IMG/VR virus record: IMGVR_UViG_3300028797_000117
DNA: 64,000 nt
Origin: an uncultured virus (IMG/VR IMGVR_UViG_3300028797_000117)
Lineage: Duplodnaviria; Heunggongvirae; Uroviricota; Caudoviricetes
Direction: 5' to 3' (one strand)
Position 1 is the first letter of the stretch. Every line of letters begins with the position of its first letter. This document shows positions 1-64,000 of the stretch, piece by piece. The position numbers and the translations under genes are program-made. The notes under the pieces are model-generated. The model searched no databases. It was not told where the DNA came from and saw only the letters and a list, made by a program, of their open reading frames with translations.

Positions 1-2
1 TT

Positions 3-353
3 TTAAAAAAACATAGTGATATAGAAAAAGTATATGCGGAAGAAGTTAGACCTGAAAATGGACTTCAAAATATAAAAACTCACCGTGCATTAATGTGGCT
101 TCAAGGAGTTGCCGCACTTGAAATATATAATTTCAATAAAAAAATTGAACTAGAATTAATTTATCCTAGTTCATGGAGGGCATCTATAGGGATCAAGACC
201 GGCCGCGGAATTAAAAGAACATCACTAAAAGAAAAAGATATGCAATTTGTAAAAGAAAATTACAATTTAGATGTTAATGATGATATCGCAGATGCTATAT
301 GTATTGGATATGCAAATAGCCATGATGTCGAAACAGAAATAAATTGAGAATAA
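3..353 (+). CDS. RuvC-like Holliday junction resolvase (5'-partial)
   Basis: Frame is open from the window start. Motifs EEVRP, YPSSWR and DDIADAICIG. TGA at 345-347 is followed by GAA TAA, so it ends ...EINWE* in code 4. Confidence 0.7.
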
Positions 354-386
354 AAAAAGAACTCACAATTAAGTGAGTTCTTTTTA
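352..386. terminator. Bidirectional intrinsic terminator
   Basis: AAAAAGAACTCAC-aattaa-GTGAGTTCTTTTT hairpin between convergent genes. Confidence 0.8.
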
Positions 387-392
387 TTTATA

Positions 393-2465
393 TTAAAATT
401 GATTTAATGCTCTTGTTGCAGAAATACTTGAAGTTCCATTTATATCAAGAGGTAATGAAATACTTTTTATAATATAATCTCCATGTATATCACTATCTAC
501 ATCAAAAGCAGTAATTCTAATATTTGGTTCTAAATAATAAATTGGAATAATAGACATTTGAATAGATTCATTATAGCTTGATCCTTGATAAAGCATATTT
601 CTTATTTCATTATATGCACTATTACTTACTCCTCCTATTGCTAAGTTAGAGTATAATTCTGAATCAACTTGAGTGTATTTTTGATGTCTTGCTTCACATT
701 CTGCCCTTCTAGTATTAGTATCTGGTTGATCTGTTTCTACGAATACTAAATCAGGAACTTCTGGTTCAAAAACACAATTAATTTCACTCATTTCTTTAGA
801 TTCTGGGCGGCGACCAATTGTTCCTACACTGATTTTAGAGATTTCTAAATCTGAATCTATAAAATCTAACCAATAATCTAAATCTTCAGGATGTTTTAAA
901 ACTCCTGTATCTTCATCTATATTATAAAAAGTATTATTTCTTAAATCAAATATTTTAGGCCACTCTGCTTCTAATTCTGCAAAATAATAATTAGATTTTA
1001 AACCATATGGTTCAGTAACAATTCCTTGAAGATATAGTTCAGTTCTTCAATCATTTGTAGTAATTGACTCAAAATCAACTTCTTCAGTGATATTTTTATA
1101 TCCTCTCGGACCTTCTGTCTCGACCCCTTCTGTTGGCATATTATAATCTGGTCCTACTCATTTATATACTTCTTCAGTAGATAAATCTCTATAAAAAATT
1201 CCTTCCGCTCCTGTAGTAGGGAAGTTATCTGTACTTTCAAAATCTAAAGGTTTTTTAGCTTTTTGTAATCCATCTTCTTCATCTGTATAAATATATATAT
1301 CATAAGTATTTCCAATTTTAGGTTTTTTATCTATAGCAAGATGATATCTAATAGGAATACTCAATCCATTAGGATCTTTACGAGTTCCTCAAATTACATA
1401 ATCATTTTTAACTTTATTATATTGAGGAGAATTTGAATAACTAATAATCAAAGGGCTATTAGTAAAATCATATTCTGCTTTTCCTTTTGATAAATCAAAT
1501 ACATAATAACTTTGATTATTTAAAGTTTCTAATATATTATAAGTTTGAGTAGTATTTAAATAATTTTTTATTTCTCTAAAATGAAAATTACCAGATACAT
1601 CATAAAAATATTCAAAATTACCTAATGTATTTTTTATTTTATCTAAAATACTTACTACTGTATCTCCTGGTTTTGCGACTAGTTCTCCAGGATAAGTGAA
1701 ATCTGTATAAATAAACCCTACATCATCACCATAGGTATAAGTATCATAAGTTTTACCTGCTGTATCTTCATAGTTAGTAGATGCTGTTCTAGATTCACTA
1801 GCCCCAATAATATATAATGGGTCTGAGCCTATTCATTTCATACATTGTTTTACTCTTGTATCTACGTCATCTATAAGTATTCTACTCATATCTTCTTCTC
1901 CAAAATGATTTACTAATTCTAAAATAATTTGATAAATTGTAGGTCTAACAGTAACTCATTCTCCATTTTCATCAACAGTATCATATCTGTCAAATTCAAC
2001 AGAAGATGTGATAGTTCCTCCACAATCTCCATTTAATAAACACATTTTATCTTTAAAAGATAAACTTAAAGTGGAACCACTAGATGAATGGGAAATAGAA
2101 GCATTCCCAACTACAAATACTCCTTGAGGATACCATAAAATTGGAAAATCTTGATACTCAGTAGTAGGATTTTCATATCCTATTTCTAAAAACATTTTTT
2201 TATTTATAGAAAAAAGATTTCCGCTATCTGAAATTCTTGCATAAGACTCATCTTGTAAATAAACAGATAAGTTTCCTGTTCTTCTGATGGCGGAATCCCC
2301 TGTTAAATTAAGACTCCCGCTTGTAATTAATCCTTGAATTTCTTGGATTGGCTTTTCATCTCAATCTAACAGAGTAATCTTTGCATATTGTTTTTTAATT
2401 TTTAATGTATCTATTGTAGATAAAAAATTTAAATTTTTTAAATATGGGTATTCAGTCATTATCAT
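393..2465 (-). CDS. Tail/baseplate-hub-like structural protein, ~690 aa (code 4)
   Basis: ORF fragments 1956-2195, 1158-1364 and 393-791 share a frame and are joined by TGA in Trp-like contexts (TLLD*DEKP, TTND*RTELYLQG). Ends at TAA. Confidence 0.75.
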
Positions 2466-2467
2466 AA

Positions 2468-4237
2468 TTAAATACTTCCTCCTTCAGCAGGCATAACAGT
2501 ATCTATGCTAATCACATCATTATATTGATTTGATCCAGTAAAATCATCATCTGTATAAACTATTTTAATTCCATATTTATTAAAATTATCTACATTTGCG
2601 CTATCCATTTCATAAGCAGTAGCACTAAAACTCCAAATCATACGACCGTTATTTGTATTAGGAGAAAAACTAATCTCCATTAATCTAACTAATATATTAC
2701 CTTCTGTAGGAGATCTAAATAATATTACATCTCCTTTTTCTAAAAATTCTCTTACTCTTTCTCTAAATAGTCTTTCATAAGTATAATCTTTAGTAGAAGA
2801 AATTTCATAATTTTGATTAAAGGTATTGTAATCATCAATATTTGTACTTCCATATTCTATTGGTCTAGAAGTAAATAAATGTTCATCATCCATAAAATAT
2901 GAAATAAGTCCTGCAATAGGAAAAGTCCTATATTGAGTTGCTCCATTTCTTTTTATGAAAGGATATCTTGAACCAAGCGTTTCAGTTTTATTTTCTGAAT
3001 AAATAGTTTTCATTGAACTTACACTTGGATTAAATTTTATTTTTAATTGTTTATCATTTTGATTTAAAAACATATGATTTAAAGTTATTCCTACAGGAGA
3101 AGTAAGTACAGTTCTTGCACTTTGTTTTCCATTGTTAGTATTTAAAGCATTTACATAATATTTATATAAAATACCACTTTCAATACTTATATCATAAAAA
3201 TTTTTATTTCCAGAGCTATTAGAAATATTTGTTTGATATATTTTTTCAATAGTAGTATAATTATCTTGTGCAGATGCTCGGTATAATGCAATTGCATTTG
3301 CAGTATTTGGAAAATCATTATAAACTAAATTAATTTTTATAAACCCTTCTTCTTCATTCGCGGCTGCTGTAAAACTAGTAGGCGTAAAAGAAATTTGAGG
3401 GCTTTCTGTATTTAAATAAAAATAATATGTAAAATCTTCTACATATAGAGTATTCGTTGTACAAGTAACTTTAACATGATAAACATTAGAACTCCCTGTT
3501 AAAAAATTATATTTAAATTCATATTTAAATTGATTTATATTTTCATAATAATTTGAATAAATATCTCCGCTATCACGAAGTAAAGTATTATTACTATCAT
3601 ATAATTGAACTCTAATTGATTTTAAAAATTCAGTGCAAATAGCTCCATTTTCAGCCATTACAAAATCTACTTGTCCAATTAATTCAGAAAAACTACTTGG
3701 GACAATTTTTGTACTTCCTGAAGAAGTTGTTCCAGAAGGCCATACAATTCCTAATTCTAAATCTGTGATACCACGAATCAAACAAACCGTAGACCATTCT
3801 GAAGATTCATCTAAATTAGACTTTCCAGTTTGAGAGTTAATATCGTTTAACCATTGATCTATTGTTTGACTAGAACTTTTATTAGTTGCTGCAGCATCAG
3901 TTAATCTAAATTGTAATTTATAATATTGATAAGGATTAAAAGCTCCTTCTTCTAAATCATCATCTTCTAATGTGAAATAATATCCTTTACCATCATCATC
4001 ATTTTCTCAGCTTTTTAATACAATTTCACTAGAATCAGCTAGGGCATTTAAATTTGTATCTTGGTATCTTAAAGTAACTTGAATATAATCTTGTTTTATT
4101 GTTGCTGGATCCGCGGTAGGATCATTATAAGGAGAAAAATCAAAATAAACTTTAACTTCCCCATCATCGATATCAAAACCAGGCATAGCAGTATCAATAG
4201 TCCCAGGATACAAATTATTAGTTGTAAAAACTGCCAT
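2468..4237 (-). CDS. Tail-associated structural protein, 589 aa (code 4)
   Basis: 4007-4237 and 2468-3781 are in frame across the TGA at 4007-4009. AGGAGG RBS upstream. Confidence 0.75.
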
Positions 4238-4268
4238 ATCAATTCCTCCTTTTCTCTCTTCGCGGGAA

Positions 4269-4877
4269 TTAATTACCGCTATTATTTATTTGTGAAATAT
4301 TACTAATATCCATTGATTTAAAAATATTTGGTGGTATTACTATATTATGGTTTTTAGCCCATTTTACAAATTCATTTGTCATATATCAATCGCCTTGTAA
4401 ACCAACAAAATAAGCTTCTGCCAATTTAAAAATTGTATCTACATTATCTGGTTGTTGAGATAATACCATCAAAAGTTGAATTCTAACAGTATCCTTTCTT
4501 GTTTCATTTGTTACTGCTAAAATTTTATTAATATTCTCAGTCAAATCTTGAATTTGTTCATTCGTATTTTCTTTTATTTTTGTCATTTGATCCCTATCCT
4601 CATGTATTGCTTTTATAAAATCTTTACGAGCTTGTTGTTCATAAGCAATAATTTCATTATGTAAATAATTAGCTGTTTTATCAACATAAAAAGAAATTAT
4701 TAAAAGCATTACTCCTAATGCAGCAAAAACACTATAAGTCAATTCTGCGGAAGTATTAAATACTTTAGTTACAAAAGTAGCAGATACGCCTACTGAGGCG
4801 ATAACTGCGGCAATTCTTCCCCATGTTTTTGAGATATCTGTTCATACTGACTTAGGCCCTTTGTCTTTGTCTTCCAT
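4269..4877 (-). CDS. Membrane protein, putative holin-like, 202 aa (code 4)
   Basis: Starts MEDKDKGPKSV*TDISKTWG after a GGAGG RBS. Two hydrophobic segments then a coiled coil. Reads through the TGA at 4386 (LQGD*YM) to TAA at 4269. Confidence 0.55.
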
Positions 4878-4975
4878 ATTTCATACCTCCATTTGTTCTT
4901 TTTCTACTATAATATCAAATTTTACACAAAAAAATTATTTATATTGGTCCAAATAAAAAAAAGAGTAATTAAATA

Positions 4976-5410
4976 TTACTCTTTTGGTATCATTGTAAAA
5001 TAATAATAAACTTTATCATCAACAGCATCTTCATCTTTAATAAAATCTCTTGCAAATTTAGCATATCATTCTACATTATCTTTAAATAAATCATTATAGT
5101 CATTAAATGCGGAATTCATTACAATTCAAAAATCAATAGCTTTAAGATCTCCATATCCATAAGCATTTCTCACATCTTCAGTCTCATTTAATTCCCATTT
5201 CTTTCCATAAGGTTTCATTTTTTCGATTAAGCATCTTGCTTTGTCTTCATTTAATTCGCGGCCTTCAGATATTTCATATATTTTTCTTTCATATTCTTTA
5301 ATTTCTTTTTCTTTTAAATCATCCATCATTTCACAAATTAAATCTACAATTTCATTTTTCTTGTTTTCATCTGATGCTAAAATTTTGCTAATATATTCTT
5401 TAGTTTTCAT
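4976..5410 (-). CDS. Hypothetical helical protein, 144 aa (code 4)
   Basis: Track ORF 5126-5410 continues through two TGA (DF*IVMN, NVE*YAK) to TAA. Confidence 0.7.
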
Positions 5411-5757
5411 TAAATACTTCCTCCTTCTGCGGCTACCGCACCTCTAGGATTTACACAACTTGTAATAACAAATTGCCCATTAGTATAATTATCATTTTGA
5501 TTTCCATACATAATTGGATATCTAACCCTAGTATTTAATTGATTTGCATACATAGTATTTCCAGCTTTGCATAAAACAGGAATATCAGCTATAGTTGTTC
5601 TAATGAACACTGGCAAATTTGCGGCGGCAGCGGTTCCGTTGCATATAACGAGACCATAACTTCCCGCATTCGTAAGATTTTTAACATCTCTGTTTGGCAC
5701 TAAAATTATTTCTGTATCAGTTGTGACAACAGAAGAGCAATACATTGTATTATTCAT
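5410..5757 (-). CDS. Hypothetical protein
   Basis: AAAGGAG RBS; translationally coupled to the downstream gene. Confidence 0.7.
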   Translation of the reverse strand: MNNTMYCSSVVTTDTEIILVPNRDVKNLTNAGSYGLVICNGTAAAANLPVFIRTTIADIPVLCKAGNTMYANQLNTRVRYPIMYGNQNDNYTNGQFVITSCVNPRGAVAAEGGSI

Positions 5758-5840
5758 TTCAATCTCCTTTCTTAAAATTTAAAAAGAGGAGTCGGTTACC
5801 CGGCTCCCGCATGTCGACTTGCAAAAGCAAGGATTAATTA

Positions 5841-6410
5841 TTAGTATAAACTTCCGCATCCACATCCAGTATAGCAAGGTGGATTTAATACATATCTACC
5901 TTGAGAATTTAAAATGCTATCTGTTGAATTTTGGATTGCGGCAGTAAGTGTAGCAGTTTGATTAGCATTAGATAATGCATCTCTAGTAGTTTGAAGTTTA
6001 TCACTTAATTCTCTAATATAATTGTTTTGGATTAATTGTCTAGTAGCTGCGTTTTCAGTAGATACTAAGTTTCCGATTGCGGCAATACTATTAGAAATTT
6101 GTTGTTGAATATCTTTCATTGCTACTAAATTATTGTAATTAGTAGTTAAAACAGTATCATTTACTGATGCTTGACCAGCGGCTAATCCTCTTAAAGTAGC
6201 GTCTTGACTTTGGAAATATAAACTATTTTGTAAATCAGCCATTCCTAAAGCAGTTCCAGCTCCATTTCCCCAGAATCCGCCATTTCCGCCAAATAATAAG
6301 ATGAAGATAATAATTAATGAGAAGATTCCCATTGATCCTCCAAAGATATCATTATTTCCTCTTGTTAATGCTAAAACATCTGCTGCAGACATTCCAGTAC
6401 TATCGCTCAT
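5841..6410 (-). CDS. Gly/Asn-rich single-TM coiled-coil protein with Cys-rich tail
   Basis: Hydrophobic IFSLIIIFILLF flanked by Gly-rich segments; ends PPCYTGCGCG. Confidence 0.7.
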   Translation of the reverse strand: MSDSTGMSAADVLALTRGNNDIFGGSMGIFSLIIIFILLFGGNGGFWGNGAGTALGMADLQNSLYFQSQDATLRGLAAGQASVNDTVLTTNYNNLVAMKDIQQQISNSIAAIGNLVSTENAATRQLIQNNYIRELSDKLQTTRDALSNANQTATLTAAIQNSTDSILNSQGRYVLNPPCYTGCGCGSLY

Positions 6411-6469
6411 TTTCTTCTCCCCTTTCCTATAAAAATAATAATATTATATATAATAAAAAGTTAAATAAA

Positions 6470-6694
6470 TTAACTTTTATTACCATTAAAATAATTAACA
6501 ATTTGAACTAATTGGTCTTTTGTAATACCTTTTTCATTGCAAATTTTTGCTATCATTTCCGCCTGTTCATTACTTGGTTTCCCCTGAAATTGATTAAAAA
6601 TTTGTTTTTGCTGTGGGTTTAGTAACCCCAATAATGCTTGGGCTGGTTGATTTGACATCATTACTTGAGACATTAGATTTTGTAGATTGAACAT
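6470..6694 (-). CDS. Small Gln/Asn/Met-rich protein
   Basis: GGAGGAG RBS; overlaps the 3' end of the upstream gene. Confidence 0.6.
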   Translation of the reverse strand: MFNLQNLMSQVMMSNQPAQALLGLLNPQQKQIFNQFQGKPSNEQAEMIAKICNEKGITKDQLVQIVNYFNGNKS

Positions 6695-7043
6695 TTACCC
6701 TCTCCTCCAATTCTTTTAATTTATTTTCTAGTTCTTCTATTTTTAAATCTTTCTCATCTTTTGGAACTATAATATCATAACTTTTAGATATAGACCCATC
6801 AACTTCTTTTATAGATATTTTATTATTTTTTTCATCTATAAATAAAGTTTTTTTAGATATAATAATATTTGCAATATCTTCATTTTGATTTAAAAATTTT
6901 ACATCAATATCTGAACCACCAGCCGCATTTATAATATTTTGTACGGGTGGTTGTTGTGAATATTGAGCTATCATATTTTCAATATTATCTTTTTGTCTAT
7001 ATAGTTGATTTATCATATTAGCCCCATTGTAACCATATGGCAT
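6594..7043 (-). CDS. Hypothetical protein with C-terminal coiled coil
   Basis: AAAGGGG RBS; first gene of the 4976-7043 cassette. Confidence 0.65.
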   Translation of the reverse strand: MPYGYNGANMINQLYRQKDNIENMIAQYSQQPPVQNIINAAGGSDIDVKFLNQNEDIANIIISKKTLFIDEKNNKISIKEVDGSISKSYDIIVPKDEKDLKIEELENKLKELEERVNVQSTKSNVSSNDVKSTSPSIIGVTKPTAKTNF

Positions 7044-7069
7044 AAAAAATTCCCCTTTCCTTAAACAAG

Positions 7070-7115
7070 AAAAAAGCCAGGTAATAAGGAAATGAATTCA
7101 CCTTATTACCTGGCT
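7070..7115 (-). terminator. Perfect 15-bp hairpin with U-tract upstream of the 7043 gene
   Basis: AGCCAGGTAATAAGG (7075-7089) pairs with CCTTATTACCTGGCT (7101-7115); T-run follows on the minus strand. Confidence 0.7.
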
Positions 7116-7260
7116 AAAAATAGTCATGCTTAATAATATAATTCTTTTTAATTTTTCAATCCATTTCCTTTTTAAATTCATTATAGAAGAATATTTTTTT
7201 CTTCTACATATATATGTGATTTTTATCGCGAATAAATTATCAAAAGTGTCCCAAAAATTT

Positions 7261-7473
7261 TTATTTTTCTTCTTCTTTATTTTCTTCAATTGGTTTTTCT
7301 TCTTCTGTAATAATATTATTGATTTTATTTCTTTGCAAATCTAATAAATATTTTTGATAATTTTCATATAAATCTCTATAAACATCTTTAACTGTATAGA
7401 AAACTTGTTCAAAAGATAATTCTGCCATTTTACTATTAATTAAAGATATTAATATCTCTTTAAAATCTTCCAT
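7261..7473 (-). CDS. Small acidic protein downstream of the tail fibre
   Basis: ORF with AGAAGG RBS directly after the fibre gene. Confidence 0.6.
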   Translation of the reverse strand: MEDFKEILISLINSKMAELSFEQVFYTVKDVYRDLYENYQKYLLDLQRNKINNIITEEEKPIEENKEEEK

Positions 7474-7489
7474 TTTATAAACCTTCTTT

Positions 7490-10264
7490 CTATGCCGTTT
7501 TTACATATATATCTCCATTTTTCCCCGTGCTAGAAGAGGGATCTCCAGTTCCTGTATGAACTTGAGGACAATAACTAGATCAATTATTTGTATCTAAACA
7601 CATATAATTGCCTTCATTTTGATAAAATCTACCATCTATTATCATTGACATTTGTCCTGAAGTAGGACAATTTTTTCTAAAAGCTAAAGCTCCGCTTGAA
7701 TCATCATTTAAACCAGTAATAAAAGTTCCTGTTTGAGTTCCTCAAGTTTGAGATCCTGCCTTACTAGAAAAACCAGTTAAATAATCAGCTTTAGTCGCAT
7801 TCGTTGCATTAGTAGCATTTGTTGCACTAGTTGCCGATCCTGCAGAATTAGCATAATTAACAGTTCCTGCATCTGTTGCATTTATAATATCAGTATAAGT
7901 TCTAATAGCTGTAGATGTTGATGCCCAACATTGATATGAAGATTTAGGATCTGATGAACTTGTATCATTTACTTCTACCGAATCACAAAAAGAAAAGGCT
8001 GTATAATCAAAATATCCCCTTTTTCCTACGAATAAAGGAGTAATTATAGCAGATTGATAAGTCCCTGTCATTTTTAAAAATACATCTACAAAAGTCTCTC
8101 CTGAAGTTTTAGTAAGCCCTAAAACAATTTGATCAACAGCAAAACCTTTTCTTACTAATCATGTTGCAGAAGCAGACCCCTCAGCACTTTGTGAAACATT
8201 ATTAGTACGTAAATCACATTTTATTATTCCAAAAGATCCTCCATTATATCCGCACGTTATTAAAAAAACTATTGAATTATCTATCCAACTGTCTGTTCTC
8301 GTTGGAGTATAAGCAATTCTATGATAAGGATAATTATTTTGATTTCCATTTCTAGCATAAAATGTATTATTAATTGTATTTGTAACTCTTAAATTACCTT
8401 TTACATCTAAATCATAATCTTTATTTGCAAAACAGTTTACTCCAACATTACTAAGATTAGCATCTATGTAAAAAATAGGTTCTCCTCTGGCAATAGAAAC
8501 TGTATTAGATGTTGTTGATTGATCATATTTATCAATAGCAATTAAATAAAAACTATATGAAGAACTTGAACTAAAAGTTCCTGTAACAGATTGATTTGTT
8601 TTATTTAAATTTGCTTTATCTAAAGATTGATTTCCTCCTGTATAATATAATGTAAAACTTGCTCCATTTCCATTTATATTATCAATATTAGGACATCAGT
8701 TTCCTATTGAAGTAAATGTAACTGAAGTACCAAAACCACTAACTCTATCTACGCTTTGTAAAAAAATAGAAGGCTTTGAATAAGCTACTGTTGAATATGT
8801 AGTTGTACTACAAGAGCTTGAGAAACCTCTCGTATCTGTTGCGGTGATCGTTACTTTATAAGTAGAGGCGGAAGGCACTGTCCCTAAATTTATACTAACT
8901 GTCGAACTTGATAAAGTAAATGTGGTTGGAGTTCCTTCATTAACTTTTATTGTATATGCAGTAGTATTTAAGTTTGCGCTGTTTATTGCAGTAAAAGGAT
9001 TATAAGTTGGATTAATACTAGCTGTTACTACTGTTTTTCCTTGAATAAAATGGCTAGTATCCGCAGTTCCATTTGGACAAGCTGCCGCATCTGTTTTTGA
9101 TAAAGTAATAAAATTAGCTATTTTAGTTTGATCTACAGTAGGATTTCCTTCTGTTATAGTAATTGTTGCAGTTTTATTAGAAGTTTTAGTTGTGCTCCCT
9201 GCAGTATAAGAAGTTGCGTATTTAACAGTTCCTGTTTTAGTATTAGCGGCAATTCTACTTCCAGCCTCTGCATTAGAAACACTTATTGCTATACTTGTTC
9301 CTGTTGTACTAGAAGTTCTTACCGTGTTATCATTAACAGAGGTTGTAACAGTTACACTTCTTCCTAGGGGATTGTATAAATAAACAGTTTGGTTAGCTCC
9401 TGCATTTAAATTTCCTGGGCTAATAGAAGTTATATAAGGGCAATCATAAGTAGTCATTGATGCATTTTTTTCTTCTGATTCATTCCCTGAATAAATTGCT
9501 TTAAAATAAATTGTATAACCTGTATTAGGTGTTAATCCAGTAATCTGTCCTCCGCTACTAGTTGCATCTTGTCAATTTCCACTGCTTCCAACTTTATATT
9601 TAAATGTACATCCAGCAATATCTGCTGTCAAAGGCCCATAATTAATGGTTGTTTCTGTTCTTCCTGTAAGAGAATATCCTGTTAAAGTTGGTTGTAATAA
9701 AGTTAAATGTGCTGTAAGAGCTACATTAGCTTGATTAAAAGTTATTGTAGCTCCTGGAGCGTATTGTTTACCATTCGCATCATACCAATAATCAAAACGA
9801 TAAGCATTTGGTAAACCACTCAAACTACCAACTGTTACACTATTTCCAGTATATTGCCCAGCAGAAGCAGGAACAGTTCCTTGTGCAGAAGTATAAGTAA
9901 GTGTATTATATTTTAAAGTTTCTGTACTACCTGATAAAGCATTACCACCAATGCTTCCTTTTACTTGATAAGTAAAATTATTTCCTCATGTCCCTGCAGT
10001 ATCAGTATAACTTTTACTACCTTCTGCTCCTGGCCAAGCACTGTAACTATTATATCCAGAATCTCTCTTTTTTGATCCGTTTATATAAGATTGAATACTA
10101 GCATAAGGGTGCTCAGATCCAGCTGTTCTTTGTGATTTTAAAGTATAATTTACACTAATTGTCCCACTACTATTGGTAACTGAATTAATTGTCATAGTGT
10201 ATTTCATTGTAATCCCACTATAACTTTTACTTCCTGATGATACGGGAGCATTCGCTAATGCCAT
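7490..10264 (-). CDS. Tail fibre / receptor-binding protein, 924 aa (code 4)
   Basis: Fragments 9986-10264, 9572-9823, 8696-9457 and 7742-8071 are all in frame via TGA. Thr/Ser-rich beta repeats, RGEPIFYID...VGVNCF motif, ATN repeats; ends at TAG. Confidence 0.75.
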
Positions 10265-10280
10265 ATTAATTCCTCCTTTT

Positions 10281-13200
10281 TTATCCTTTTATAAATCCAA
10301 GACCTTGATGTAAAACATTATTATCTGTAAAATTGAAAGTCATTGTTTTTATAATATTTATATTATTATTAACAAAAGTTATATCTCCTGTTACTTTTTG
10401 ATTTACTAAATTAAATATTGTTCCACAAGAACAAGTATAAACAGTTCCGCTGATAGCTTCACCTTCATGACTACTATCTATTAAACTTGTTATATTTCCT
10501 TGTGTTGTATAATAATTTACATTATTTTGATATGTTCCTGAAGAAACCGCAGTTCATGTTAATTCATTACCATATCAAGATTTTCCATCTGAGCCTACAA
10601 CTTGAAGTCCTATGTCTTGTCCAATATATACATAACCAACTGGGTCTGCACTATTATTATAGATAGGACAAACAAAATGTTGAGTACTAATTTCAAAATT
10701 CTTATGAGATAAATCATTTTGAATAATTAATTTACCATCTGCTTTAGTAGTCCCTAATGTTAAAACCCCATCTGTAATTTTATCTGCTTGTAAATTAATA
10801 ACTTCAATTTTATTTAAGTTTAAATTTCCTTGAATTCCTCAAGCAGATGTTGTATCTCATCCCATTGTTCCTGTACTTCCAGTATCTCTTTGATAAATAA
10901 TGACTTCATCATTTTGATTAGTTTCATATTTTTCAGGGTTATTATAATTATCTATTCCTACATTTGCAATAGAATAATATATATTTAATTCTTTCTCTTT
11001 TATATAATAATCATCTGGGTTATTTGAAATATCTGGATTATTTGCTACTATAAAACGTAATCTAGTAGCAAAATTAATTCCATTTTGATTTATAACAATT
11101 CTTTTGCTAGAAGTATCTTCTGTTTCTTGGTCATAAACAAAGAAACCATTTGAATTATAGAAACATTTATTATAACCTCTCATAGCATTATAAACATCTA
11201 CAGCTTCTTGATACCTTGAATCTTCAATTGTTTGATAGTCTGTCAATAAATAAGGATTTGCATAAAATTTTGAATTATCTCCATATTGAGTAACATTTAC
11301 AACATAAATTGCATAACCATCTTCTCATTGAGGTTTAACAGATTCTCATTCACTTGCTTCTGTTTCTACTGTAGGCACTGCTGGAGTACTAGAAATTGTT
11401 TTTGTTCATAAAGACATTTCAGTTTTTAAAACTTTACTAGATCCATCTCCTCCACTACTTTCCCAAAAAGTATTAAAATCAGTAGCTCCTACTTTATTAA
11501 AATGGTCTTCATCTGTTGAACTATAATAAATAAAATTTGAATTATAACTTGATCCAGCCTCTACTGGTTCATAATGATATTGTACTTTTTGATAAATAGG
11601 ATAAGTTTTAATAATAGTTTTTCCAAAATTTGAATCTATATCTTTTCTAAATTGAGTATTTGTTTCGCTTTGTTGAGCTCCTGCTTTTTGTAATTCTCCA
11701 ATATTTGTTTCTGTTGTATCAACCCTACCTTCGATATTATTTAAGTTGCTAGCAACAGCATCAGTTCTTTCTAAAGCTCCATTTAATTCTTTATTTTCTA
11801 ATACTGTAGTCCATGTATGACTATTATCACTATATTTTATTTCAGTACAAGTAAAATATCTATATCTTTTATTAATTTCAACTGCACTTTCCCCTTCTTC
11901 TTTATAATAATATTTTATTTCTTCTGCTATCGTATCATATTCAGAATAATAAAATGTTTCAATTGCTTCATATCCAGTTAAACTAGGGTCTTCTTGATGT
12001 TCTACCCATATATAATATAAATCAGTTCCACTAGTATCTTGATATACAGTATCTTCTTCTCCTGTTTCAGGGAATTCACTTTGAGAAGCGTATTGTTCTA
12101 AATTATAAAATTGACAATCATAAAAATTAGGCATGAATTTAGTCCAAACATCAGTATCTGGATCTGGATAAGTACTTTCGTTATCATGATCTATACTAGG
12201 TGCGCTAGGACTCGCTAGATTAATTGTTAAATAATTTAAAGGAGTAATTGATACTACACTGACACCTTGATCGCCATCTTCTCCAGTGTAAGACACTGTA
12301 TAAGTTTTTGTGCTTCCCGCAGAAGTAGAAGTACCTTGCAATTTATAATTTGTAATAATTCTTGCTCATGTAAAATATCCTTCTACAGGATTAGGATTAG
12401 CTTGCCAGTTTGCAGTGTCCGCAGGAGGATTTTGTCCATCTTGAGAATTACAATAAGAATATGTTATCGTATCTACTACAATACTTTTTCCATCTGTTCC
12501 ATTTTGCCCTTTTGGTGCAAGTGTTAAAATAAGTCTTTTATTAACAGTTTCTTGTGAAGTTGGGTAGTAAAAAGCACATTGGAATGGGATTACTAAATTA
12601 GATAATGTAGTTCCTTTTGTTTCAAAAGTAATTGTAAGAATTCCATTACTAAAAGATTTACTACAAGTTATATCTGAAGAAGTAACTCCAGATGGATAAG
12701 TTATTGTTAAATTACTTGTGTTATAACTTGTAACTAAGGTTCCTTTATAAGATAAGGTTGCTGAAAAACTATATTGATTTCCATTTGTTGTTTTTTGAGC
12801 CGAATCACAAGGAACATTTATACTTGTTGTATCTAATTCTACTTGGAATTTTGTAATTGTATTATCTAAATCTGTAACAGTACTCATTGTATCTGTTAAA
12901 CCTGTAACAGAAGCCGGTGCGACTACTGCACTTCCATCCGCTAAACTTGCAGTTGTTGCATATTCAATTGCATGAACACTTCCATCACTGTCTACTCTGA
13001 ATTTACCAGAACCAAAAGTTATACTTGGTTCCGTTAAATCTATTTGTAATCCTTGTCCCGGAGTAACAATATTTCCGCCAGCATCAAGAACTGGAGCAAC
13101 ATAATTACCTGACTCAATTACAGAATGAGCTGTTGTTTCATCTGGTGAAATAACTATTTGTCCTGCTCCTGTTTTCCCAAATCTAGCAGAGCCATCTTCT

Positions 13201-16130
13201 GCATTTAATTCAAAAGTTCTTTCTCCATGATTATATCCAAAAATACCTTCATCAAAAGTACTTGAGGTAGATTCTTTTGCTTTACCAGCAACAACTCCTG
13301 TAAAAGTATTATCATTTTCTTTTTGACCGGCGGCAATTTGTGGAGTTAAAATAATTCCGCCTTCTTCATTTAATTCAATCGCATTTCCATTTCATTCATT
13401 TATATAAGCATTTCCATATGTATTTAAATACATTGCAATAGGGAAATGAATTTTTGCAATTTCATCAACACCCTCAGAAAGCACACAATAGTAAGCGTTA
13501 GTGACACTATTTCCATCATAACTTTCTTTTGAATAAAATTTCTTTCCAGAACTTTCTGTTTTTATAAGTAAATTTGGCGTTTCTTGCCAACTAGAAGTAT
13601 AAATTTGTCCTTGAATAGACCAATCTTCAGAAGCAGTAATTTTTTCTCCTGATTTTGCCACTTCTATTACAAAATCATTGTTTCCTCTATAAATAGGATT
13701 GCGGCCATCTTCTGTAAAAATGACTTCATCAAAACCAGATTCTTGAGGAATAACAATCTCATAACTTCCAGAATTATTTGCATTATATTTAATAAAAATA
13801 ATTGGATACATATAATATCAAGTTAATCCATTATATTGGAAAGTACATCTTAAAATATCTGCATCATAATTTCCTGCGCTAGTTCCTATAACAGGATTAC
13901 TAACACAAGTAATATCATTCCCGCTTATAACAAAATTACAATTATCTTGAATTAAATTATTATTAACTTTTGTATAAGTTCTTTTTACAAAATCATAAGA
14001 TACGGTTGGAGTAATTTCATTATTACTTCCAGTACTATCATAAATTAAATTTCCATCTCTATAAAATAAGGTTTTAAATGGAAACTGCCCACTAGGATGA
14101 GTAAAATTAAAACCTTTGTGAGAACTATCTTTATAATAATAATAAGCTTTTCCTTTAATTGTTGTATTAGGAGATAAATTAGGTTCTACTTTTAAATAAT
14201 AAGCAGTACCATTAGAACCATTCTCTCCTTCTTTTAAGAAAATTAAATTAGCTTTTGCTCTAATAGTTTTATCATCATAACTAATTTCTAATTTAATTGT
14301 ATTATCAACTGCAGTTGGGTCATATTTATTTTTTATTTCAAAATTTAATTGTTCACCATAAACCCCTGTTGTTTGTATATTTGTAAGCATAGTATTTTCA
14401 GTTGGATAAATCCAATTAATATTACTTGCCCCAATCTCAGAAGCAGAGATTTCTTCTCCTTCTGGATCATATAATGTAAAAGATAAAGGCATAATAACTT
14501 GAGGATTCAATAAAGTTTGACTAGCAGGAGAATTTCCATCTGTGTCATATTTAAAAACTTGCATCTCATTATCAATAGTAATATAATAAGAATTAAAAGA
14601 TTCTTCTTCCCCTCTTGTAATAAAAATTGTTGCTGAACCAATATCTTTATTATCAGTCACATCTTTTACAAAACATTTATAAGAAACCATTTGAAGAGGT
14701 TGTTTTAAATTAACATTATAAGTATTTGTTGTTGTAGTTGCTAATTCGCTATAATAAGTATCATCATCTAATTTTTGAGACCAATAATAATTTAAAGTAT
14801 GTCCTGCGGTAACTCCAGATACTGTACATGTTAAAGTGGCAGCCGCCGCAGTTGTTAAAGCTGGTTCAGAACAAGCTAAACTTACTGTATAATTAGAAGA
14901 TTTATTATATAAAGTAATTTCTCTTGCTAAAGTTAAAGAACTATTTTTATAAACTACTACACATTTATAATCACTTGATGGAGTAGTAATAGACTGTTTA
15001 GAAATTTCAATACTAGATTTATTTGTCTTATAAATTCTTTTCCCTGTTCCTTCTTCTATTGTATAATCATTAATAAGTTCTCATTGATTTCCGCCATAAG
15101 AAGAATATCTTTCATCTCCCATATAGATAGTATCATTAGCTTTAAACCAATAATAAGCAACATCTTCCGCTGTTATTTGTTGAAATTTTCTATTTTTATA
15201 AATTTCTGCTTCAATTAATCTTGTAGCAGTAGATGAATCATTTTCATCAAAATAAATTCCTTGTTTAGTAATAAGATTTAAAACATAACCAGATGCAGTA
15301 TCTGCAGGAAGTAAAACTGCTCCCATCATTTCAATATCTGAAACAAAAATATCTGCAGGTTTACTATCATCTCCAGTTGTTACAAACCCCTCTGAAAATA
15401 ATTCAATTTTTTTAATTTTTTTAAAATTTTCTTTATCAATACGGAATTTTGCACTTTGTCTCATAGCAACAGGTTGATTATAAGGCATTCCTAACATATT
15501 ATTAATATCTAAAACATAAGGTCTATCAACCTCTGTTCCAGTTAAAGGATCATCAAAAGTAAGGGTATATTTTAATCCATAGTTACCTTTAACTCTATTC
15601 GCTGGAGGTAAATTTGTTCTAAATTTTGCGGCAATAATTAAATAATCTGAATTTTTTAAATACAAATTTGCGGCATCCGCATTTATATCAAAAGAATAAC
15701 TAGGTGTTTCACCATATTCATATAAAACTATATTATCTGTAACTCGATAAGAATGAAGTCCATACAATGTTTCTTCATCATCTGAACAAATATTATTTCC
15801 AATATATTTAAAAACTGAAGCTTCTTCAACGCTAACAAAATTTTCTCCTAGTTTATCTACTGTCCCAAGGATAGTTTTTGTTTTATTCATGTCATTTCCA
15901 GGAATTAAAACATATACTTGTGTATCTGGAGTATATGTTGTATCAGGATCTTGAGCATATGCGTAAAAATATCCGCCTTGATATTTTACAGAATATTTTC
16001 CTTGAGTAGCAGACGCACATTTTACAATAACAGCTTGAACAGTTCTATCAAAAGTTGCATTTTTAACTGCATCATTAACAAGAACTTGAACAGCATCTAA
16101 TAATTGATTTGTAATTGTTCCACTATTCAT
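10281..16130 (-). CDS. Large tail-tip/host-specificity protein, 1949 aa (code 4)
   Basis: Six track ORFs (15081-16130 through 10857-11246) share one frame, each ending at TGA. Span is 5850 nt to TAA. GxxGxxG linkers and a coiled coil. Confidence 0.8.
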
Positions 16131-16234
16131 TCTTATTCCTCCTTTTTTCTCTCATCTTATATTATTATCAAAAATACTTAGTTGTTCTTAATTATATCTA
16201 CCCAAATAAAAAAAGAGACCTTATTAGTCTCTTT

Positions 16235-19200
16235 TTATTTGGTTACTCTTTGAGAAGCAACATTAACAAGATTTTTAATTGCTTCTTCTATTTCATTTGA
16301 ATTAGTTACATTAGGGAAATTAGCTTCTATATGAACATTTTGTTCTAATAAATCATTTCCACCAACTCCACCAACTGAGCCTGCTGTAACTCCAGCAAGT
16401 CTTGAAAGCACATTATTATTTAATGACATCATTAAATTTCTCATAATAGCAACTGTATTTAATATATTTTCAGTATCTTGAGCATTTAACACAAGTTCTT
16501 TTTGATGTAAGAAAGCTAATCTACCTCCATTACCCCAAGTACCTGTATATCCACCAGTATCAAATCCTTTGTCCTTAGCTCTTGCTCATGTATCTGGTCC
16601 AAATAATCCATCAACAGCTTTACCAGATAACCCTAATTTTTGTGATTGGAATTTTGCAACTGCAGTTTTAGTTTCATCTCCATACTGACTATCGGCTCCA
16701 TATTTAGGGAGTGCAAAACCTATAGACATTAAGAATTCTTGTAATGCTTTTGTTTTAGCTTTACTATTTTTAATTTCAGTCCATGTCGCTGGTTGAGCAA
16801 ATTTATCTGTGATTGTTGCATTAGATACTTTTGTTCCTTGATTTCCAGAAGCTTTTGAAGATTGAGGAGTTTCTCCGGTTGTTGTATCTGTATTAGTATT
16901 TTCTGCATTATAATCAGTAGTAAGAATTCCATTATTTTCTTCTTCTTCTTCTACTTCTTTAATTGCTTCTTCTTTAACATCTTTTAAATCTTTCCAAGAT
17001 TGTGTTACTAAATCAACTACACCTTTTTCTTCATTTAATTGCTTTAATAACTCTTGATTATTAGCTAATGTTGTATTCATTTCCGCCAATTGAGTTTTAT
17101 ACTCTGCAATTTTACTAGCTCCTTGTTCAATAATTTTATTAATTGCATCAATATTTTTATTAACACCTTGTTCTAATTGATCCAAAGGCCCTTCTAATGC
17201 AGTAATTTTATTTTCAATTTTATCTGCAGCATTATTTGCAGCTGCTTCTGCGGCTTCTCAAGCTTCTTTATTTTTATTTACTAATTCAGTATTTGCAGCA
17301 ATAGCATTTCCTTCAGATTTAAATTGAGGAATAAGCTCTTCCATAGTTTTTTGTTTATCTGCACAAGCTTGCGCATACGCGTCTGAATCTTCTCCATAAA
17401 GCATTTTTAAATCATCAAAAGCAGACTCATTTACGTTTTTCTCTGCTTCAGCTCTTTCATCTTGCCATTTTTTAATTTGATCATTATAACTTTGAATTAC
17501 TAATGCAGCCTCTTGTTCTTTTTCTTCTTTAGATTTAGTAGTATCTGCATAAATTTCTCTAATTTTATTTTGAGTATCTGCTTCAATTCCTAGAATAGTA
17601 TTATTTACTTCTAAAAATCTTTCTTTATCAAAATTATATAAATCTGTATATAAACTAGTTAATTTTTCTTGAGCTTTTCTAATATTTTCTTCATCAGCAA
17701 CATATTGATATCTATAATTACCTTGACTATCTCTTCTAAGTCTCATTTTATTTTTATTTTGTTGAGCCTCTTCAAGAGCAATTTGCGCTAATGTAATTTC
17801 ATATTTTTTATTTGCTCTATCTAAATCATATTTAGTTAGTTCTCCTTTTTTCTTTAAGGCTTCTAACTCTTCATTCATTGCGGCTTTTAATTTCTTTTGA
17901 ACATTTGGATTTGTAACTTTTTCGATTGATTCTAAATATTTAGATTCTAAATCTTTTTGACCTTGTAAATTATTAATTGTATCTAAATAAATATCAGCCT
18001 CTTTGCCAATTAAATCTCATTGTTCTCTTGCATAATCTAATCCTTTTCCACTTTCTGTTAATCCATTATTTAAAGTTTCAAGTGCTATTTCAATAGCATT
18101 AACTAAATCATTATTAATTGTATCAACATAATTGTCTAATGCTTCCTGTTCTGCGGCCGCCCTCTCTAAACTTTGTTGAGCAGCTTCATCTCTATTTTTT
18201 TCTGCTTCTAGCATAGCATTATAAGCTTGTTGATATAAGCTACTTTCTGTATCTCCTGCTTCAGCAAGTTGTGCAACTTGATCTTTAGCATTTTGTAAAG
18301 CTAATTCTTGAGTTGCTAAATAATTAGCACTTTCTTCATTTATTTGATGAGCATAATTTAATTGGGCTTCTGCATTATCAATTTGTGCTTTAGAAATTTT
18401 TTCTATTTTTGATGCAGCAGATTCTCCATATATTAATTGTATTAATTTCTTATTATGTTCTAATTGATCATTAATTTTTCCATAATCCTCTAATTGAGAA
18501 TCCATTAATTCATCAATTGCTTCTTTTTGCTCTCTAATTAATGAAAGTTGTTCTTTTTGTGCTTCTACATATCCAGTATATTCTTCCATAAATGCTTCAA
18601 GTTGTTCTTTATGTTTTTCCCAACCTTCTGCATCATTATCCCCAAAAATAGAAGCTCCTTGAGCTCTTAATTGATCATATTGAGCTTGTATTCTAATAAG
18701 TTGTTCTGTTTGATCTGCTAAATGACCTACTAGATTTCCATTATCATCTTTTGTTAAAGATGCTGCCATATTTTTTTGATTTAATTTAAAATTACCATAT
18801 CTATTATCTTCTGATAAACCATTAATAGATTTTTCAATAAAATCATTAACTTCAGTAGTTAAATCTTTAATATCAGCAGAATATTTAATTTTTATTTCAA
18901 AGGCTTTTATATTAATTTCAATTTGGTTGTCTAGCGCAGCTCTAATATTTTCTTCAATTTCAGGAATAAAATCTGAAGCTAATTCATCTGCTCTATTTAA
19001 ATCATTAACAAGTTCTTCATATTCTTGTTTAAGTGTTTCTATTTCTTCTAAACGAGCTTTATTTGTTTTATCGCTCTTCTTTTTTCTTTCTTTATTATAT
19101 TTATCAATTTTACTCTTAATTTGAGCTTCTTTTTTATCTAATATTGCTTGATAATTAGTAACAGTGTTGTCCTCTCCAAAAACAGCTCCTTGTTTTTCTA

Positions 19201-22200
19201 ATTTTTTCTTTAATTTATCTTGTTCTCCTTGAGCAATTTTTAATTTTTCTTTATAATTACCTATTTGAGTATTTAATTTTTTCCATTGTTCAAGATAATT
19301 TTTAAATAATTTTCCGCCTAAAAAACGCTCTTCATCCTTTTGTAGTTTTTTAAGTGTGCTATCTATTTTAGAAATTTGAGTATTTACTTTATGATAAATA
19401 TCTTTTTCAGGCTTAAAAGCCTCTGCTTTTTGAGGAGTGCTGCCTCCTCCGCCTCCGCTTCCACTTCCGCCAGAAGAGCCTCCTGTGCCACCTTTTATAG
19501 CATTTTTTCTTACTGCGCCTGTTCCTAAAGATTTAACTGAACCTACTAAAGTAGATTTTCCTTTGTCTTTTTGAGATTTTAAAACATAATAAGGTTCTTG
19601 TGGAACATTAACTTGAGTAGAAACATAACTAGTTTGATATTCTGGAGTGTATATAGTACTTGATGATTGCTGTGCAATTGCTTTCCCATTATTTGAATTA
19701 TAAAAAGTATTAGTAGCAGTTGGAGAAGTATGTTTTTTCCAAGTTACCGTTGTCACAGGATTTGTTTGTGTCTCAACTTTATCTGGTACTGGAACTGCCT
19801 CCAAATCTCCTTTTCATCCAAATTCATTTAATACAGCTTGAGCATCTGCTTCAGATAGCTTTGCTTTTTGAAAAAAGTTTTGAATATCATTTAAGGCTTG
19901 TTCATCTTTAAATATTGCTCCAATAGTTAAATCCGTATTATTTAATTTTTGGAAAGCATTTTCTGCCGCCTTAAAATCTGACATATTAACTTTTAAATCT
20001 AAAACATGTTGTTTTGCAAGTTTATATTCTAATCGATCTAAAGCTTTTGTATCTCCATCTAACATTTTTTGAATGTCTTTAAAATTATCTTTTAAGAAAT
20101 TTTCACTAACATCACTATTAAATAATTTATCAAAACTTTTCTTTAAAGCACCAACCGCTCTTGAAGTGTCTGTTCCAAATTCAGTTGCTTTTTTAGTTGA
20201 TTTTGCTCATTCTTTTAATAATTTTTCATTTTTTGAAATCGTTTCTGATAATTTTTTTGCATTTTGATTAAAAACTAAAGTAATTTTTGCTAATTCAGCC
20301 AATTCTTCTTCTGTTGCATTGATATATTTATGTAATTTTTTCATATCCGCAACCATAATTTTTATTGTTTCAGGATCTTCATTAATAGCTTCTCCCATTG
20401 ACTGATACATATTATCTAATCTTGCTTTTAGTTTTTTTGCTGACTCTTCAGGGTCTCAATTATTAATTGCTGTCTCTATTCCTTTTTCAAATTCTTGTTC
20501 ACTTTCTAATCCTAAAGTTTCAGCATCTTCTTTTGAAATTAATCCTTTTAAAAGACCTTTTTCATTATATTCTTTTAATTGTTGAATTTGAGCTTCTGAT
20601 AAAGCGCTATAATCTTTATTTACAATAGCATTAACTAAAGCATCTGCAAAAGTATTATTTTGCTCTCCTGTTTTTTTACTAATTTTTTCTACAATTGCAT
20701 CTGCTTTTTGTTCAAAATCTCCATTTTCAACTTCATTTTTTGATTGCGATGTTGCAATAATACTTGCAATTTCTTCTGCGGAATAAACCTTTTCTTCTCC
20801 ATTAACTTGAAAAGCAAAAGATCTATTATTATCTGTTCCTCGAACTCCATTTCCATTAGCAGCCGCTTTATAATTTTCAAAACCTGCTACTCCTTGAAGA
20901 TCTTTTAACATCTCTTTATAAATTTCATTATCATTTCCGCTAGCTTTATTAATACCAGAACCAGTATATTTATCTGCTAATTCTTTTGTTTTTGCAGTAA
21001 TTTTATCTTCTAATTCATTTCCTGCAACAATAGTTCTTGTATTAGTTTTATCCCCACCGTCACCAACTATAATTGCAGCAATTGCCTGAGCAGTATTTTT
21101 TAATTGTTTTTTTACATTATCAGATTGTTCTGCAATACCATCTACTTCTTCTTGATATTTTTGTAAAGACTCTGCATATTCAGCTTCAATACCTAATGAT
21201 TCTAATTTAGCCAAATATTCAAATTTTGTAAGATTACTTAAATCATCAATATTTTCCATAAATGTATCAACAACTTTTCTATTTTGTTGATAATTATTTG
21301 GAACCCCATCTCTTTGAAGATTTGTATCATAATATAAATTTGAATTAATTTTTGAACTTAATTTGTCTTTATCAATTTCAATTTGACCTTGATCCGCAGC
21401 TAAAGAAGCTGTTAAACTTGAAGCTTTCACAAGAGCAATTTGTTGTTTATATGTATCTATATAATCATCTAGTTTATCTTGATCTACCATTAGCGCACCA
21501 GAAGCATTTCTATAAAATAATCCTTCTACTTTAGCTAATTCTGGATATTTATTTAAAATATCTAAAGCAGCCATGTTTACATCATTTAACGCACTTTCCC
21601 ATTGTTTAGTTCCTTCTGTACAACTTTCTAAAGTGGCAACTAATTTATTATAATTTTCAAAAGAAGATAAAACATCATCTAAAGATTGTTGTAAATTTTG
21701 GCTTTCTTCATCTAATTTTTTTGCAGCTTCTCTTAAATTATCTACTTGAGCTTGAGCTTTTCGAGCATTTTCTACTAAAACTCAAATAATAGCTACCAAT
21801 GCTGCAATTCCAGCGATAATTAAAGATATAGGACCAAGCATTGCTCCTCACATTGCTGTAGCCCCTTCTGTTGCTGCGATTTCCGCAGTTGTAGTCATTC
21901 CTAAACTTGTAGCTAATTTAGGTAAAAATTTAGTTCCTACAGTATTAAATGCTCCTGAGATACTTTTCCAATTTTTACCAATCATTAATCCTTGAGTAGC
22001 AACTACTGCTAAAATAGATTTAAATTTTTCTCAAGAACTTAAATCTTTATCTTTTAATGTTTTTGAAACTCCGCTAACAGCAGAAATTGTAGACATTAAT
22101 AAACTAACTGTTTTAGTAATATCACTATATTCTTGAGCTAATTGTTTTTCATGCTCAAGTTGATTAATATTATTTTCTCTTTGTTCTTCTTCTGCTTTTA

Positions 22201-24484
22201 AAGCTACAATAGTTCCATCTGTAGACTCTTTTACTCCTCTTTGAGCGCCTTCTAAAGCATGGATTTTATCATTAGCATCTGCTAAATCTTGATTAATTCC
22301 TTTTAAAGCTAAAGCCTCTTCTTCAGGAGTTAAAGGCTCTCTATTTTTTATTTTATCTAAAATACCTTCAAGTTGTTTAGTTTCTTTTTCATATAAAGCA
22401 TATTGTTCTTTATCAATTTTAGTTCCATTCTTTTTAGCTTCATTAATTTCTTTTCTATAAGCTAAAATTTGTTCCATCGCTTGTCTTTCAGCTTTATATC
22501 TCTCTTGAGAATCGTGACTTCCGCCTTGATCTTCTTTTGCATATTCATTATATTTTTGAATAATTTCAGTAGCTTCTTTTAAATCTGAATTAATTTCTGC
22601 TCTTCTCTCTTTTTGAGCTTTTAAAGCATTATTAATATCATCTTCACTTTCAATTGTTTTCCCTGCTGCTTCAGTAGCAATTTCTTTCCAATTTTCAGCA
22701 AAAGAAATACGTTCTTTCAACTCTCCTATAGCTCTTAAATTATTATTAGCTTCAGCTAATTCTTGTTCATTTAATTGTTCACGAATTCCCAATATTTTTT
22801 CATAATATTGAGTTTCTAATTCTAATCCTTCTCGAGTAGCTCGACTTGTTGCATCGCTACCAGCAGTTTTACCTACTCAATCTTGTTGAGCAATTACATT
22901 AGCAGCATTTTGTTTTGAAATTTCTTTATTAATAGATTTTTTAGCAAAAGCTCCACCAATTTGTTTACTAAATAATGCTGCAGCATTTCCTCCAAGAGTA
23001 AGAAAACTACTAAAACCTCCCCCTAAACCAGTCATATATGTATTAATAGTTTTTAATGCTCCTGTTAATACATCTGTAAAAGTTTTAATTGCTTTACTAT
23101 CTAAAAGACTTGAATATAATTTTTCTGCTTGAGCAGACAATTTTTCCATATGAGCGGCAATACTATCTAAATAAATATCTTGTTGTTTTTGTAAAGCTCC
23201 TGTTGCATTTCTTGCACTGTCTACATTTTTTCTAAAGAAATCCCAATTTTCCATTAAAGCCATTAATTGAGTATATTGTCTAACTCCAGCAACATTTTGT
23301 GCTAATGCAACTTTTTGGTCATCATTTAATGTTTTCCATTTAGACCCCATCTCTTCTAAGATAACATCCATATCTTTTAATTGACCAAAATCATCTTTTA
23401 TACTAACGCCTACTGCTTGTAAAGCTTCAGCATATTTTCCTAAAGTAGTTCCATCTTCTAATGTTTTTCCAAGTTCTAAATCTTGAATACGAGCAAATAA
23501 TGTTTTAAATGCAGTACCTACGACATCTGCACTTTGACGAGTTGTCGCTGTAACAGTTGTTAAGGCGGCTGCCGCATATTCATAGCTTAATCCTACAGTT
23601 TTACTAACTGCTGCGAATTTCTCTAAACCTTGAGAAATTTCTTCTGAACTAGAGGCTGTTTCTGCTCCTAACTTAGCTAATACATCTGCATAATATTCTA
23701 AAGATTGAGAACCATCATAAAAGTTATTTCAAATGGCTGTTAATTGATCAGAAACTTCTTGCGCAGTCGACTCAGTTACATGGGCCATTTTTACAGTAAC
23801 ATCGGTTCTTTCTTTTACTTGATCTTCTACTAAACCTTGTTGATAATAAATCAATGCGGCTTGAGTATAATCTAAAGTACTAGAACCTAAACTTTGCGCA
23901 GCATTATTTGCATATTTAGCAAAGCGTTCCATATCTGCAGCAGATGCATCTGATACAATACGAATATCATTTAATGATTTATCTAATTTTTGTACATAGT
24001 TATAAGCTTTTTGGATAGATCCAGTAAAACTGTTCATAATACTAGAAGAAATACCGAATCTAATAGTATTAGACATGGTAATAGCCATTTTATCTAATCA
24101 AGCATTAGATTGTTTTAATTGTATATTAGTTGAAAGGACTGCTTGGGCTACTTTATTAAAAGCATTTGCCCCAGAAACTCCTCCGGCATCCATTTTAAGT
24201 CTTAAAGCATCTACACTTCCATAGCTTTCTTTGATACTGTTATTTAACTTTGTCAAATCTAACTGATTCAATTTACTATTTCAAGATTGAGTTAATATAG
24301 TAGATAAATGCTCTGCGGCTTTTGCAGCATCATTTAATTCTTGAGTTAGTTCTCCTTGAAATTTGGCTTTTGAAGCTGCAGAAGTAACTTCTTGTAATGC
24401 ATTTTTTAAAGATGCTAAAGACGTTTGATCAACTTCAAATTTTATATTCGCAGCAAATTGACTCTTATGTATTGAACCTGCCAT
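16235..24484 (-). CDS. Tail tape measure protein, 2749 aa (code 4)
   Basis: Eleven track ORFs are in one frame, joined by TGA. N-terminal TMP core (LDKSLNDIRIVS...YYQQGL), long coiled coils, peptidoglycan-binding-like segment, GFDTGGYTG motif near the C-terminus. Confidence 0.9.
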
Positions 24485-24591
24485 ATCCTTGTTCCTCCTT
24501 TTTTAATTTCTTCCAAAATAAAAAATCTTTCCTTCTTATCTAATTATGATAAAAAGAAAAGATAAATTGTTATATTTTGGCCTTGCTAAAA

Positions 24592-25137
24592 TTACATTAC
24601 TTTTCCATTATTTACTGCTTTAGCAAAATTTAAAACATTTTCAAATTTAGAAGGGTCAAAATTGTCTACTATTTGTTGCATTTCTTCTGCACGAATAGGT
24701 AAATTTTCAATTATATTATTAATAATCCCTGCAACAGTATTTTGATATTTTAATATATCTTCTTCTTGTTGATTTAAACTTTCACATAAAAAGTTATACT
24801 CATCTTCTTCCATATTTATTAAAACTTGGTCAATTAAACCGTTACTTTTTAATGTATCATATAATTTTACTTTATCTTCTTTTTGTTTTTCAGTAAAATT
24901 AATATTTGTATACATCATTAAAATATATAAATGAAAATATGCTTCTAACTTAATAGGATTATAAATAGTTTCTTCTTTTGCACTTTGTAAAGCTAAGTTA
25001 ATTAAATCATATTTGTCTTCTAAAGGTAAATATTTTAATACTTCAATTTGATTTCCATTAAAATCAAAAGTGTTAACTTCAATATTTACTTTTAATTTTA
25101 AATTTGTATAAGAAATTTTATTCATAAATAAATTCAC
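24592..25137 (-). CDS. Putative tail assembly chaperone
   Basis: Helical protein immediately upstream of the TMP. Confidence 0.5.
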   Translation of the reverse strand: MNLFMNKISYTNLKLKVNIEVNTFDFNGNQIEVLKYLPLEDKYDLINLALQSAKEETIYNPIKLEAYFHLYILMMYTNINFTEKQKEDKVKLYDTLKSNGLIDQVLINMEEDEYNFLCESLNQQEEDILKYQNTVAGIINNIIENLPIRAEEMQQIVDNFDPSKFENVLNFAKAVNNGKVM

Positions 25138-25199
25138 TCCTTTTTTCTCTTAATTATATTTTACAATTATTTTTCATTATTGTCAAAAATTTAATAATA

Positions 25200-26330
25200 T
25201 TATCGAGATCGTGTTCTAGAAGCAGATAAAACAACATTTCCAAATAAATTAGATAATCTATTTTTATTCATTTCTTCTGCAATTAAACTTGCCGTATCTC
25301 TAACATATACAGTATCTCCATCAGGATCATTATAAATAATATATTTTGCAATCATTGAATTCCCATTTGGATCTAAAAGACCCGTCCCTCTTAATTCATA
25401 ATTAAATCTCATATGAGCAAAATGGATATTAACTTCTTCAGGAGTTGCTGAATGATTTTTATCATTAGCATTCAAAATAGATAAACCTCTAAAAAAGATT
25501 TCTCTTTGAGTATTAGTACTATTATAAACTTGACTAAGAACACCTGTGACTGCTTTATAAAGCATAGTATTACCTAAATGTAATTGTAATCCAGTTAAAT
25601 TTCTTAAACCTTCATGCCCCCATCTAGTATATTGTTTATCTGTAAAAGTAGCATCTTTTAAATAATAAGCTAATTTATTTAATTTATTAGCATCTATATC
25701 AAAACCAACTTCAAAATCTATAGTTAATCCTTGGTTATCAATTTTTTGAGAACGACCTTTTAATAAATCTTTAGCTTGATATTTTGCTCCTAACTTATCT
25801 GCAGTCTCTTGAACACTATCTACAATAGTTCTTTTAAGATCTTCTGTTAAATCTTGCATAGCTGCAACATCAGCACTTTGAGAACCCACTAAAAAATCAT
25901 AAATTCTTCCAGATCCTCCAAATCGCTTATCTAAAGCTGCTTCTAAAGCTGCAAATTCTTCTTCAAAAATATTATCTACTCCATTAATAGTTTTAGTATT
26001 ATTACTTCTTCTAAATAAAGCAGAACTTTTTAAAGACCTCGCTTTTCCTGAATCTGCCCTAGCCGCATTTTCAATAGCAATAATTTCATTAATAAAATCT
26101 TTATATTCATCTACTAATTCTTGCTCAACAGAATCAATAGGAGGTTGTTCCATTTTTTTAGCAACATATTTAATTTCTTGTAAAATATTTTGAATTTCTA
26201 AAGCTTCTGCCATTAAACTATCTCTTATTAAATTATTTTGAACTTTGTTATGAACCTTTTGTAAAAGAGCGCTATAAGCCTGAGGATTATAAGAATATTT
26301 TCTACCAATCGCACTTGCCATAATAATCAA
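25200..26330 (-). CDS. Hypothetical protein
   Basis: 376-aa ORF with RBS. Confidence 0.7.
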   Translation of the reverse strand: MIIMASAIGRKYSYNPQAYSALLQKVHNKVQNNLIRDSLMAEALEIQNILQEIKYVAKKMEQPPIDSVEQELVDEYKDFINEIIAIENAARADSGKARSLKSSALFRRSNNTKTINGVDNIFEEEFAALEAALDKRFGGSGRIYDFLVGSQSADVAAMQDLTEDLKRTIVDSVQETADKLGAKYQAKDLLKGRSQKIDNQGLTIDFEVGFDIDANKLNKLAYYLKDATFTDKQYTRWGHEGLRNLTGLQLHLGNTMLYKAVTGVLSQVYNSTNTQREIFFRGLSILNANDKNHSATPEEVNIHFAHMRFNYELRGTGLLDPNGNSMIAKYIIYNDPDGDTVYVRDTASLIAEEMNKNRLSNLFGNVVLSASRTRSR

Positions 26331-26406
26331 CTCCTTTATGTAAAATAAAAAAGGAGGAGATAACTCTCCTCCATTATATCCCTTTTAAAATATTTATTTA
26401 ATTTAA

Positions 26407-27291
26407 TTAAAATGAATAATCTTCAGTATTACTATGAGGCATTACAGATTTTAATTGAGTTGTGTCATCTAATCTTTCATCTACTACTTGAATAACACAT
26501 AATACTTTTTTAGTATTATCAAAATAAGTATATCCTGGGAATGCATCCATAGTAAATGTAAATGTAGAAGGATCTCCTGTAGAAGCCATACTAAATGTAA
26601 AGTTAGATTGAATTTTTACATTTGGTAATGTAATTTCAGCAGGCATATCTTTTCCTGTATTTTCATCTCTAAATAATGTAGAAGCTTCAACATAATAATA
26701 TCCTGCGAAGTTTCCTGCATCAATTTGTAATTCAGAAACTTTAGATCCATCTTTAACAACATAGAAATCAACTAAAACAGTTTTATTATAATAACTAGAA
26801 GTAGCTCCTGATAATTTCTTTTCTCCAACTGTTAATCCTTCAATTAAAGTTCCTTCGATAGATCCATCTGCTTCAGTAATTGCAACAAAGATTGGAGCAG
26901 TGCTATCAATTGTTTCATTAGTTCCTAATGCATCAGTTAAATCAATTTCTCCTGTATTAGAAACAACTGCTGCAGAAGTTACATGTACATGAACATTACT
27001 TGTTCCTTGACTAAATAATCCAGCTCCTGATAATACTGAAAATCCGATTGGAGATAATAAAGCGTCTTCAACAGTGAAAGTTAAAGTTTTTTCACCTTCC
27101 CATGCGATTAAACGAGTATTTCCTCTACCACCTTGAGCATAAACTGTTGTAGATGCACCTTCAAGAGTAGATGTTTTAGCTGTATCAATATATAATACTG
27201 GTTGTCCAGCTCTGAATGTAGTGTTTCCAATTTTAGTAGCTGCTTTAGCTTTGAAAACTACATTACATATTTCTCTTACACCAAATTTCAT
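26407..27291 (-). CDS. Major tail tube protein
   Basis: MKFGVREIC...QGGRGN..LIAWEG...GDPSTFTF; position in the module, highly expressed codon bias, followed by a terminator. Confidence 0.75.
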   Translation of the reverse strand: MKFGVREICNVVFKAKAATKIGNTTFRAGQPVLYIDTAKTSTLEGASTTVYAQGGRGNTRLIAWEGEKTLTFTVEDALLSPIGFSVLSGAGLFSQGTSNVHVHVTSAAVVSNTGEIDLTDALGTNETIDSTAPIFVAITEADGSIEGTLIEGLTVGEKKLSGATSSYYNKTVLVDFYVVKDGSKVSELQIDAGNFAGYYYVEASTLFRDENTGKDMPAEITLPNVKIQSNFTFSMASTGDPSTFTFTMDAFPGYTYFDNTKKVLCVIQVVDERLDDTTQLKSVMPHSNTEDYSF

Positions 27292-27390
27292 AAGTTTTCC
27301 TCCTTTATAAATTATTAACTTTTCCTTGTATCACTTAATAAATATTGCTTAATCCATTAAGCAACTCTATACAATTCATTTATTAGAGTT

Positions 27391-28158
27391 TTAAGAACTC
27401 TGGTTTCTTTCAACATTCGAGTGAATATCGTCCATCCAGTCTTCGACTTCTTCTAAATCCTTTGCACCAGCTAATTGCGCTTTGATATGAATATCTCAAG
27501 CTAGCTTTAGCTGGAATCTTTTAAATTCATCAAATAATTGATAAATTGTATAATTAAGCAAAGAATTCATATCTTTATTTTCTCCTACTGCAAGTATTGA
27601 AATATATCTACTCAAAATAGCAATTTTCTGACTATCTTTTCCTTGTTTTGCCGCCAATTTATTATGACGATCTCTTAATTTATCGGCAATTTGACTTGCT
27701 AAATCTCCAGACGGATTATAGTCAGAATCAGTTGCGCCTCCGCCTAGACATAATATTTCATTCAAATATTTTACAAAAATGTCATAGTTATTTTTATTCA
27801 AATAAAATATTTCATTTTCTTGTTTAAATATAATTAACATTTCTTTTTCATTTATTTGAATTTCATAAGTAGGAAATAATAGAGCTAGTACCATTGTTGC
27901 AAAATTTTTAGTTTTTTGCACACTTGGATTTTTTTCTCTCATTATTGACATTAATATTTCAAAATTACTTATATTTTCTAAACGATTTCTGTCCTCAGTG
28001 TTTAACTTATTCTTATTAAATTTTAAAAACTCACATCCACTAAAGAAAGCCTCTTCTCCTATATAAGCTATCTCTTTTATTGTAGGTGGATGTAATAATA
28101 AATGAATCTCTTCTATTGGGATATCGTTACCAGATAATAATAATAAATCATTAATCAT
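27391..28158 (-). CDS. Tail-region hypothetical protein, 255 aa (code 4)
   Basis: Reads through the TGA at 27496 (KLA*DIHIKAQLAGAKDL..EDWMDDIH) to TAA. Confidence 0.7.
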
Positions 28159-28745
28159 TATTCTTCTTCATCTGGAATGCGGTCATCATTTCCATGGACT
28201 GCTCTATAGGATAAAGTATATCCTGATAAAACCTCATCTAAAACCAATTCATTACAACCTATAAAATTTAAAGTTCCAATACCTGTTAATTTTGCATTAT
28301 TTAAAATTCCATCAATATAACCAGCTATTTTTAAAGGTCTAATTTGATAATTATCCATAGTTCAATAATCAGTATGACAAATTATATCAAAATGAATAGT
28401 ACAATCTCTATATTGAGGATTTTCTGTATTAGTACTAAAATTATCAAAAGAAATTATAATATAAGATTTTATAATTTCTTGTTCAGGCATTGCAATTTTT
28501 GGGGCTAATTTTATATAGCCATCTCTAAATAAAGTTGCTAAAGTTGTATTTGCAATTTTTTCCTTATATTCAGGATTAGTCATATCCGATAAACAATCTT
28601 TAGTAGGAATTACTAATAATCTTAATAATTGTCTATTTTCAATTTGATTTTCAAAAAACAACTTTGTTAATATCCTTTCTGTATCTTTTTCAATAGATAA
28701 GAAAGATGATTTTAGATTAGGTAATTCAATAACATCTTTTTTCAT
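28158..28745 (-). CDS. Putative tail terminator/completion protein, 195 aa (code 4)
   Basis: 28362-28745 and 28158-28358 are joined in frame by TGA (IICHTDY*TMDNY). Confidence 0.65.
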
Positions 28746-28770
28746 CTTCTATCCAGCTCCTTTTATCCCA

Positions 28771-29748
28771 TTATAAAGATTTAATTGCAATTGTTTTTAC
28801 AATATCATCTTCATTTTCTCTTGAATATATCAAATCAAAAGATCCACTCTTACCTGATACAATAGTAACTTCAGCTTCACTCATTGTTTGATGTTTAATA
28901 GCGGCTTTATTATTACTTACAAACCAAACTCCATTTTCTGCATTCTCAATTGTATAAATTGCTGTATCAAATGGATACAAACTATCGTTTCCTTGTATTG
29001 CGGGAACCATGTCTTGTCCTGGTTCATCCTCAGTTGGTTCTTCTTCACCGGCTGCCGCATTATTTCCGCCGATGTTTTCAACTGTTTCAAATTCATTTCT
29101 AAATGTTTCTTTTAAGTAAACAATTAGCATTGTATCAGATGTGATATTATCAACCATTTGTACTTCCCATAATCTACCATTAATTTCTACTTTTGTGAAT
29201 CTATGGAAATAATCTTTAGTATCATCATCTGCAGTTATATATAAAACAACTTCATACCCCATCTCACTTCAAGAGTTAAGACCTTTAGTATGCCATAATG
29301 TATGATAAGAAGGTCTTCTTAAGTAAGCATAATAAGGCTTTCCATTGATAGTAACTTCATCTTCTGCTCTACGAATTGTTCCCCTGAAATAAGCATTTTC
29401 TTCTAATATTTCTTGAATAACAATTCATTTAGTTTCAGTTTCTTTCCAAGTAAATATATCTCCAACTTTCATTCCTATTTCTTGCATTTTCTTTTCGCCT
29501 TTTGCAGCGTTTAAGCAAATATCTTCATAAGGAATTGAAATTATTTTATCATCATAATCTTCTTTTAATTTATCATGATTAATCAAACATTTAAATTCTC
29601 TATTATCATTTAATATTGCGGTTTGTGCTTGATAACTATATAGTAGCGCTTTTTTAAGACTTCTTAATTTATCAAGATCCATTCTATCTTCTTGACTTGC
29701 GCCACCATTAAATTTTAGTCTTGCCTTTAAATTATCTAGACTCGACAT
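28771..29748 (-). CDS. Putative head-closure/neck protein, 325 aa (code 4)
   Basis: 29425-29748 and 28771-29262 are in frame via TGA (ETETK*IVIQE). Confidence 0.65.
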
Positions 29749-30052
29749 AATCCTTAATTCTATTTAATAAGTTTAAACATTCAAAGATTGTTCTTCTAAA
29801 ATTAAAGAAATCTTTTTCTTCTAAACTTACTAATCCTTCCATTTTATTTAAGAACATCAAAGACTCTAGTCCAAAAGCACTATCGAATAAGATATTCATT
29901 CCCGCAACTTCTTCTGTGATAGTAAATAAAGGGGTCTTTCAATCAAGACCTTCTTCTCTACTTGGTAATAACTTATATGTTTGATTAATAATTTTTTTTA
30001 TATCTTCAAGAATTAATTTATTATCTATTTCTGTATTATATTTAGTTATCAT
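29732..30052 (-). CDS. Hypothetical neck-region protein, 106 aa (code 4; absent from the ORF track)
   Basis: MITKYNTEID...LLPSREEGLD*KTPL...FRRTIFECL fills the gap between its neighbours exactly. Confidence 0.7.
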
Positions 30053-30053
30053 A

Positions 30054-30599
30054 TTAATTACCTCTTTCTATAGGGGCAACAATGATATCTAAAGTAGTTT
30101 TAGGAACGCCATCTTTTCCAATGGTTCTTCTTTTGTATAATCTTTGTAAATGAAACCCTTCTCTTTCATAATCTTTTTTCATTACAAGCAACTTTTGCAT
30201 ATGATTAGCTTGAGAAGTAAATTTGAAATCAGTTCCGCTATATTTCATTCTAGTATTTTCAACACTAGCTAATTGTTGACCTATCCATTCAACAATCATA
30301 TAAGTTGCAAGAATGTTAATTTCTTCAGAAGTTAAGGCGCAGTTGAAGTATCCTGTAAACACATATCCTTCCTCTTTATCCTCTTCTTCTTCCTCCTCAT
30401 CTTCAGGTAAAGAAAAACCTTTTTCATAATCGAAAAGGTTCTTTCTTGGAAATTCAAATTTAGGAATACTAGATATTAATAAATCTTCTAGCATATCATA
30501 AGTTTGTTTTTTTGTTAATTCCATATACATATCATCAGTTACTTTTGATAAGAAACTTTCATATACGTCAGAAAAAGGTGTAGTACTTGTTTCTTCCAT
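30054..30599 (-). CDS. Putative head-tail adaptor
   Basis: TPFSDVYESFL...DFKFTSQANH; position after the capsid genes. Confidence 0.6.
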   Translation of the reverse strand: MEETSTTPFSDVYESFLSKVTDDMYMELTKKQTYDMLEDLLISSIPKFEFPRKNLFDYEKGFSLPEDEEEEEEDKEEGYVFTGYFNCALTSEEINILATYMIVEWIGQQLASVENTRMKYSGTDFKFTSQANHMQKLLVMKKDYEREGFHLQRLYKRRTIGKDGVPKTTLDIIVAPIERGN

Positions 30600-30617
30600 A
30601 TTACACCTCCATTTTTA

Positions 30618-31196
30618 TTATCCCACTACTTTATATTTACTTTTTATTGGCTCTGATCTTCTGCCACTATTTGAATTTTGACCTCTAGCGGCTATAGGTT
30701 CACTTCTTCTTTCACTTGTAGCTTCCTCATCTTCATTATTTACATTTGATAATTCATCAATTTTAATTGCATTATCAACATTAAATTTTGTAGCCTTAAG
30801 AATTTCTTCTCTCATTTTTACATTGTTTAATCTTAAATCAACAGCATCTTTCTTGATTAATTCAATAACACCTCTAGGACCAAATTGTAAAGCATCTTTT
30901 AATTGGTCTAAAGTTCCTTCTGTTAATAAAGTTCTAATATCTTCATCTGTATAGAAATATTCAGGTTCAACATGACCTAAAATTTCTTCTGCGGCTTCAG
31001 GATCATCTATAATTAAATAATGTTTTAATAAAGCAAGTCCGCCATCTACCCAAGATAATTTTTCTATTTCATCGAATGTAACCTTTTTAACCTCTCCAGG
31101 TGAAAAAGTTCTATGAATATTTAAATCAGGAATTTTATAACCTACAGAACCACGATCTCTATTAATAAGATTGATTATTCTATCTTTTTCAACCAT
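30618..31196 (-). CDS. Hypothetical virion-module protein
   Basis: ORF with RBS downstream of the capsid gene. Confidence 0.7.
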   Translation of the reverse strand: MVEKDRIINLINRDRGSVGYKIPDLNIHRTFSPGEVKKVTFDEIEKLSWVDGGLALLKHYLIIDDPEAAEEILGHVEPEYFYTDEDIRTLLTEGTLDQLKDALQFGPRGVIELIKKDAVDLRLNNVKMREEILKATKFNVDNAIKIDELSNVNNEDEEATSERRSEPIAARGQNSNSGRRSEPIKSKYKVVG

Positions 31197-31362
31197 AATC
31201 TGTGCCTCCTTCTATCTCCTTTATAATTTAATTATACAATAATTTTTCTTTTTTATCAAACTATAGTAATAAAAAAGAGAGGAAGATTAATTATTATAAT
31301 TAATCTTATAAATAATTATAATACTCTTTCTTCCTCAATTATTTATTTTTTATCTATTATAA

Positions 31363-32397
31363 TTAGATAGATTGTATTAATTTAGAGTTTCTATAAACAC
31401 AAATGTTGTTAGTAATTAATGTAGCAACACCGAATTTTTTGTAAGCTCTTAATTCTCTAGACCAATCTTCATTTTCTACTTCTTTAATAGCAGTAGGTCC
31501 TTCGAAAGCGATTTTAACTGGTTTACTATTGTCTCCAGCTGGGATAATCCATGCATATGATGGATCAATAACTTTCTTTTCATTGTTTTCATCTTCGAAT
31601 GATTGATCTAATACAATTACATTGTGTCCTTTGTAGTTAGCTAAGTAACCAACATTCCATTTTTGGTCTCTCATATTGTCTGATACCCATCCTTCAGCAG
31701 GAACCATAGTTGCTGCGAATTCATAAGTACAGTAAATAGTTGATTTTCCATAAGAATCAGCTACTTGGATTAATTCATCCATTGAACTTTCTACAAATTC
31801 AGTTTCAGTTTTAACATTTGCAGTTGGTAAGCTTTCGATTGAAGCAACTAAAGCTTTTGCGATTTCTTTATAAACAGCTTCATCTAATCCTTCCATTACA
31901 ATGTCGATTAATTCTGCAAAATCTACTCTACCATCTAAGAATTCTTCAAATCCGATTTGAGCAGCTCCACCATATGCTACTGTTTCAACATCGATGTATT
32001 GTCCATCTAATTTGAATACTTCATAAACACCAGCTAAACCAACTCTAGTAATAAATTGTTTTGCTCTTCTTCTAGCAGATGCAGTAATTTTATTAACAAA
32101 TCTTGGTTTGTCTCCATTTGCGAAAGTTTTAACTTCAGCAAATTTTCCATATTGTTCTAATACTCTTCTTGGTAAAACATCATTGATAGTTTCTTCCATG
32201 ATGCTGAAGATTGTATTTTTATTTTCTCTGTATAACGCATAAGTACTAGCTAATTCGTTTAATTCTTTTCTTAAAGTATCATTTAAGTCAGAATAACTTA
32301 AGTTAGTTCCTTCATAAGAATAAGCTACTTGTGAAGCAGGATTTGCGTTAGCTACAGTTTTTGCTAATTTGATTAAATCATTTTTTGCTAATGCCAT
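31363..32397 (-). CDS. Major capsid protein
   Basis: 344 aa, highly expressed codon bias, portal-protease-decoration-capsid synteny. Confidence 0.8.
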   Translation of the reverse strand: MALAKNDLIKLAKTVANANPASQVAYSYEGTNLSYSDLNDTLRKELNELASTYALYRENKNTIFSIMEETINDVLPRRVLEQYGKFAEVKTFANGDKPRFVNKITASARRRAKQFITRVGLAGVYEVFKLDGQYIDVETVAYGGAAQIGFEEFLDGRVDFAELIDIVMEGLDEAVYKEIAKALVASIESLPTANVKTETEFVESSMDELIQVADSYGKSTIYCTYEFAATMVPAEGWVSDNMRDQKWNVGYLANYKGHNVIVLDQSFEDENNEKKVIDPSYAWIIPAGDNSKPVKIAFEGPTAIKEVENEDWSRELRAYKKFGVATLITNNICVYRNSKLIQSI

Positions 32398-32412
32398 AAT
32401 TCTCTATCCTCC

Positions 32413-32901
32413 TTATGCTATTCTTTGTACTTTAACAGCAGCTTGTCCGTCTGCTAAAGTATAAACCTTTACTACTTTAAATTGAATATCGCTATTTGCG
32501 TCTTTAGTTAGATATCCATTATCACTAATTCCCATATCGTCTCCAACTTCTAAATCAGTTAAAGATGTTTCTGGTAATGTAGAAGCTTTTTCTACCATAT
32601 TAGTTGTATAGATATCACCAACATTAGTTTTGAAAACTCTTGGATAAATTTCATCACCTTTAAGTGCGAAATCTTTGTAAGTTTCTCTATAACCATCGTA
32701 TAATTTAACTTCGTTGAATACTAACATCCATTCTCCGTCACCAGTTTTATTAACTTCACCGTTTTCATAGTCATATTTAACGAATTCACCATTTTCTAAT
32801 ACTTTAATAGTACTAGCAGCTGGTAATTGAGCATAAATTTGACCAGTTCTTTGAGCAGATAAATGGTTAGGTTCAACTTGTCCATAACCTAATCTTTTCA
32901 T
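32413..32901 (-). CDS. Putative capsid decoration/minor head protein
   Basis: GYGQVEPNHL...ENG motif; lies between scaffold and capsid genes. Confidence 0.6.
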   Translation of the reverse strand: MKRLGYGQVEPNHLSAQRTGQIYAQLPAASTIKVLENGEFVKYDYENGEVNKTGDGEWMLVFNEVKLYDGYRETYKDFALKGDEIYPRVFKTNVGDIYTTNMVEKASTLPETSLTDLEVGDDMGISDNGYLTKDANSDIQFKVVKVYTLADGQAAVKVQRIA

Positions 32902-32918
32902 AACTTAATCCTCCTCTA

Positions 32919-34295
32919 TTATTTCTTGCTATTTTGAGTATTTATACAAGCAGAAATCCATGCAGGTACATTACTTTCTTGTTCAAGATTGTAAGTTGTA
33001 ACTGTTGTATTTTCTTCTTCTGTATTATTTTTATTTTCTGCTGAATCCTCTGAATCAAAATTGACTTTTTTTCTAACACAAATTATAGATAATTTTGCTT
33101 CAATATCATCTAGACTATAATTATCAATGTTTTCTTTTACATCTTTTTTATCTTCATCAGATAGCATCCAGAAAGAATTAATTAAATTTTCTTTCTTTTC
33201 TTTTTCAATAGCATTTTTAAAAGTTAATAATTCTTCATATTTAGCTTTTAAAGCACTATATTCTTCAACAGATACAGTTTCAGGATCTGGTTCTTTAACT
33301 ATTTCTCCTGTAACTTCAACTTCTTCAGGATCAATAGTTTCTTCTTCCTCAACTGGTTCATCTATTTCTTCAGAAGGAGTTTCTCCTTCGTCCTCAGCTT
33401 CTGCTTCTTCTTCAGGTTCTGTAGTTTCTTCAGCTTCATATTCAGCAGCAGGAGCTTCTTCAATAGAAGTAGTCTCTGTTTCGATAGAATCTTCATTTTC
33501 GATAACTTTTTCAGCTTCATTTTCTTCTACAACTTCTTCAGCTGCTTCAGTAATTTCTTCTTCATTAGTTACTTTTTCTTCTAATTCCATGTCTTTTCCT
33601 CCTTCTAATGCAAATTTTAAATCTTGCATCATAGTAAACAATGTTTGTTTAAAATTTTCATCTACTTTAGTAAATGATCTACTTACTTGTGGAGCAGTTA
33701 CGCTAGCTCCTTCGAAACAAGGTTCAACATCTTCTCCTAAGATACATAATTTTGAAAATATTGCGTCATTTATTATGAAAAAATCCATACCACTTTTACT
33801 GTCAGTTGACCAATGTCCGTTTAAAGTGTCTTCATCTAATTCCATAGATTGACCATTACCTTTTTCGATAACTCTTTTAGCTTCTTCATATTGACCAGTC
33901 CATAAATAACCAGTAGTCATTAAATACTCTCTAGTAATTTTATTTCCAAAGTCATCAGTATCTTCAAACTCTTGAAACCATACCTTTGCATCAGGAGCTA
34001 CAAAACCATAAGGTTTAGTTAAACAATTAAATTTAATTCCTTCATCATCAAAAATAACTTGTTCACCATGGTCTGCAAAATCTTCTTTATCTTCTTTATA
34101 GTACCCTACGATAGGAGCGCCCCTTAAAGTTTTTGCCATATCTGCGGCAACTTCTTTAGTAATATAACTATGATTTCTATTTTCTCCTACATATAAAACT
34201 TTTATTTCACATTTAGACATTAAAGGATTAATTTCTAAAGGTTGAAGATTTATAAATTCAGGAGATTTAATAGTTGCAATTGATTGATGCATCAT
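32919..34295 (-). CDS. Prohead protease/scaffold protein
   Basis: N-terminal GENRN...PIVG...QSMEL..LCILG..VEPCFEGA protease-like domain plus a very acidic scaffold region. Confidence 0.75.
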   Translation of the reverse strand: MMHQSIATIKSPEFINLQPLEINPLMSKCEIKVLYVGENRNHSYITKEVAADMAKTLRGAPIVGYYKEDKEDFADHGEQVIFDDEGIKFNCLTKPYGFVAPDAKVWFQEFEDTDDFGNKITREYLMTTGYLWTGQYEEAKRVIEKGNGQSMELDEDTLNGHWSTDSKSGMDFFIINDAIFSKLCILGEDVEPCFEGASVTAPQVSRSFTKVDENFKQTLFTMMQDLKFALEGGKDMELEEKVTNEEEITEAAEEVVEENEAEKVIENEDSIETETTSIEEAPAAEYEAEETTEPEEEAEAEDEGETPSEEIDEPVEEEETIDPEEVEVTGEIVKEPDPETVSVEEYSALKAKYEELLTFKNAIEKEKKENLINSFWMLSDEDKKDVKENIDNYSLDDIEAKLSIICVRKKVNFDSEDSAENKNNTEEENTTVTTYNLEQESNVPAWISACINTQNSKK

Positions 34296-34372
34296 ATTAT
34301 AATTCCTCCTTATCCGGTTTTCCTTTACTTTATTATTTTATTTTTTAAATAATAAAATTTTCTTTTATTGAC

Positions 34373-35995
34373 CTAACTTTGAGATTCTTTATTTTGAATT
34401 GTTTTCTCTGAAACTTCTTCTCCTTTAGATTCGTTTGTAGGTCTACCCACTTCCGCATCTCCGTCCGCAGCATCAATTTTTCCTGCTTTATTTTGAGCAT
34501 TAACTCTATTTAAAACATCGGAATTCATTGTACTAGACATCATTGGTGGGATAAATACATTAACTAAATCTAAAATATCATTTTCAAAGAATGCTGTTGC
34601 TAAAATAGAACTTTGAGATTGACCCATAGCAATTTGAGGCAACATCTTACTAAATCCAACTTGCATTTGCTCTTTATACATTTTAGATAATTCTTTATAA
34701 TTATAAATAGTTGTTGTTAATAATTGTACTCTAAAATAAATTTTCTTTGGACTAGTATTGAATTTAGCAATCAAATCATTTAAGAAAGATTCAAATTGAG
34801 TTAATAAATTATATAAAGAAGCTTCATCATTTAATAATGATTTCTCTAAAGCAATATTACCATCAGTATTAAATTGCATTTGAGAAATACCAGCTTCATT
34901 ATAAACAGTTCTTTCAACTTTTGCTAAGTCATCCATAGTAGTAGTTGTATTTCTATCAGACATATCTGCAACATCAACATCTGCAAAAGTAGTTAATACA
35001 TCTACTCCAATTGCTTTGCTTAACATATTTACAGCGTTGTTATGAAGTTGTTGAGCTTCATCAACATCAAATACAAGATCTCCATTTTTATCTAATGGCA
35101 TCTTTTGAATAATTATTTTTAATAATCTTTGAGCCATTCTTTTTCTATCTAGTTCTTGTGCTTCATTTAATTCTATAATAGCAGGGATTACCGCCATTAA
35201 AATAGGAAAATCTTCTCCATTAATATTGAATTTAATAGTATTTTCTAATTCTAATAAATACCATCCAGATGTATCTCCTTGAAAATCAGGTTGTAATTTT
35301 CCTTCTTTATATAAGATATATCCTTTTTTAAATTCTTTTGGGAATAAATTTAATACTTTAACCTTTTGATTAGCATCTTTAAAAGCATCATCGAAATATC
35401 TCATATTAAATTCAACAGCAGGTCTTCCATCTACGCTAAATCTAGAACGACAATATTTAATAGGAAGTTCTTGGATTTGCATTCTATTATTTCCTGGAAT
35501 TAAATAACCATAATAACATCCATTTTTAATAACTTTTAATGCTACATCTCCAAAAAATTTCTTCACTTCAAAATTATCTAAATAATTTAAAACTTTATAG
35601 AAATTATCTAAGGCTTTTTCACTAACTTTTTTATCATCACTATTAATATAAGGAGTTACAAACCAATCATATCTATACATATAAGCTAAATATCTACATA
35701 ATCTTTGATAAATTCCGCTTACTCTATAGAAGAAATTAGAAACTTCTCTCATAGTACGTAAATCATTATCAGCAATAGCCTTCATTATAAAATGTTTATC
35801 TCCTAATCTAGGATCAATTCTTTTATAATCTCCAATATTTAAGACTGCATCTTCTAATGTTTTTATTCCCACTTTAATTTTTGAAAAATCAATAGGATTA
35901 AAATTTTCTGAATAAGGATCTAGACTTGTTTCTGGCGCCATTTTAAAGCCTTTAGCTTTAATTTCTTTTATTTTATTTGTTACCATAAAAGACAC
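34373..35995 (-). CDS. Portal protein
   Basis: ~540 aa, between terminase and protease, C-terminal GRP motif. Confidence 0.8.
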   Translation of the reverse strand: MSFMVTNKIKEIKAKGFKMAPETSLDPYSENFNPIDFSKIKVGIKTLEDAVLNIGDYKRIDPRLGDKHFIMKAIADNDLRTMREVSNFFYRVSGIYQRLCRYLAYMYRYDWFVTPYINSDDKKVSEKALDNFYKVLNYLDNFEVKKFFGDVALKVIKNGCYYGYLIPGNNRMQIQELPIKYCRSRFSVDGRPAVEFNMRYFDDAFKDANQKVKVLNLFPKEFKKGYILYKEGKLQPDFQGDTSGWYLLELENTIKFNINGEDFPILMAVIPAIIELNEAQELDRKRMAQRLLKIIIQKMPLDKNGDLVFDVDEAQQLHNNAVNMLSKAIGVDVLTTFADVDVADMSDRNTTTTMDDLAKVERTVYNEAGISQMQFNTDGNIALEKSLLNDEASLYNLLTQFESFLNDLIAKFNTSPKKIYFRVQLLTTTIYNYKELSKMYKEQMQVGFSKMLPQIAMGQSQSSILATAFFENDILDLVNVFIPPMMSSTMNSDVLNRVNAQNKAGKIDAADGDAEVGRPTNESKGEEVSEKTIQNKESQS

Positions 35996-36003
35996 CTTCC
36001 TTT

Positions 36004-36372
36004 TTAAAATCCTCCAAGATTGTAATAAGCATTCATAATATAATCATAACTAATTGCGCTTTCATCTGTATAAGGAATTGCAATTAAAATAATATTATGT
36101 TTGCGGCAATATTCTCTTTTTTGCATATCATTATATTGTTGCTTTTTTAAACCACTAATTCCGCCAAATTTACTTTTAGCTTCATAATGCTGTATACCTT
36201 GATATTCTAATAAGAACATTAACTCATGGTCATCATCAAAAATAGCAAAATCAAATCTTAAAGGACGACCATTATGACTTACTAAATCTGGAAAAGAATA
36301 TTCTTCTTCAAAATTAAGTCCGGATGCTCTTAAAATGTCTTCTATTTTGATTTCTCCACGACTTGCACGCAT
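36004..36372 (-). CDS. PD-(D/E)xK endonuclease-like protein
   Basis: SRGEIKI...LRFDF...LEYQGIQHY...NDMQKREYC motif. Start placed at MRASRGE after GGAGG. Confidence 0.7.
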   Translation of the reverse strand: MRASRGEIKIEDILRASGLNFEEEYSFPDLVSHNGRPLRFDFAIFDDDHELMFLLEYQGIQHYEAKSKFGGISGLKKQQYNDMQKREYCRKHNIILIAIPYTDESAISYDYIMNAYYNLGGF

Positions 36373-36485
36373 CTTATTACCTCCTCTATATAAACAAATA
36401 TATATTGGATAAATTAAACTTTTCATATTTCTACTTTTTTATAAAAAAGAGTAAAGGTCAATCATTTAAGATTGCCCATACTTCT

Positions 36486-38240
36486 TTATTTATTAGTAAA
36501 AAATACCATATCCGCAATATTTCTTTTCTTTCTTTTTTTCTTTCTATCTTCTTCTTGTTTAATATAATATAATCCATATTCAAAAGCAGAAAATTTATCT
36601 TTAGGAATTCCTCTACTAGACTGTTTTAAGATTATATTAACTCCTTCATTTTCTTCCACTAAATTTAACATTTGTTCTCTCAATATAGTTGTTAATGTAA
36701 AAGGCATTAAATAATCGGCCCTCTTATCATTATCCATATTTTGTCCTACTTTTGTAGACATTAATTTGACTTTTGCTTGTCCTTCATCTATTAAAAATTT
36801 AATTTTACCACTAAATAATTGAGTTTGAACATAACTATGAGCTTCAGTATTAATAGGAGTATTTGCTTTCATTAAGAAAATAGCATTTTCTTCTACTCCT
36901 GGGCCTTTTATTTTCTTATATGGTTCAACAGCATCTTCAGCAGTACCGCCTTCTACACCAAAAGGCATTAGTTCATCTCCAGATTCAGGATCAATTTGAG
37001 ATTTAGTCATAAAATCAATTAAACCTGCTCCTAAACCATTGGCATCAATTACCGCAATTTTAGCTTTATATTTATAAAATAATTTTTTAATATTAATTGC
37101 TTGTTGTTCAAAATCTTCTGCTTCATAAGAAAATAAATTAACAAGAGTCTTAAGTGCAGCACCTTGAACTTGCGGAGTTACTTTAAATACACAAACTTCG
37201 GTAGTACATTTAAAACGACCAACATCTACACCAAGCACATAATAAGCACTTTTGCTACTTCTTCCACTAAATTCATATTCAGGTTGTAATAAAACTCTAT
37301 GTTTATCAAATTTTTCGGCAGAGAAGAAGGCATTTTCTGCATCTCCACTCCATTCAGACTCATATTCACGAGCAAATGAATTATCATTATATGTTCCGTC
37401 TAATTTAAGTTCTTCAATAAAAGATTTCTTAAGTAGTTTTTCCATTACTGGAACTCGCCATGTCCCACCTAAAACGACGGCTTCCGCAGGTTCAATAATT
37501 TGTTGAATAAGAATTTGAATTAATTTTTCATAAGCAAAACTATTTTTCCATCCTGCGGTTGTTACATAAATTTGAGATTTATTAACAGTTTCTTCTTCAA
37601 CTCTACTACCATCTGAAAGTCTTCTATCAACGTTCATAGTTGGAATAATAACTTCATTTAGAAGAGTTTGATCAATTAAAATACACTCTTCCATTAAACC
37701 TCCTGTGGCACGTTTACCACGGGAACTTTGTTGTGCAGCAATAATATCTAATTTACTGCCATTTTTAAATTTATATTCAACCATATTTTTACTAGCTTTT
37801 GTTTGACCTCTTGTTCAATCTATTTCATTTTTTAAACCAGGAATTAATTTACAAAGCTCTTCTGCTTTTTCTCTTGCGATTCCCGCAGCCTGTTCTTTAC
37901 CACCTGTTGTAACAAATAAATGTGCGCCAGGAAATAAAGTACATCTTAACATTAAAATTAAAACTGATAAAAATGATTTAGAATAAGCACGAGGGAAAGT
38001 TGCATAAGCATATCTATGGCGCATTACTGCTCTTAAAAATACTCTTTGATAAAAGAATAAATTAAAATTTTCAGGGTTGCTTCCACATAAAAATTCAACA
38101 AAAATATCAGGATATTCTCTTCAAAAAGCAACATATTGTCTAATTATAGGAAGAACTTCTTTAATTCTTTCTTCAGATAATCCTACTTTTCTTGTTAAAC
38201 TCTTATTTTTACTTAGTTCCATTAAATCTGATAATGCCAT
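36486..38240 (-). CDS. Terminase large subunit, 584 aa (code 4)
   Basis: Walker-A-like FPRAYSKS, RGKR, LMEE, YVTTAG, nuclease GVDVGR and KDKFSA. TGA at 38121-38123 (AF*REYPD) and 37815-37817 (EID*TRG). Confidence 0.9.
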
Positions 38241-39463
38241 TATTCATCACCACTTTCAGATTCACTAAAAATATCCCCGTCCCTCTCTTTTTGAGATTCC
38301 ATTTCTTCAAGAAAAGCCGCGTAATCTTCGTCTTCCATCTCGATTACTCCATCTTGAGCGGTAGCCTCCGCCTCATTCATTTCCTTTTGAATTTGAATTT
38401 TCTTTAATGCATCTTCTATTTGTTGTCCAAAACCTAAATCTTGAGTAACTAATTTATGTAAATAATCATTCATATCTTTTAAAGTTGCATCAACTTTATC
38501 TTGTGGAATATCTGTTGCATATCTAGGAATAAATCCTTCTCTTTCACACATAGCAACTAATTCCCCAACCGAATCTACAAAATTATTTTTTTGCTCTTTA
38601 TTTTGAGCAGCTGTAAACTTCGCAGATTTTCTTAATTGATCTGATACTCTTGATAATTTTTGGTATCCATCTAAATCTCCAATATCAAGCGCTTGGTTCA
38701 TTTTTAAATTAGTTTTGCATATTAAAATTAAAGTATTAATAGTATCCGCATCTTGAATATCAAATGATTCAGTCATTTCATTATATATTCTTTCTAATTC
38801 AACCCATTCATTTGGTTTATATAAACGACCTCATTTCATAGCTAAATAAACTTTATCATCTTGAGTTAATTCTGCTCCTGTATCAATAAGCTCATCTTCA
38901 GATATAAAATCATCTTCATTCATTGCTTGAGTTGGCGCTTGCCCTGTTTGTCCGATTGGGTTCATGGCGCTTTGAGCGGCTGCTTCCGCATATTTTGTTG
39001 ACGCAGTAAGCATAGTTTTATATTCAGCTTCTGAAATTTCACCTTTTTCAAATTTTTCTTTAGCCTCCGCCTCTCTAGCTTCAGCTTCTTTTGCATGCTC
39101 TTCCGCCTTTTTATTATATTCTTCTTGGAGAGCTTCTGTATCTTCTCATCCATATTGTTTCCATTGTTTTAATTTCATTTTAGATAAGTATCTACCAAAT
39201 ACAGACGAACTTTTTAATTTACTTGGATCTTTTTCGTAAATTCTATCTCTTAATGTATTCCATTCCGCAGGTACATAAGGGACATCCATTTTCTTTAATA
39301 ATCAAACATAGGTACTTTCATCAAAATTATCAATATGCATAGTTAAACAATCTTTGCACATTTCAGTTTTACTACCATCTTTATAGGTAAAGAAACTGTC
39401 TTCACTCATCCATTTATTACATTTTTCGCAATAATATTTTTCTTTTATATCGGTTGCCGCCAT
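38240..39463 (-). CDS. Zn-finger protein upstream of TerL (possible terminase small subunit), 407 aa (code 4)
   Basis: N-terminal CEKC...CKDC. Fragments 38831-39013 and 38240-38776 are in frame via several TGA. Stop overlaps the TerL ATG. Confidence 0.65.
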
Positions 39464-39464
39464 T

Positions 39465-40550
39465 TTATTCACCTACTTCTTCTTCTTTATTCTTTTTATT
39501 TCGACAATCTTTACAAATACTATAAAAACCATCTTTAGATGTTTTATTTTTTGAAAAATAAATATTATGAGCTAATTTAACTTCTCCACAACGAGAACAT
39601 TTCTTTCATTTACCCTTCTCTTGATATGTATAGTACCAGTTCAAATATCTCTTAACCTCGTTCTCCGCAATAAGTTTAGGTATTTTATTGCGCCAAAGAG
39701 AACTAATATATTCTACAGAATGCTTAATTCCATAATCTAATTCTAATAAGAATTGGATTTCCGCATTACTCTTACCATCAATTTTATAAATTAGTAAATC
39801 ATAATACAAAGGATATTTTTCCTTTAATGTATCGTCTACTAAATCATCAAGATCTTCCATCATGTAATAGCAATCACCATCAAATTTACCTCATGATTCT
39901 TCTTTTAGTGCACTATAGTTGCACAAAAGTGCGGAGATGTGTTTAGGATCAAAGAATGAGACCAATCCGCGATTAACCGGCATCCCGCTTTCATCTATAT
40001 AAATATCATCTGGAAATTCAGAATGTGCAAAACTTCTTGCCGCACCAGATGTATAAATTGTTTGTTTTACGTCATTTTTAATAGTGTATTGTTCTTGATA
40101 CATTTCAATAAGCCATTTTTTTAATTTATATTTTCTTTTACCTGTTGCTCTTTTCTCTTGTTCTTTCATGACTTCTATCGCGTCTTTAAGGTCTGCTAAA
40201 GCAGGGATTTCCGCGATATCTTTAGGACTAATTGAAATTTTAGGAGTTAATAATACATTTTTATCATTATCCATTGTAATATTGTATAAACCATCTTCTC
40301 CATTTTCAAATTTACTTACCAATCCTTGATATGAAGTTTCTCTTTTATTTATTGTTATCATTCTATTATCAGTTATAATTTCTTTTTTCTTTTTTTCGTT
40401 TTTATCCATCGCAAATATAATATAATTACTTAATATTTCAATGTAATTGTCAGTTAATTGACTAGGAGGAGTTTCCGCAATAATTTGTTCTACTAATTTT
40501 TTTCTTTCTTCTGCTGTTTTTAAACTATAGTCTAATTTTCTAATGTCCAT
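39465..40550 (-). CDS. HTH plus C-terminal Zn-ribbon protein (possible late regulator), 361 aa (code 4)
   Basis: Joined by TGA at 39891 and 39606. KIDGKSNAEI...YISSLW is HTH-like; CSRC...CKDC at the C-terminus. Confidence 0.65.
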
Positions 40551-40742
40551 TAGTAAAAACTCCTTTCTTTAATCACTTTTGACCTTATTTATACTTATAT
40601 TGTAATCTAAAATTTTTCATTTGTCAATCTCGCTTAAAGCAATAGTAGTTGATTATTTAAGTAAAATATATTATAATAACAATAGTAAGAAAAGAGGCGG
40701 GCGGAGCGATTCCCGTCTGGAGATGAAAGGAGCGGTTTCCGC

Positions 40743-41009
40743 ATGAAATCTATAAAAGGAAGATTGTTTTGGTATAATAAGGTAAAACCTAATTTGAAAT
40801 ATATTGCTGTTTTAACGGCAGGAATTTTGATTTCCGCATTAATTATTATTGGAAGCAAATTTTTTAGAAAACCTGCTTATTCTTATATTGATTTACAAGG
40901 TAATAAAGGAATAGCTAGCGAATGTGAAAAAGATTGTGGAAAATTAATTTGTAAAGAATATTATAGTAATGGAGTGTTAGAGGTAAAACAGTTTGTAAGG
41001 ATAAGATAG
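40743..41009 (+). CDS. Small single-TM protein
   Basis: AAAGGAG upstream; hydrophobic IAVLTAGILISALIIIG. Confidence 0.5.
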   Translation: MKSIKGRLFWYNKVKPNLKYIAVLTAGILISALIIIGSKFFRKPAYSYIDLQGNKGIASECEKDCGKLICKEYYSNGVLEVKQFVRIR

Positions 41010-41346
41010 AAAGAAAAAATTTTTCGTATCTCGAGTCAAAAATGAGGTTGGAGATTTTTATGTCGAGGTCAAAACTTTTACAAAAGAGAAGCTTTTTTTT
41101 CTCCTGAAAATCTACCCCCATTAACCCTTTCACCTTTGCGGTACGTTCGGTAGAAAGGTCAATGGGATTTCCTACACCATCAGGTTTGTAGGGTCGTGGA
41201 GGCACGAGACGACTCGAATTTTACATTTACTTTACATTTGAAAAACTTTTCATTTGACATTTCAATTTTATATTTTATTTACATTTTCACATAATTAATA
41301 CATAAAGATAATAAATAAAAAAAATAAAAAATTTTTAAAAAAACTA

Positions 41347-41375
41347 TTGACAATGTATTACTATTATGATATAAT
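41347..41375 (+). promoter_or_regulatory. Sigma-A-like promoter, first of ~14 in 41.3-47.0 kb
   Basis: TTGACA-17 nt (with extended -10 TG)-TATAAT followed by AATGTAA. Same pattern near 41938, 42447, 42696, 42945, 43587, 43807, 44039, 45044, 45569, 45669, 46355, 46449 and 46951. Confidence 0.85.
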
Positions 41376-41409
41376 TAAAATGTAAAAAGGAAAGAGAGTT
41401 GATAAACTT

Positions 41410-41898
41410 ATGAAAAAATTATTCTTAGATATGGACGGAACAATTGCTATGTTTAATAGTAAAAGAAATGCTTTAAAAAGATTTGATAATGAAAAAGGTT
41501 TCTTCCAAACTTTAAAGCCTTTTGTTAATATTAATGTTATTAATGAAATGATAAAAAAGGGAAATATTGAAATCTATGTTATTTCAGCAAGTCCAAATGA
41601 ACAAGCAGACATTGACAAGATGGCTTGGTTAAATACCTATCTTCCTAACCTATCTCAAACAAATATTTGCTTTTGTAGATTAGGACAAAACAAAGCAAAA
41701 GTTATCAAAGACAAACTTAATATTGACATTGATAATAATTGTTATTTATTAGATGATTACACAAAAAACTTAATTGAGTGGAATAATTGCAAAGGTATTG
41801 GAATTAAAAGACTAACATCACTTGCAGACAATTCAAGAAAGATTTGGAAAGGTTTATCAATTAAAAATCTTAATCAATTAACAACTTTATTTGAATAA
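41410..41898 (+). CDS. HAD-family 5'(3')-deoxyribonucleotidase-like protein
   Basis: LFLDMDGT motif I, ISAS, LLDDYTKNL. Confidence 0.8.
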   Translation: MKKLFLDMDGTIAMFNSKRNALKRFDNEKGFFQTLKPFVNINVINEMIKKGNIEIYVISASPNEQADIDKMAWLNTYLPNLSQTNICFCRLGQNKAKVIKDKLNIDIDNNCYLLDDYTKNLIEWNNCKGIGIKRLTSLADNSRKIWKGLSIKNLNQLTTLFE

Positions 41899-41995
41899 TA
41901 AAGTTGTTTTTATTTGTGTAAAGTTTTACAAAATGTATTGCAAAGTTAAATTTGAAATGGTATAATAATAATGTAAGATAAAGAAAGAAAGGTAG

Positions 41996-42250
41996 TTGAT
42001 TACAATGACAAACAAAACAAATAAGAAAGGAAATAAAAGACAATTCAAATATGAATTAATTGTATTAATAACATTATCATTATTTAATCTTTATTGTATT
42101 ATTTATCACATAACATTAAATGGATTTAATCTAATAAACATTTTAAAAGAAATAATGATTTATTATTCATTAACATTTGCAATGTATTACATAACAAAAG
42201 ACATTAGAAAAAATCCAAAAGAATATTCTTTAAAAGAGTTATGTAAATAA
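41996..42250 (+). CDS. Small two-TM membrane protein
   Basis: Own promoter and RBS; two hydrophobic stretches. Confidence 0.55.
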   Translation: MITMTNKTNKKGNKRQFKYELIVLITLSLFNLYCIIYHITLNGFNLINILKEIMIYYSLTFAMYYITKDIRKNPKEYSLKELCK

Positions 42251-42508
42251 TACAAATGTAAAGTATTAGAAATAATACTTTACATTTTATTTACAATGTG
42301 AGCGGCTCGCGGTGGGCTGTCGCGAGCCGAATTGGGTGTAATAAGTTGCCTTTAGGACTTGACACTTGGTTTACATCAAAGTCGAATGAATAAGTTTTTT
42401 CCTAAAAATAAAAATAAAAAAAATAAAAAATTTTTTAAAAAAACTATTGACATTACTAATACATTATGTTATAATTATAATGTAAGAAGGAAAGGTGGGG
42501 GATACCCT

Positions 42509-42676
42509 ATGAAATATTACATCTATTCAAAAGTACATAATCAAAAATATTATTATGAAGGATACTTAGACGCAGTTGGTGATTATCATAAACTTGCTGA
42601 AAGATTAGGCGTTTACTCTTGTGATTTATACATTGGCGTTGAATTAAGTAAGGAATACGCCTTCTTAAATAAATAA
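42509..42676 (+). CDS. Small hypothetical protein
   Basis: MKYYIYSK... downstream of the promoter at 42447. Confidence 0.55.
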   Translation: MKYYIYSKVHNQKYYYEGYLDAVGDYHKLAERLGVYSCDLYIGVELSKEYAFLNK

Positions 42677-42755
42677 AAAAAATTAAAAAAAACTATTGAC
42701 AATAAATCAATAGTATGCTATAATAATAATGTAAATAAGAAAGGAAGTGTTGAAA

Positions 42756-42914
42756 ATGGCACAAAGAAAAAAATCAGTTGCTAAGGCAATAGTTGACAAA
42801 AATGCTGCTCAATTTATGAGAACTGCAGCAAATCTTGCAAGAAAGGGCAAGACAAATAAAAAATTGCATGGTCGCAATGCAAACCCTAAGGCAATGAAAT
42901 ACAACATTGCCTAA
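42756..42914 (+). CDS. Small basic protein, 52 aa (absent from the track)
   Basis: MAQRKKSVAK...NLARKGKTNKKLHGRNANPKAMKYNIA; own promoter and RBS; resembles 63019-63279. Confidence 0.7.
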   Translation: MAQRKKSVAKAIVDKNAAQFMRTAANLARKGKTNKKLHGRNANPKAMKYNIA

Positions 42915-43018
42915 GGGTAAAACCTAAAAAAATAAAAAAAACTATTGACAAACAAAACCTAAAATGGTATAATTAAAATGTAAGTAAGGGGAGCCACCCT
43001 TAAATAAATTGAAAGGAA

Positions 43019-43384
43019 GTGATAAAAATGGCAGAAGTTAAAAAAACAAAAAGAGTTTTCTACAATGAAATAGTAGAAATCGCAAAAAATCTAGGAAAGG
43101 AAGATTTAGTAGAATTCGCTACTCACGAAATCGAATTACTAGATAAGAAAAAATCTAGCGATACAAAATCAAAAAATCAAATCGCTAACGAAGGTATTAA
43201 AGAAGTTATAGTTAATACACTTCAAGAATTAGGTAAATTCGCAACAATAAGCGAAATTCAAAGCGCAAATGCTGAATTAAGCGAATTATCTAATCAAAAA
43301 GTAAGCGCTTTACTAAAACAATTAGTTGATAGCGAAGTTGTTAAAAAACAAATCGACAAGAAAAAAGCATACTTCGCTTGCTAG
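43019..43384 (+). CDS. Winged-helix paralog family, copy 1
   Basis: HEIELLDKK...SNQKVSALLKQLVD...KKKAYF. Confidence 0.75.
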   Translation: MIKMAEVKKTKRVFYNEIVEIAKNLGKEDLVEFATHEIELLDKKKSSDTKSKNQIANEGIKEVIVNTLQELGKFATISEIQSANAELSELSNQKVSALLKQLVDSEVVKKQIDKKKAYFAC

Positions 43385-43628
43385 TCGAAATGTCAACCTA
43401 AAAAGGTTGACTTCTTTTTTTATTGTGGATGATACGCCAGGATGCGTTGTGCTGGCGGCCCGCGGGCAGTCGATGCGGGCCGTAAATTTTATGTAAACTG
43501 ATCTGTAAAGTTTTTGTAAACCGCTTGTGATACGCTAGGCTCAGTTGTGTTATCCCAAAAATAATGAAAAAAAATAAAAAAAATGCTTGACTTTTTTTCT
43601 AAAAGTGGTATAATTAAAATGTAAGGAA

Positions 43629-43832
43629 GTGATAGAAATGAAAAAAATGTATGTTGTAAATACTCCAAAAAAAGAAAGTAATGTTATTACAATAAAACCT
43701 AGAAAAACTAGAGTGCAATTAACAACTTGTAAAAGTGCAACTTATTCTTTCTACACTAAAGCAAGTAAAAAAAGTGAAAGAAATTTAAAAAATTCACTAA
43801 AAAGACTTGACTTATCTAATCTAATGTGATAA
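43629..43832 (+). CDS. Small basic protein
   Basis: Own promoter; ends TGA TAA. Confidence 0.55.
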
Positions 43833-43868
43833 AATAATAATGTAAATAAGAAAAGGAGAGTGATTAAA

Positions 43869-43994
43869 ATGGCAATGACACCAGCAAAAAGACACGCAAC
43901 TCGTGCAAAATATGAAGCACTTGCTCAAGCAAGAAAAAATGATAGATTAGGAATTAAACCTATGAAATCAACTAAAAAGGGAAAGAGAAAATAA
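43869..43994 (+). CDS. Small basic protein, 41 aa (absent from the track)
   Basis: MAMTPAKRHATRAKYEALAQARKNDRLGIKPMKSTKKGKRK; promoter and AAAGGAG RBS. Confidence 0.6.
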   Translation: MAMTPAKRHATRAKYEALAQARKNDRLGIKPMKSTKKGKRK

Positions 43995-44087
43995 TTTCTC
44001 TTCCCTACAAAAAAAATAAAAAAAATGTAAAAAAACTATTGACTTTAAAAAGTGATTATGTTATAATAATAATGTAATTAAGGAAAG

Positions 44088-44864
44088 GTGATTTTAATGA
44101 AAGTTAGTTATCCAACTAGAAAAAAAATGGTTAATGTAAAAGAGTTAGAATATTTAATGTTTATTGATATTGAAACTATTGGAACTCTAAATGTAATTGA
44201 AAGTTGTTTACCATTTGAAATTGGTATGAAAATTATAAATGTTAAACAAGACAAAATTATTGTTGAAAAAAGTTATCTAGTAAGAAGATTTTTCAATAAT
44301 AAATACATAATGAATTGCACTTTTAGTGCTAGTAAATACCCAACTTATCAAAGTAAAATTGAAAATGATAAAAGGTATAAATTGTATAGTGCTAATGAAA
44401 TATCAAAAGACTTAACAAAGTTAATTGATAAATACCAAATTGACACAATGGTAGCACACAATGGCAAGTTTGATTATTCAATGTTATGTCAATATTTCAA
44501 TGAGTTTGAAACACAAAACCCATTTGAAAATATCAATGTTTTAGACACAATGGAACTTGCAAAACCTATCACAAAGTCAATAGATTATGAAAATTGGTGC
44601 TTATTAAATATTGACTTAACAAGTGTTAAAAATGGCAAAATTGAAAGTGATTTCATAACTGCAAGTGGTAGAGTAAGAACAACTGCACAAGCAATTTATT
44701 CTTACTTAACAAAAAACCCTAATTTTCAAGAAGCACACACAGGACTTGAAGATATTTCAATAGAATATGAAATATTCAAAGCAAGTGCTAAATACAATAA
44801 TTTTGTAAATCTAAATCAAGCACCAACTTGGAAAGATTTTCAAGCAATAGCAAAAGTAGAGTAA
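44088..44864 (+). CDS. DEDDh 3'-5' exonuclease
   Basis: FIDIET, VAHNGKFD, LDTM and EAHTGLED motifs. Confidence 0.85.
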   Translation: MILMKVSYPTRKKMVNVKELEYLMFIDIETIGTLNVIESCLPFEIGMKIINVKQDKIIVEKSYLVRRFFNNKYIMNCTFSASKYPTYQSKIENDKRYKLYSANEISKDLTKLIDKYQIDTMVAHNGKFDYSMLCQYFNEFETQNPFENINVLDTMELAKPITKSIDYENWCLLNIDLTSVKNGKIESDFITASGRVRTTAQAIYSYLTKNPNFQEAHTGLEDISIEYEIFKASAKYNNFVNLNQAPTWKDFQAIAKVE

Positions 44865-45094
44865 ATGTAAACTCTACTTTTACTTTACAATAGCACTTTA
44901 CATTTTGTTTACGCGGCGGCGCGCGGACGGCCATTTCATCTGCCTGGCGCCGCATTTTACATTTACTTTACACTTGGAAAAATCGCGACACGCCTGGCCG
45001 CGTTGTATTACAAAAAATTTTTTCACAAAATTACATTTTTCTATTGACAATTTTTTAATAATTTGTTATAATTATAATGTAAGAAATAAAGGAA

Positions 45095-45559
45095 GTGATA
45101 AAAATGAAAAGAAAAACATTTAGCAAACAAGATGTTCGCCTTGTTCAAGATTTTATCAATGAAATAGATAGCGATATTAAGGTATTTAAGGGTAGTCGCT
45201 TTGAGTGTGATATTTATGAGGAAAAAATCTATTTAGGTAGCAAAAGATTTAGTAGAATAAATGAGTTATTTTGTGAGTGGTTAAGTGAAAAAATTGATTT
45301 TGAACCTAATTATTGCATAGTTGCTATTCTTCACGAGTTAGGACACATTATGACAAATACTGAAGAATTGCAAGATAATAGAGAAATGTTAGATAGTATG
45401 TTTACATTTATGTATGAAAATAATGTTATTACTGAAAAAGAATATTTCAAAAATTATTTTGAAATACCTGCCGAGTATCAAGCAACAATGTGGGGAATTG
45501 AGTTTTACAAACAAAATTTCGCTTTTTGTGAAAACCTTGCAAAATTATTAAAAGTTTAA
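45095..45559 (+). CDS. HExxH zincin-like metallopeptidase
   Basis: ILHELGH motif and a downstream PAEYQA glutamate. Confidence 0.65.
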   Translation: MIKMKRKTFSKQDVRLVQDFINEIDSDIKVFKGSRFECDIYEEKIYLGSKRFSRINELFCEWLSEKIDFEPNYCIVAILHELGHIMTNTEELQDNREMLDSMFTFMYENNVITEKEYFKNYFEIPAEYQATMWGIEFYKQNFAFCENLAKLLKV

Positions 45560-45741
45560 AAAAAATGCTTGACTTTTAAAATTAAAAATGTTATAATAAT
45601 AATGTAATAAGAAAGGAAATAACATAACTTGCTTAACTAAAAAAATGTTAAAACTTAATAAAAAAGTATTGACAAGTTAAGCAAGTTATGATAAAATAAA
45701 TATGTAATAAGAAATCCATAAGTAAAGGAGAGTGATTAGAT

Positions 45742-46101
45742 ATGGAAAGAAAAATTACAAAGAGAGATAATTTTAATGAAATTATCAAAATTGCTGAAAA
45801 TCTAAATAGAAAGGACTTAGTTGATTTTTGTAATCACGAGATTGAATTACTTGATAGAAAAAAATCAAGTGATACAAAAACTAAAAATCAAGTTGCTAAT
45901 GAAAGCATAAAAGAAACTATCTTAAATGTTCTTAATGCTAACAAAGGCACTCAAATGACTATCACTGATATTCAAAATGCTAACACTGAATTAAGTGAGT
46001 TATCAAATCAAAAAATGAGTGCTTTACTAAAACAACTTGTAGATAGTCAAGTTATCTGTAAAGTAGTTGACAAAAAGAAAGCATACTTTTACGCTAACTA
46101 A
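45742..46101 (+). CDS. Winged-helix paralog family, copy 2
   Basis: HEIELLDRKK...SNQKMSALLKQLVD. Confidence 0.75.
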   Translation: MERKITKRDNFNEIIKIAENLNRKDLVDFCNHEIELLDRKKSSDTKTKNQVANESIKETILNVLNANKGTQMTITDIQNANTELSELSNQKMSALLKQLVDSQVICKVVDKKKAYFYAN

Positions 46102-46527
46102 TGTCAATGGGGTGTAAACCCCTCTTTTTTTTTGGTAAACCAAATGACACACCTGGTTGAGTTGTGGCGGGCCGTTGACCCACGGGACGGCCCAAATTTT
46201 TATTATACCACTGCCGCAGGGTTTTGTCAATACTTTTTTGCAAATTTTACACTTTTTTTTGTAAATCCTGAAATTCCCTTTGATCTGATCCGGATCCGAC
46301 ACGCGTGGGTGAGTTGTATTGTAAAAAATTTTTTAATTTTTTTTAAAAAAATACTTGACTTATTTTCTAATTATGGTATAATTATAATGTAAGAAGAAAG
46401 GAAAGCAAAAACCGAATAAAAAATATTTAAAAAAAATAAAAAAAATGCTTGACTTTCTAATTAAAAAATGTTATAATTATAATGTAAATAAGAAAAGAAC
46501 TTATTTACACAGTCAAAGAAAAGGAGA

Positions 46528-46896
46528 GTGATAAAAATGACTGAAAAAAAATTAACAAAAAAAGATTATTTTAGAAAGGTTGTAGAACTTGCTACTGAAA
46601 ACGGCATGACTGATTTAGTAAACTTTGCAAATCATGAAATCGAGTTGTTAGAAAATAAGTCAAGCAAAAAGACTGAAACTAAAACTCAAAAAGAAAATGT
46701 TGCAATAATGGAAACTATTGTTGAAACATTAACTGATTTAGCAAAACCAGTTAGAATAACTGATTTACAAAGTGCTAATGAAACACTTGCAAATCTATCA
46801 AATCAAAAAATAAGTGCTTTACTTAAAAAGTTAGTTGATAGCGGTAAAGTTGCTAAAACTATTGAAAAGAAAATTGCTTTCTTCTCAATAATGTAA
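46528..46896 (+). CDS. Winged-helix paralog family, copy 3
   Basis: HEIELLENK...SNQKISALLKKLVD. Confidence 0.75.
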   Translation: MIKMTEKKLTKKDYFRKVVELATENGMTDLVNFANHEIELLENKSSKKTETKTQKENVAIMETIVETLTDLAKPVRITDLQSANETLANLSNQKISALLKKLVDSGKVAKTIEKKIAFFSIM

Positions 46897-47002
46897 AATT
46901 AAGCGGTGGAACCGGTTAAAGTAGAATTGACCGGTTCCCGCAAAAAAGTATTGACAAATAGACCTTATTATGATACAATTAAAATGTAAGGAGAGTGATA
47001 AA

Positions 47003-47431
47003 ATGAAAAATTATGTTGAAAATGGAAAGGTTATTGAAATAACACTTGATAATGGAAAAGTTGTTAAATGCTCTAAAATGTGGGTAGATAAAACAATGAA
47101 ATCTCTAAACACTGATATTGAAGATGTATTGCTTATGTTTTTAGAAGATAATGACTACTTAATCAATGAAGATTTAGAAGAACTTGACAAACAAGCAAAA
47201 AGCAATAAACCAAAAAATGTTGCAAAGTCTACTACTGAAAGAAAAAAAGTTGTAAGGGAAAGAAAACCTAATCCAACCAAAGAAAACATTATTCAAGTAG
47301 TTGCAAATGCTTTACAACCTATTGCTGAAAATGTAGTTATTGAAAATGTCGGTAAAATAATTACATTTAAAGTAGATAATAAGGACTTTAAAATAGATTT
47401 AACCGAAAAAAGAGTTAAAAAGAGTGAATAA
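47003..47431 (+). CDS. Hypothetical protein, paralog of 49804-50220
   Basis: LEDNDY...ERKPNPTKE...IENVGKIITF. Confidence 0.7.
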   Translation: MKNYVENGKVIEITLDNGKVVKCSKMWVDKTMKSLNTDIEDVLLMFLEDNDYLINEDLEELDKQAKSNKPKNVAKSTTERKKVVRERKPNPTKENIIQVVANALQPIAENVVIENVGKIITFKVDNKDFKIDLTEKRVKKSE

Positions 47432-48279
47432 TCACTCTTTTTTGCGTGTTTACAAAGTTTTTACGTCAATTTACAGTAAAATTGACGTCAATTTACATGT
47501 AAAGGATCTGTAAAGCGGCGCGACCATGGTCAAAATGCGCCGAATTTGCGCAAAATCAACTATTTTTACGATTTTTTGAGCGAAAATCGCGATATTTTAC
47601 AATTTTTTTACATTCCCATAATTGAGCGGATCGCGGAGGAACGGAGCGACTCCGAATCCCGTCCCAAATCACCTATATGCAAATTTTTTCCTCGTTCTAG
47701 CGACCGCGATTCATCCCTATATGATCCCAAAATTAACATTCTAGCAAACGAACATTTGTTTGATTGACAAAATAAAAATTTTATGTTATACTGTTCAAAA
47801 AAAAGAAATTTAGCTTCGCTTAAATTTCTTAGATCGGGAACCGCGCTTCCGCATTGACAAAATAAATAAAATATGTTATAATAAAAAGAAAAAGGGGATA
47901 TTTTTTTTATATAAAAAACACTTCCCATTATATTATATAATATTTTTTTAATAAAATCAATAAAAATTGGCAAAATGAGCTTAGATTTTTTACAACAACG
48001 ATAAAATATCCGTCAGAGAAGCACAACAGCAAAATGACAAGCAAACAATAGGCAAAAACAATAGAAAAAGAAGTCTTTGAGACTTCTTATTTTTATTTAT
48101 CGTTTGACAAAGTAAAAATTTTTGTAAAATATCGTTTTCGTAATTTGAAATTAACTATATGGTAGGACGCGGTCGGTCGCACCGCAACTACACCATCTAT
48201 CCCATTTTCATACAATCTCATTAACAATAGCCAAATCTACACACACCCATTGCCGCATTTCTTGACAATAGTCAAAGAA

Positions 48280-48654
48280 CTAAAACAATAGCAACATCAT
48301 ATAGTTATATTCTCCACCAAGCGCGGCGTCCGCTGCATCCTTTTTAACAAGCGGCAACACTATATAATTACTTAATCCATTATTATTTATCTTATTATAT
48401 ATAGGATTTAATATATCTACCAACTTATTCTTTATTTCTATAGCATCTTTCCAATCTTCTATATTATCTTTTAATACTATACAATCTTTATAACTATATT
48501 CTTTTATACTATGTATATCATCTCTTTTAGCACTATATACTTTATAATAATATTCCTTATCATCTATATCATTATCAGTATAACCTATATACACTACTCT
48601 TCCTTCATCTATTATTCCATACACCTTATACATCTTATCATTCCTTCCTTTCAT
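48280..48654 (-). CDS. GIY-YIG-like nuclease domain protein
   Basis: YKVYGI...VVYIGYT...E...LNPIYN pattern. Confidence 0.5.
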   Translation of the reverse strand: MKGRNDKMYKVYGIIDEGRVVYIGYTDNDIDDKEYYYKVYSAKRDDIHSIKEYSYKDCIVLKDNIEDWKDAIEIKNKLVDILNPIYNKINNNGLSNYIVLPLVKKDAADAALGGEYNYMMLLLF

Positions 48655-48679
48655 TTTTATTGAGTAACCCAGCGCTAGA

Positions 48680-48965
48680 TTTGCATACTTTTGCCGTTAG
48701 GCAAAATTTTGCAAAATTTCCTTTCTTTTATTTTAGGGTTTGCAAAAAATGCCTTTTGGCAACTTTGGCAATTTTTCTGCAAACTTTGGCAAAAATTTTG
48801 GCAATCTTTGCAAAATTTTAATTAGAATTGCCATTTGGCAATATTTTTTTCCTCTTTTTCCATTTGGCAATTTTGGAAATTTCCACTTTCTGCCAAAATT
48901 TCCTTTTGGCAATTTTCATTAGTTTTGGCAATATTTTTTTCCAAAATTTCCTTTTGGCAAAAATC
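48680..48965. repeat. Cluster of TTTGGCAA/TTGCCAAA-type repeats (putative replication-origin iterons)
   Basis: More than ten copies or variants in and just downstream of the initiator gene's 3' end; three more near 49715-49755. Confidence 0.7.
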
Positions 48966-49376
48966 TGGATTGTCATTCTTTCTCTCTATCCAGCCTCTGT
49001 TATGGTATAATGTAGAGTTTGAAATTTCAAAACCTAATTCATTTTCCAAAATCTCTTTGATTTTCGCACCAGATAGCCCCTCATTATGAGCTAGCCCCCA
49101 AATGCGCCCCGAATCAAGTTTAGCCCTAACATCAGCCCCTATTTGAGATGCGGCAACCTTTTTATCATATGCAGCCCCCATTTTATCTATTTGCGGATAT
49201 ACCATATTAAGTGCCATTTTTACTGCTTTATTACTTGTTTCTATCATATCCCCGTATAAACCATATATCATTAAACCATAACAGAATTCCCATACTTCTT
49301 GTCCTTCTAAAACATCTGCGGCGGCATCGATCCAAGATTCCATAACCACGAACTTCTTATCTCCCATACTCCGCAC
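48822..49376 (-). CDS. Putative replication initiator (DUF6291-like N-terminus)
   Basis: KFVVMESW...IYGLYG...MVYPQIDK...YDKKV pattern; iterons embedded in the 3' part. Confidence 0.6.
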   Translation of the reverse strand: MRSMGDKKFVVMESWIDAAADVLEGQEVWEFCYGLMIYGLYGDMIETSNKAVKMALNMVYPQIDKMGAAYDKKVAASQIGADVRAKLDSGRIWGLAHNEGLSGAKIKEILENELGFEISNSTLYHNRGWIERKNDNPDFCQKEILEKNIAKTNENCQKEILAESGNFQNCQMEKEEKNIAKWQF

Positions 49377-49619
49377 CTACCCCTCTATACCTTCAAAATA
49401 TTCTTTTACTGCAGGGTTCTTGTCTAAGAATTCTTTTAGGTCTTTCATTTGTTGTCCTTCAGGCTTTTCTTTTTCAACAAAAATTGCTTTTTTACCACGC
49501 CCTATTTTTTCTATTAATATACCATACTTTTTTAATATCCCTTGTTGGACAGCAGGAAAGTTCTTGTATATACTAGTTTCACTGTAATCATATTTTTCTG
49601 CTAATTCTTTTTGTGTCAT
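49377..49619 (-). CDS. Small HTH DNA-binding protein
   Basis: MTQKELAEKYDYSETSI...KIGRGKKA. Confidence 0.65.
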   Translation of the reverse strand: MTQKELAEKYDYSETSIYKNFPAVQQGILKKYGILIEKIGRGKKAIFVEKEKPEGQQMKDLKEFLDKNPAVKEYFEGIEG

Positions 49620-49803
49620 ACTTTCCCCCTAATCTTTTATCTTATATATATATTATATGAAAATTTTTCAAAAAAGTCCAATGGAATTTTTGTAGTTTTT
49701 GTCGTAAAAACCCGCCATTTGGCAATAAATTTCCATTTGGCAAAATTGGCAAATTCTTTATATGGATAGCGGAAACCGCTGGTTTTACAAAGAAAAAACT
49801 AGG

Positions 49804-50220
49804 TTAGTTTTTCTTTACCCTAGTTTCAATTAAGTCTAACTTGAACTTTTTACCATTAAATTCAAATGTGATTATCTTACCAACATTCTCTATATTAACA
49901 TTAGTGCAATCAATATCTGCTAAGTATCCAGCTAACCCCGCTATTAAACTTTCCTTATCAGGATTTGGTTTTCTTTCTACTTTCTTTCTCTCTTTTTGTT
50001 TTCTCTCAGCCTTGTGGATAGTAGCAGTTATTTTATTATCCTTTGCTTTTTGTGTTAATTCTTCTTGTTCTTCATTTATTTCATATCCTTCATCTTCAAG
50101 ATATGTTAATATAGCATCTTCTCTATCTAATTCTAATTTATCCATTAAATTTTGGATAGTAGCCTCGCTTATTCTAATTACTTTTCCGTTTTCTAATTTA
50201 TAATCAAACATCTCAATCAC
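49804..50220 (-). CDS. Hypothetical protein, paralog of 47003-47431
   Basis: YLEDEGY...ERKPNPDKE...IENVGKIITF. Confidence 0.7.
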   Translation of the reverse strand: MIEMFDYKLENGKVIRISEATIQNLMDKLELDREDAILTYLEDEGYEINEEQEELTQKAKDNKITATIHKAERKQKERKKVERKPNPDKESLIAGLAGYLADIDCTNVNIENVGKIITFEFNGKKFKLDLIETRVKKN

Positions 50221-50423
50221 CTTTTCCTTTCTCTTAATATATTACAATTACATTCCCGAAATTATAAGTTCTAATATGATATTCTATATCTAATCTGTCG
50301 CGGCGGTCAGTTATACCTTCTAACGCAAACCCCATAGTTATTGGGTCTGAATACCAATATACTTCTTGCTCCATCTTATCAATAACAACATATTTTCTTA
50401 ACATATTTAACACCTACCCTTTC

Positions 50424-50627
50424 CTAATTATTAAATAGACTTCCTGCATATCTTAATGCAATTACATCACCGTTATTATACACATTTTTGTCTAAAATCC
50501 AACCGTGAGTTCCATAACTATAAACTAAGTTACTTAATTGCCACTGCATAGTTGCATAATTTTCATATTTGTAAATTTTATTACCAATTCTGTCAATTAA
50601 AATGTAGTCCTTTCTCATTTTAATCAC
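50424..50627 (-). CDS. Small hypothetical protein
   Basis: Promoter and RBS upstream. Confidence 0.5.
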   Translation of the reverse strand: MIKMRKDYILIDRIGNKIYKYENYATMQWQLSNLVYSYGTHGWILDKNVYNNGDVIALRYAGSLFNN

Positions 50628-50768
50628 CTTTCCCTTTCATAATTTTTTTCTTTTTTATTTATTTTACATATTAATTATATCATAAAATTTTAAAAAAATC
50701 AATAGTTTCGGTATAAAAATTGATAAAAATCGTGCGGAAGCGGTCGGTGAAGGATTTTAAAAGGCGGT

Positions 50769-51620
50769 CTAACTAAGTAGATCCGCCATATATGGTTTAA
50801 GTTTCTCACTTCTAATAGGATTTCTTAACTTTCTTAAAGCTTTTTCTTCAATTTGTCTTATACGCTCCCTAGATAAATTCATAGTTTTACCTACCTCATC
50901 AAGAGTCATAGCATCTGATCCCTCTTCAAGACCATATCTTTTTATTAACACTTCTTTTTCTCTAGGTTCTAAACTATCCATAACCTTATATAGTTGTTCT
51001 CTTAGATCTAGGTTATCTATATTGCTAGATGGAGATTCAAAGCGGAAATCCTCCACAAAATCTAATAAAGTAGTATCATCTTCATCCCCAACAGGAGTAT
51101 CTAATGATATAGAGTTTTGACTAACCTCTAATAAAGATTTAACTTCTAATTCATCTAGCCCCATTATTTTTGCGATTTCTGCTGCTTCAGGTTCTCTACC
51201 ATTCTCAAGAGCAAGTTTACTTTGAAGAGCCTTTATCTTTTTTACTTTCTCATATATATGAGCTGGTAATCTGATCCCCCTAGTTTTATCAACGATAGCT
51301 TTTAAAATACTTTGTTTTATCCACCAAGTTGCATATGTAGAGAATTTATAACCTTTTTCTATATCAAATTTATCAATAGCATTGATTAATCCTAGATTAC
51401 CCTCTTGTATTAAATCTATAAAGCTAATTCCACTAGTTCTATATTTTTTAGCAACAGAAACAACCAATTTTAAGTTTCTATTTATAATTTCATCTTTTAT
51501 TGCGGCGTCCCCGTCTTTAAACTTTTTGAACGCCTCCTTTTCTTCTTCAGGCGTGAAAATTTCATATTGCCCGATAGATTTTAAGTATTCTTGTAATCCA
51601 TTGACACAATTATTATTCAT
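50769..51620 (-). CDS. Phage-encoded RpoD/SigA-like sigma-70 factor lacking region 1.1
   Basis: NLKLVVSVAKKY, DLIQEGNLGL, KGYKFSTYATWWI, SLDTPVG, TLDEVG..SRERIRQIE. Confidence 0.92.
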   Translation of the reverse strand: MNNNCVNGLQEYLKSIGQYEIFTPEEEKEAFKKFKDGDAAIKDEIINRNLKLVVSVAKKYRTSGISFIDLIQEGNLGLINAIDKFDIEKGYKFSTYATWWIKQSILKAIVDKTRGIRLPAHIYEKVKKIKALQSKLALENGREPEAAEIAKIMGLDELEVKSLLEVSQNSISLDTPVGDEDDTTLLDFVEDFRFESPSSNIDNLDLREQLYKVMDSLEPREKEVLIKRYGLEEGSDAMTLDEVGKTMNLSRERIRQIEEKALRKLRNPIRSEKLKPYMADLLS

Positions 51621-51681
51621 TTCAATCCTCCTTATAGTTTAAAAAAGGGTTTTTGCAAACCCTTTTGTTTATTTCTCAAAA

Positions 51682-52026
51682 CTAGTCAGCAATTGTATAG
51701 ATTGTTTTCTTTCCATCTTTAGCTCTTTCTACTCTTCCTGCATCTACTAATTTCTTAACTAAAGCTGAAACTTTTTGATTTGACATTCCTTCAAAGTTAC
51801 CCATTATATCAGCAACTGTAACAGCTCCGTTTGTAGCAACGATGAATTCATAGATGTCTTCTACAAGTCCTTCATTAGCGATTTGAGTTTTAGTCTTAGC
51901 AGTTCTTTTCTTAGAAGCTAGCTCGATTTGTCTATCTAAGAAAGCTACATAATCAGCTTCATTAGCATCTCCTTTAACAAATCCTTTTAAGTTTTCAAAA
52001 TATTGTTTCTTAGTCATTTTTTCCAT
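51682..52026 (-). CDS. Winged-helix paralog family, copy 4
   Basis: RQIELASKK...SNQKVSALVKKLVD. Confidence 0.75.
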   Translation of the reverse strand: MEKMTKKQYFENLKGFVKGDANEADYVAFLDRQIELASKKRTAKTKTQIANEGLVEDIYEFIVATNGAVTVADIMGNFEGMSNQKVSALVKKLVDAGRVERAKDGKKTIYTIAD

Positions 52027-52446
52027 TATAATCCACTCTCCTTTTCTTTCTATATTTTTTTAATGACTTTGTAAATATTCCTTTCTTATTTACATATAAA
52101 TTATATAATATTTTTTAATAAAAATCAATTTAGTTAGCTTTTATCAGGTTCTCCTAAAGCCGTGTACCCTGCGGGATAAGCTATAACCTCTAAACACTCT
52201 ACTACGCCCACATTTATACTGTCCCTGTAGCCGACAGTTTATATATATAACTTTTGGTTGACATTCCCGCTATAACGCAAGGATTAGTTAACGCGTGCAG
52301 TTATCGCCTAAGTAAGGTTCAATCTTATTCCGTATGACAATATTTGAAATACTGCGGGAAGATTGATAGAAACCAGATTTATATATAGACAGAGTCTTTT
52401 GATAAAGGAGAGAACCTGTTATGTAGAACTCCTAGCCCCCTATATA

Positions 52447-52809
52447 TTAGTTAGCTACTGAGAAGTATGATTTTCCTTTTTCAGTTACTTTTACAACTCT
52501 TTCTGTGTCTACTAATTTCTTTAATAGAGCAGATGCTTTTTGATTAGACATTTCTAAGTTTGAAGCAGTTAAGAATTCACTAACTGTTACTGGATTACTG
52601 ATTTCTGCTAATGCATTATATACAGTTTCAACTAATTCAAGATTTTCTTTTTGAGTTTTAGTTAAAGATGTATGACTAGCTCTTTTATCTAGTAATTCAA
52701 CTTCGTGGTCTATGAAAGCAACTAAATCTGTTCTATTTAAGTTTTCAGCGATTTCTCTTAAAGATGCAAAGTTTTCTCTTTTAGTTATTTTCTTTTCCAT
52801 TATAATCAA
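52447..52809 (-). CDS. Winged-helix paralog family, copy 5
   Basis: HEVELLDKR...SNQKASALLKKLVD. Confidence 0.75.
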   Translation of the reverse strand: MIIMEKKITKRENFASLREIAENLNRTDLVAFIDHEVELLDKRASHTSLTKTQKENLELVETVYNALAEISNPVTVSEFLTASNLEMSNQKASALLKKLVDTERVVKVTEKGKSYFSVAN

Positions 52810-53183
52810 TTCCTTTCCATAAATATTTAGGTTTGGAAGAACTCCTATAAACTTAATCTATATAAAGCAAGGACTTTTCAACCTTCGTACGATATTGATT
52901 GATTAAACTGGATTTACACCATCGCACAGTTTTATTTTTGCTTTATTTCCATATTTATTATATCATATTTTTTTTATTATGTAAAATATTTTTCATATTT
53001 TCTTATAGATATGTTTAATAGTTTTTCGGAAGCGTGTTACTAAATTACACCACTGCTCGTCAGCCTTTGCCTCAATTCTCGTGAGGAATTCTTCCATATC
53101 TATTAAGCATATTTATAAGAAAATATAATTACTTTTCTTATTTACATTATAATTATATAATATTTTTTAATAAAAATCAATAA

Positions 53184-53447
53184 TTAATCAAGATAGTCAG
53201 CAAGTTTATCTTCAGCTGCCTCCATAATATCTTCATTAACAATACCCCTAATATAATCATTACCGAAGTAATCTTCTTCAATTATATTGTCTAATATTTC
53301 ATCAACAGCCTCATCTATTTCAGTAAGTCCAATACTATATGCTATCATTGCCTTATATAGTTCATTGATTTCCTCTTGATTACACTCTCTATTTAGACTA
53401 TCTAATAATTCATTTGCTGTCCATTTTGTATTTTTCATAATTATCAC
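53184..53447 (-). CDS. Small acidic protein
   Basis: Own TTGATT/TATAAT promoter and RBS; strongly Asp/Glu-rich. Confidence 0.6.
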   Translation of the reverse strand: MIIMKNTKWTANELLDSLNRECNQEEINELYKAMIAYSIGLTEIDEAVDEILDNIIEEDYFGNDYIRGIVNEDIMEAAEDKLADYLD

Positions 53448-53856
53448 TTTCCTTTCTTATTATATATATATTATATAATAATTTTATTTAAAAAATCAAA
53501 GGTTATTCTTTACTTGACCTATCAAGGTCTTTCAACCGTAACCAACGGATATCACACTTACGCTAGTAGTGAACACATTATATATAAAGAGTGCTAAAAC
53601 TCTTTTTAGGAATATTATTGCTGGAATAATGCCCCTAAGAAAAGTTTTAGCAACTTTTCTTTTTAGGAGTTTCATATGCCATTAGTTTCTTTTCAATTTC
53701 CAATAGCTCAATACCTATCTTATCAAGTTCCTTGTCATCAGCTTTTAAAATCTCCATTTGGATTTCGTGTAGCCTCTTAATCAATTTTTTCTTCATAAAA
53801 TACCATCTCCTTTATTTATATAACAATTATATAATAATTTTTTATAAAAATAAAGT

Positions 53857-54120
53857 TTACTTTCTAGGACTAGATGATAGGAAGCTTACCTTTTCAGCAT
53901 ATATTTTATTATGAGTTTCAATATGACCTTTTACTCCAACCATATCGCCTTTTTTACAATATTCTTTAACATTTTGTGCGATATTACCCTTCATAAAGAA
54001 TTCTATTCTATATGTATCATATACCCCTTCTTTATTCTTAAAAGTTGCGGGTACAGCTAGAATAAACCTATCAGGTTTAATTGCTCATAATCTCCCAACT
54101 ATTACAAGTTGGTTAAGCAC
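53857..54120 (-). CDS. ssb: Short single-stranded DNA-binding protein, 87 aa (code 4; absent from the track)
   Basis: GTG start after AGGAGG. MLNQLVIVGRL*AIK...LAVPATFKNKEGVYDT...YCKKGDMVGVKGHI...AEKVSFLSS. TGA at 54085-54087. Confidence 0.75.
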
Positions 54121-54226
54121 TTCAATTCCCTCCTTTTTCTTTATATAAATATTATATAATATTTTTTAATAAAAATAAAATGAAATGCGGAAACCCCGAT
54201 CAAATCTACATTGATCGGGATCTATA

Positions 54227-55729
54227 TTAATTATTATCTGCGTTTATTGTATATCCTCTCCAAACATCTGTATTATAGTCTGTATTCCAAGACCAAGTTG
54301 TCATTTCTCTTAAAGTGTTATCCATTGAATTAACAAGCTCTCTTTGATTTTCTAATTGTTGTTCTATTTGATGGAAACGGCAACCTTCACATTGACCTCC
54401 ACAATGAACCATATTATCATTATATGGGTCAAATACATCTTCGCCCTCTTCTTCAGCATCTCTAGCATTTGGACAATATGTTCTTGTTCCTCTATCCATT
54501 TGTTCTTGACATAATGCATTATCTCTATTCCAATATACACAATCATCACAATCTTCACTTTCGCAATAATCATCTATTAAATCACAATAATGGCGGTAAT
54601 CACATTCTTCATAATTTTCTCTACGAAGTCCTTCTCCATTATATCTAAACTCTTCATCTTCTTCATATCCACTAGTTGGAATTAAATTATCTCCACATCC
54701 ATCTGGACATTTTATTGGAGTATCATATACAACTATTTTTTGACTTTCAGCATCGCTTTGTGTCCACATATAACAATCACTAAATTCTCCATATCCATAA
54801 TTTATATACCAATTTACATAAGATGTAGCTCTTTTCCACATATTTCTAATACCTAATTTATCACAGATATATTTTTCTACTACACCCCTTATTTCTTTCT
54901 CAAAACTTTCGCTATAATTGCTCTTGCCCGGATATATAGTATTAAAATGAATTGTTTTCATATCTTCAGATACTGCGATCCACATTCTCATTCTTTTATA
55001 TCTAACATTTTTTAATTCAAAATTATTATAAAGATTTAATTTTCCTTCATTATTCCAAACATATGTTATCATAGAAGTTTTATCAAGTACAGCTGCGATA
55101 CAACCATCAGCATGGCACTCATAAAAATCTCTTTCTAATCTATAACAAGAAGTCCAACCATATGGGTTTTCACTGGCTGTCATCATATCAACTGGGTCAA
55201 TAGAAATAGTAAAGTTTGCGGCAATTGATGTATTTTCAAATACTTTTCCTATTTCAGTTGTTACTTCATCTGGAGCAGATAAATATCTTTTAAAGAAGTG
55301 AGTTAAAGTCATTCCATCTACATTTAAGTCACCTAAAGCCTCTGCTATTTTTTCTTCATCTCTATATGCTAAATAATCTTTTTCAATTTTATTCTTTCTT
55401 ACCCCATCAAAAAGTTTGAACCAAAAATAATATGCAGGATATTGCTTTCCTATTTCTTTTAATTTATCTCCAAACTTTGTATCAGTATCAACATAATTAT
55501 ATGGAATATCTATTTTTATATCCCCCATAAAATCAAAAAATCTTTTTTTATTAATAGCCCAATGAGTTAAATATTCTTCAATAACTACATCAGATACTTC
55601 GTTCATATCTAGCCCTGATACTTGAGCAATACATTTAGTAAAGTCCGGAATATTTACCTTTCTTAACATAGGTGCATATTCTTCCCCTAATTTGTCTATT
55701 AAAGTATTTGTTTTTAACATAATAATCAT
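54227..55729 (-). CDS. Hypothetical protein with Cys-rich C-terminus
   Basis: 500 aa; ISIDPVDMMTASENPYGWTSCY; multiple CxxC-like motifs. Confidence 0.75.
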   Translation of the reverse strand: MIIMLKTNTLIDKLGEEYAPMLRKVNIPDFTKCIAQVSGLDMNEVSDVVIEEYLTHWAINKKRFFDFMGDIKIDIPYNYVDTDTKFGDKLKEIGKQYPAYYFWFKLFDGVRKNKIEKDYLAYRDEEKIAEALGDLNVDGMTLTHFFKRYLSAPDEVTTEIGKVFENTSIAANFTISIDPVDMMTASENPYGWTSCYRLERDFYECHADGCIAAVLDKTSMITYVWNNEGKLNLYNNFELKNVRYKRMRMWIAVSEDMKTIHFNTIYPGKSNYSESFEKEIRGVVEKYICDKLGIRNMWKRATSYVNWYINYGYGEFSDCYMWTQSDAESQKIVVYDTPIKCPDGCGDNLIPTSGYEEDEEFRYNGEGLRRENYEECDYRHYCDLIDDYCESEDCDDCVYWNRDNALCQEQMDRGTRTYCPNARDAEEEGEDVFDPYNDNMVHCGGQCEGCRFHQIEQQLENQRELVNSMDNTLREMTTWSWNTDYNTDVWRGYTINADNN

Positions 55730-55807
55730 CTCCCTTTCCTAATTATTATCTTTATTTTTTATTTACATATATATTATAATATAAATAATAAAAAAAATCA
55801 ACAAAAA

Positions 55808-56122
55808 TTATTTATGTTGATTTTTATAATTTAAATAACGATATAAATTCTTTTCAATTAAAGATATTTCTTTATCCATATGAGTACATACATAAAGTAA
55901 ATCATCTGAATGTATATGCCACAATTCACATATATCTTCATAATCATCAAATTCTGTTTTTAAATCTGGATCTTTTACATATACTGTGAAAGAACAATCT
56001 GATTTCTCAATATATAAATCAATATTTTTAGTATATAATTCATGCCCTAGTGCAATATTTATATACCCTTCTAATTGTTTATATAAAAACTCTAATATTA
56101 TTTTTTCAATAGCCGCTTTCAT
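55808..56122 (-). CDS. Hypothetical protein
   Basis: Directly downstream of the RNA ligase. Confidence 0.55.
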   Translation of the reverse strand: MKAAIEKIILEFLYKQLEGYINIALGHELYTKNIDLYIEKSDCSFTVYVKDPDLKTEFDDYEDICELWHIHSDDLLYVCTHMDKEISLIEKNLYRYLNYKNQHK

Positions 56123-56123
56123 A

Positions 56124-57332
56124 TTAATTTCCGTATTTAGAAGTTAGATAGAAGTTAGACACTGCTTTAAAAGAATTAACCCCATCATAAGTTCTTAATA
56201 CTACTCCTTCTCTATAATCTCCATCAACAGTAGAATCTCCATCTGCATATGCTACCATTTCTTCTATTGTATTAGGTAGGCGGAAATGCTCGTCTAAGAT
56301 AGGTACACATGGAATCTGATATAAATCTAACCAATCTGTCATTTCTCTTGGATTTAATCTTTCAACCCTACCGTCTTTATGCCCGAATATTAAATTAAAT
56401 GCTTTAAAATCTACATCATCCATATGATAATCTCTTTGTTGAATTCCTTTACCATATGTTTCCCCTTGTATAGTTACAAAAGTTATATCATTTCCTGATG
56501 TATATAATAAATTATGAAGAACAAATTCCATATTATATTTTTCAGCCATTTGAGTATAAACATTTGTTTCATAAAAACATTGTTTTTCGGGTTTATCAAA
56601 TACTACATTTCTTGAGCATACATAAAATTCATATTTATTTCTTCTACCTTTTTTCATAGTAAATGTAGTTGATGTTCCATCTATCTTTTCTGTTACAAAC
56701 CACTCTGTATCGTCTCCTGGAAATAATTGAGGTAAGTTTTGAACTCTTTCTTCATCTGTTTTTACTACCCACTCAGGCCAGAATGAAGCTTTAGCATCGT
56801 GTCTATTTCCTAAAAATAAGAATAATACTTTTTTGCCCCAATTTTTATTATATAAAGTTCTTAATAATTTATATTTAGCAAATAATTTAGCATTTCTTTG
56901 TTTCATTCTTGCATATTTATTTACTGTTGCTTTTCTTTTATTATCATCACCAATTGCATATGTAACCCCTAATTCAGTTGTTACAAAATCTCCTACTTGA
57001 TGAGGGTCATCCATTTCCCAACCTAAATCTGCAAAAGGTATAAGTAAACCTTGAGATACAAAATTTCCTTTACCACCAAATGTATATTTTTGAGTTTTTA
57101 CTTTATAATGTTTTGGAGCTAGAAATTGTGCCCATTCAGCAGACTCAGGTAGTTTTGAATCTATTTCAAAATAAACTGCAATAGATCCAGGTAAGAAAGT
57201 GTTCTTTCTAACCATAATATTCCATCCCCCAACAACAGCACATTCACAATTATCTGAACCTGTTATTGGGCGGATATCATCTATATTAACTATATATGCT
57301 AATTCTCTTTGTTTTGTATTTGGATTTATCAT
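56124..57332 (-). CDS. ATP-dependent RNA ligase (DRB0094/Rnl5-like) with N-terminal OB fold
   Basis: Motif I VTEKIDGTS; VCSRN, IQGE, REGVVLR, SFKAVS; N-terminal RELAY...VYFEIDS...SQGL. Confidence 0.85.
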   Translation of the reverse strand: MINPNTKQRELAYIVNIDDIRPITGSDNCECAVVGGWNIMVRKNTFLPGSIAVYFEIDSKLPESAEWAQFLAPKHYKVKTQKYTFGGKGNFVSQGLLIPFADLGWEMDDPHQVGDFVTTELGVTYAIGDDNKRKATVNKYARMKQRNAKLFAKYKLLRTLYNKNWGKKVLFLFLGNRHDAKASFWPEWVVKTDEERVQNLPQLFPGDDTEWFVTEKIDGTSTTFTMKKGRRNKYEFYVCSRNVVFDKPEKQCFYETNVYTQMAEKYNMEFVLHNLLYTSGNDITFVTIQGETYGKGIQQRDYHMDDVDFKAFNLIFGHKDGRVERLNPREMTDWLDLYQIPCVPILDEHFRLPNTIEEMVAYADGDSTVDGDYREGVVLRTYDGVNSFKAVSNFYLTSKYGN

Positions 57333-57376
57333 AATTCTTCACCTTTCCTTTTTATATAAATATTATACTATATATT

Positions 57377-58069
57377 TTATTGTAATTCAATAAAATCTTC
57401 ATATAAACAAGTAAATTGGTCTGTTAAATTAATATTCATATGATAATGACCAAAATACCAATGTTTAAAAGTAATTTTATTTTTTAATTTTTCTAACATT
57501 TGTTCTGATACGTGAGTTATATCTCTCATTTCGCCCCCATGTTGGCATAAAAACCCTCTATGAGAATTAAAAATACTATATGGACAACAATGAGTAAATA
57601 CATAATCATATTCACCTACTATATTTTCTATATTTTTTTCAGTTATTTGTTCCTGCGGCCACCAGCTTTTACCTTCTACACGCCACGCTCTATCAATGCT
57701 ATCAGCGCCGCCTAAAAATAGCATATGTGCTGGTTTTCCATTTATATCCACAATCATATCAGTTCCTCTACTTACATAAGTAATATGTTCAGAACATTTA
57801 TGCATAGGCTTTTTAAATGTATCAATGATATCAAAATTTTCATGATTACCATCGATCCAATATAAATTAACCCCATTACAATATCTTTCATAGTTTAAAA
57901 TACTCGCTTGAGCATCTTTTTGGTCTTTATCCCAATAAATACCCATATCGCCACAAACTACAATATTACTTTCAGAACCTAAATCAAATCGCCAAATAAA
58001 TTGTAATATTTTCATTAAACTACCGTGACAGTCGCCTGTTACAAACCAACGATTTTCCATAGTAATCAC
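57377..58069 (-). CDS. Calcineurin-like metallophosphoesterase
   Basis: GDCHG, CGDMG, DGNHE, GGADSID, THCCP, FGHYH. Confidence 0.9.
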   Translation of the reverse strand: MITMENRWFVTGDCHGSLMKILQFIWRFDLGSESNIVVCGDMGIYWDKDQKDAQASILNYERYCNGVNLYWIDGNHENFDIIDTFKKPMHKCSEHITYVSRGTDMIVDINGKPAHMLFLGGADSIDRAWRVEGKSWWPQEQITEKNIENIVGEYDYVFTHCCPYSIFNSHRGFLCQHGGEMRDITHVSEQMLEKLKNKITFKHWYFGHYHMNINLTDQFTCLYEDFIELQ

Positions 58070-58294
58070 TACTCCTTTCTTTTCATTATATATATATTAT
58101 ATAATAATTTAATAGAAAAATCAACAAATAAAAAAGAGGGCGGAAAGCCGCCCTACGGAAAGGGATTGAAATTGTAAATGAGGGTGAGGAGATTTCCTCA
58201 AAGATTAAAAATCTTATATATCTCATTTACATATATATTATAAGAAAAATTTTTCTTTATGTCAAAATAAAAATCAGTTATAAACTGATTTTAA

Positions 58295-58925
58295 TAAAAA
58301 TTAATGTATGCCTAACTCTGGTACATACTCGAGGAAACCCATTAAATTGAACCAAGTAGCCCTAAGGCTCGATCATCCTGATTTATACAATTTCTATTTC
58401 TATACCGCCAGTTCAGTCCATTCAGCTGCGTATTGTTACTCTATGGTAGTCGCAAGCACACTGTCCTCTTCCCTCTGGTCCCGGTTTAATAATTATGAAA
58501 GGTAATTCGTCTGGGACATATATTTCCTAACGAGAGTCGGCTACTAAGTAGCATTGGTTTCTTTATTTAAAGACGCTTCACCATTTACTCTCTGTTTGGT
58601 TATAAGGTATGCCATTGAACAAATTAATACTCGCAAAATAGACAATGTCTGAAATGAGATTTACATAATTTGCTCAATGCCATATCTTATAAAGATATGA
58701 CTTTTTATTAGGAAGTCCTAAAACCCCCTATAAACAAACTTTAGTAGGCACCTGACTAACCAGTAATATTTATCGCTTTGTGTAAAGTTTGTTTATATGA
58801 AGTTTTAGTTTTACGATGCACACCCGAACCATGCAAACAGTGTACTGGAGAAGTCCTATATAGTATCTTCTCGCCTCCAAAAATAAGTAAGTGAGTGATA
58901 ATTTACAATTAAATTAATAATTGTT
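58295..58925 (-). ncRNA. Candidate large (~630 nt) structured ncRNA
   Basis: TTGATA-17-TATAAT promoter at 58932-58960 and a hairpin at 58271-58292 bracket it. No credible CDS, raised GC, several hairpins. Confidence 0.5.
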
Positions 58926-58971
58926 ATATATATTATAAGATAAAATTTTCATTTTATCAAATAATCTCAAA

Positions 58972-59049
<78 letters not shown>

Positions 59050-59465
59050 ATATTAAGAGGTCTATTTTGCACCCGACCCAAGGCTGGTTTCATGTTGCTT
59101 TTTTTATGGAGTTAGAACATCACCACCGCAGTCTCTCCAATAAATCAAAGTTTAGTTTTTATTATTAATTCCTTTTATGGAGAATTATTTGGAAAACTAT
59201 AACCGTTCATCCTAACAACCAAATGAATGGACTTATTGCCGTAGTTTTTGATAAAGGAGAACCTCTGTTTAAGCATTACCCTGTTCATTCAGTGGGTTTC
59301 ACAAACTCCAAAAATTAAATTTTTTCTTTTTTCTTTACAAGAATATTATATAATAATTTTTTTAGAAAATCAATTAAAATTTTAATTGATTTGCTTTGCA
59401 AAATTTCTTTTCTTCTCTTTTTTTATTTACATATATATTATATAATAATTTTTTAAAAAAATCAA

Positions 59466-60029
59466 TTATTTTTTAACTTTTTTAGAATAAGTATCTATCA
59501 AGGTTTCAGCTTCTTGTTCAGACAATAACCAATTTCTATTAATATATACCCCTTCTAAATAAATAGTGTTTAAGTTTTTATTGATTTCTCTTAATTTAGA
59601 TAAAGTTATATACCCCAAATGTCTTTCAAAATAATAGGTTTCCCCATCAAGATTTAATTTATTTGCGGCAACTATTACATAAACTTTATCTTTTATAGCA
59701 TCATAGGTGCTAGTATCATCTTTTTGTTTTCTTTTAATAATTATTAATCTTTTCTTCACAAGAGTATCTAAATTATAGTCTGCAATTTGAAAACCATCTT
59801 GCTTTACTTCTCTAACTTTTTCAACAATAGCTCTGTCTATTAAATCATTTTGTGTTGCGGTTCCTATTGTAGTATATGTGCCATCTATATTAATTTGATA
59901 ATATTCATAAGTAATGCGGAAGCCGGCGTATAAACCTACTATAACCGCGATCAATGCACATATACAAGATATAATAATTATCTTTTTCCAATTTATCTTC
60001 TTTTTATTCTTTAATACTATTGTCTCCAT
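59466..60029 (-). CDS. Single-TM membrane-anchored protein
   Basis: Basic N-terminus followed by IIIISCICALIAVIVGLYAGF. Confidence 0.6.
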   Translation of the reverse strand: METIVLKNKKKINWKKIIIISCICALIAVIVGLYAGFRITYEYYQINIDGTYTTIGTATQNDLIDRAIVEKVREVKQDGFQIADYNLDTLVKKRLIIIKRKQKDDTSTYDAIKDKVYVIVAANKLNLDGETYYFERHLGYITLSKLREINKNLNTIYLEGVYINRNWLLSEQEAETLIDTYSKKVKK

Positions 60030-60154
60030 CTCAAACCCCTTTGTCAAAGATTTAGAGATGCAGACTGCATCTCTACACTATATTTTCTTTGGAAGAAATG
60101 AAAATATGAAATTGTTATTATTTAAAGCATTACAATTTCGCTTATAAATATTAA

Positions 60155-60244
60155 GGTATCCCTCGGTTGGAATTGCACCAACATTTGCGGCAACGCCCTT
60201 AAGCCATGGCGGCTTCGCATGTCCTACTGTTGAACGACAGGGAT
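60155..60244 (-). ncRNA. tRNA-like RNA with an expanded anticodon arm
   Basis: ATCCCTG acceptor, GTTC/GGAC D-stem and GTTGG-TGCAATT-CCAAC T-arm; a 26-nt insert between TGCG and CGCA. Confidence 0.55.
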
Positions 60245-60249
60245 ATAAG

Positions 60250-60830
60250 AAAAATGAGTTTTTGAAGAACTCTAACTTATTAAAATCAACTTACATACCT
60301 CAACTTAGCTTGCCCTCGTTACCTTGTATATACCATAATAGGGGAAGATTCCAGATACTTCCAACCAGCAATCCAATTCTAGCAATTTACCAAAAACGAT
60401 TCGCTTTCTCCCTGTGGATTTTTATTGCTGGAGCCAGAGCCTCGACTGTTTCAACCACTAATCGCCGCACATTCTCACAGCCATAGATCTGGATGCGAGT
60501 TTGCTTTGCTAGTCACGCTCTGCTATACTATTCACGGCTAAGTTTTTCTTGGTACCGATATTTCTCTATATGTCCACCGACTTTCTTAGGTTTTTCAACC
60601 TATTCATACCGTGCCTTACACCATTGGTAGTGCTTTCAGCCATAGCGTCAATTTTTTGTTTATATCTTTAGAATTACCCGAGTTCACCACGAGGAGGTAG
60701 ATATAAAACCGAACTCATATGCAGGAATAATTCTAATACAGGGGAATTATTCCAAAAGCCCCATTGAAAGGATTCCTTTTCATTTAATTCTACTTAAAGA
60801 ACAAATGATATATCGTTTGTAAAATTTTTC
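60250..60830 (-). ncRNA. Candidate large (~580 nt) structured ncRNA
   Basis: Downstream of a TTGCAA-17-TATAAT promoter (60903-60931). GC-enriched, no credible CDS, embedded among tRNAs. Confidence 0.5.
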
Positions 60831-61180
60831 AAGACAGGATATTAAAGCACCCATTGCTATTGCTAATTTTTGCTGTTTCTGTCTTTTTTTATTTACATAT
60901 ATATTATATCAAAAATTTTTATTTTTTGCAAATTATGAGATGGCTACTTATTAAATAATTTTATGACTTAGGTCAAGTAGAGTTTCTCCAATGATTACAG
61001 CCCGTTACCAGACTTGCGCTTTCGCATTAAAATCACGACATGGGGTCTCCCTCCATATGACTTGATTGCCACTTAGTTCATACTTTAATTCTAATAAGTA
61101 TCACTCTAGGAGTTTTCCTCAGCAATAATTTGCTATTAAAACTAGAATAGTGTGCCATCAAAGATATATATTCAAATTTA

Positions 61181-61267
61181 TGGTGGGTGCCGAGGGGATC
61201 GAACCCACTAGAGTCTAAAGACACCCGATTTACAGTCGGGCCCGCCTCCTTAACGGATTATGCACCC
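61181..61267 (-). tRNA. tRNA-Tyr(GTA)
   Basis: CCCGA-CTGTAAA-TCGGG, long variable arm, encoded CCA. Confidence 0.9.
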
Positions 61268-61285
61268 ATAAAATATCTAATAAAA

Positions 61286-61361
61286 TGGTGGCTCCGGAGA
61301 GGCTCGAACTCTCGACCCTTTGATTAAAAGTCAAATGCTCTACCTGCTGAGCTACGGAACC
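61286..61361 (-). tRNA. tRNA-Lys(TTT)
   Basis: TTTGA-CTTTTAA-TCAAA cloverleaf, CCA. Confidence 0.95.
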
Positions 61362-61362
61362 A

Positions 61363-61801
61363 TGGTGGACCTGACGGGACTCGAACCCGTGTCCTAAAAC
61401 AATACTATACCAGAAATCTCACTCTTGCGTTACAAGTTTTACCATACATATATATGGGTCAAAGTGACGATTCGATCCTTACCTCATTATGTTCACTTGC
61501 GTTCAGAGAAGGCTCCTATATTAATGTTAGTTCACAATAGCTAATCATATAAGAGAAGAATTAACTACACGGCAACCCTTGCTAGTTAATACGACTATAC
61601 TTTTTCTGGTCGCTTCCCGATACTTATATAGAAGTTGCTTAGCACTACGCGAATGCTACACAATTAAATGTGAATAAAGATTTAACCTTATTAGCAATTT
61701 TTGAAAAAATATTTCCGTTTATTTTGTTTATTGCCTTTTAAGTAACTGCCTACTACTTGTATTCTGATACTATACCATTCTAGTCGAAACCAAACAAGCC
61801 C
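61363..61801 (-). ncRNA. ssrA: tmRNA
   Basis: 5' GGGCTTG..GGTTTCGAC pairs with 3' CAGGTCC-ACCA (G3:U70); T-arm ACGGG-TTCGAGT-CCCGT; tag frame 61716-61645 GNIFSKIANKVKSLFTFNCVAFA*. Confidence 0.9.
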
Positions 61802-61809
61802 ATAATTAA

Positions 61810-61886
61810 TGGCGGTGCGTACGGGACTTGAACCCGTAACCTCCTGCGTGACAGGCAGGTGCTCTAACCAATTGCGCTAACGCACC
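61810..61886 (-). tRNA. tRNA-Asp(GTC)
   Basis: CCTGC-CTGTCAC-GCAGG, ends GCCA. Confidence 0.95.
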
Positions 61887-61889
61887 AAA

Positions 61890-61966
61890 TGGTCGGGGAG
61901 ACAGGATTTGAACCTGCAACCTCTTGGTCCCAAACCAAGCCATCTACCAAATTGATTTACTCCCCG
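61890..61966 (-). tRNA. tRNA-Pro(TGG)
   Basis: CTTGG-TTTGGGA-CCAAG, CCA. Confidence 0.93.
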
Positions 61967-61967
61967 A

Positions 61968-62043
61968 TGGCGCTCAATGTAGGACTCGGACCTACGACCC
62001 ACTGGTTAACAGCCAGTTGCTCTACCGACTGAGCTAATTGAGC
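61968..62043 (-). tRNA. tRNA-Asn(GTT)
   Basis: ACTGG-CTGTTAA-CCAGT; variant T-loop TCCGAGT. Confidence 0.9.
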
Positions 62044-62046
62044 ATA

Positions 62047-62122
62047 TGGTGACGGGTACGGGATTTGAACCCGTAAATGCACGCGTGAAAGGCGTGTGTG
62101 TTAACCGTTTCACCAACCCGCC
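62047..62122 (-). tRNA. tRNA-Glu(TTC)
   Basis: CACGC-CTTTCAC-GCGTG, CCA. Confidence 0.93.
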
Positions 62123-62141
62123 ATATTTAATTTACATATAT

Positions 62142-62170
62142 ATTATATAATTAATTATTTAAAAAATCAA
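62142..62170 (-). promoter_or_regulatory. TTGATT-17-TATAAT promoter driving Glu-Asn-Pro-Asp-tmRNA-Lys-Tyr
   Basis: Exact 17-nt spacing followed by ATATATGTAA; the same class recurs across 49.6-63.3 kb. Confidence 0.75.
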
Positions 62171-62181
62171 TTATAATCTAA

Positions 62182-62256
62182 TGGTGTCCCTACTAGGAAT
62201 CGAACCTAGATCGCAGACTTAGAAGGTCCGTGTTCTATCCATTGAACTACAGGGAC
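62182..62256 (-). tRNA. tRNA-Arg(TCT)
   Basis: CGGAC-CTTCTAA-GTCTG, CCA. Confidence 0.93.
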
Positions 62257-62259
62257 ATT

Positions 62260-62343
62260 TGGTGCGGGATGTAGGACTTGAACCTACACGGATTGCTCCA
62301 CCAGTTTCTAAGACTGGTGCGTCTACCATTCCGCCAATCCCGC
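62260..62343 (-). tRNA. tRNA-Leu(TAG)
   Basis: CCAGT-CTTAGAA-ACTGG, long variable arm. Confidence 0.93.
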
Positions 62344-62346
62344 TTA

Positions 62347-62438
62347 TGGCGCCCACTGGAGGATTCGAACCCCCGCGCCGCTCATCACGACCTTGCGGTT
62401 TTCAAGACCGCCCCCTTCAGCCGCTTGGGTAAGTGGGC
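62347..62438 (-). tRNA. tRNA-Ser(TGA anticodon)
   Basis: GCGGT-CTTGAAA-ACCGC, long variable arm, G73. Confidence 0.92.
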
Positions 62439-62561
62439 ATAGGATCGGCGCCATTATTTCTATATTAAGGAAAGGAGCCTGAACCAAACCTTTGATACTA
62501 GTATTTAAATATATATCTTCCCAAAACAAGTTGTACGGACTTATTTTGTTATTGTCTTATT

Positions 62562-62650
62562 TGGTGGAGGTGGTGGGAGTCGAACCCACACGGGTTATTA
62601 CACCCGAGGGATTTTAAGTCCCTTGCGTCTGCCTATTCCGCCACACCTCC
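62562..62650 (-). tRNA. tRNA-Leu(TAA)
   Basis: AGGGA-CTTAAAA-TCCCT, long variable arm. Confidence 0.93.
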
Positions 62651-62654
62651 ATAA

Positions 62655-62730
62655 TGGTGGGCTGGGATGGGATCGAACCATCGACACCGGGATTTTCAGT
62701 CCCGTGCTCTGCCAACTGAGCTACCAGCCC
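62655..62730 (-). tRNA. tRNA-Phe(GAA)
   Basis: CGGGA-CTGAAAA-TCCCG, CCA. Confidence 0.95.
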
Positions 62731-62734
62731 ATAT

Positions 62735-62824
62735 CAAGGCGCATTATATTAAGGAATCGAACCTTATCTTTCTGTATTTGAAGCACAAAAATTTAACCAT
62801 TTATTTATTTGCTGTGTACGCCTT
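62735..62824 (-). ncRNA. tRNA-mimic RNA with a TCA anticodon loop and ACAGCAA bulge (Y-RNA-like)
   Basis: Outer stem AAGGCGTA/TGCGCCTT; D-like AAAT-AAATGGTTAA-ATTT; TTGTG-CTTCAAA-TACAG; TAAGG-TTCGATT-CCTTA; no canonical acceptor or CCA. Confidence 0.6.
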
Positions 62825-63004
62825 TATTTCTTTCTTTGCTAATCTATCTTTGCTTCTATTTTTATAAGTTCTATTTAGAAAACAATAGGGACAAGTACCA
62901 TGATTTCTACAAGTTTTATCAACTGCTTTACAATATGGTTGCCCCTTAGTCCCGTATTCAACTCTATGTTCTTTGCTTGAAGCAATAGCTTTATGTAGAG
63001 CCAT
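62801..63004 (-). CDS. Small basic Cys/His protein (CRNHGTCPYC)
   Basis: AGGAGG RBS; MALHKAI...KEHR...CRNHGTCPYC..NR putative Zn site. Confidence 0.7.
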   Translation of the reverse strand: MALHKAIASSKEHRVEYGTKGQPYCKAVDKTCRNHGTCPYCFLNRTYKNRSKDRLAKKEIKAYTANK

Positions 63005-63018
63005 AAGCTCACCTCCTA

Positions 63019-63279
63019 TTATGAGGCTGCAGCTACTCTTTTCTCTACTTCTAATAATTTAGCTCTATGTCTACGACCACTACCTGCAGGATGTGCAGCA
63101 ACAAAAGCAGCTGCTGCTTCTTTTAATTCTTTTCCTCTAGGAGTTAAATATTTAGTAGCCATAGGATTTCTTTTTAATTTCTTATTAGTTTTACCTTTTT
63201 TATCTAAATTGTGTTGAGTAATGCTATATTGAGCTTCACCACTACCTGATTTTCCTTTTCTTCTTGCCATAACATTCAA
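63019..63279 (-). CDS. Small basic protein (likely start MARRKGK)
   Basis: Promoter at 63304-63332; shares NL.KKGKTNKKL..NP.A.KY with 42756-42914. Confidence 0.7.
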   Translation of the reverse strand: MNVMARRKGKSGSGEAQYSITQHNLDKKGKTNKKLKRNPMATKYLTPRGKELKEAAAAFVAAHPAGSGRRHRAKLLEVEKRVAAAS

Positions 63280-63411
63280 CCTTCCTTTCTTGTTTACATA
63301 TATATTATATTATAATTTATTATAAAAATCAATAAAAATATGCGGCCGCCGATTATAAGAATCTTTGACCGCATTCAATATATATAAAACAGCTGCTGCT
63401 GTGTTATTGTC

Positions 63412-63507
63412 TGGCAGGGGTTGCAGGATTCGAACCCACACCCCGGGTTTTGGAGACCCGTCTCTATGGTTTTGAAGACCACTGTGCTACCGTTACACTA
63501 AACCCCT
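63412..63507 (-). tRNA. tRNA-Trp with two tandem anticodon arms (TCA then CCA)
   Basis: AGGGGTT-TA-GTGT AACGGTA GCAC-A-[GTGGT CTTCAAA ACCAT]-AGAGA-[CGGGT CTCCAAA ACCCG]-GGGT-GTGGG TTCGAAT CCTGC-AACCCCT-G-CCA. Confidence 0.85.
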
Positions 63508-63892
63508 ATTCAAACAAGTCAGTTTTATCGCTAAGCAAATATAAATCCCAATCCTTAAAAGCCATAAAATTACCATCTTCAGCAATCCACTCTTTGAATG
63601 TCATATAATCATTAAGTTCTATATAATCTCTAAAATCTATTTTAATATTATATTCTTTAATAAGATATTCATAATCCCTTTTAAAATAATCTAATAAAGA
63701 TTCTCCTTCTTCTGCGGGTTTTACAAAGAAACCTTTTTTCTCAGAAAGCTTATCCATTAAGTCAAAGAAAAATTCTTTCCAATTAGCATTTAATTCATAT
63801 AAATATTTTAAACTTAAATCATACTTATTAATAAGTAAAACACCTTTTTGTAATTCTTCATATTGATAATCATTTAATTTTTGAGATTTCAT
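63506..63892 (-). CDS. Hypothetical 128-aa protein between the two tRNA-Trp genes
   Basis: AAAGGAG RBS; starts MKSQKLNDYQ; its TAG overlaps the first 2 nt of the dual-arm tRNA. Confidence 0.65.
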   Translation of the reverse strand: MKSQKLNDYQYEELQKGVLLINKYDLSLKYLYELNANWKEFFFDLMDKLSEKKGFFVKPAEEGESLLDYFKRDYEYLIKEYNIKIDFRDYIELNDYMTFKEWIAEDGNFMAFKDWDLYLLSDKTDLFE

Positions 63893-63916
63893 TTTAACCG
63901 CTCCTTTTATTTTATT

Positions 63917-63991
63917 TGGCAGGGACACTAGGACTCGAACCCAGATAACTGGTTTTGGAGACCAGGGTCTTAGCCTTTAGACGATGTCCCT
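63917..63991 (-). tRNA. tRNA-Trp(CCA)
   Basis: AGGGACA...CTGGT-CTCCAAA-ACCAG...TGTCCCT-GCCA. Confidence 0.93.
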
Positions 63992-64000
63992 ATTTAAAAA

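Follow-up and report, generated by a model that had tools for sequence, protein, structure and literature searches.

Background

Opal suppressors of phages were described by Borges et al. (10.1101/2021.08.26.457843) as tRNAs that read UGA in genomes with recoded late and structural genes, the host being presumed to use the standard code. Charging by the host TrpRS was hypothesised there, the charging mechanism was called an open question, and a detectable suppressor was reported in only 35% of code-4 genomes; the passages concerned do not describe the architecture of the tRNAs. The same problem, that of placing Trp on a UGA reader in a standard-code host, is met by the 'code change' modules, which are described as pairing a normal-length tRNA(UCA) with a phage TrpRS and which thus bring their own synthetase. 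Phage suppressor tRNAs have also been assayed as in-vitro transcripts in E. coli extract by Seki et al. (bioRxiv 10.1101/2025.10.30.685624).

The nearest relative in design is synthetic. According to the relevant part of Mukai 2020 (PMC7590224), HisRS variants charged tRNAs better when a GUG pseudo-anticodon had been put into the variable arm, so that a copy of an anticodon arm, used as a variable arm, recruits the anticodon-binding domain of a synthetase. These tRNAs were built on allo-tRNA 9/3 scaffolds with His identity, and they required a HisRS with an extra binding domain fused to it. In contrast, the tRNA described below is natural, has a 7/5 Trp body and is presumably served by an unmodified host TrpRS.

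Two classes of ordinary tRNA also resemble it. The class II tRNAs (Ser, Leu and bacterial Tyr) likewise carry a long arm between the anticodon and T arms, which the ribosome tolerates and the synthetase reads. In a review passage, it is the length and orientation of this arm that matter and not a 7-nt loop of anticodon format, whereas the family described here has longer linkers and conserves the sequence of the loop. Bacterial tRNA-Sec shares the UCA anticodon, G73 and a long extra arm, but its 8/5 acceptor/T layout and long D-stem are absent from the present tRNA, and Sec-type genes do not have the UCCA loop.

Structure of the tRNA(UCA) gene

The window, i.e. the whole stretch of 64,000 nucleotides of phage DNA that was analysed, contains a 96-nt tRNA(UCA) gene at 63412..63507 on the minus strand, as delimited by ARAGORN, the Rfam tRNA model and the sequence itself. 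Its parts, all on the minus strand and given in 5' to 3' order, are as follows. The 5' acceptor strand AGGGGUU (63501..63507) is separated by U8 and A9 from the D-arm GUGU-AACGGUA-GCAC (63484..63498), which has a 4-bp stem. After a single A comes arm 1, the true anticodon arm GUGGU-CUUCAAA-ACCAU (63466..63482), with the UCA anticodon at 63473-63475 (ARAGORN anticodon position 33). The 5' linker AGAGA (63461..63465) then leads to arm 2, the pseudo-anticodon (variable) arm CGGGU-CUCCAAA-ACCCG (63444..63460), a covarying helix predicted by RNAalifold, whose loop holds a CCA triplet at 63451-63453. The 3' linker GGGU (63440..63443), the T-arm GUGGG-UUCGAAU-CCUGC (63423..63439), the 3' acceptor strand AACCCCU (63416-63422), G73 (63415) and an encoded CCA (63412-63414) complete the gene. 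The acceptor stem has 7 bp, with A1-U72, G2-C71, G3-C70, G4-C69 and G5-C68 among its pairs.

The Rfam tRNA model (RF00005) scores this gene at 58.3 bits against a gathering score of 29, with model positions 1-71 fully aligned, and it is therefore a tRNA by this measure. The D- and T-arms are placed by the Rfam alignment as given above, arm 1 is taken as the anticodon arm, and arm 2 falls within a 23-nt insertion in the variable region. ARAGORN returns the exact coordinates under the label tRNA-SeC(tca). The minimum-free-energy fold of the single sequence (z = -0.62) is not a cloverleaf and leaves arm 2 unformed.

In review passages, the anticodon, G73 and the first acceptor pair are named as the major Trp determinants, and those of the B. 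subtilis tRNA-Trp are given as G73, A1-U72, G2-C71, G3-C70, G4-C69 and G5-C68. The window tRNA has G73, A1-U72, G2-C71 to G5-C68, and A9. The remaining members of the Trp identity set, C34 C35 A36, are missing from the anticodon, which is UCA, and the CCA triplet is present only in the arm-2 loop.

The arms, coordinates and base pairs set out in the first-pass annotation are all borne out by the sequence, ARAGORN and Rfam, and so are the Trp identity elements that it listed (A1-U72, G5-C68, A9 and G73). Its description of the two arms as a 22-nt tandem duplication did not hold up: by our own count the 22-nt units agree at 13/22 positions, arms 1 and 2 match at 12/17, and Tandem Repeats Finder reports nothing in the gene at score 30. 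Since the arms match at only 12/17 and no repeat is seen, a duplication origin of arm 2 is a conjecture. Arm 2 is identical at 15/17 positions to the anticodon arm of the neighbouring ordinary tRNA-Trp(CCA) (63917..63991, minus strand, ARAGORN), which is the usual neighbour of the suppressor. The sole other candidate UGA reader in the window is a weak tRNA-like element with a CUUCAAA loop at 62750-62807 on the minus strand (30.5 bits), and the 96-nt gene is thus, as proposed earlier, the only full-bodied one.

UGA as a Trp codon in the phage genome

The phage encodes a large terminase, a portal protein, virion proteins, sigma factors, 15 tRNA/tmRNA genes and an RNA ligase. The 29 minus-strand ORFs of the window contain 52 in-frame TGA codons, distributed over 13 of them, together with 107 TGG, and none of the 29 ends in TGA; about a third of the Trp in this rumen phage window is therefore written as UGA. 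All 52 in-frame TGA lie in the late/structural block at 393..40550 (minus strand), which comprises 23 of the 29 ORFs and needs UGA to be read as Trp. When TGA is so read, fragments join into ORFs of 690, 924, 1949 and 2749 aa.

The meaning of the codon is seen in the relatives of the terminase. Among 44 terminase genes, six columns hold TGA (69 TGA codons), and are otherwise occupied by W (TGG; 136), Y (51), F (6), L (1) and M (1), with no Ser or Cys in any of the six. TGA therefore means Trp, and in-frame TGA stands at Trp positions of the relatives. The alternation of TGA with TGG, together with the activity of near-identical tRNAs in the published assay table considered below, upholds the earlier proposal of a genuine UGA reader with Trp identity. 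The window tRNA, which has a Trp-tRNA body, is most probably the opal suppressor of this phage and would insert Trp at UGA.

A family of long-armed viral tRNA(UCA)

A first search pattern, in which both loops were required, retrieved 10 viral loci; ARAGORN gives a tca call in all 10, and a tRNA-Trp(cca) lies inside the same 632-nt locus in 6 of them. In a second, unbiased pattern only the anticodon arm and GGGTTC were fixed and the gap between them was left free. The 101 stretches thus obtained reduce to 82 unique tRNA-like genes, of which 18 have a normal variable loop, 19 are of the Sec type and 45 are long-armed (7/5, G73).

UCCA is found in the second-arm loop of 44 of the 45 long-armed G73-type tRNA(UCA), but in none of the 19 Sec-type genes. 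In 36 of the 45, a stem of four or more stacked pairs closes a 7-nt loop N-UCCA-NN (CUCCAAA in 17, GUCCAAA in 13, GUCCAUA in 3 and UUCCAAC in 3), with second stems of 4, 5, 6 and 7 bp in 3, 15, 10 and 8 genes, respectively. Another 8 have UCCA within a loop of 8-10 nt, and a single member (L070) is without it. The 5' linkers measure 0-7 nt, mostly 4-5, and the 3' linkers 1-5 nt, mostly 3-4. G73 is present in all 45 long-armed non-Sec homologues.

For the analysis of covariation, alignment A2 (32 rows) was composed of the window gene and 31 of 40 candidate rows, the rows dropped being 7 of the Sec type, L070 and one duplicate register of L106; its source list excludes 14 genes with other D-arm scaffolds. 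A1-U72 is kept in 27 of the 32 rows. All five pairs of the second arm change on both sides, while 91.4% of the cells are paired; one pair, for example, is CG in 14 rows, GC in 9, AU in 4, GU in 3 and UA in 2. The five-helix structure is 96.9% paired, compared with 77.8% in shuffled alignments (0 of 500 shuffles as high), and the covariation score is 0.500, compared with at most 0.110 when the partners are slid. RNAalifold predicts the second-arm helix unaided.

Judged from these comparisons, the second arm is evidently selected and not accidental. The first-pass annotation had suspected selection on the second stem and had called for relatives with the double-arm form and covarying stems; both expectations agree with the five of five pairs that change on both sides and with the UCCA loop in 44 of the 45 long-armed genes.

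Outside the viral records, the scan of bacterial genomes gave at least 121 matches, made up of 95 chance matches in coding DNA, 21 Sec-type genes and 5 Trp-type genes, the last on contigs of metagenome bins; no host could be assigned from them. The named phage collection yielded only matches to ordinary tRNA-Trp and no armed tRNA, and the nearest viral record (G001) has no match to the armed tRNA.

In G032 and G036, two members of the family, an insertion of about 600 nt interrupts the armed tRNA(UCA) behind U34. The insertion is preceded by the exon-final U, ends in G and encodes a PD-(D/E)XK endonuclease (PF11645, E = 1.5e-16). It gives no match to the Rfam model of group I introns. An insertion-free allele exists (L033), whose exons look identical by eye to those of the two split genes.

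The second-arm loop and the amino acid inserted

The terminase family of the window phage includes TGA-recoded members, TAG-recoded members and members recoded at neither codon. A free-gap scan for tRNA(CUA) gave at least 69 unique genes, and 13 of those listed have a variable region of at least 16 nt. Among these listed long-armed tRNA(CUA), UCUG, as in the CUG loop of tRNA-Gln, is found in 11 of 13 and UCCA in none; UCUG, in turn, is found in none of the 45 long-armed tRNA(UCA). The second stem of this Gln version has 2-6 bp in the matches listed. The TAG columns read Gln in ten TAG-recoded terminase relatives other than the record treated in the next paragraph, and one of the ten (L158, record G041) has a tRNA(CUA) with a GCC-CUCUGAA-GGC arm. 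In a further, eleventh TAG-recoded relative (L129), the TAG columns are mostly Glu.

Record G046 (146 kb, 93% complete) presents a third combination. Its single suppressor tRNA, called tRNA-Pyl by ARAGORN, is a homologue of the window tRNA that shares its Trp-type body, its D- and T-arms and G73, and has a GAGGU-GUCCAAA-GCCUC arm together with the anticodon CUA. The 20 genes alignable to those of the window contain 62 in-frame TAG, 1 TGA and no TAA. The 47 TAG codons opposite residues face W in 24 cases, Y in 7, F in 3, I in 3, E in 2, T in 2 and Q in 1, with five facing other residues once each; the other 15 of the 62 are opposite gaps. Opposite the Trp residues of the window, G046 has TGG 25 times and TAG 24 times. 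Because TAG stands at Trp positions in this record, it appears that a Trp body with a CCA arm delivers Trp whichever stop codon is read. No paper reporting UAG as Trp in phages was found in the literature search.

The extra-arm loop thus has the format of an anticodon loop and matches the amino acid that is inserted. Across the genes compared, the second-arm loop is, on the evidence of their sequences, one that follows the amino acid and not the codon.

Charging of the armed tRNAs

With respect to the enzyme, trpS (TIGR00233) was detected in none of 20 viral records with an armed tRNA (11 of them at least 90% complete), compared with 2 of 10 in which the tRNA(UCA) has the normal length; in these two (G017 and G018), gene and tRNA are at most about 3 kb apart and form a pair of the 'code change' kind. 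The same search found trpS in 14 of 14 reference genomes taken as control. With p ~0.1 by hand and many records incomplete, the contrast between armed and normal-length tRNA records is suggestive only.

Activity can be assessed from the supplementary table of Seki et al. (10.1101/2025.10.30.685624), all 31 tRNA(UCA) rows of which were compared (13 armed and 18 others). In our re-reading of this table, all 13 tRNA(UCA) with a UCCA arm have RFU_TGA values between 26,699 and 58,947, the controls being 5,403 without tRNA and 69,124 for the wild type. Among the 18 others, only tRNAUCA-12 (28,797) and tRNAUCA-18 (50,795) are clearly active. The tRNAs of AP1 and HF2, which are of normal length and lie beside a phage TrpRS, are inactive when that enzyme is absent (6,236 and 6,052). 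This contrast between armed and other tRNAs is confounded by relatedness and by the low-confidence predictions in the other group. One of the tabulated tRNAs, tRNAUCA-6, is by eye the L053 gene and has 7 differences from the window gene over 96 positions. The same preprint states that Trp was inserted by all 13 non-orthogonal tRNA(UCA) analysed, although which 13 these were is not stated. As far as the table goes, E. coli TrpRS can do without the arm, since tRNAUCA-12 and tRNAUCA-18 work in E. coli extract and yet have the normal length.

A term search of the main text of the preprint found no description of the second arm, and no description of a natural second anticodon arm on a tRNA was found in the literature, subscription-only papers aside. 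The claim in the first-pass annotation that no natural tRNA of such architecture had been described therefore holds for descriptions found in the literature, but not for the sequences, which were already in a published supplementary table.

Proposed function of the second arm

From the comparison of sequences, the second arm is probably a pseudo-anticodon handle for the host TrpRS. The UCA anticodon would read UGA and let ribosomes pass the 52 in-frame TGA of the late genes. The CCA identity element, lost from the real anticodon, would be kept as a copy in a hairpin in the variable-arm position, with a 7-nt loop of exactly the anticodon-loop format of tRNA-Trp, N-U-C-C-A-A-N. The host TrpRS would then bind this second loop as its anticodon handle, with or without a contribution from the determinants in the acceptor stem. 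A role of the CCA arm in charging by the host TrpRS was one of three mechanisms put forward at the outset, and it would seem to be the best fit in view of the matched loops, the TAG=Trp record G046 and the lack of trpS.

The variable arm and the anticodon arm of a tRNA project from the core in different directions, and we know of no solved bacterial TrpRS-tRNA complex. Second stems of 4-7 bp, or of 2-6 bp in the Gln version, mean that any docking of this arm has to allow for flexibility. The same variation in stem length, together with the long linkers, favours a flexible handle over a second decoding arm.

If the host TrpRS reads the second loop, the identity of the amino acid is thereby uncoupled from the codon that is read. 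We lean slightly towards a modular design of this kind, in which the cognate anticodon loop, moved to the variable arm, frees the real anticodon for any stop codon. Three combinations in the same clade would exemplify it: UGA=Trp (UCA with a CCA arm, in the window), UAG=Gln (CUA with a CUG arm) and UAG=Trp (CUA with a CCA arm, in G046).

Alternative explanations

The second loop may instead bind a partner other than TrpRS, such as an enzyme that modifies the anticodon loops of tRNA-Trp and tRNA-Gln, a phage factor (e.g., the RNA ligase) or the ribosome, or it may act as an anti-determinant against mischarging. An RNA ligase (PF09414 with a PHA02142 OB domain) and a phosphoesterase do adjoin the tRNA array, the ligase being about 6 kb from the suppressor, and a passage in Kienbeck et al. 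2024 offers the speculation that suppressor tRNAs might owe their charging to a phage 'RNA ligase, DRB0094 family'. The loop, however, tracks the amino acid (CCA for Trp, and CUG in the tRNA(CUA) read as Gln), and an aminoacyl-tRNA synthetase is for this reason the simplest explanation. Moreover, the homologous tRNAs in the table of Seki et al. are active in E. coli extract without phage protein, and the motifs for modification of A37 are not always kept, as the loops GUCCAUA and UUCCAAC show. A partner of this kind is therefore considered unlikely.

Scarcely better placed, and perhaps a shade less probable, is a two-state tRNA, in which the CCA arm stacks under the D-arm when TrpRS is bound and the UCA arm does so on the ribosome. 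Both arms of the window gene have a 5-bp stem and a 7-nt loop, the second arm is flanked by long linkers (mostly 4-5 nt on the 5' side and 3-4 nt on the 3' side), and 27 of the 32 rows of A2 have G-U or no pair at the top of arm 1, which could ease rearrangement. On the other hand, the spacing of arm 1 is always canonical, as expected of the arm that Rfam places as the anticodon arm, and nothing demands a swap over a flexible side handle. Because the second stem varies in length in both the Trp and the Gln versions, a strict equivalence of the arms is not conserved, and a swap that serves as a decoding switch is unlikely.

It was proposed earlier that the gene encodes a precursor from which one 22-nt arm is excised and the ends religated. 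The 74-nt product would then bring about the change of code at a late stage of infection. Deletion of either unit does leave 74 nt by arithmetic, a ligase is encoded close by, and in the two relatives with the split gene the same tRNA needs a different processing, its anticodon being interrupted by about 600 nt. Nevertheless, no 22-nt skip across either arm occurs among the contigs of 4 runs, although contigs may miss rare forms, and both arms are present in X24 record 6, a 262-nt RNA-library contig over 63412-63509, whose existence is not in itself evidence of transcription. Full-length in-vitro transcripts of the homologues, as tabulated by Seki et al., suppress UGA in E. coli extract without phage factors, and excision would leave the conserved UCCA loop on a covarying stem unexplained. 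This proposal thus found no support, and excision is regarded as very improbable.

An artefact of assembly, or a neutral and functionless relic of a recent duplication, is more improbable still. The support for both arms comes from contigs and not from raw reads, and in run X3 the exact-match contigs break within the tRNA gene, with an overlap of 26 nt. The region 63250-63572 is, however, spanned by contigs from two other studies (X5 record 17 and X7 record 25), and dozens of diverged homologues keep the arm by compensatory changes. Such a change is also seen among the contigs themselves, where variants with C-to-G at tRNA position 48 have G-to-C at position 64, so that the closing pair of the second arm is kept.

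Finally, the ARAGORN label, the UCA anticodon, G73 and the long extra arm would point to a tRNA for selenocysteine or to a class II tRNA that accepts serine. This reading is rejected with hardly any doubt, because the 7-bp acceptor and 4-bp D-stem of the window gene differ from the 8-bp acceptor (with a 5-bp T-stem) and 6-bp D-stem of bacterial tRNA-Sec, the Sec-type genes found in that scan stand apart as a class without UCCA, the TGA columns read W, Y or F, and the analysed non-orthogonal phage tRNA(UCA) all inserted Trp.

Significance

If the second arm serves as proposed, it would answer the question raised by Borges et al. of how a standard-code host charges a tRNA that reads a stop codon. 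It would also be the first case in nature of a tRNA whose identity is taken from an anticodon copy located elsewhere than at the anticodon itself. The labels SeC and Pyl that gene finders assign to such tRNAs would be explained as mislabels, and the same cause may contribute to the low rates at which suppressors are detected. For the engineering of the genetic code, these phage tRNAs would provide a ready-made design rule.

Variants of the armed suppressor tRNA

At the sequence level, TAG is most probably tryptophan in G046, a viral record related to the window phage. Its single tRNA(CUA) (L449:94-186; further stretches of this record are L451-L458) combines a Trp-type body with a pseudo-anticodon arm whose loop carries CCA. 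The residues aligned with its 62 in-frame TAG codons include tryptophan in 24 cases, tyrosine in 7, phenylalanine in 3 and glutamine in 1, plus others. A literature search for TAG = Trp in phages found no report.

The armed tRNA(UCA), i.e. the suppressor with a Trp-type body and a second arm with a CCA loop in the variable-arm position, is interrupted in two TGA-recoded relatives, namely G032 (L433:2029-2731) and G036 (L430:1501-2190, minus strand). An insertion of about 600 nt follows U34 in both, and it encodes a PD-(D/E)XK endonuclease (PF11645, E = 1.5e-16). The exon ends in U before the insertion, and the last nucleotide of the insertion is G. By eye, the exons are the same as in an uninterrupted allele, L033. 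In appearance the insertion resembles a mobile intron of the group I type sitting in the anticodon of the suppressor tRNA, but the Rfam Intron_gpI model gave no match to it.

In the 32-row alignment of the window tRNA gene and 31 homologues, the true anticodon stem has G-U as its uppermost pair (27-43; columns 30 and 46) in 19 of the 32 rows; in 8 rows these positions are unpaired, and RNAalifold left this pair open.

Other RNA elements and the RNA ligase

Two further tRNA-like sequences, neither of them called by ARAGORN, have anticodon-type loops that would match stop codons. The weak element at 62750-62807 (minus strand; Rfam 30.5 bits) of the window has an anticodon-type loop CUUCAAA (UCA) and an AT-rich D region, lacks CCA, and may be a second, decayed UGA reader. 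The sequence at L433:1500-1565, directly upstream of the split suppressor of G032, has the loop CUUUAAA, and its UUA anticodon would make it a TAA reader.

Within the tRNA/tmRNA cluster of the window phage there is a partial match to OLE RNA (RF01071; 60945-61145, minus strand), which scores 114.3 bits and covers positions 284-595 of the 616-position model. OLE RNA is known from Firmicutes; to find a copy in a phage is uncommon, and it gives a hint of what the host may be. A phage-encoded tmRNA with the tag peptide ANKVKSLFTFNCVAFA lies inside the tRNA array (61363-61801, minus strand). Adjoining the array, an RNA ligase (PF09414 and PHA02142 OB domain) stands next to a calcineurin-like phosphoesterase (56124-58069, minus strand), and the two look like a tRNA-repair pair. 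A connection between such RNA ligases and the charging of suppressor tRNAs is raised as speculation by Kienbeck et al. (2024).

Coding states within the terminase family

A single terminase family (L112-L189) comprises genes recoded at TGA, with 1-5 such codons each, genes recoded at TAG, with 3-14 each, and others that are not recoded. The terminase of G003 contains no TGA, yet the armed tRNA(UCA) is present in this record. The L129 terminase, from a 13-kb viral contig, has seven in-frame TAG codons, at columns where the relatives have Glu 267 times versus Gln 43 times, which hints that TAG would be read as Glu in L129.
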